From: a virus | Lineage: Duplodnaviria; Caudoviricetes | Virus record (IMG/VR): IMGVR_UViG_3300045980_000043 | Span: 1-29,323 of that record | Reading direction: 5' to 3' (one strand) | Length of the DNA: 29,323 bases | Shown here: positions 1 to 29,323 of the stretch, piece after piece | How positions within the stretch are numbered: position 1 is the stretch's first letter | How the letters are laid out: each line of letters begins with the position of its first letter | Made by a program: the position numbers and the translations under genes | Notes under the pieces: generated by a model | Databases searched by the model: none | Seen by the model: only the letters and a program-made list of their open reading frames with translations | Told to the model about the DNA's origin: nothing

Positions 1-7
1 GGCATTC

Positions 8-337
8 ATGGCGCGTAGATCCAAGGGTGCCAGACGCCGCGCGGCGTTCGTGCGGCTGCTCGACCTCGCGAGTACCGCGAGGGACTACGTGGTGCTCGGC
101 TTCCCCGAGCCCACTGCTGATGACGAGATTCGGCGCAGTTCGGAGGAGTGGACGGCGATCTTCGGCATCCGTATCGCAGACGCGGACGGCTGGGATCGCA
201 GCAACTTCGCCGCGTCTTGGGCTGAGCCGATCACGCTCGACGAGTACAAGCGCCGCGTCCGGATGTCGACGCACGACATGGAGAGCTACCGCGAGGCGTT
301 CGGCGCGGATGACGAGAACCGGAGGGAGGAGTCATGA
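8..337 (+). CDS. hypothetical phage protein (start may lie upstream or differ)
   Basis: 109-aa ORF; stop overlaps next ATG (ATGA); ends in the junction motif. Confidence 0.6.
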   Translation: MARRSKGARRRAAFVRLLDLASTARDYVVLGFPEPTADDEIRRSSEEWTAIFGIRIADADGWDRSNFAASWAEPITLDEYKRRVRMSTHDMESYREAFGADDENRREES

Positions 338-690
338 AGTACCCCGCATTGATGCATTCCGATGGTGATTCCTGTGCCGTCCTCCCGGGTCACGGGCTCG
401 CTCCCGAGGTTCTCGACGCGGCCGAGCGCACCGTGCTCGGTGAGCCTCTCGACGGATATCACCGCGTGGTCGAGGAGGACTGGATGGAGTGGGTGCCGCG
501 CGTGAAGTGGTGCTCTCGTCATCCGCTCGGCAGCGGATGGGGGTGCGACAGCGAGGGCTGGTGGCACGGGCACTGGTTCGCTGTGCGCGAGAACGCTCAC
601 GAGCACACGCGCTTCACGATCATCCGACACGACGAGGACGAAGCCCAGGCAGATGACGAGTTTCGGGGAAGAGAGGAGCAGGACCAATGA
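334..690 (+). CDS. hypothetical phage protein (W/H/C-rich)
   Basis: GGAGG RBS, ATGA overlaps at both ends. Confidence 0.65.
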   Translation: MKYPALMHSDGDSCAVLPGHGLAPEVLDAAERTVLGEPLDGYHRVVEEDWMEWVPRVKWCSRHPLGSGWGCDSEGWWHGHWFAVRENAHEHTRFTIIRHDEDEAQADDEFRGREEQDQ

Positions 691-1127
691 GCGATGTAGA
701 GCAGGCGGAGGAGGCTCTGCGGGCGTGGGATGCCGCGCACCAGGTCGGCCCGACGGATCCGGGGTTGCAGTCGATGCGGTTCCACGAGTCGCAGGCGCAG
801 CGGAACAAGAAGCTCAAGAGCTACCTGAACCAGCTCGGCCGGGAGTCCCGGGAGCGTGACCGCCTGGTGGAGAATGTCGCGAAGGCGAAACGAGCCGAGC
901 GGGCCGCGCTGATCCCTGCCGAGCCAGTGGACCCATCCACACTGAAGGGCGCGTCGGCGGTCATGGTCGTCACGCGAGGCCACGCCGAGTGGTGCCGCGT
1001 CATCCGCGTCAACAAGACCACCGTCACGTGCTGGGCGCCGCCCGGATTCGACCAGCCGCGGCACCCGCATAGCCGCATCTACGCGGTGCGCCACGCGGAT
1101 GTCGAGATTCGGAGACACGACGCATGA
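687..1127 (+). CDS. hypothetical phage protein, possible SH3-like C-terminal domain
   Basis: GAGGAG RBS, ATGA coupling; WCRVIRVNKTTVT beta motif. Confidence 0.65.
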   Translation: MSDVEQAEEALRAWDAAHQVGPTDPGLQSMRFHESQAQRNKKLKSYLNQLGRESRERDRLVENVAKAKRAERAALIPAEPVDPSTLKGASAVMVVTRGHAEWCRVIRVNKTTVTCWAPPGFDQPRHPHSRIYAVRHADVEIRRHDA

Positions 1128-1261
1128 CCGTGAACATCAGCGTTGTCGAGTGCAACGAGTTCGAGCGGTACGTCCTCGCAGGCGTGCCCGTCGAGAAGGC
1201 GCGCGAGTACGCGCGCCAGGACGTCATAGAGCACGAGAACCGGAGGGACGACGATGCCTGA
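1124..1261 (+). CDS. small hypothetical protein, 45 aa (MTVNISVVECNEFERYVLAG...; not in ORF track)
   Basis: Translated by hand; fills the gap exactly, overlapping both neighbours. Confidence 0.6.
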   Translation: MTVNISVVECNEFERYVLAGVPVEKAREYARQDVIEHENRRDDDA

Positions 1262-1520
1262 GCAGGCGATGACGGAGCGGATCAAGGAGCTGGGCGTCTA
1301 CGCGGGCGCGACGCATCCGGTCGCAGTGATTCGGGACGTGTTCGCTGTCGCGGCCACCCTGGTCCGGACGGATGAGTACTGCTGGTGCCAAGCCCTGCCC
1401 TGTGCGTGCGCCGGCAGGCTCATCGCGGATCTGGCGGAGTGCCTGGAGGTGCGCTATCCCGATCTCGCGGCGGCACGCGCCGCGGCAGAAGACGAGAACC
1501 CGAGGGAAGACGATGCCTGA
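1254..1520 (+). CDS. hypothetical protein with CxC...CxC cysteines
   Basis: GGAGG RBS, 8-bp overlaps with neighbours. Confidence 0.6.
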   Translation: MPEQAMTERIKELGVYAGATHPVAVIRDVFAVAATLVRTDEYCWCQALPCACAGRLIADLAECLEVRYPDLAAARAAAEDENPREDDA

Positions 1521-1869
1521 GCAGAACGACGTCATCACGACGGAGGCGGAGGCGAACGCGCTCCCGTGGGGAACGATCATTCGCGACAACATGGGTAGCG
1601 CTCGAAAGAAGGTGAGCGACCGCGGGTGGGAGTGCTCGGGCGTCTCCGGGCAGTGGGGGCCGACGTGGGTCGCGTTCCCGGCGACGGTGCTCTACGTCGG
1701 CCCCACGCACGAGGCGCATGTCGAGAACGGGGACGGTCCGACGGCTGACCTCCGTGGGGCAATCGAGCGAGCGCTCTACGTGCTCGCCGACGAGACATTC
1801 GATTACGGGGTGTCCGAGGCGGAGCGCATCCTCCGCGCGGCCCTGGCAGATACCGAGAGGAGCCGATGA
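1513..1869 (+). CDS. hypothetical phage protein (MPEQNDVITTEAEANALPWGTIIRD...)
   Basis: Internal ATG of track ORF 1372..1869, preceded by GAGGGA in the junction repeat. Confidence 0.65.
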   Translation: MPEQNDVITTEAEANALPWGTIIRDNMGSARKKVSDRGWECSGVSGQWGPTWVAFPATVLYVGPTHEAHVENGDGPTADLRGAIERALYVLADETFDYGVSEAERILRAALADTERSR

Positions 1870-2030
1870 TGGTCGTGAAGTTGGACCTGAGCAAGAGCGT
1901 GTGGGTACGAATCCGGGATCACCTCGTGCCGACGGTCGGCGCACGGAAGGCGGGCATGCTCGCGACGGTGCTGCTGCCGTATGTGCTCGCCGAGCGGATC
2001 GCCGCGAAGCAGGAGGGGCGGGGGAGCTGA
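1866..2030 (+). CDS. small hypothetical protein, 54 aa (MMVVKLDLSKSVWVRIRDHL...; not in ORF track)
   Basis: GAGGAG RBS, ATGA overlap; translated by hand. Confidence 0.55.
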   Translation: MMVVKLDLSKSVWVRIRDHLVPTVGARKAGMLATVLLPYVLAERIAAKQEGRGS

Positions 2031-2050
2031 CGCCCCGGCAGGCGAAACCT

Positions 2051-2080
2051 TTCAAACCCTTCCGGGGGATCTGATAGGCT
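2051..2080 (+). promoter_or_regulatory. putative late promoter TTCAAA-N18-TAGGCT
   Basis: Sigma-A-like hexamers in a locally AT-richer intergenic stretch upstream of the morphogenesis operon. Confidence 0.4.
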
Positions 2081-2103
2081 GAGCCTCGCGTAACAATTGT
2101 GAC

Positions 2104-2144
2104 CAGAAGCCTCGCCCGATCCGGGCGGGGCTTCTGTCGTTCTC
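2104..2144 (+). terminator. intrinsic terminator-like hairpin
   Basis: CAGAAGCCTCGCCCG-ATC-CGGGCGGGGCTTCTG followed by TCGTTCTC. Confidence 0.6.
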
Positions 2145-2223
2145 GCCCTCTTCCCGGCCTGCCCTCGCCGAGACTCTCGCACGCGCGGGCCGAGCAGGCC
2201 GGGCCCTCACCGAAGGAGCCCTC

Positions 2224-2712
2224 ATGGATCATCGGATGATCGGATCGCCGCTCGACCTCGACCCGCCCTCGGAGGAGCACGTCGCGGTCCTGCGGGAGAA
2301 CAAAGCGTGGCGCGCGAAGAACGCCGACATCCTCGAAGTTCCCAGTCGCCGGGATGGGGTGGCGCATGTGATTGCGGGGGAGCGGCAGACCGGCAAGACG
2401 CACCTCGCGGAGAGGTGGCTGCGCGAGGCGCCGGAGGGCGTCACCCGCGTGCTGATCACGGCCTCTGGTGCGCACGCTGAGGAAGTCAAGGCGCGGATGG
2501 GGCTGCCGCACCGCAGTCGTCAGGTGCTCAGCTACCGCCAGCTACTCAACGACTTCGAGAAGCAGGGCCGACCCGATGACCCTGGTTCTGTGCAGTATGC
2601 CCTCGACGACGTCGACCACCTCCTCACCGAGCTTCTCGGCCTGCCGGCGCTCCCGCACCTCGTGACCGTGTGCGCCGCGGAGCCTTGGCAGGTCACCGAG
2701 CGCGACAGCTGA
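2224..2712 (+). CDS. small P-loop NTPase-like protein
   Basis: AAGGAG RBS; Walker A-like GERQTGKT; Walker B-like YALDDVD. Confidence 0.6.
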   Translation: MDHRMIGSPLDLDPPSEEHVAVLRENKAWRAKNADILEVPSRRDGVAHVIAGERQTGKTHLAERWLREAPEGVTRVLITASGAHAEEVKARMGLPHRSRQVLSYRQLLNDFEKQGRPDDPGSVQYALDDVDHLLTELLGLPALPHLVTVCAAEPWQVTERDS

Positions 2713-2737
2713 GGCGGCCGGCGACAAGGAGATCCGC

Positions 2738-3091
2738 ATGAACAAGTACACGGCGCGGGGCCTCGCGCTCTCGGCTGTTCTCGATGAGAACCATGTGGTC
2801 GTGGTCGCTGCGAGTGCGGCTGGTGTGGCGCAGGCGTTCAGGGAGATGCAGGCGGTGGCGTCGTACCTCAACATCGATGTCTCACGCGTCCGCGCCGCCT
2901 ACGGGATGGAAGCGATCGAGTTCTCTGGCGGCGCGCGGATCCGGTTCGTGCAGCGCGCGCAGTCGGGCGCCCTCAGGGGTGGTGAGGATGTCGTGTACTT
3001 CGACTATGAGCCCTCGCCCGACGAGGTCGCGTCGGTGATCGGCGCGACGGCCCTTCGTGGCCTCCCGGCCGAGGTCGTCAGCCCGGTCTGA
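2738..3091 (+). CDS. hypothetical protein resembling the core of a terminase ATPase domain
   Basis: AAGGAG RBS; GMEAIEFSGGARIRFVQRAQSGALRGGEDVVYFD aligns by eye with TerL GKEAIILRDRSMIKFRTRTAGGGRGLTGDCVIID. Confidence 0.55.
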   Translation: MNKYTARGLALSAVLDENHVVVVAASAAGVAQAFREMQAVASYLNIDVSRVRAAYGMEAIEFSGGARIRFVQRAQSGALRGGEDVVYFDYEPSPDEVASVIGATALRGLPAEVVSPV

Positions 3092-3109
3092 TCGGGCGCC
3101 GGTTCGGCC

Positions 3110-3245
3110 GGCTGGGATCCTCTCTCCCCGTTTCGCTCGAAAAAATTAGCGATCTCGACGGCTTCCAGACCCCAGCCCCAACTCTTTTTTTCTCCCCCGG
3201 TCTGGATTTTCCCCCCGTCAGCGGCTCCCCGCGCCCCCTAGGTCG
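3110..3245. other. non-coding pyrimidine/A-tract region, candidate packaging (cos/pac) site
   Basis: A6 and T-run tracts, TTTCG-CT-CGAAA inverted repeat and TCTCCCC motifs directly upstream of HNH-TerS-TerL. Confidence 0.3.
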
Positions 3246-3333
3246 CCCTAACGCGTTGTGGCCGGGCATGCGGGTCATCTAGCGCTTCGTGCGCTCTATG
3301 GGGCGCGTGGGGCCGCTCACGATGGGAGGGGAT

Positions 3334-3600
3334 ATGGCTGATCCCGCCTACGGTGCCGACCATCAGCGTCGCCGCGCCGAGTTGCTCCCTCTGGCGTATA
3401 ACACCCCCTGCCCGCGGTGCGGGCGGATCATGCTCGAAACCGACGAGCTCGACCTCGGCCACTCCGTTGACAAGGCCATCGACTCGCACGCGCTCGGCGA
3501 CCGCATCGAGCATGCCGACTGCAACCGCTCCGCCGGCGGTGAGCTCGGCGCGAAGCTCCGCAGCCGCAAGGAGCGGTTCCGACCTTCAAGGACCTGGTGA
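3334..3600 (+). CDS. HNH endonuclease (packaging-associated)
   Basis: CPRCG...DLGH...EHADCNRSAG motif; GGGAGG RBS; adjacent to terminase. Confidence 0.8.
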   Translation: MADPAYGADHQRRRAELLPLAYNTPCPRCGRIMLETDELDLGHSVDKAIDSHALGDRIEHADCNRSAGGELGAKLRSRKERFRPSRTW

Positions 3601-4058
3601 GCATGTTCGACCCCGATAAGGCCGCGCTCATCCTCGACGCCGTCGCGCTCGGGATGGAGCCCGACCGCGCCGCGATCGCCCACGGCATCACCGCCGACGA
3701 GCACGCCCGATGGATCGCCCTGGGTTCGCCCGATGTCGATGGCTCCACCGCGCTCGATACGCACGAGGCCGCGATCGTCGCCGAGTACCTCCGAGGACTC
3801 GACCGCGCGATTGCGATTGCCGAGCTCTCCGCGCTGCAGCAGGTCCGAAGCGGCGGGCCCGCCGCGGAAGGCAACAAGTGGTTCCTCGAACGCCGGTTCC
3901 CCGACAAGTGGGCGAAGACGCCTGCGGCCGCGCGCGCCGAGCAGATCAAGACCGAGACCGCAGGCGAGGCCGCGGATCCGAACGTCGTGCCTGAGGACCG
4001 GATGGAGCGCCTGAGGCGCGAGCGTGAGGAGAAGCGACGTGCAGGAGGCACCGTCTAG
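3597..4058 (+). CDS. putative terminase small subunit
   Basis: Between HNH and TerL; N-terminal HTH-like segment; WFLERRFPDKW motif. Confidence 0.65.
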   Translation: MSMFDPDKAALILDAVALGMEPDRAAIAHGITADEHARWIALGSPDVDGSTALDTHEAAIVAEYLRGLDRAIAIAELSALQQVRSGGPAAEGNKWFLERRFPDKWAKTPAAARAEQIKTETAGEAADPNVVPEDRMERLRREREEKRRAGGTV

Positions 4059-5643
4059 CCGGCTCCTCGGCTCGCAGACTCCGACCCATCTCGTCGCCCC
4101 GCCTGACATCGATTACTCCGACATCGAGGCTGTCCTCGAACTCGCCGACATGGTCGGGATCGTCCTCGACCCCTACCAGCGAGAGTTTCTTGAGCTGGGT
4201 CTCGGGCGCCGTTACACCGACGACGGTGGATCGAAGTGGGCCGCCTACGAGGCCGCAATCGAGCTGTCGCGCCAGAACGGCAAGTCGGTCATCTTCGAGC
4301 TGCGCGCTCTCGCGGGCCTGTTCGTCTTCGGTGAGAGGCTCATCGTCTACTCCGCCCACAAGGGTGAGACCGCGATGGGCGCGTATGCGCGGATGGTCAG
4401 CCTCATCGAGGGCGCCCCCGAGCTCAAGCGCCTCGTGTGGAAGACGCCCGCGGCGAACGGCAAAGAGGCGATCATCCTCCGCGACAGGTCGATGATCAAG
4501 TTCCGCACCCGCACCGCCGGCGGCGGGCGCGGCCTCACCGGCGACTGCGTGATCATCGACGAGGTCCAGGACGCCACCGACGACCACATCGCGGCACTGT
4601 TCCCCTCGCTGGCGGCGAAGTCGATCGAGGGCGACCCGCAGATCTGGTACGGCGGATCCGCCGGCACGCGCAAGTCGACAGTGCTCGGCCGCCTCGTGAA
4701 GCGCTCCGACAAGGAGCTCGCGCTGCGCGCGGCTGGGGAGCCGCCCCGCGAGCGGCGTCTGCTCGTGGCGCGCTTCGCCGCCGACCTCGATGTCGACGAC
4801 CCCGCGGATCCGGAGGTCATCGCCCGCGTCAACCCCGCTCTCGGCCGTCGCATCTCCCTCGACTACGTGATGCAGGAATACATCGCGATGGGCGCCGACC
4901 TCGACCCCACCCGCTTCGGGCAAGAGCGCCTCGGTGTCGGCGACTACCCGCGCGAGGAGGGCGAGGACTGGGCCATCCCCCGCCGCCGCTGGGAAGCGGC
5001 GGAAGACCCCGACTCGAAGCCCGTGGGACCGGTGGTGTTCTCCGTCGAGGCGCGCTGGAATCGCTCGTCGGCATCGATCACCGTCGCCGGGTTCCGCGCC
5101 GACGGCGCGCGGCACATCGAGTGCATCGCCGAGGAGGACGGCGTCTCGTGGGCCGTCCGCGAGCTGCGGCGCCTCACCGAGAAGCACGACAACCTCGGCG
5201 TGGTCATCGACCCCGGCGGCCCGGCGAACTCCCTGATTGGGCCGCTGCGCGATGCCGGCGTGACGCTCATCCTCCTGAAGACCGCCGACGTCACCGCGGC
5301 GTGGGGGAAGTTCTACGACGCCTTCATGACCGCCGAAGACGATGCGCGCCCGGAGATCTTCCACGGCGGCGGCCTCGTGCTCACCGCGGCGGCCGCCGCC
5401 GCTGAGACACGCGACGTGCAGGGCTCGATGACGTGGAAGCGGACCACCGCGGAGAACTCGTGCTCGATCATCTCCGCGACCTGGGCCAACCACGGTCTCG
5501 ACATCGCCAAGAAGAACGAGCAGGCCGCCGTTTCCCGCCAGTCCAATCGTGCGGCTCCCGAGCGGGGCCCGGGACAGCAGCCCCGCCGCTTCCGTCCGCG
5601 TGGGTCCTCCGGTGGGTTCGACCCGCGCACGTCTCGCTTCTGA
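4039..5643 (+). CDS. terL: terminase large subunit (start 4039 or 4024)
   Basis: Walker A SRQNGKS, Walker B VIIDE, GRG motif, NPALG and F.QERLG motifs, C-terminal RNaseH-like domain. Confidence 0.92.
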   Translation: MQEAPSSRLLGSQTPTHLVAPPDIDYSDIEAVLELADMVGIVLDPYQREFLELGLGRRYTDDGGSKWAAYEAAIELSRQNGKSVIFELRALAGLFVFGERLIVYSAHKGETAMGAYARMVSLIEGAPELKRLVWKTPAANGKEAIILRDRSMIKFRTRTAGGGRGLTGDCVIIDEVQDATDDHIAALFPSLAAKSIEGDPQIWYGGSAGTRKSTVLGRLVKRSDKELALRAAGEPPRERRLLVARFAADLDVDDPADPEVIARVNPALGRRISLDYVMQEYIAMGADLDPTRFGQERLGVGDYPREEGEDWAIPRRRWEAAEDPDSKPVGPVVFSVEARWNRSSASITVAGFRADGARHIECIAEEDGVSWAVRELRRLTEKHDNLGVVIDPGGPANSLIGPLRDAGVTLILLKTADVTAAWGKFYDAFMTAEDDARPEIFHGGGLVLTAAAAAAETRDVQGSMTWKRTTAENSCSIISATWANHGLDIAKKNEQAAVSRQSNRAAPERGPGQQPRRFRPRGSSGGFDPRTSRF

Positions 5644-5662
5644 TCCCGCGAAAGGGGGCTTC

Positions 5663-7153
5663 ATGACCAGTCCCCGTGTTCGACACACCGTGCGCCGCGC
5701 CCCGCGCGCGAAGACGTTCGTGCATTCCTCGGCGTCGACGCGCGAGCGCGGATACGCGGTCCAGAGCGCGAGCGGGTGGTGGGCCGACCTCGCCGGCGAG
5801 CAGACGCCGGAGCTGCGGTGGCCGGAGTCGGTGAACGTGTTCGACGACATGGTCCGTCAGGACGCGCAGGCCTCGAGCGTGCTCTCCGCGATCGCCACGC
5901 CGATCATGCGCACCCCGTGGCGCGTGGACGGCACCGGCTGCCGTGATGAGGTCACCGAGCAGATCGCCGCCGACCTGGGCCTGCCCATCGCCGGTGAGGC
6001 GAAGCGGGTGCCGGCCGCACGCACCCGCGGCCGGTTCTCGTGGACCGAGCATCTCAGCGTCGTCGTGCCCGAGCACCTGCAGTTCGGGCACTCGGTCTTC
6101 GAGCAGCTGTACTGGGCGCCGCGCCCCGTCAGCGACGGCGGCGACGGCATGTACCACCTCCGCAAGCTCGGACACCGCCCGCCCCGCACCATCGCAGGGT
6201 GGGACGTCGCCCCCGACGGCGGACTGCGCGGCATCTGGCAGCACGGCGGTTTCGGGTTCACCACGGCCACCGGATCGTTCCGCGCGTTCGCGCCCGCCGT
6301 GCTGTCCGTCGACCGGCTCGTCGTCTACACCAACCGCCGCAAGGGCGGCAACTGGGTCGGCGAGAGCGTGCTCCGCCCCGCCTACAAGAACGTCATGCTC
6401 AAGGATCGGTTCCTGCGCGTGGACGCCATGGTCGTCGAACGCAACGGACTCGGCATCCCCACCCACACCGCCGCCGACAACACCGAAGCCGCGCTCGACG
6501 CGGGCCTCGACATCGTCGAGCGCGTGCAGGCCGGCGACAACTCCGGCGTCTCGCTCTCGAAGGACGCGAAGTTCGAGCTCACCGGCGTGACCGGCACGCT
6601 CCCGAACATCCTCGAAAAGGTCAAGTACCACGACGAGCAGATCAGCCGCAGCGTGCTCGCGCACTTCCTCAACCTCGGTCAGCAGACCGGATCATGGGCG
6701 CTCGGCACGACCTTCGCGGACTTCTTCACCCTGTCGATCCAGGCCATCGCCGAGCAGATCCGAGAGACCGCCACCCGGCACATCATCGAGGACATCGTCG
6801 ACATCAACTGGGGACCCGACGAACCGGCCCCCCGGCTCGTGTTCGACGAGATCGGATCCCGCCAGAGCTCCATCCTCTCCGCGATCGCCTCGCTGGTGTC
6901 CACCGGCGTGCTCCACCCCGACGAGGACCTCGAGAAGTTCGTCCGCTCCACCCTCGAACTCCCACCCGCCTCCGAAGACGCGCTTGCCGCGTCCTCGACG
7001 GGCACCGGGGAGGAATCGGGGGCGGGAGTGAATGACGCCCAGGCCGCTCGGAACGCCGCCGAGACGGTCCAGAAGGTCTACCTCGGTGTCGACAAGGTGA
7101 TCACGCGAGACGAAGCCCGCGCGATCGTCAACCGTGCCGGCGGCGCCCTGTGA
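5663..7153 (+). CDS. portal protein (DUF935/Mu gp29-like)
   Basis: Follows TerL; GESVLRPAYK, ERNGLGIP, YHDEQISRSVLA, GSWALG motifs. Confidence 0.88.
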   Translation: MTSPRVRHTVRRAPRAKTFVHSSASTRERGYAVQSASGWWADLAGEQTPELRWPESVNVFDDMVRQDAQASSVLSAIATPIMRTPWRVDGTGCRDEVTEQIAADLGLPIAGEAKRVPAARTRGRFSWTEHLSVVVPEHLQFGHSVFEQLYWAPRPVSDGGDGMYHLRKLGHRPPRTIAGWDVAPDGGLRGIWQHGGFGFTTATGSFRAFAPAVLSVDRLVVYTNRRKGGNWVGESVLRPAYKNVMLKDRFLRVDAMVVERNGLGIPTHTAADNTEAALDAGLDIVERVQAGDNSGVSLSKDAKFELTGVTGTLPNILEKVKYHDEQISRSVLAHFLNLGQQTGSWALGTTFADFFTLSIQAIAEQIRETATRHIIEDIVDINWGPDEPAPRLVFDEIGSRQSSILSAIASLVSTGVLHPDEDLEKFVRSTLELPPASEDALAASSTGTGEESGAGVNDAQAARNAAETVQKVYLGVDKVITRDEARAIVNRAGGAL

Positions 7154-7230
7154 CCCGCGCGTCGCCGTGACCATCGGCGCTCCCAACCCCACTCCCGGCC
7201 GACGCGGCCGCTGACCGTCCCGGAGGACAC

Positions 7231-8436
7231 ATGGCCAAGGAATCGAACCGCTACTGGGGTGATCGCACCCCGGCGAAGTCGAAGACGGAGTTCTTCGGCG
7301 CGGTCACGACGCCGAGCCCCTCGGGAGACGGCGACGTCGCAACCATCCGAATGTTCGGACCCATCGACAGCTGGGGCGGATGGTGGGGGATCTCCACCGC
7401 CGACATCAGCGAGGTGCTCGACGCGCTTCCCGACACCGTCACCCGCGTCATCCTGCGCATCAACAGCCCCGGCGGCGAGGTGTCCGAAGCCGTCGCGATC
7501 CTCAACATGCTGCGCGCCCACAAGGCCCGCATCACCGCGGTCGTCGACGGCCTCGCCGCCTCCGCGGCCAGCGTGATCGCCGCCGGCTGCGATGAGACGG
7601 TCATGTCGCCGGGCACGCAGATGATGATCCACTCGCCGTGGTCCATCGCGATGGGCAACGCCACCGACCTCCGCAAGGTCGCCGGCACTCTCGACAACTA
7701 CGAAGCCACCCTCGTCGAGATCTACTCGGCCAAGGCCGGCGACCAGCACGACTGGCCCGCCCTCCTCGCCGAAGAGACGTGGCTGACCTCGCAGGCCGCC
7801 GTCGAGCTCGGCCTCGCCGACCGCGTCGCGGTCATCCCCGACGCCGGCGAGACCGCCACCGCCGGCGAAGACAGCACCAACGAAGACACCGTCGAGGACT
7901 CCGCGCCCGTGCGCGTCACCTCGATCCTGACCCCGGCCGCGTCCGCGTCCGGAGAACCCACCAGAAAGGAGACGGCCGTGGCTTTCAGTGACGACCAGCT
8001 CAACAGCATGCGGGCCACCCTCGGCCTCGCCGACGACGCGGACGAGACGGCCATCCTGTCGGCCATCACCGCCCGCCAGCCCCACGCGCCCCTCCCGGAG
8101 GGAGTCGAGATGATCGACGCCTCCGCGCTCTCCGAACTGCGCACCCAGGCCGCCGCCGGTGTCGCCGCGCGCGAGCAGCAGATCACCGAGCAGCGCGAGC
8201 GGCTCATCGACGGCGCCATCTCGAAGGGAAAGTTCAAGGCATCCCGCCGCGACCACTTCCTCGCCCTCCACAAGGCAGACCCCGAAGGCACCACCGAGCT
8301 CATCGGCTCGCTCGCCGAGAACACCATCCCCGTCGCCGAAATCGGCTTCGACGCCGACGGCGAGACCGTCACCGCCACCGACGACGCCGCCTTCAACGCC
8401 ATCGCCGGCCACTTCGGCATCACGAACGGAGCCTGA
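7231..8436 (+). CDS. ClpP-like prohead protease fused to scaffold domain
   Basis: RINSPGG, DGLAASAAS (Ser), MMIHSPW (His), EETWL...A.ELGLAD; alanine-rich helical C-terminus. Confidence 0.9.
   Translation: MAKESNRYWGDRTPAKSKTEFFGAVTTPSPSGDGDVATIRMFGPIDSWGGWWGISTADISEVLDALPDTVTRVILRINSPGGEVSEAVAILNMLRAHKARITAVVDGLAASAASVIAAGCDETVMSPGTQMMIHSPWSIAMGNATDLRKVAGTLDNYEATLVEIYSAKAGDQHDWPALLAEETWLTSQAAVELGLADRVAVIPDAGETATAGEDSTNEDTVEDSAPVRVTSILTPAASASGEPTRKETAVAFSDDQLNSMRATLGLADDADETAILSAITARQPHAPLPEGVEMIDASALSELRTQAAAGVAAREQQITEQRERLIDGAISKGKFKASRRDHFLALHKADPEGTTELIGSLAENTIPVAEIGFDADGETVTATDDAAFNAIAGHFGITNGA
7978..8436 (+). CDS. putative nested scaffold protein from an internal in-frame start
   Basis: AGAAAGGAG RBS then in-frame GTG at 7978 after a low-complexity linker. 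Confidence 0.6.
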   Translation: MAFSDDQLNSMRATLGLADDADETAILSAITARQPHAPLPEGVEMIDASALSELRTQAAAGVAAREQQITEQRERLIDGAISKGKFKASRRDHFLALHKADPEGTTELIGSLAENTIPVAEIGFDADGETVTATDDAAFNAIAGHFGITNGA

Positions 8437-8438
8437 CC

Positions 8439-8795
8439 GTGAGCTACCTCCCCCTGTACCTCCCCGGCGACCGCGCCAACATCACCGCCGAGGCCCCTAT
8501 CGCCGCCGGCCAGCTCGTCACCGCGCTCGCCGCGCCCGCGGGCGCCGACGACGCCACCGTCGTCGGCGTCGCGTCGAAGGACGCGGCCGAAGGGGAGACC
8601 ATCGCGCTCTTCCACGGCGGCGTCCAGCGCCTCGTCGCGGCGGATCCGATCGCGCGCGGCGATCTCCTCAAGCCCGCCGACGACGGCGAGGTCACGGTCT
8701 ACGTGGCCGGCACCGACGCCCCCGAGCTCTTCATCGGCATCGCGCTCGCCGCGGCCGCTGAGGACGCCATCGTCCCCGCCAAGTTCCTCCGCTGA
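8439..8795 (+). CDS. head decoration/capsid cement protein (DUF2190-like)
   Basis: Between protease and capsid; AEAPIAAGQLV, VGVASKDAAEGE, IARGD motifs. Confidence 0.75.
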   Translation: MSYLPLYLPGDRANITAEAPIAAGQLVTALAAPAGADDATVVGVASKDAAEGETIALFHGGVQRLVAADPIARGDLLKPADDGEVTVYVAGTDAPELFIGIALAAAAEDAIVPAKFLR

Positions 8796-8808
8796 GAAGG
8801 AGTCACAC

Positions 8809-9729
8809 ATGCCCACCTACGCGCCACCCGCCACCACAGTCGACGGACGGAAGTTCACCGTCCACTACCTCATCAACCACCCCGAGGTGCTGCAGCGCGT
8901 CGTGCAGACGCTCGCCGCGCAGCGGATGATCGGCAGCCAGACCCTCACCGGCCGCATCGACATGACCGGATCGGGCGCCGTCGCGTTCACGACCGGCGAG
9001 CCGATCATGGTCGACGACGAGCCCGAGGAAATCGGCGAGCTCGGCGCCTATCCGCTCGTGGATGACGACGAGGGCGAACTCTCCCTCGCCGCGTCCATCA
9101 AGCGCGGCTTCGCGTCCCTGGTCTCGGACGAGAACGTCTCCCGCAACCGCTACGACGTGCTCAACAAGAAGGTCCGTCGCATGGTGAACCGCATCATCTG
9201 GCACCACGACAGCCTGGTGCTCTCCGCCGTCGGATCCGCCGTGTCGAACACGACGACAGCGAAGGGCGCGTGGGCGGGCGACAACTCGGACCCCTACCGC
9301 GACATCCTCCTCGCGTGCGCCGAGATCGACTCGCTGAACGAGGGGTTCACGGCCAACACGGTCCTGCTCACCCCGATCAAGCACGCGATCCTCATGTCGC
9401 GCCTGGCGACCCTGTTCCCGCGCGCGCTGGGTGACTCCTCGACGATCGAGAACGGCCGTCAGCTGACGGTGGTCGACGGACTCACCATCCTGCGCACGAC
9501 GAACCTCCCCACCGCGACGGACGTGATGGTCCTCGACCGGAACGCTCTCGGCTCGATCGGCTTCGAGCGTCTCGGCGGCGGCTACCTGGGCGACCCCTCG
9601 GACCCGTACGGCGTGGAGACCAAGGTCAAGCGTGACGACGATCACGACGGCTGGAAGATCCAGGTCCGCAAGACGGGCGTCCCGATCGTGCAGGAGCCCG
9701 CGGCCGCGCGCAAGCTGGTGGGTGCCTAA
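8809..9729 (+). CDS. major capsid protein
   Basis: 306 aa, AAGGAG RBS, EIGELGAYP motif, canonical position. Confidence 0.85.
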   Translation: MPTYAPPATTVDGRKFTVHYLINHPEVLQRVVQTLAAQRMIGSQTLTGRIDMTGSGAVAFTTGEPIMVDDEPEEIGELGAYPLVDDDEGELSLAASIKRGFASLVSDENVSRNRYDVLNKKVRRMVNRIIWHHDSLVLSAVGSAVSNTTTAKGAWAGDNSDPYRDILLACAEIDSLNEGFTANTVLLTPIKHAILMSRLATLFPRALGDSSTIENGRQLTVVDGLTILRTTNLPTATDVMVLDRNALGSIGFERLGGGYLGDPSDPYGVETKVKRDDDHDGWKIQVRKTGVPIVQEPAAARKLVGA

Positions 9730-10016
9730 TGGCCGCCCGCAAGAAGGCCACCGCCGCCGACGGTTACGTCGGCAAGGCGCCGCTGACCATCGTCAAGACG
9801 ACGGCGGGCCAGAGCGTGTACGTCTACGCCGGCAAGAAGGTGCCCGCCGACGTGCCCGAGGCTGAGCTGAAGCGCCTCCACGATGACGGCTTCATCGCCG
9901 CCATCGAAGCCCCCGCGACGAAGACCGCCGCGCGCGCTCCCCAGAGCGACCAGAGGACGCCGGCCGGTCAGAAGACCGAGGGCGACCAGTCGGGCGCTGC
10001 CGGCACCGACGACTAG
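9729..10016 (+). CDS. small head-associated hypothetical protein
   Basis: TAATG coupling to capsid; VPADVPEAELKRL...GFI motif. Confidence 0.7.
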   Translation: MAARKKATAADGYVGKAPLTIVKTTAGQSVYVYAGKKVPADVPEAELKRLHDDGFIAAIEAPATKTAARAPQSDQRTPAGQKTEGDQSGAAGTDD

Positions 10017-10029
10017 GAGAGGAGACGCG

Positions 10030-10326
10030 ATGCGCTACATCAGCAACGTGCGCTGCGTCGTGCGCGTGGAGGGGCAGACGGTCACCGTCGACCCCTCCAC
10101 GCACCTCCCCGAGGGCGTCGCGGAGGAGGAGCTCGCCCGCCTCCTCCGCTTCAACGTCATCCGCGAAGACGCTCCCGATCCCGACCCCGACCCTGTGCAG
10201 ACCCCGGAGCCCGAGCCGGAGCCCGAGCCGGATCCGGAGCCGGAGCCTGAGCCTCTGGTCGTGAAGCCGGCGCGCAAGAGGAAGGCGCTCGCTGCGGGAC
10301 CGCCGCCGCAGGAGCGGAGCGAATGA
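10030..10326 (+). CDS. small hypothetical protein, likely paralog of the previous gene, with PD/PE-repeat tract
   Basis: AGGAGAGGAG RBS; LPEGVAEEELARL; (PE)n tract at about 10175-10255. Confidence 0.65.
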   Translation: MRYISNVRCVVRVEGQTVTVDPSTHLPEGVAEEELARLLRFNVIREDAPDPDPDPVQTPEPEPEPEPDPEPEPEPLVVKPARKRKALAAGPPPQERSE

Positions 10327-10778
10327 CGCTGTCGGGCGTGGCCGCGGAGGTCACCAAGGGGATGGTCGGCGTGCTGCTCAAGGAGCGCCCGCCGGACATC
10401 CTCGACCGGACGTACGGGGATCCGCCGGTGAGCATGTTCGAGGAGACCGTGCGGCAGATCGCCGCGGAGGTGCTCCCCGTGGCCGGGCCGGATCCGAAGA
10501 ACGCCGCCCGCGACCTCACCGTGCAGTGCATCGCCTACGGCGTGGCGTCGAACATCGAGTATGCCGAGTTCCCCGAGCAGCAGTCGGCCGGTGACACTGG
10601 CCGCGGGTACTTCCTCGGCAAGCGGTTCAGGGAGCTGCTCGACCAGCTCACGGGCATGTCGAAGGACGGCAGCGGGAGCGGCGGCGTGAGCCGCGCCACC
10701 TTCCCGCCTCCCCAGCCGTATCCGGATCCGTTCGGACGGCCCCCGCAGTATCGCCACGGCCTGCGCGGGCGCTGGTAG
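10323..10778 (+). CDS. putative head-tail adaptor
   Basis: Position and size; IEYAEFPEQ motif. Confidence 0.6.
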   Translation: MTLSGVAAEVTKGMVGVLLKERPPDILDRTYGDPPVSMFEETVRQIAAEVLPVAGPDPKNAARDLTVQCIAYGVASNIEYAEFPEQQSAGDTGRGYFLGKRFRELLDQLTGMSKDGSGSGGVSRATFPPPQPYPDPFGRPPQYRHGLRGRW

Positions 10779-11182
10779 TGGCGACCTTCCACATCGTGTG
10801 CGGGTCGCCGTGCGCGGGGAAGTCGACCTACGTCGCCGAGCACGCCGAGCCCGGTGACGTCGTCCTGGACTGGGACGAGATCGTCACCGACCTCGGCTTC
10901 CCGCCCCGCCATCATCACGTCGACCGGTCGCTGCTCGGCCCCGTGTCCGACGAGTGGCGTCGCCGCATGGCCGCCGCACGGGAGGCCGACGGCGCGGTGT
11001 GGGTGATCCGCTCCAAGCCGCGCGCCGCGGTGCTGCCGCTCGCGCGGTCGCTGGGAGCCGACGTCATCGAACTCACCGCACCGCTGCCGGTGCTCCTCCA
11101 GCGTGCCGCCGAGCGGCCGCATCCGGAGGAGCACCGCCGGCTCATCCTCTCGTGGCACGGGAGGTATCGCCGCAAGAGATAG
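10778..11182 (+). CDS. small P-loop kinase/AAA_33-like ATP-binding protein
   Basis: IVCGSPCAGKSTYV Walker A, VVLDWD, LLQRAAER lid-like motif. Confidence 0.75.
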   Translation: MATFHIVCGSPCAGKSTYVAEHAEPGDVVLDWDEIVTDLGFPPRHHHVDRSLLGPVSDEWRRRMAAAREADGAVWVIRSKPRAAVLPLARSLGADVIELTAPLPVLLQRAAERPHPEEHRRLILSWHGRYRRKR

Positions 11183-11190
11183 GAGCCGCC

Positions 11191-11682
11191 ATGGCGCAGA
11201 AGCCGCCGCAGACGCGGATCGGCGTCGAGCTGAACACGACGCTCGGCACGAAGGTGCTCCGCACCGCGGCCGAGAACCTCGACAACCGGCCCCGCATCCT
11301 CTCGATCGTCGCCGGGTTCGCTCAGGAGTGGGAACGCGACGTGTTCGCGGCCCGCGGCACCCCCGGCGGGCGCCGCTGGGCACCGTCCGCGTCCGCCAGG
11401 GGCCGCCTGCTGGAACGCTCCGGCGCGCTGCGCTCGGCGCTGACCGGCGAGCCCCGGCAGATGAAAGCCTCCGTGCAGGTCCGCGCGCCCGCCTACGCGA
11501 AGTTCCTCCGCGCCGGTCGCTACGCGGCGAACTCCGACACCGCCACCGGCGCCCGCCAGGGCACGCGCGGCCTGGGTGGGTCGATGCCGAAGCGCAACCC
11601 GGCACCGCGCCCGCCGAAGGCGCGCGTCGCGATCCTCACCGAGGAGCTGCTCGGCTTCGTCACCCCGAGGGACCGCTCGTGA
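11191..11682 (+). CDS. virion morphogenesis/tail completion protein (Mu gpG-like)
   Basis: F...GTPGGRRWAP, LLERSGALRSAL, YAKFL, MPKR motifs. Confidence 0.7.
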   Translation: MAQKPPQTRIGVELNTTLGTKVLRTAAENLDNRPRILSIVAGFAQEWERDVFAARGTPGGRRWAPSASARGRLLERSGALRSALTGEPRQMKASVQVRAPAYAKFLRAGRYAANSDTATGARQGTRGLGGSMPKRNPAPRPPKARVAILTEELLGFVTPRDRS

Positions 11683-12209
11683 GGGTCATCGGCGGCGACG
11701 ACATCATCCGCGCGCTCGAAGCGCAGCTGAAGGCGAACGTGCCCCTCGTGATCGAGGCTCTCGGCCTCGGGCACCTCGGCGAGGTGAAGACCTGGCAGAT
11801 GGTGCCCTCACCGGAAGCGATCGCCGCCGCGCAGCTGCCGGCTGTCGCGCTCGTGTCCCCATCCATGAACTCGAAGCCGTACCGCTCCCGCGGACAGCAG
11901 ACCGGGACATGGCAGGTCTCCGCCGGCATCTTCGCGCGCGGCGGCGACCACGAGCAGACGCAGACGCAGATTCAGGCGTGGGTGAAGGTGCTGCGCACCG
12001 CGGCGCTACTGACCCCGCTCACCGACACCGGCATCTCGCTGACGTGGGTCGGTGAGGCGTACGACGTGCTCGCCACCAAGCAAGAGGCCCGCACCATCGC
12101 CGGCGGCGAGGTGCAGTTCGACGCGCACGTCGACGTCGCTCTCGACCTCACCGACCTCCCAAACCTCCCACCCCTCCGCTCTGTCCACACAGACGTCCAA
12201 CCCCATTAA
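11679..12209 (+). CDS. putative tail terminator
   Basis: GTGA overlap; directly upstream of sheath; QLPAVALVS motif. Confidence 0.55.
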   Translation: MRVIGGDDIIRALEAQLKANVPLVIEALGLGHLGEVKTWQMVPSPEAIAAAQLPAVALVSPSMNSKPYRSRGQQTGTWQVSAGIFARGGDHEQTQTQIQAWVKVLRTAALLTPLTDTGISLTWVGEAYDVLATKQEARTIAGGEVQFDAHVDVALDLTDLPNLPPLRSVHTDVQPH

Positions 12210-12221
12210 GGAGACCCCACC

Positions 12222-13331
12222 ATGGTGCGTCCTCAGGTAATCGTCAACATCAGCGGGGAGCTTCCTGTCGCCTCCCTGCCCACCGAGACCGGCGTGCTCT
12301 TCTTCACGTTCGCCGGCACCGGCGGCCCGACCACCCCCACCCGCGTCACCTCGGCCGCGCAAGCCGAGACCGCCGGCGTCCCCGCCGCGATCGCCGCGTG
12401 GATCGGCGACGCGATCGCCCAGGGCGCGCCCGCCGTCGTCGTGCTGCGCGCCACCGCCGCCGACGCGCAGGAAGTCACCGCCGAGGAGTGGGATACCGCT
12501 CTCGGCCTCCTCACCCCCTCCTACGGGCCCGGCCAGGTCGCCATCCCCGGCGTCACCACCGAAGCCGCCCGCTCCGCGCTCCTGCAGCACGTCGCCGACA
12601 ACCCGCAGCGCGTGGGCCTCCTCGACGCCCCCGCGACCGCGCCCGCCTCCGAGATCGCCACATCCGCGGCCGCGCTCGCCTCGTCCGCGGGCGCCGAGCG
12701 GACCGGCCTCATCGCCCCGTGGGTGAGCGTGCCCGGCACGGGCGGACCCCGCCAGGTGCCCGGATCGATCATCGCCGCCGGCCTCATCGCCCGCGGCGAC
12801 GGGCAGGTCGGCCACGCCAACCACGCCCCCATGTTCGACCAGGGCCGCGGGGCCGGCTCCGTCCGCGGCGCGCTCGCGGCCTCGTCGGTCTTCTCCGACG
12901 CGGACACGGACGAGCTCTACGACGCGGGCGTGAACGTTTTCCGCGACGTCGGCGGGGTGATCACCCTGACCGGCTTCAAGGCGCTCGGCGGCGACCCGGT
13001 GTGGCGTCAGCTGAACATCGGCCGCCTCACCATGGAGGTCTCCGCGCGAGTCTCCTCGCTCATGTACCAGTACCTCGGCTCGCCGATCGACGGGCAGGGC
13101 ATCCTCCTCTCCCAGATCGGCGGCGACGTCACCGGCTACCTGCTCGACCTCTACAACCGAAACGCGCTCTTCGGCGCCACCCCCGACGACGCGCTGTCGG
13201 TGGTGTGCGACTTCACCAACAACACGCCGGAGACCATCGCCGCCGGCGAGGTGCACGTCGACGTCGCCATCACCGCCGCGACGGCCGCCGAGCAGATCCG
13301 CATCAACGTGGTCACCGCGCTCGCGGGCTGA
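12222..13331 (+). CDS. contractile tail sheath protein (short type)
   Basis: RVGLLD, APWV..P, VPGS..AAGL, LYDAGVNVF, VVCDFTNNTPETIAAGEVHVDVAI...AEQIRI. Confidence 0.9.
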   Translation: MVRPQVIVNISGELPVASLPTETGVLFFTFAGTGGPTTPTRVTSAAQAETAGVPAAIAAWIGDAIAQGAPAVVVLRATAADAQEVTAEEWDTALGLLTPSYGPGQVAIPGVTTEAARSALLQHVADNPQRVGLLDAPATAPASEIATSAAALASSAGAERTGLIAPWVSVPGTGGPRQVPGSIIAAGLIARGDGQVGHANHAPMFDQGRGAGSVRGALAASSVFSDADTDELYDAGVNVFRDVGGVITLTGFKALGGDPVWRQLNIGRLTMEVSARVSSLMYQYLGSPIDGQGILLSQIGGDVTGYLLDLYNRNALFGATPDDALSVVCDFTNNTPETIAAGEVHVDVAITAATAAEQIRINVVTALAG

Positions 13332-13348
13332 CCGGAAAGGAACAGGAC

Positions 13349-13756
13349 ATGGCAACCAACGCTCACGCCATCGTCACCGCGTCGCTGGACGGCAAGTCGC
13401 TCGGCGTGTGGGACACCCGCGCCGGTGGCGAGTCCACCGCCGCGGTCAACAAGTACCGGCCCGGCGGCAGCCGGCAGCGCGTCGCCGACGCCGGCCACCC
13501 CGACGCGGGAGACGTGACCATCACGCGCCGCTTCGACCCCGCACGAGACATCGACGTCGTGCGGCTCCTGCGCACGCGCGTCGGCCTCGGTGTCCTGAAG
13601 GTCACCGAGCAGCCCACCGACGTCGACGGCATCGCCTTCGGCAAGCCGACGACCTGGACGGGTCGTCTCTCCTCCGCCACCGGCGGAGATTCCGATTCCA
13701 ACAGCGACGACATTCGCATGATCACGGCGACCATGGTCGTCACGGGAGTGGTGTGA
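13349..13756 (+). CDS. tail tube protein
   Basis: Follows sheath; GGE....KYRPGG, GDVTITR, DSNS motifs; GGAAAGGA RBS. Confidence 0.8.
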   Translation: MATNAHAIVTASLDGKSLGVWDTRAGGESTAAVNKYRPGGSRQRVADAGHPDAGDVTITRRFDPARDIDVVRLLRTRVGLGVLKVTEQPTDVDGIAFGKPTTWTGRLSSATGGDSDSNSDDIRMITATMVVTGVV

Positions 13757-14268
13757 TGACCGACAACTACAACGACGACTTCGACGCCGAGCAGCACAGC
13801 GGCCAGGTCGACGCGGCGCCTTCCTCGCCCCTGGCGGGCCTGCGCGCGCAGCGTCAGGAGATCCGGGAGAAGCTGCACCTGGATCTGCGCGTGCCGCGCT
13901 ACGAGGACGACGTCTTCGTGCGGTACTCGCCGCCCACGCAGGCGCAGATCAAGCGCCACACCGAGCGGGCCAAGAAGACCCGCGGCGGGGACACCGGCGC
14001 ATTCGTCGAGACGCTCGTGCTCGCCGAGTGCTGCCAGGGCGTGTTCCAGAAGAACGCCTCCGGCGAGCCGATCGGGTCGCCGGAGGAGTGGCCGAAGTTC
14101 GACGCCGACCTCGCGGAGTACCTCGGCGCGCCCGAGGCCAAGCGGGCTGTCGATGTGGTGAAGGCGCTGTACTTCACCGACGGCGACATCATCAGCACCG
14201 CCGCTGGTCTCATGAAGTGGGCCGGCTTCGCGGACGAGCAGGTCGCTGAGGAGTACGAGGGAAACTAG
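13756..14268 (+). CDS. tail assembly chaperone
   Basis: Between tube and tape measure; ends in slippery G GGA AAC. Confidence 0.8.
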   Translation: MTDNYNDDFDAEQHSGQVDAAPSSPLAGLRAQRQEIREKLHLDLRVPRYEDDVFVRYSPPTQAQIKRHTERAKKTRGGDTGAFVETLVLAECCQGVFQKNASGEPIGSPEEWPKFDADLAEYLGAPEAKRAVDVVKALYFTDGDIISTAAGLMKWAGFADEQVAEEYEGN

Positions 14269-14513
14269 CCGGCCACCCCGCCGTCAGAGCGGCGGCGGTG
14301 GCCGGTCTCGCGGGCCGTGACCCGCTGAGCTTCCTCGCGCTCGAGGCGGACGACTTCCGCCTCGAGAACCTCATCATCCAGGAACAGCTCCGCATCGAAG
14401 ACGAGCGTGCACGCGCGTGGATCGAGTACCTCGCGAAGTACATGAGCCAACTCACGTCGGGGTCCATTCTGCGCGGCGTCTCGCGCATCGTCGCATCGCT
14501 GTTCCGGCGGTGA
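14259..14513 (+). CDS. -1 frameshift extension of the tail assembly chaperone (gpGT-like)
   Basis: GGGAAAC at 14259-14265 just before TAG; the -1 frame stays open to 14513. Confidence 0.8.
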   Translation, partial: GKLAGHPAVRAAAVAGLAGRDPLSFLALEADDFRLENLIIQEQLRIEDERARAWIEYLAKYMSQLTSGSILRGVSRIVASLFRR

Positions 14514-14534
14514 TCGTGCAAGGAGGTGCGAGCG

Positions 14535-17500
14535 ATGGCTGTTGTGCTGCTCACGTTCCGCACCTCCGGCACGGCCCGCGCGGCGAAGCAGGCCCGCGAG
14601 GTGGGCGCCGGTCTCGATGACGCGTCCAAGAAGGTCGCCGACGGCGCCCGGAAGATGAGCACCTTCGCCACGGGCATCAGCTCGATCACGGACAAGATCT
14701 TCCCCTTCGACACCGGGGTAGGGAAGATCGCCAAGCGGCTGCAGGACTTCGCCACGGGCCTCGCCAGCGGTGAGAGGACGCTGCCGGCATGGCAGCGCGG
14801 CCTCATGAAGGCCGCCGACGGGGTCCGCGCGGTCGGCTCGAAGATCGCGACGAAGTTCGGCGAGGGCATCAAGGCCGCCGCCACCGGCATCGTCGCGACC
14901 GCGGCCGGCGCGCTCGGCACCGCCCTCGTCAAGGGCCTGGGCCGCCTCAAGGCGCTCGACCAGGCCACGAACAAGCTCGACGGTCTCGGCCACTCGGCCG
15001 AGACCGTCGACCAGATCATGAAGGACTCCCTCGCCTCGGTGAAGGGCACGGCCTTCGGGATGGACGACGCCGCCACCGTCGCGGCCTCCGCCGTCGCCGC
15101 CGGCATCAAGCCGGGGCAGGAGCTGGAGCGCACCCTCAAGCTCGTCGCCGACGCCTCGACGATCGCCGGCACCGACATGGGGTCGATGGGCGCGATCTTC
15201 AACAAGGTCGCCGCCAGCAACAAGGTGCAGATGGATGTCATCAACCAGCTGCACGACGCCGGCGTCCCCGCCCTCGCGTCCCTCGCCGACCACATGGGCG
15301 TCACCGCGGAGGAAGCCTCCAAGATGGCCTCCCGCGGCGAGATCGACTTCGCGACCTTCCAAGCCGCGATGGAGGGCGCCCTCGGCGGCGCGGCCGCATC
15401 CAGCGGCAACACCTTCTCGGGCGCCATGGCGAACGTCATGGCCTCCCTCGGCCGCATCGGAGCGGGCATCCTCGGCGGCGTCTTCCCGAAGCTCGCCCCG
15501 CTCTTCCAGTCCCTCACGACCGCGCTCGGACCGCTCGAAGACAAGGCCGCCCAGATCGGCGAGCTCATCGGCTCCAAGCTCGCCCCGGTGATCGAATGGC
15601 TCACCGACGCCCTCTCCGGCGGGCTCGGCGAGTTCAAGATCGCCCCCCAGATCATCGCGCCCCTCACCGCGGCCTTCCTCGCCCTCGGCTCCAGCGGACT
15701 CGGCCCCCTGATCGGTATGATCCCCGGTCTCAGGCGTTTCGGCGGGGCACTCGGCGGCCTTGCTGGTGGCCCGTTCCTCGCCGTCGCGGCGTTCGCCGGG
15801 CTCGTCGCCGTCTCGCCCGAGCTGCGCGAGGCGCTCGGGACGCTCCTGTCGGCCGTGACCGCGGCGGGCTCCGAGCTCGCCCCCGTCCTCGCCGAGGTGG
15901 GCGAGCTCATCAGCAGCGCCCTTGTCTCCGCCATCGAGATCGCCGTGCCGGTGATCTCGACCATCGTGACCGCGCTCGCCGACTTCATCACGTGGATGAC
16001 CGAGAGTGGCGCGCTGGTCGATTCCCTCACGGTGATCCTCGGCGTGGGTGTCGGCGCGTGGGTGGCGTTCAAGGTCGCCGTCGCGGGCATCTCGTTCGCG
16101 AACTTCCTCTTCGGGATCGGGGCGGCCACCGTCGCGAAGACGAAGGACATCGCTGTGACCACGGCGATCGTCGCGCTGTATGCGAAGGACCTCGTCATAT
16201 CGCTCGCCAAGGGCGCGGCCTCGATCGCCGCGACCACGGCGGGCTGGGTGGCGAGCACCGCCGCTCAGGTCGCGTCGCGTGTCGCTCTGGTGGCAGGCAC
16301 GGTCGCGACGGGAGCGGCGACGGCCGCGCAGTGGGCGTTCAACGCGGCGCTCAACGCGTCCCCGCTCATGTGGATCGTTACCGCGATCGGCGCGGTTGTG
16401 GCGGCGCTGGTGTGGTTCTTCACGCAGACCGAGCTCGGCCAGCAGATCTGGTCGTCGGTGATGGACGCGATCGGCACGGCCGCGACGTGGGTGTGGGAGT
16501 CGATCCTGAAGCCCGTCTTCGGCGCGATCGGCGATTGGTTCGAAGCGACCGTCGAGCGCGTGCGCCTCGGCGTCGACCTGGTGCGGAACTTCTTCCGCTT
16601 CTGGGGCGCCGTGGCCGTGTGGCTGTGGGAGAACGCGATCCAGCCCGTCCTCGGGTGGATCGGTGAGAAGTTCACCGAGGTCACCGCGTGGATCGGCGAG
16701 AAGGTCGAGCTCATCAAGCTCGGCCTCGAGCTGTTCGGGCAGGTCGTCGTCGCTCTCTGGCAGGTGTACGTCCAGCCGGCTCTCGATCAGATCGGGGCCG
16801 CTTTCCTCTGGCTCTGGGAGTTCGGCATCAAGCCGGTCATCGACTTCGTCATCGCCGGCTTCCGCTTCTGGGGCGAGGGTTTCGTCTGGCTCTACGAGTC
16901 GGTGATCCTCCCCGTCGGAGACTGGATCCGGGGCGTGTTCGACAACATCGGGCTCGCGCTGAGTCTCCTCGGGTTCGCTTTCACGTTCGTGTACGAGCAG
17001 TACATCAAGCCGGCGTGGGAGCGGGTCGGCCAGCTCCTCCTGGCGGGATGGAACTTCGTCGACGAGCACGTCTTCGCGCCGTTCGGCCGTGGCATCGACC
17101 TGCTCGTCGAGGGCTTCAAGATCGGCGCGTCCGCGATCGGCACCGCCTGGGAGGGCATCAAGTCCGCCGCGGCGATCCCGATCAACTTCGTGCTTGGCAC
17201 GATCTGGAACGACGGCCTCCGGAGCTTCTGGAACGACGTCGTCACCGAGCTCGGTCTCGAGGACATGAAGCTCAAGAAGGCGCCGCTGATCAAGTTCGCC
17301 GACGGCACCGAGAACCACGTCGCGCAGATCGCCCCCGCCGGGGCGATGCGCCTGTGGGCGGAGCCGGAGACTGGCGGCGAGGCGTACATCCCCCTCGCCG
17401 ACGCGAAGCGGGGCCGCTCGACGGCGATCCTCGCCGACGTCGCCGACCGGTTCGGGTACTCGCTCACCGCGTACGCGGACGGGGGAGTGGACGCCGGGGC

Positions 17501-18410
17501 GTCGGGGAACTGGTTCACCGACACCTGGGACAACATCGCCAGCTTCGGCGGCGACGTCCTCGACAACATCCGGGGCGCTGCGGAAGCCGCGTGGGGGTTC
17601 GTGACCGATCCGATCGGGTCGGTGCAGCGGTCCATCATCGACGGCATCATCAAGCCGCTCCTCGGAGACGACGGGAATGTGTTCCTGCGCACCGTGGGGC
17701 AACTGCCCATCAACATCGCGAAGGGACTCGGCGAGAAGGTCGCCGACTTCTTCGGAGGGATGGGCGGCGGTGAGCCCTCCGACCTCGCCCCGCAGGGCGG
17801 GGCCGGGATGGGCTGGCAAGCGATGTGGCGCATCGTGCAGGGGGCGATCCCCGGCGCGGTGATGACGTCGAACTACCGGCCGGGGTCGATCACCGTCAAC
17901 GGCGGTCAGTCGTACCACGCTCTCGGGCGTGCGATCGACCTGATCCCCGCGACGATGGACACCTTCAACAAGGTCGCCGCGCTGTTCCCGTCGGCGCGGG
18001 AGCTGATCTTCTCCCCGGCCGGGGGCAGGCAGCTCCTCAACGGGCAGCCCCACTTCTGGGGCGGCGCGGTCCGCGCGCAGCACTGGGATCACGTGCACGT
18101 CGCCATGCGCGACGGTGGCGTGCTTCCGATGCTCGCCCGCGGCGGCCCGGTCAAGAAGGGCGAGGAGTACATCGTCGGCGACGGCGGTCGGCCCGAGCTG
18201 TTCGTGCCGGGTGCTGACGGCTACGTGTATCCGTCGGTGCCGGCCACGCCGGGCTACTCCGACGCCGATATCGACGCCTCGCTCGACGAGCTCGACGTGC
18301 AGGTCGGGCCCCGCGGCGACCGGACCATCGTCCGCGTCGTCACGATCGACGGCAAGGTCCTCCTCGAGGAGGTCTTCGACGAGGCAGCAGACGAGGAGGC
18401 GCGCCTGTGA
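14535..18410 (+). CDS. tape measure protein with C-terminal putative Zn-peptidase (M15/Hedgehog-like) domain
   Basis: ~1290 aa; VKGTAFG...A tape-measure motif; periodic W/F helical repeats; SYH..GRAID...HWDHVHVA motif; AAGGAGG RBS. Confidence 0.92.
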   Translation: MAVVLLTFRTSGTARAAKQAREVGAGLDDASKKVADGARKMSTFATGISSITDKIFPFDTGVGKIAKRLQDFATGLASGERTLPAWQRGLMKAADGVRAVGSKIATKFGEGIKAAATGIVATAAGALGTALVKGLGRLKALDQATNKLDGLGHSAETVDQIMKDSLASVKGTAFGMDDAATVAASAVAAGIKPGQELERTLKLVADASTIAGTDMGSMGAIFNKVAASNKVQMDVINQLHDAGVPALASLADHMGVTAEEASKMASRGEIDFATFQAAMEGALGGAAASSGNTFSGAMANVMASLGRIGAGILGGVFPKLAPLFQSLTTALGPLEDKAAQIGELIGSKLAPVIEWLTDALSGGLGEFKIAPQIIAPLTAAFLALGSSGLGPLIGMIPGLRRFGGALGGLAGGPFLAVAAFAGLVAVSPELREALGTLLSAVTAAGSELAPVLAEVGELISSALVSAIEIAVPVISTIVTALADFITWMTESGALVDSLTVILGVGVGAWVAFKVAVAGISFANFLFGIGAATVAKTKDIAVTTAIVALYAKDLVISLAKGAASIAATTAGWVASTAAQVASRVALVAGTVATGAATAAQWAFNAALNASPLMWIVTAIGAVVAALVWFFTQTELGQQIWSSVMDAIGTAATWVWESILKPVFGAIGDWFEATVERVRLGVDLVRNFFRFWGAVAVWLWENAIQPVLGWIGEKFTEVTAWIGEKVELIKLGLELFGQVVVALWQVYVQPALDQIGAAFLWLWEFGIKPVIDFVIAGFRFWGEGFVWLYESVILPVGDWIRGVFDNIGLALSLLGFAFTFVYEQYIKPAWERVGQLLLAGWNFVDEHVFAPFGRGIDLLVEGFKIGASAIGTAWEGIKSAAAIPINFVLGTIWNDGLRSFWNDVVTELGLEDMKLKKAPLIKFADGTENHVAQIAPAGAMRLWAEPETGGEAYIPLADAKRGRSTAILADVADRFGYSLTAYADGGVDAGASGNWFTDTWDNIASFGGDVLDNIRGAAEAAWGFVTDPIGSVQRSIIDGIIKPLLGDDGNVFLRTVGQLPINIAKGLGEKVADFFGGMGGGEPSDLAPQGGAGMGWQAMWRIVQGAIPGAVMTSNYRPGSITVNGGQSYHALGRAIDLIPATMDTFNKVAALFPSARELIFSPAGGRQLLNGQPHFWGGAVRAQHWDHVHVAMRDGGVLPMLARGGPVKKGEEYIVGDGGRPELFVPGADGYVYPSVPATPGYSDADIDASLDELDVQVGPRGDRTIVRVVTIDGKVLLEEVFDEAADEEARL

Positions 18411-18916
18411 GCGAGCAGTTGGACGTGACGATCTCCCGGGCGATCCCCGGGAGACCGTCGATGACGCTCAAGCTGATCGGCCAGGACAAGCTCACCGGCG
18501 GCGTCGGCGGGTGGAAGGAGGTCTCGCGGAAGCTCCGCGAGCCCCTCCTGGTGTGGACCGAGCAGCCGCTGCGCGTCTACACCCTCCCGCTGCGCTTCGA
18601 CCGCGCCGACTGGGAGCAGGGAAACGCGACCGTCGAGGGCGAGATCCGGGGCCTGCAGGACTGGGGCGCCGCCGGCCGCCCCAGCTCGGGCGCATACGTC
18701 GACCCCACCCTCGTCACCGTCTCCGGGAACGTCCGCGTGCCCCGGTCGATCCGGTGGGCGATCACCGGGCTCGACTGGGGCGACTTCATCACCGGCCGTG
18801 ACGGGCAGCGCATCCAGCAGGACGTGACCGTCACCCTCACCGAGCGGGCCAACGCGTCCGCGAAGGGCTACGCCGACGCCCTCCGCGAAGCGCTCGGCGA
18901 GGACACCGACATGTGA
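18407..18916 (+). CDS. putative tube initiator/baseplate protein
   Basis: Follows tape measure; W.IT.LDWG...G.RI.Q..TVTLTE motif. Confidence 0.6.
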   Translation: MSEQLDVTISRAIPGRPSMTLKLIGQDKLTGGVGGWKEVSRKLREPLLVWTEQPLRVYTLPLRFDRADWEQGNATVEGEIRGLQDWGAAGRPSSGAYVDPTLVTVSGNVRVPRSIRWAITGLDWGDFITGRDGQRIQQDVTVTLTERANASAKGYADALREALGEDTDM

Positions 18917-18923
18917 CAGGGGG

Positions 18924-19718
18924 GTGAGCGTGAAGGCATCAGAGCTCACCCTCACCACCCCCGCCGGCACGGCTCGCCTCGACCTCGTCGCCGCCGCCGA
19001 GAGCGCCCGCATCCGCACCCGCGTGCTCGGCGCCTCCACCCTCGAAGTCCGCCTGCCCGAGCGGATGCTCACCGCATCCCTCCTCGACGCCCGCACCGCG
19101 GCCGCAGCCGGACGCGACTGGTCCTTCGTCGCGATCCGACGCGAACGGGGCACCGACATCATCCGACTCGTCTACGAGGACCACCTCGTCGCCGCACTCC
19201 GCGCCCAGCGCGGACGGCTTATGTACCAGGTGCCGCTCTCAGCGGCCACCATCATCACCCGCTTCTGCAACGAGGCCGGCGTCCCCGTCGACGTCGACCC
19301 CGTGCTCGGCGAGCAGCTCGTCGAAGGCGCCGGCCGGTCCCTGCTGGAGACCACCGACTCCTGGCGCGAGATCAGCGCGCTCGCCGCCCGACTCGGCGGC
19401 CGCGTCTACTCCGACGGCACGCGGATCATCTTCGCCACCGACGACACCCTCCTCGCCCGCGGCGACGCGGCCCGCGTGACGAGCTCACGCGGGCACGTGC
19501 TCGGCGACATCGGCTTCCAGATCGACATTGCCCAGACCCACGAGCGCGCCGAGTTCGACGTCGCCGCCACCTGGGCTGCTGACGCCGGCACCTCCGTCCA
19601 CCTCACCCGCAGCGGCCCCGCCGACGGTCGATGGCTCGTCGCTGAATGGATCCGCGACGTCCCCCACACCGGCGTTGGACGCGTTCGCCTGACCCGACCC
19701 ACCACGATCGGAGTGTGA
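18924..19718 (+). CDS. putative baseplate hub (gpD/gp27-like)
   Basis: Position; DSWREI..LAARLG, GPADGRWLV motifs. Confidence 0.6.
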   Translation: MSVKASELTLTTPAGTARLDLVAAAESARIRTRVLGASTLEVRLPERMLTASLLDARTAAAAGRDWSFVAIRRERGTDIIRLVYEDHLVAALRAQRGRLMYQVPLSAATIITRFCNEAGVPVDVDPVLGEQLVEGAGRSLLETTDSWREISALAARLGGRVYSDGTRIIFATDDTLLARGDAARVTSSRGHVLGDIGFQIDIAQTHERAEFDVAATWAADAGTSVHLTRSGPADGRWLVAEWIRDVPHTGVGRVRLTRPTTIGV

Positions 19719-19721
19719 CCC

Positions 19722-20906
19722 ATGGCTTGGGAGCCGCTGCCCCTGCCCGTCGATGAGAGCCAGATCATCACGGACATCCTCACCGGCCTCGCCAGCAAGA
19801 TCCCCGGGTGGATGCCCACCGAAGGCGCCCCCGAAGTCGCGCTCGCCGAGGAGATCGGACACCAGCTCGCGGCCGTGAACCGCGCGGCTGTGAACGCGGC
19901 CGACTACGCGGCCGCGGGGGTCGCCGCGGCGTTCGGGTTCGAACCGATCGCGGGGACGAAGGCAGTGCTGCCGGCGGTGACGCTCACCGCCCAACTACCG
20001 CCATCGGTCGGTACGGCCCCGTTCTCGCGGGCCGTGACCGTGCCGGCGGCATTCACCATCGCCGCATCGGGACAGCCGTTCGTGCTGCCGGCGCAGCTGA
20101 CGAAGGTCGCCGCGTTCACGCAGGTCACCGAGGGCGACTTCACCGGGTACTGGCGCGGCGACATCCAAGCCGACTTCGTCGCATACGACGCCGGCGACGA
20201 ATGGAACCTCGGCACCGCCGGCGACGCCGCGTCGATCCAGACCGTGTCGCCGGTGATCATCGCCGCGACCCTCACCGCGGCCGCCACCGGCGGCGAAGGA
20301 CCTGAGACGCTGCAGGCCTTCCTCTCGCGCTTCACCGCGTGGCTGGCGACCCTCAAGCCGGGCGGTGTGCGCGCGGCTGATCTGGCGGCGTTCGCCGCAA
20401 CCGTGCCCGGCGTGCGCCGGGCACTCGCGCTGGACCGCTACGACCCGCAGGCGCCGACGGTGCCCGCTGACCGCACGGTCACGATCATCCCCGTCAACGC
20501 GGCCGGCGGGAACCTCGCCGAGCTCGAAGTCGACCGGCTCCGCTCCGCGCTGGAGCGCATCCGCGAGGTCGGCTTCATCTTCCACATCATCGACCCCGTG
20601 CGCACCGCCGTGTCGGTGGACGTGACCGTGAGTACCGCGCCCACGCACGAGCCCGCTGCGGTGCGCGCGGCCGTTGCCGCGGCGGTCGAGGCCGCGCTGT
20701 CGCCGGCAGCGTGGGGCAGCAGCGGGGACCCGGCCACATGGAAGGAGAACCGCACGCTGCGCGTCCTCGACGTCGCCGTGCTCGTCGCCCCCGTGCCCGG
20801 CGTCGCCGCGATCGGATCGATCACCCTCAACGGCGGCACAGGCGACGTCACCCTCGCCGGCCCCGGCGCCCTCATCACCCCGACCGTCACGGTGACCGCG
20901 TCATGA
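19722..20906 (+). CDS. baseplate J/gp47-like wedge protein
   Basis: EGAPE..LAE, GDEWN, ATGGEGPET, VPGVRRA motifs. Confidence 0.85.
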   Translation: MAWEPLPLPVDESQIITDILTGLASKIPGWMPTEGAPEVALAEEIGHQLAAVNRAAVNAADYAAAGVAAAFGFEPIAGTKAVLPAVTLTAQLPPSVGTAPFSRAVTVPAAFTIAASGQPFVLPAQLTKVAAFTQVTEGDFTGYWRGDIQADFVAYDAGDEWNLGTAGDAASIQTVSPVIIAATLTAAATGGEGPETLQAFLSRFTAWLATLKPGGVRAADLAAFAATVPGVRRALALDRYDPQAPTVPADRTVTIIPVNAAGGNLAELEVDRLRSALERIREVGFIFHIIDPVRTAVSVDVTVSTAPTHEPAAVRAAVAAAVEAALSPAAWGSSGDPATWKENRTLRVLDVAVLVAPVPGVAAIGSITLNGGTGDVTLAGPGALITPTVTVTAS

Positions 20907-21478
20907 GCGTCATCAGCGATCGCGTCATCCGCTCCCTCGGCGCGGGCTTCCGTCGCCACGCGGGGCCCCTGCTGACGCCCATGGTCGAAAGCCTCACCGG
21001 CCCCGTCGTGGAGACGGAGGAACTCACCCGACCGACCGCGGCCGGATGGGCGACGATGTTCGACCTCGATAGCACGATCCCGGTGTGGATCGGGCAGCTC
21101 GTCGGCGTCATCATCGACCCGACGCTCGCCATCGAGGAGCAGCGGGAGATCATCCGCACACGCCCCGCCTGGAGGGCAGGAACGCATGGCGCGCTCATCG
21201 CGTCGCTGCGCACCGCGCTGACCGGGCAGCAGCGTGCACACATCTCCGAGCGAGACCCAGACCCCTGGCACGCGGTCATCAGCGTCTACGAGTCCGACTA
21301 TCGGGCCGGTGTGACCAGAGAAACGATCCGTGAGCTCGCCGAGCGGCACCGCCCAGCTGGCGTCACGTTCGAGTTTGTGTTCGTCCCGCCCGCCGCCTAT
21401 CAGGAAGCCGAGGACACCGCCGGCACCTACGCCGCCGCGGAGGCCACCGCCGGCACCTACGACACAGCCGAGGAGTGA
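20903..21478 (+). CDS. baseplate gpI-like/tail protein
   Basis: ATGA overlap; WIGQLVGV, QREII, RPAGV motifs. Confidence 0.7.
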   Translation: MSVISDRVIRSLGAGFRRHAGPLLTPMVESLTGPVVETEELTRPTAAGWATMFDLDSTIPVWIGQLVGVIIDPTLAIEEQREIIRTRPAWRAGTHGALIASLRTALTGQQRAHISERDPDPWHAVISVYESDYRAGVTRETIRELAERHRPAGVTFEFVFVPPAAYQEAEDTAGTYAAAEATAGTYDTAEE

Positions 21479-21480
21479 CC

Positions 21481-22353
21481 ATGGCGACAGCAACCAGCAA
21501 GGGATTTCCCTTTCCCGAGCCGACCGACCCCGACAAGCCGCGTCTCGACATTGAAGCGCTCGCAAGGCGGCTCAACGAGATTCCCGGCATCCTCTCCGTC
21601 ACCCAGCCCGAGCGAGACACGCTGACGGATATCTGGCCGGGAATGGTCATCTTCAACACTTGGATGGGCCGCCTCGAGATCAACAAGTCCGGCGTCGCAG
21701 GCGACTGGGCATGGCTGATCGATGCGGCCATGCCCGTCCCGATCATGAACGGCGGCACCGGCCGCACGACCGCGCCGTCAATGCTCGTGGATCTTTCCGG
21801 CGTGGCGGCCGCATCGCCGTTCGTAGCCGCGCCCCGTCCCGGCGTAACGGGCATTCTCCCCATCGCCCGCGGTGGTACCGGCGTGACCAGCAACCCGACC
21901 ATGATCGTCGATCTCGGCAGCACTTCCCAGGCCTTCGTGTTCACGGGGCTTCCCCGCCCCGGCGTGACCGGCACCCTGCCGATCGCCCGCGGAGGCACGG
22001 GCCTCCAATCGCCCCCGCTGATACGAGTGGATCTCGGCAGCACCGAGCCCGTCTCCGCCATGCAAGCAGCGCCTCGTCCCGGCGTGCAGGGAGTGCTCCC
22101 CATCACGAACGGCGGCACGGGGCGAAACGTTGCTCCCGCCCTGATCGTCGACCTCGGCAGCACCGCCGCGGCATCCCCGCTCGACGCCGAGCCGCGACCG
22201 GGCGTCGATGGCGTGCTGCCGATCGCCCGAGGCGGCACCAGCGCCACCACCACCGCCGGCGCCCGCGCCCAGCTCGGCGTGCCGTCGAAAGACGAAGTTG
22301 GCGACACGACCACGGACTTCGTCGCCATCTTCGAGACCGCGCTCGCGTCATGA
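21481..22353 (+). CDS. tail fibre with 40-aa LPIARGGTG repeats
   Basis: N-terminal GFPFP...D attachment motif; four full 120-bp repeat units plus a partial fifth. Confidence 0.75.
   Translation: MATATSKGFPFPEPTDPDKPRLDIEALARRLNEIPGILSVTQPERDTLTDIWPGMVIFNTWMGRLEINKSGVAGDWAWLIDAAMPVPIMNGGTGRTTAPSMLVDLSGVAAASPFVAAPRPGVTGILPIARGGTGVTSNPTMIVDLGSTSQAFVFTGLPRPGVTGTLPIARGGTGLQSPPLIRVDLGSTEPVSAMQAAPRPGVQGVLPITNGGTGRNVAPALIVDLGSTAAASPLDAEPRPGVDGVLPIARGGTSATTTAGARAQLGVPSKDEVGDTTTDFVAIFETALAS
21733..22245 (+). repeat. coding tandem repeat, 120-bp period
   Basis: Units xLPIxxGGTGxxxxPxxxVDLxxxxxxxxxxxxPRPGVxG; similar sequence recurs at 21781, 21901, 22021 and 22141. Confidence 0.85.
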
Positions 22354-22592
22354 CGCTCGAAGACCTCGTGCGCCGACGGGCGCCGGCCGTTCCGCTCGCC
22401 CCGACGGACGCGGTCATCACCGCGGTCAGCGAGGCGGGCGTGCTCGCCACCCCGATCGGGCAGTCCTCCGACCACCCCGTAGGCCCCTGCCGCGGGCCCC
22501 GCACGGTCGGAGGGCGGCCGATCGCCCCCGGCGCCCACGTGCTCCTCGTCTTCACTACGTCGGGCCCGTGGATCGTCTCCGTCGACGAATAG
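22350..22592 (+). CDS. small protein, possible minimal OB-fold baseplate spike (gpV/gp5 N-terminal-like)
   Basis: 80 aa, ATGA overlap; AVITAV...GP...PGAHVLLVF...PWI pattern. Confidence 0.5.
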   Translation: MTLEDLVRRRAPAVPLAPTDAVITAVSEAGVLATPIGQSSDHPVGPCRGPRTVGGRPIAPGAHVLLVFTTSGPWIVSVDE

Positions 22593-22601
22593 GAACTGCA
22601 C

Positions 22602-22907
22602 ATGGCCGTCACCCTCCGCCTGCCGCTAGAAGTCGCCCCTGCCGGCGGGCTGCGCACCCTCAGCCAGGACAGCCCCGCCGAGCTCGCCCAGTCCGTCCGC
22701 TCGCTCCTCTCCACCACGGTGGGGGAGCGCGGCGCCCTGCTCGACTACGGCATCATCGACCAGCTCGGATCCGTCGCCGTCGACGCCGGCGACATCGCCC
22801 TCGCGATCGCGGAATGGGAACCCCGCGTCCAGGAGCCCGCCACCAGCACCATCGCCACCACGCTCGCCGACGGAGCCCCCCTGTCGACGATCACCGTGAT
22901 CATCTGA
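22602..22907 (+). CDS. gp25/gpW-like baseplate protein
   Basis: V..LL.T..GER....DYGI and WEPRV motifs. Confidence 0.8.
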   Translation: MAVTLRLPLEVAPAGGLRTLSQDSPAELAQSVRSLLSTTVGERGALLDYGIIDQLGSVAVDAGDIALAIAEWEPRVQEPATSTIATTLADGAPLSTITVII

Positions 22908-22920
22908 AAGGACCCCGGCC

Positions 22921-23529
22921 ATGAGCCTGACAGCCCAGATTTCCGCGCTCGCCGTCCGCGTCGCGGCCGAGTTCAAAGCTCGCCCGGGCCAGCTCTCCGG
23001 CTCCACGGCGGCGCGGAACGCGTACCCATGGTCACGGCTTGGCTTGCAGTGGTTCGACACCGACGAGGACGCGACCTACCGGCACGACGGCACGGCCTGG
23101 CGACTGTGGTCGATGGGACGGAGATCGTTTACGCCGACCCTGCGTGCGGGCGTCGACCTCGGCAACGGCACCCTAACGGGCGCCTGGTGGGTTTCGGGTG
23201 GCGTTGTGCACGCCCGCTACGCCTTCACCGTGGGAAGCACCACTGGAGCACCCACCGGAGCGGTCAGTTTCTCGCTCCCGATCGGCCGCAACGGCGACGT
23301 CGGGAACATGTTCCACGGCTCGTCCTCGTACGTCGACGCATCGAACTCGGATCGCTTCCCCGGCTCCGTCGCGCTGCTCAACGACTTCATCGCGCCCCGC
23401 GTCTTCAGAGCGGCCGGATCAGCCAACGCACGAGAAGTCGCGATCGGACTGGTCAACGGCACGATAACGCCAACCGAGTGGGGCGTCGGCGACGTCCTCT
23501 CCATGTACGTCACCTACCCGACGTCTTGA
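22921..23529 (+). CDS. tail fibre/receptor-binding protein
   Basis: GLQWFDTD...Y..DGTAW motif then beta-rich tip (FTPTL...GNGTL.G, FSLP); codon usage less GC-biased. Confidence 0.65.
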   Translation: MSLTAQISALAVRVAAEFKARPGQLSGSTAARNAYPWSRLGLQWFDTDEDATYRHDGTAWRLWSMGRRSFTPTLRAGVDLGNGTLTGAWWVSGGVVHARYAFTVGSTTGAPTGAVSFSLPIGRNGDVGNMFHGSSSYVDASNSDRFPGSVALLNDFIAPRVFRAAGSANAREVAIGLVNGTITPTEWGVGDVLSMYVTYPTS

Positions 23530-23550
23530 CCCGCGACCCCACACCATCCC

Positions 23551-23582
23551 GAAGCCGTCCCGAGGGGGCGGCTTCTTCCATT
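23551..23582 (+). terminator. intrinsic terminator-like hairpin after the tail module
   Basis: GAAGCCGTCCC-GAG-GGGGCGGCTTC then TTCCATT. Confidence 0.6.
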
Positions 23583-23596
23583 CCCTAGGAGGACGC

Positions 23597-24496
23597 ATGG
23601 TCTATCCCAACGGCGAGGTGCCGCTGCGCCTGCTCGTGAAGGACGGGGAGAACTACTTCTTCCCGAACACGCACCACAAGTGGATCCGGCTCCGAGATGC
23701 GGTGGAGAAGCGCACCGGCGTCCGCCTCTACATCACCCCGCCCGCTCACGGCGGCGCGAACGCCTACCGCGACCTCGCGGGCCAGCATTCACTGCGTGAC
23801 GCGCTGGGCATACAGGCGTCCGTCCCGGGCCGCTCGTCTCACGGAGGCAGGTGGACAGGGCGGACGACGGGTCGCTACGGCCTCCCGGTCACGGTCGTTG
23901 ACCGTGTCTCCGGCGCGATCGACGTCGGCAACTTCTCGGCGGTCCCGTGGGAGGTCTTCGTCGAGGAGGCCGAGGCGGCGGGCTTCCTCGTCGACGTCGT
24001 CGTGCCCAAGGAGCTGTGGCACCTCGTCGACCTCGACCCCTGGGGTGGAAGCCCCGCAACAACCAATCAGGAGGACACCATGCCCACGCCCGAGAACAAG
24101 GCCACCTCTGCGCGACAGAAGCTGTCGAAGGGGAAGTACCACCCGATCCAGCTCCAGCCGAAGGCGGTGCACGAGTTCGCCATGACCGGCGCAGGCGAGC
24201 AGGAGCGCGGAAGCATCGTGCTCGACATCCGTCTCGACGGCGGCCCGAACTCCGGCACGCTGGGCCGCGTGCGCGCGTTCTTCGAGGAGAAGCGCGCCGA
24301 CGGCAGGTGGCATCGCATCAAGACGCGGATGGACATCGAGATCCCCGCCACCACCGGCCGGACGACCTTCCAGTACTCCGACAAGTACAGCTTCGGCGGC
24401 AAGAACCCGACCCGCGCTCGGGTCGAGGTGCAGGCCGACCACGAGGGTGTCTTCATCGTGAACACCGACTACCGCAAGGAGTACTGGAGGCCATGA
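23597..24496 (+). CDS. endolysin, N-terminal M15-like Zn peptidase plus C-terminal domain
   Basis: AYRD..GQ, ASVPGRSSHG, AIDV, ELWH motifs; AGGAGG RBS. Confidence 0.8.
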   Translation: MVYPNGEVPLRLLVKDGENYFFPNTHHKWIRLRDAVEKRTGVRLYITPPAHGGANAYRDLAGQHSLRDALGIQASVPGRSSHGGRWTGRTTGRYGLPVTVVDRVSGAIDVGNFSAVPWEVFVEEAEAAGFLVDVVVPKELWHLVDLDPWGGSPATTNQEDTMPTPENKATSARQKLSKGKYHPIQLQPKAVHEFAMTGAGEQERGSIVLDIRLDGGPNSGTLGRVRAFFEEKRADGRWHRIKTRMDIEIPATTGRTTFQYSDKYSFGGKNPTRARVEVQADHEGVFIVNTDYRKEYWRP

Positions 24497-25053
24497 GCTT
24501 CATCGGCAAGCTCCGCGGGGGCGCGTCGGTCTCCCTCGGTCCGCAGCAGTTGTCCTGGGCGCGCCTGGTCGCCCAGGAGGCCGCGCGGGTCACGGGCGGG
24601 CACCGGGGTGCGCTGATCGCCGCGCTGATCACCGTGGGTGTCGAGACGGGCTTCCGGATGTACGCGAACCGCGGCAACCCCCGGTCGCTGCAGCTCCCGC
24701 ACGACGCGGTTGGCCAGGACCACGACTCGGTCGGCTTGTTCCAGCAGCGCCCCGCTTCCGGCTGGGGGACGACGGACCAGCTCATGACCGTGGCCTACTC
24801 GACGCGTGCGTTCCTCGGCGGCGCCCACGGCCCCAACCAGGGCGACCCGCGCGGCCTGCTCGACATCCCCGGGTGGGAGACCATGCCGCTGGGCCGGGCC
24901 GCGCAGGCCGTGCAGGTGTCCGCGTTCCCCGACCGGTACGAGCAGTGGGTGCCCGTCGCCGAAGCACTCGTCGACCGCTTCGGGATCCTGCGACGGGTGG
25001 ATGATGATCCGCCGCCGCGGCACGAGTTCCGGTCGTGGCCGGGAGGTGGATGA
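24493..25053 (+). CDS. stand-alone lysozyme-like/lytic transglycosylase-like protein
   Basis: VETG, DHDSVGLFQQRP..GWG, AAQAVQVSAFPDRY motifs; ATGA overlap. Confidence 0.7.
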   Translation: MSFIGKLRGGASVSLGPQQLSWARLVAQEAARVTGGHRGALIAALITVGVETGFRMYANRGNPRSLQLPHDAVGQDHDSVGLFQQRPASGWGTTDQLMTVAYSTRAFLGGAHGPNQGDPRGLLDIPGWETMPLGRAAQAVQVSAFPDRYEQWVPVAEALVDRFGILRRVDDDPPPRHEFRSWPGGG

Positions 25054-25481
25054 TGCGCCGGCTGAAGCGGATGTGGGAGGCGATCAAGGAGCCTCGGCAC
25101 CTGAAGATCGCCTACCTCGTGATCTACGGTGTCACCATCGCGATCGGAGTCGCCACCCTCGTGCGTCCCCCGCAGTCGATCGAGGGTCCGCTCGGATCGT
25201 TCTCCACGATGCTCTGGGCGGCCCTGTTCGTCTTCGGCGGAGCAGTCGGGATGGTCACCGTGCTGCCCGGTTGGTGGTGGGCCGAGAGGCTCCTCGCGAT
25301 CGCGCCGGTGTTCATCGGGCTGGCGATCTATCTCGCCGTGGTGATCATCCTCCACGTCCAGGGCCTCGAATCGGGCGCGTCCCGGCTGACGCAGATCGGG
25401 ATCATCGTGCTCGCCTCGGGCCCGTTCACCCTCCGCGGCTTGCTGATCCGGGAGTACAGCTACGAACCGCGGCGGGGGTGA
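25050..25481 (+). CDS. membrane protein with about 4 TM segments (lysis cassette)
   Basis: Four hydrophobic stretches; GGAGG RBS. Confidence 0.75.
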   Translation: MMRRLKRMWEAIKEPRHLKIAYLVIYGVTIAIGVATLVRPPQSIEGPLGSFSTMLWAALFVFGGAVGMVTVLPGWWWAERLLAIAPVFIGLAIYLAVVIILHVQGLESGASRLTQIGIIVLASGPFTLRGLLIREYSYEPRRG

Positions 25482-25484
25482 GAG

Positions 25485-25781
25485 ATGGACGCCGCGACAG
25501 TCGCCTCCCTGATAGGCGCCGCTGGGGGCGGGGCGATCCTCCTCGAGCTCACCAAGCGTCTCCTCGACGCTCTCACAGGCCGCGGCCTCAAGCGGCGAGA
25601 CGAGGTGGACCGGGCATGGTCTCGCGCCGACCGTGAGGCCCGCAACCGACGCATCGCGGAAGAGCATGCCTCACGCCTGCGCCGCATGCTGATCGCCGCG
25701 CCGTGCGTCGCCCCGGAAGAGATCCCCGACTACCCGACCTACGGGCACACCAGCCCGACACCGACCACGAAGGAGTCCTGA
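25485..25781 (+). CDS. single-TM protein with charged coiled-coil tail (lysis cassette)
   Basis: Hydrophobic N-terminus with GAAGGG, then R/E-rich helix. Confidence 0.7.
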   Translation: MDAATVASLIGAAGGGAILLELTKRLLDALTGRGLKRRDEVDRAWSRADREARNRRIAEEHASRLRRMLIAAPCVAPEEIPDYPTYGHTSPTPTTKES

Positions 25782-26080
25782 TGGACATCACCCTCCCCAC
25801 CATTCCCGCCGGCGTGCTCGTGCTGCTCGGCATCGTCTCGCCTTGGGCGCAGGCGCTGCTGCAGCGTTTCATCGACGTCAGCCCGCTCCTCAAGAAGACC
25901 ATCTCGGTCGCACTCAGCCTCCTGCTCACCGCGATCGTGCTCGCCTTCTACTACGTCTACACCGGCGACGTCGTCCCCGAGTGGCCCGTCCTCGTGCTGC
26001 TGACCATAGTCGTCGCGCAGGCCTCCTACGCGCTCATCGCACGCGATGCCGGCGCGAAGGCCATCGAGCAGCGCGAGTAG
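25781..26080 (+). CDS. putative holin (about 3 TM)
   Basis: AAGGAG RBS, TGATG coupling; three hydrophobic segments, charged C-terminus. Confidence 0.7.
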   Translation: MDITLPTIPAGVLVLLGIVSPWAQALLQRFIDVSPLLKKTISVALSLLLTAIVLAFYYVYTGDVVPEWPVLVLLTIVVAQASYALIARDAGAKAIEQRE

Positions 26081-26095
26081 GCTCCGCCCCCACAT

Positions 26096-26167
26096 GCCGC
26101 CCCTCCTGGGTGAGCTTCCGACGCCATTATGGCGGCGAGCTCCCCGGGAGGGGCGGTTTCGTCGTGC
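26096..26167. terminator. long hairpin, probable bidirectional terminator between lysis operon and convergent cassette
   Basis: GCCGCCCCTCCTGGG...GAGCT...CGCCA-TTA-TGGCG...GAGCTC...CCCGGGAGGGGCGGT then TTCGTCGT. Confidence 0.7.
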
Positions 26168-26184
26168 ACGCGCGTGACGACGGT

Positions 26185-26330
26185 GGGGTCATCCCCGCAG
26201 AGGCGGGGAGCTGGCCTGTGTGCAACGGAACCGAAAGCCACACTCGGATCATCCCCGCGGGGCGGGGAGTCATTCGTGCTGTAGACAGATCCCGAGAACA
26301 GTGGATCATCCCCGCAGGGGCGGGGCTATG
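26185..26330 (-). CRISPR. orphan mini-array of three degenerate type I-E-like repeats with two spacers (about 31 and 29 nt)
   Basis: Plus-strand copies GGGGTCATCCCCGCAGAGGCGGGGAGCTG (26185-26213), CGGATCATCCCCGCGGGGCGGGGAGTCA (26245-26272), TGGATCATCCCCGCAGGGGCGGGGCTATG (26302-26330); minus strand reads CCCCGC-loop-GCGGGG then ATGA(T/C)CCN, as in actinobacterial I-E repeats. Confidence 0.8.
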
Positions 26331-26991
26331 CGGGGAGTGTAGCCGGCGCGTCGGGAGCACTGTCAAGCGTGCGGGCGAGGGCGGCGATGTACCAGCCCCG
26401 CGGGCGCGGCCCGTCAGGGATCGTGTCTTCGGTGAGGCGTGCGGCGTCGGCGGCGTGCTCGGCGATGAGCCGGTCAAGATCACCCAGTACGGAAGCCTTC
26501 ACCGCGGACTGTCCCCCCTCCCACCGTCGCACGGTGCGCGGATTCACGCCGAGAGCGTCGGCAAGCTCCTCGTAGGTGAGGCCGAGGAGGTGCCGGCGGG
26601 CCGCGAAGCCGGCGGCGCTGACCGCGGGGGCGGGCAGGCGGGTGGAGCCGAGGGAGTCGACCAGGCCTGTCGGCTCGTACCCGGCGGGGATCTTCCCGGC
26701 GAGGTCGTGCAGCCACCGGTCGAGGGTGAGGGAGTCATGGCCGAGGTCACGGCGGTAGGCGTGGGCGCGGACACGGATCGTGTCGTGCGCGTCGAGGTCG
26801 ATCCCGTACGCCTCCGCTTCGGCGAGCTTGCGCTGTCGGCCGGCCTCGCTCATCCCCTCCAGTACCTGTCGGCGTGTCCGGGCGGCGCGGCACTCGATCG
26901 TCCAGGTCTTGCTGCCCCACCGGGTCACGGTGGGGGCTTCGGTGATCCCGGCGCCCTCGAAGATCGCGCGCAGCTGGTCGGTGGCGGGCAT
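26326..26991 (-). CDS. Aca2/YdiL (DUF1870)-like HTH regulator with ~120-aa N-terminal domain of unknown function
   Basis: C-terminal SAAGFAARRHLLGLTYEELADALGVNPRTVRRWEGGQ...DLDRL...PRGWYIAALAR; TGATG coupling to upstream gene. Confidence 0.75.
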   Translation of the reverse strand: MPATDQLRAIFEGAGITEAPTVTRWGSKTWTIECRAARTRRQVLEGMSEAGRQRKLAEAEAYGIDLDAHDTIRVRAHAYRRDLGHDSLTLDRWLHDLAGKIPAGYEPTGLVDSLGSTRLPAPAVSAAGFAARRHLLGLTYEELADALGVNPRTVRRWEGGQSAVKASVLGDLDRLIAEHAADAARLTEDTIPDGPRPRGWYIAALARTLDSAPDAPATLPA

Positions 26992-27359
26992 CAGCGGGCC
27001 TCCTCGCGGTCGATGCGGGTGCCGTCGCTGTACACGTCGGTGTATCGGCCGTCGCCGTGGTAGATGGTCCGGTCGAGGCGGGCGGGTCCGGCAGCAGCCT
27101 CGGCGGCCTCCATCTCGGTGATCCATGCGGCCTGCTCGGTCGCTGCCGCCAGGGCCTCGGCCGCGGCCTGCTCGGTGCGGAAGGTGGGTGCGGCAAACCA
27201 GTGCTGGGGGATGGGCTCGTGGTGGGTGAGGGACTCCACGAGGGCACGGAAGTCGGCGCTGTCGCAGCGAACCTGCCACACCTCGGTGGGCTGGTCGATC
27301 ATCTCGCGGCTCAGGCCGGCTTCGATGGGGAGTCGGGTGATGGTGGCGGTGGTGTTCAT
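26991..27359 (-). CDS. small acidic hypothetical protein, candidate anti-CRISPR
   Basis: 122 aa, about 21 D/E versus 11 R and no K; first gene behind a consensus promoter and upstream of the Aca-like gene; function inferred from context only. Confidence 0.65.
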   Translation of the reverse strand: MNTTATITRLPIEAGLSREMIDQPTEVWQVRCDSADFRALVESLTHHEPIPQHWFAAPTFRTEQAAAEALAAATEQAAWITEMEAAEAAAGPARLDRTIYHGDGRYTDVYSDGTRIDREEAR

Positions 27360-27410
27360 CGGAGTCTCTTTCCGGTAGCGGCTGGGCCTCGTGCCCTGCC
27401 TGATACCATC

Positions 27411-27439
27411 ATCATATGCCCTAAAAGGGGACATTGCAA
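27411..27439 (-). promoter_or_regulatory. sigma-A promoter TTGCAA-N17-TATGAT with an imperfect inverted repeat between the hexamers
   Basis: Minus strand reads TTGCAA TGTCCCCTTTTAGGGCA TATGAT. Confidence 0.8.
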
Positions 27440-27473
27440 GCCCGAGGCGCAGTTGGGTCCCCGCTGGTCTCGC

Positions 27474-27502
27474 TTGCACAATGCATTGCGAGTGTGTATA
27501 GT
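27474..27502 (+). promoter_or_regulatory. divergent sigma-A promoter TTGCAC-N17-TATAGT (extended -10)
   Basis: TTGCAC AATGCATTGCGAGTGTG TATAGT; palindrome CAATGCATTG at 27479-27488. Confidence 0.8.
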
Positions 27503-27532
27503 GGAGGTAACAACTACAGAGAGGAGGTGAAC

Positions 27533-27661
27533 ATGGAACACCCACTGGACGGGCTAGGAGCACTCTTCGGAGGCCTCGGAACCCTCGCCCTCGGAATCGC
27601 CGCCATCATCTCGGCAGCGAAATCGAAACCGAGGAAGAAGCGGAAGAAGAAGCGCCGCTAG
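27533..27661 (+). CDS. 42-aa membrane peptide with poly-basic tail
   Basis: AGGAGGTGA RBS; MEHPLDGLGALFGGLGTLALGIAAIISAAKSKPRKKRKKKRR. Confidence 0.75.
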   Translation: MEHPLDGLGALFGGLGTLALGIAAIISAAKSKPRKKRKKKRR

Positions 27662-27668
27662 CCTGAAG

Positions 27669-27701
27669 GGGGATGGAGATAAGGCAAGTATCTCCATCCC
27701 C
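27669..27701. other. perfect 13-bp intercistronic hairpin
   Basis: GGGGATGGAGATA-AGGCAAG-TATCTCCATCCCC. Confidence 0.7.
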
Positions 27702-27726
27702 TCCCTTCCAGTGTTCCAGGATCATC

Positions 27727-27882
27727 ATGAATATGGCAACGAAACTGGCCGCGGCGACCCTCGCCGCGGCGTCCGCGACGGTCTCCTTCGCGACCGGCAA
27801 CACCTGGCCCGGCCTCCTCGCGGTGGCCGCCGCCGGACTCATCGTGCTGAACGCGATCCGGTGGCGGAAGGAAGAATCGTGA
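27727..27882 (+). CDS. small two-TM membrane protein
   Basis: MNMATKLAAATLAAASATVSFATGNTWPGLLAVAAAGLIVLNAIRWRKEES. Confidence 0.6.
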   Translation: MNMATKLAAATLAAASATVSFATGNTWPGLLAVAAAGLIVLNAIRWRKEES

Positions 27883-28061
27883 CGGCACGCTATCTCTCCC
27901 GCGCCGAGCTGGCCGAGCGAATCGGCGTGAAGTCCGCGAGCCTTGGCCGATACAGGTTGCCCGAGCCGGACGCGATGATCGGCGACATTCGCGGGTGGTT
28001 GCCCGAGACCGTGGACGCGTGGAACGCCTCGCGCCCCGGCCGTGGGCAGTGGGGCCCGTGA
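27879..28061 (+). CDS. small AlpA/excisionase-like HTH DNA-binding protein
   Basis: YLSRAELAERIGVK...LPEPD..IG..RGW.PETVDAWNASRPGRG; GTGA overlap. Confidence 0.75.
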   Translation: MTARYLSRAELAERIGVKSASLGRYRLPEPDAMIGDIRGWLPETVDAWNASRPGRGQWGP

Positions 28062-28072
28062 TCTCACGCACT

Positions 28073-28116
28073 ACCGCCCCTCTCGGCTTCGGCTGGGAGG
28101 GGCAGTTTCGTCGCGC
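28073..28116. terminator. intrinsic terminator with C(UUCG)G tetraloop
   Basis: GCCCCTCTCGGC-TTCG-GCTGGGAGGGGC then AGTTTCGTCG; lies between convergent genes. Confidence 0.75.
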
Positions 28117-28121
28117 CAGGG

Positions 28122-28274
28122 TCACTCGCCCGGCAGCACGAGCCCCTCGGCCCACTCGATGTCGCATCCCCGGCACCACCATCCCCGCGGATGCCAGTGC
28201 AGCACCGTGCCACATGACGGGCAATGCGGCTCGACGACGTCGGCGAGGAGATCGCGGGGCCGCTCAGGGCTCAT
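28122..28274 (-). CDS. 50-aa Zn-ribbon protein
   Basis: CPSCG...WWCRGC; ATGA overlap with the SRAP stop codon. Confidence 0.7.
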   Translation of the reverse strand: MSPERPRDLLADVVEPHCPSCGTVLHWHPRGWWCRGCDIEWAEGLVLPGE

Positions 28275-28918
28275 GTCGGCTCGATGAGCGAGGGGTCGGA
28301 CGGGTCGACGCGCTGCACGGAGTTGACCTTGCTGTCGACGATGTGCGTGCGCAGGGTGCCCGCGACGGTGTCGGACACGTCGGTGAGCATCTGCTGCAGC
28401 CCGGCATCGCCCGGGCCGGTGAGCCAGTCGTCCCACGCCTCGGCGGGCAGGAAAGCGGGCATGCGGTCGTGGACCTCGCCTGAGGCGTCGCGGGCCTCGC
28501 GGGTGATGACGGCGAATCGCGGCGCGCCGTCGACGTCGCGCCACAGGCCCGCGGCGGTGAGGAGCCCGTCCCCGTGGATGAAATGCGCCGTCTTCGGGGA
28601 CCTCGCGCCGGTCCATTCGTAGTACCCCGTCATGGGTATGAGAGCGCGCCGCTCCCGGAACGACGGTGCCCACCATCCGCTGCCGAGCTTCTCGAGCCTC
28701 GCGTTGATCCCCGGTCGGCCGTGAGCTGCCGCCGGCATGGGGAGGTCCCATCCGGCGAGCACGAGCTCGCGCGCCTCGTCGTGCCGCCGCACGATCGGCG
28801 CGGGGTCGGTCGGCGCGATCGAGTACGACGGCCGCCAGTCCTGCGGCCGCCCTCCCTGGGCGACGTACTCCCGGATGAGCTCGTCGGTCTCGGCGCTGAG
28901 CGCGAATCTGCCGCACAT
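28271..28918 (-). CDS. SOS response-associated peptidase (SRAP/YedK/HMCES family)
   Basis: N-terminal MCGRF; INARLE, GYYEW, VHDRMP, V..KVNS motifs. Confidence 0.93.
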   Translation of the reverse strand: MCGRFALSAETDELIREYVAQGGRPQDWRPSYSIAPTDPAPIVRRHDEARELVLAGWDLPMPAAAHGRPGINARLEKLGSGWWAPSFRERRALIPMTGYYEWTGARSPKTAHFIHGDGLLTAAGLWRDVDGAPRFAVITREARDASGEVHDRMPAFLPAEAWDDWLTGPGDAGLQQMLTDVSDTVAGTLRTHIVDSKVNSVQRVDPSDPSLIEPT

Positions 28919-28931
28919 GCCGCCCAGTGTC

Positions 28932-29276
28932 TCACTCTCGGTCGGGTCCGCGATAGGTCCGCTGGTACCCGGTCGGGGGCGGTGCGGAGTGCGGACGCCA
29001 GGCGAGCGCCTGCCGTCCGGCCTTCACGCCTCGCTCCGTCCCGGGGTGAGCTTTGATCGCGTCCACGAGCACGGCCATCTCCGCATTTCCCTCGTTGAGG
29101 CCGGCCCACCGGCCGGCCTCTTCGGCGAGCAGGTCCGTCCGGTCCCCGGCGATCTCCCGTAGCTCCGCGAGGGCCGCGGCCGGGTCGGTGTCGAGGGCGT
29201 GCCGCTTGCAGCAGGAGGCGAGCGTGATCCGGAGGTGGGCTTCTGCGGGACTGACGCCGCTTCGTCTCTGAGCCAT
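28932..29276 (-). CDS. hypothetical protein, probably leaderless
   Basis: ATG 6 nt downstream of a TACGCT -10 box; no SD sequence. Confidence 0.65.
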   Translation of the reverse strand: MAQRRSGVSPAEAHLRITLASCCKRHALDTDPAAALAELREIAGDRTDLLAEEAGRWAGLNEGNAEMAVLVDAIKAHPGTERGVKAGRQALAWRPHSAPPPTGYQRTYRGPDRE

Positions 29277-29282
29277 GCGGGG

Positions 29283-29304
29283 AGCGTACGCCGCCCCACC
29301 GACA
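29283..29304 (-). promoter_or_regulatory. PafBC-dependent (RecA-NDp) DNA-damage promoter
   Basis: Minus strand TGTCGG-TGGGGCGGCG-TACGCT matches TGTCGG-N10-TAnnnT. Confidence 0.7.
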
Positions 29305-29323
29305 GCACGCCCCATCGGCTAGG

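Follow-up and report, generated by a model that had tools for sequence, protein, structure and literature searches.

A candidate two-promoter anti-CRISPR cassette combining an Aca2-like fusion protein with a type I-E mini-array in a phage probably of the Microbacterium group

The 29,323-nucleotide stretch of DNA analysed here (the window), which is an entire virus record, carries on its minus strand a short cassette in which an aca2-type operon runs directly into a type I-E CRISPR mini-array. We put at about even the chance that this is an anti-CRISPR cassette with two promoters, carried by a phage of the Microbacterium group and directed against host type I-E systems. The cassette is a combination of known kinds, an aca2-type operon and a viral I-E mini-array; new in it are a candidate Acr domain and a separate predicted array promoter. 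Its features are as follows.

27411..27439, minus: P1 promoter, TTGCAA-17-TATGAT (promoter scan)
27434-27416, minus: imperfect inverted repeat in P1, predicted Aca2-type operator
27360..27400, minus: 5' leader with two predicted hairpins, a predicted Aca2 RNA-binding motif (folding, z -2.04)
26991..27359, minus: ORF1 (P0001), 122-aa acidic protein (pI 4.7) in the variable acr slot
26638..26991, minus: ORF2 N-terminal domain (N-domain), residues 1-118, candidate Acr (homology and context)
26326..26637, minus: ORF2 C-terminal Aca2-like HTH domain, P0002 residues 119-221 (profile and structure searches)
26336..26366, minus: P2, predicted internal array promoter, TTGACA-19-TACACT, in the last codons of ORF2
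26303..26330, minus: repeat 1, with a degenerate 5' arm over the stop codon and an intact stem and handle
26273..26301, minus: spacer 1, 29 nt (predicted 57-nt RNA)
26246..26272, minus: repeat 2, with a 3-nt loop, one base short
26214..26244, minus: spacer 2, 31 nt (predicted 60-nt RNA)
26186..26213, minus: repeat 3, with an intact handle
26097..26156, no strand assigned: strong hairpin separating the cassette from the convergent lysis genes (z -4.78; 0 of 200 shuffles as stable)

A preliminary description of the same sequence had noted much of this layout, and the following parts of it were reproduced: a consensus promoter at 27439-27411, where TTGCAA-17-TATGAT is present on the minus strand; an acidic 122-aa ORF at 27359-26991; a translationally coupled 221-aa ORF with a terminal HTH (ORF2, P0002, 26991-26326, minus strand), which overlaps ORF1 in the sequence TGATG and whose residues 131-172 form an XRE-type HTH; and the lack of cas genes in the window, with a cas family in 0 of the 23 ORFs scanned (196 ORFs were listed).

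The plus strand of the window carries terminase, portal, protease, capsid, sheath, tape-measure and baseplate genes, and the cassette lies on the minus strand directly past putative lysis genes. A prophage in genome G602 showed 67-76% identity to the window across much of 8106-22914, with further similarity at 26299-26980, 27353-27433 and 28278-28922. G602 belongs to the sample taken from the genus of G106, and the purL gene of G106 shares 87% identity with that in the record of Microbacterium phage Min1. From the prophage likeness and the purL identity, the host is probably Microbacterium or a close relative. A search against Rfam gave chance-level matches (best E 0.71).

Upstream of the cassette, a divergent plus-strand unit (27434-28061) consists of two short hydrophobic ORFs and a small HTH gene (phrog_597), and its promoter-like site (27475-27502) stands back to back with P1. 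An SRAP (SOS response-associated peptidase) gene occupies 28271-28918 on the minus strand, and in G602 it is also found upstream of the cassette. Two terminator-like hairpins flanking the cassette region have at their foot a 22-nt sequence that is 91% identical between the copies (28095-28116 and 26146-26167). Contigs from several runs carried a variant allele with clustered substitutions at 28136-28868, which suggests that those communities held the phage in at least two forms.

Profile and structure searches placed the C-terminal domain of ORF2 with Aca2, as had been expected from the preliminary description. In an HTH-family profile search, Aca2 structures ranked first (7ezy, 8w35 and 7vjo, E 2e-5 to 4e-5; 7b5j, 4e-4), and the top two Foldseek rows with P0002 were Aca2, though at no better than E 0.007. 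The VIA structure comparison ranked Aca10 (Z 9.6, 57 aligned, rmsd 1.1) above Aca2 (Z 8.3, 70 aligned, rmsd 1.9) and returned 7elm at Z 5.8, a generic HTH likeness to the AcrIF24 locus. P0002 by itself scored 14.4 bits with the Pfam model Aca2_YdiL, below the cut-off of 23.8; its relatives P0010 and P0016 were above the Pfam Aca2 cut-off. The HTH domain thus has the sequence or structural homology to Aca2 (PF08965) by which Aca2 proteins are assigned. One full-length homolog of P0002 was found, P0004 (58%), which the source names Microbacterium betulae; it was counted together with the G602 gene as a single observation, because the two are possibly the same sequence. The 23 other matches mostly covered the C-terminal 36-52% and carried other fusions. 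P0002 and its alignment had no confirmed relatives among viral contigs. A Foldseek match of the P0002 model to a protein of Corynebacterium phage Dina (E 7.9e-7, TM 0.37, rmsd 20) was absent from tblastn.

The promoter region also agreed with Aca control. Three promoter-like sites were found in 25000-29323, compared with 0.1 expected. The P1-type layout was present in 11 other HTH operons, and all 12 have a TTG -35 box, with a palindrome in the interval up to the -10 box, and a predicted hairpin in the leader; the longest perfect palindrome arm is 3-8 bp (4 bp in the window), and the small upstream genes differ in each operon. Leader hairpin 1 (27400-27380) has a conserved shape, a similar hairpin being predicted in 12 of 12 leaders folded, and leader hairpin 2 (27374-27360) is predicted to cover the likely ribosome-binding site. 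Both marks of an aca2 operon, an inverted repeat across the promoter and a conserved leader hairpin, are therefore present, the window palindrome being imperfect. PMC13551039 describes the same promoter-palindrome and leader layout for aca2 operons and states that an actinobacterial motif had been reported before; the regulatory half of the cassette is accordingly of a known kind. The Aca autoregulation proposed earlier is in keeping with P1 and the leader, which match other actinobacterial aca2-type operons, and judging from this layout Aca2-type autoregulation of the P1 operon is highly likely. At L008:250-740, the leader motif was present twice within the operon, with a copy ahead of the second small ORF.

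Metatranscriptome contigs covered the whole phage thinly, structural genes included, and may be DNA; they are therefore uninformative on expression or co-transcription. Contigs of X4, X5 and X7 end at 27391-27394, close to the predicted P1 start, but since a contig of X1 spans the promoter this is no more than a weak hint.

Only its position, size and acidity make ORF1 an Acr candidate. It has three relatives, which share a C-terminal hairpin motif, HGDGRYTDxYSDG. With a model of pLDDT 84, fold searches gave a best Z of 4.6 and nothing at E 0.001 or better, and the ORF1 alignment brought up no viral contig with a confirmed relative. ORF1 could be assigned to no known family or fold, and neither ORF1 nor the N-domain of ORF2 had a named-Acr homolog in Pfam, NCBIfam and PDB, which hold only some Acrs; this agrees with the preliminary description, which recognised neither as a named Acr. 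An Atlas search gave no usable match for either. A known Acr family was matched by none of the 15 ORFs that occupy or adjoin the upstream slot in related operons. That ORF1 is an AcrIE seems unlikely.

The N-domain is a better Acr candidate than ORF1, because a stand-alone homolog lies beside a mini-array in a self-targeted prophage. This 128-aa homolog, at L194:2622-3008 in a prophage of genome G505 (the same DNA as L093), was found at E 4.9e-5 among 13,253 segments, with 27% identity over 115 columns, and sits in a small-gene operon ending at an I-E mini-array. G505 has a cas3-cas8e locus with CreR (L135) and an I-E array of 20 spacers, of which spacer 14 matches the genome's own prophage at 30 of 32 bases with an AAA PAM. 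The target lies about 14 kb from the N-domain operon in a 1024-aa gene, which we take to be the tape-measure gene. As the mismatches fall at positions 8 and 9, escape could explain the self-match, and other genes of the prophage could be the inhibitor; lysogen self-targeting with an N-domain homolog was seen in one case, G505. An I-E mini-array was present at all three distinct N-domain loci, which makes the N-domain the best candidate for a new AcrIE. From homology and context, we tentatively regard it as an AcrIE, at rather less than even chances. The gene after the G505 homolog resembled the Aca2-like family weakly (hhalign E 0.092 only, with no Pfam or relevant PDB match) and was therefore not counted as Aca2.

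Homologous operons had been expected near repeats, and mini-arrays were indeed found beside those of G602, L061 and L073. In G602 the ORF2 fusion recurs with a two-repeat array of period 59 no more than 10 nt behind it and with the same hairpin; two ORFs unrelated to the window's occupy its upstream slot. A pattern for short-period units matched in 4 of 271 genomes and hit G602 once, at the cassette array. In L061, a P1 and leader nearly identical to those of the window are followed by an unknown ORF, an Aca2-like gene and a two-repeat array, and L073 has the same order of promoter, unknown ORF, Aca2-like gene and mini-array. An Aca2-like HTH lay within about 2 kb in 3 of 65 viral repeat loci. 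Mini-arrays were absent from the other Aca2-like loci (L001-L040, many of them distant HTH matches on short contigs, L113-L116 and L106). The pairing of an aca2-type operon with a mini-array is thus recurrent but optional.

The repeat pattern CCCCGC-N3-5-GCGGGGAT matched three times in the window, on the minus strand at 26325-26308, 26267-26251 and 26208-26191, compared with 0.03 expected, and 0 of 100 shuffles reached three. These are the three I-E-like repeats noted earlier, and the first overlaps the ORF2 stop as had been stated: the TAG codon (26328-26326) falls within the 5' arm of repeat 1. The last 23 repeat bases resemble host I-E repeats, for example GTGCTCCCCGCCCCCGCGGGGATGATCC in L133, and the I-E assignment stands in that the repeats are of the same type as Microbacterium-group I-E arrays. 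The array units measure 57 and 60 nt, compared with 61 in most host arrays, and a third guide, folding on itself, could follow repeat 3 at 26184-26157. In its make-up the array matches Cracr arrays, being borne by a phage, with degenerate copies of the host repeat type, short spacers and cas genes absent; it is not the solitary repeat unit of a Racr, since there are three repeats. The terminator of the preliminary description was borne out in part. The strong hairpin (26156-26097) exists, is conserved in L112 and is likely a two-way terminator; its T-rich tail, however, is on the plus (lysis-gene) strand and a consensus scan gave no terminator there, so that we infer termination on the minus strand.

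Other viral I-E mini-arrays (L041-L105) showed features of their own. In many the period is 49-50 or about 55 nt, which falls short of 61 by two Cas7 steps or one. Successive spacers repeat one seed in L041, L062, L072 and L078, and TGTTTCA recurs in a spacer of each of L046, L065 and L094.

Related hosts, to which the preliminary description had pointed, do have type I-E cas genes, rarely: 11 of 401 genomes in the genus sample and 19 of 381 in the family. CreR-like two-repeat elements precede cas8e in four host loci (L131, L135, L137 and L138). Used as positive controls, these CreR guides all (4 of 4) found their own cas8e promoter, with an AAG, AAT or AAC PAM. L139 also has a host CreR-like element upstream of cas8e or cas3, with a visible promoter target and an AAN PAM. 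For the three guides of the window and the L112 guide, no PAM-plus-seed targets above shuffles were found in 32 + 7 cas8e loci, a set of 39 that did not include the phage's true host. This search was of limited power, because each CreR target is specific to its own genome. When 119 viral guides were compared with the 39 loci, 3 matched, as against 10 of 357 shuffles; viral guides therefore showed no target enrichment. The handle plus spacer-1 seed was absent from viral contigs. In the opposite direction, 1238 host spacer entries (both orientations, partly redundant) gave a best match of 6 mismatches in 30 to the window, and the 20 G505 spacers had no match in it.

The closest likeness was between spacer 1 and the L137 CreR guide, which are alike at 10 of the first 12 nt and differ at positions 5 and 10; spacer 1 also differs from the L137 promoter itself at these two positions. 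None of 624 other host spacers reached 10 of 12 to the L137 CreR. With about a dozen comparisons made (p roughly 0.02, an estimate), the likeness is suggestive only. Cracr RNAs are defined by at least 9 PAM-proximal bases shared with a host CreR/CreA guide or target, and the best value for the window is 10 of 12 with two mismatches.

Solitary cas8e genes were also observed. L141:6221-8500 (G344:C14) and L180:5790-8150 (G720:C1:1354502) each hold a divergent one (472 and 476 aa) over the TIGR02547 cut-off, with two small ORFs ahead and an I-E mini-array directly after. The L141 guide matches host cas8e coding sequences (L132, L133 and L138) over 12-15 contiguous positions with an AAT or AAC PAM, and two guides of L180 contain TTGACA. 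These loci may be prophage-borne Cas8e with guides silencing host cas8e. In L189, another solitary cas8e-like gene lies near an Aca2-like ORF.

The analysis establishes the sequence features, their homologies and the repeated occurrence of this arrangement; each step of expression, processing and inhibition that follows is our inference. P1 would fire upon infection and give ORF1 and the ORF2 fusion, whose Aca2-like domain would bind the P1 palindrome and leader hairpins and turn the operon off. Inhibition of Cascade or Cas3 would fall to the N-domain or, with lower probability, to ORF1. P2 would drive the array RNA independently of Aca repression, with early read-through from P1 adding to it. 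Host Cas6e would cut this RNA into crRNA-like RNAs of 57 and 60 nt, which would load into Cascade and displace immune crRNAs. By partial pairing beside an AAN PAM, they would also steer Cascade onto the cas promoters of particular host strains, as in Cracr-type silencing. That the array acts against type I-E by some route appears probable; that it does so by silencing cas promoters falls just short of an even prospect. In order of preference, we place Cracr-type action with titration first, pure decoy second and inter-phage targeting third.

As pure decoys, the RNAs would be Racr-like and target-less, occupying Cas6e and Cascade subunits with spacers of irrelevant sequence. This agrees with the failure to find a guide target in the 39 cas8e loci or, for spacers 1 and 2 at one mismatch, in five whole genomes, and with the spacers of the window and L112 being unrelated. 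RacrIE1 and RacrIE2 inhibit type I-E according to the available text of PMC10651486. Both spacers are predicted to be self-folding and unit 1 to pair with its own handle, but the spacers fold no better than shuffles (z -0.9 and -0.8). Moreover, Racrs are solitary repeats, whereas the window units have intact handles and closing repeats, and spacer 1 resembles a host CreR. We consider the decoy explanation unlikely, and prefer Cracr-type action with titration.

The array could instead be a weapon that borrows Cascade against rival phages or plasmids (superinfection exclusion) and happens to stand next to an anti-defence operon. Its spacers are near full length, and 10.1101/2023.03.03.530964 reports that known viral mini-array spacers mostly target other viruses. 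Against this, neither viral contigs nor phage records yielded a protospacer for spacers 1 and 2, the short units are built on degenerate repeats, and a neighbouring Acr would counteract such use. Exclusion of rivals is thus improbable beside the preferred action on host type I-E.

The preliminary description had treated the array as the mere tail of a single Aca-controlled transcript. This part was not sustained, as the predicted P2 (26366-26336), which that description had not listed, likely drives the array. The -10 box of P2 (TACACT) ends 10 nt ahead of the first stem. TTGACA occurs twice in the window, P2 is the only such pair in the 29 kb, and P2 uses the single AGT codon of ORF2. At the position of P2, L112 has TGGACC-18-TACGGT. 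A TANNNT box ending 6-16 nt before the first stem was found in 21 of 56 short viral I-E arrays, compared with a background of 2.1 (the mean of 22 upstream windows), where the 6-16 nt range was picked after inspecting the arrays and the 21 of 56 include the window itself. The 56 distinct arrays, window included, came from a collection scan that gave 65 loci, from which longer arrays, duplicates and loci with less than 300 nt upstream had been dropped. The usual promoter spacing is 16-18 bp, and that of P2, at 19 bp, is longer. With this long spacing, P2 stays a predicted promoter; the sequence evidence makes it likely that the array has one of its own, and with it the array need not depend on the Aca-repressed transcript. 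Read-through from P1 into the array is also likely, because nothing separates the ORF2 stop codon from repeat 1. That P1 is the sole source of proteins and RNAs accords with this overlap and with the lack of a terminator between gene and array, yet it is quite improbable given a promoter pair just before repeat 1 that is unique in the window and takes up the gene's only AGT codon, with a -10 box at a distance typical of viral mini-arrays and kept in L112.

Least of all do we favour proteins that counter another defence system beside an unrelated or decaying array, which is very improbable: Aca2-regulated operons hold many non-Acr genes (in the available part of PMC13551039), most homologous operons are without arrays and G602 has no cas8e match, but an I-E mini-array is found at all three distinct N-domain loci and stems and handles have been retained in the window as well as in L112.

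A bolder form of the two-promoter reading remains a long shot: the N-domain may found a new actinobacterial AcrIE family, fused to its own Aca2 repressor and partnered with a separately promoted array, whose shortened guides would silence cas promoters and escape the Acr, with the RNA arm outside Aca control and able to persist in the lysogen. We hold it similarly doubtful that an N-domain Acr and the array would form a type I-E counterpart of the AcrIF24-Cracr partnership. If the cassette acts as proposed, it would provide two inhibitor candidates for actinobacterial type I-E, one of them with self-targeting support, and a division of labour in which proteins are expressed in a burst and autorepressed and RNA inhibitors have their own promoter.

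A literature search, with supplementary candidate tables outside its scope, found no report on this locus or on any actinobacterial AcrIE. The acr-aca2 operons of PMC13551039, including the actinobacterial 'actino-motif' group, are alike in their terminal Aca2-like HTH, promoter inverted repeat, leader hairpins and variable small acidic upstream genes. They differ in that the Aca2-like domain of the window is fused to an uncharacterised 118-aa domain and followed by an I-E mini-array, and no window neighbour is a named Acr.

With Cracr and viral regulatory mini-arrays, the window shares a phage array, degenerate repeats and shortened spacers. According to the accessible text of 10.1101/2024.10.29.618823, two-spacer I-E Cracr arrays are the commonest kind, with Actinomycetota among the hosts, and one I-E Cracr array was shown to silence casA. 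At 29 and 31 nt, the window spacers exceed the 21-24 nt of the CracrIE RNAs that were tested; in the host loci compared, no CreR or cas promoter gave the match of 9 or more PAM-proximal bases that defines a Cracr, and the neighbour of the window array is an aca2-type operon. Viral mini-arrays adjoining acrIF23 and acrIF24 are described in what was available of 10.1101/2023.03.03.530964. In that acrIF23-acrIF24-CracrIF arrangement of Pseudomonas phages, a mini-array also stands directly after Acr genes, and AcrIF24 autoregulates, as the ORF2 fusion is predicted to do. It is, however, of type I-F, its sequences are unrelated save for a generic HTH, and function has been shown for the CracrIF locus and predicted for the window. 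Racrs (PMC10651486) likewise mimic repeats in phage genomes near acr genes, with I-E examples tested, but they are solitary repeat units, unlike the three-repeat array with complete guide units seen here. The host CreR elements (L131, L135, L137 and L138) have the same repeat type and are two-repeat units of non-standard length; they lie inside cas loci with a visible target, whereas the window array is phage-borne. This same-genus host circuit, with its CreR elements and AAN PAMs, offers a direct test bed for the cassette idea.
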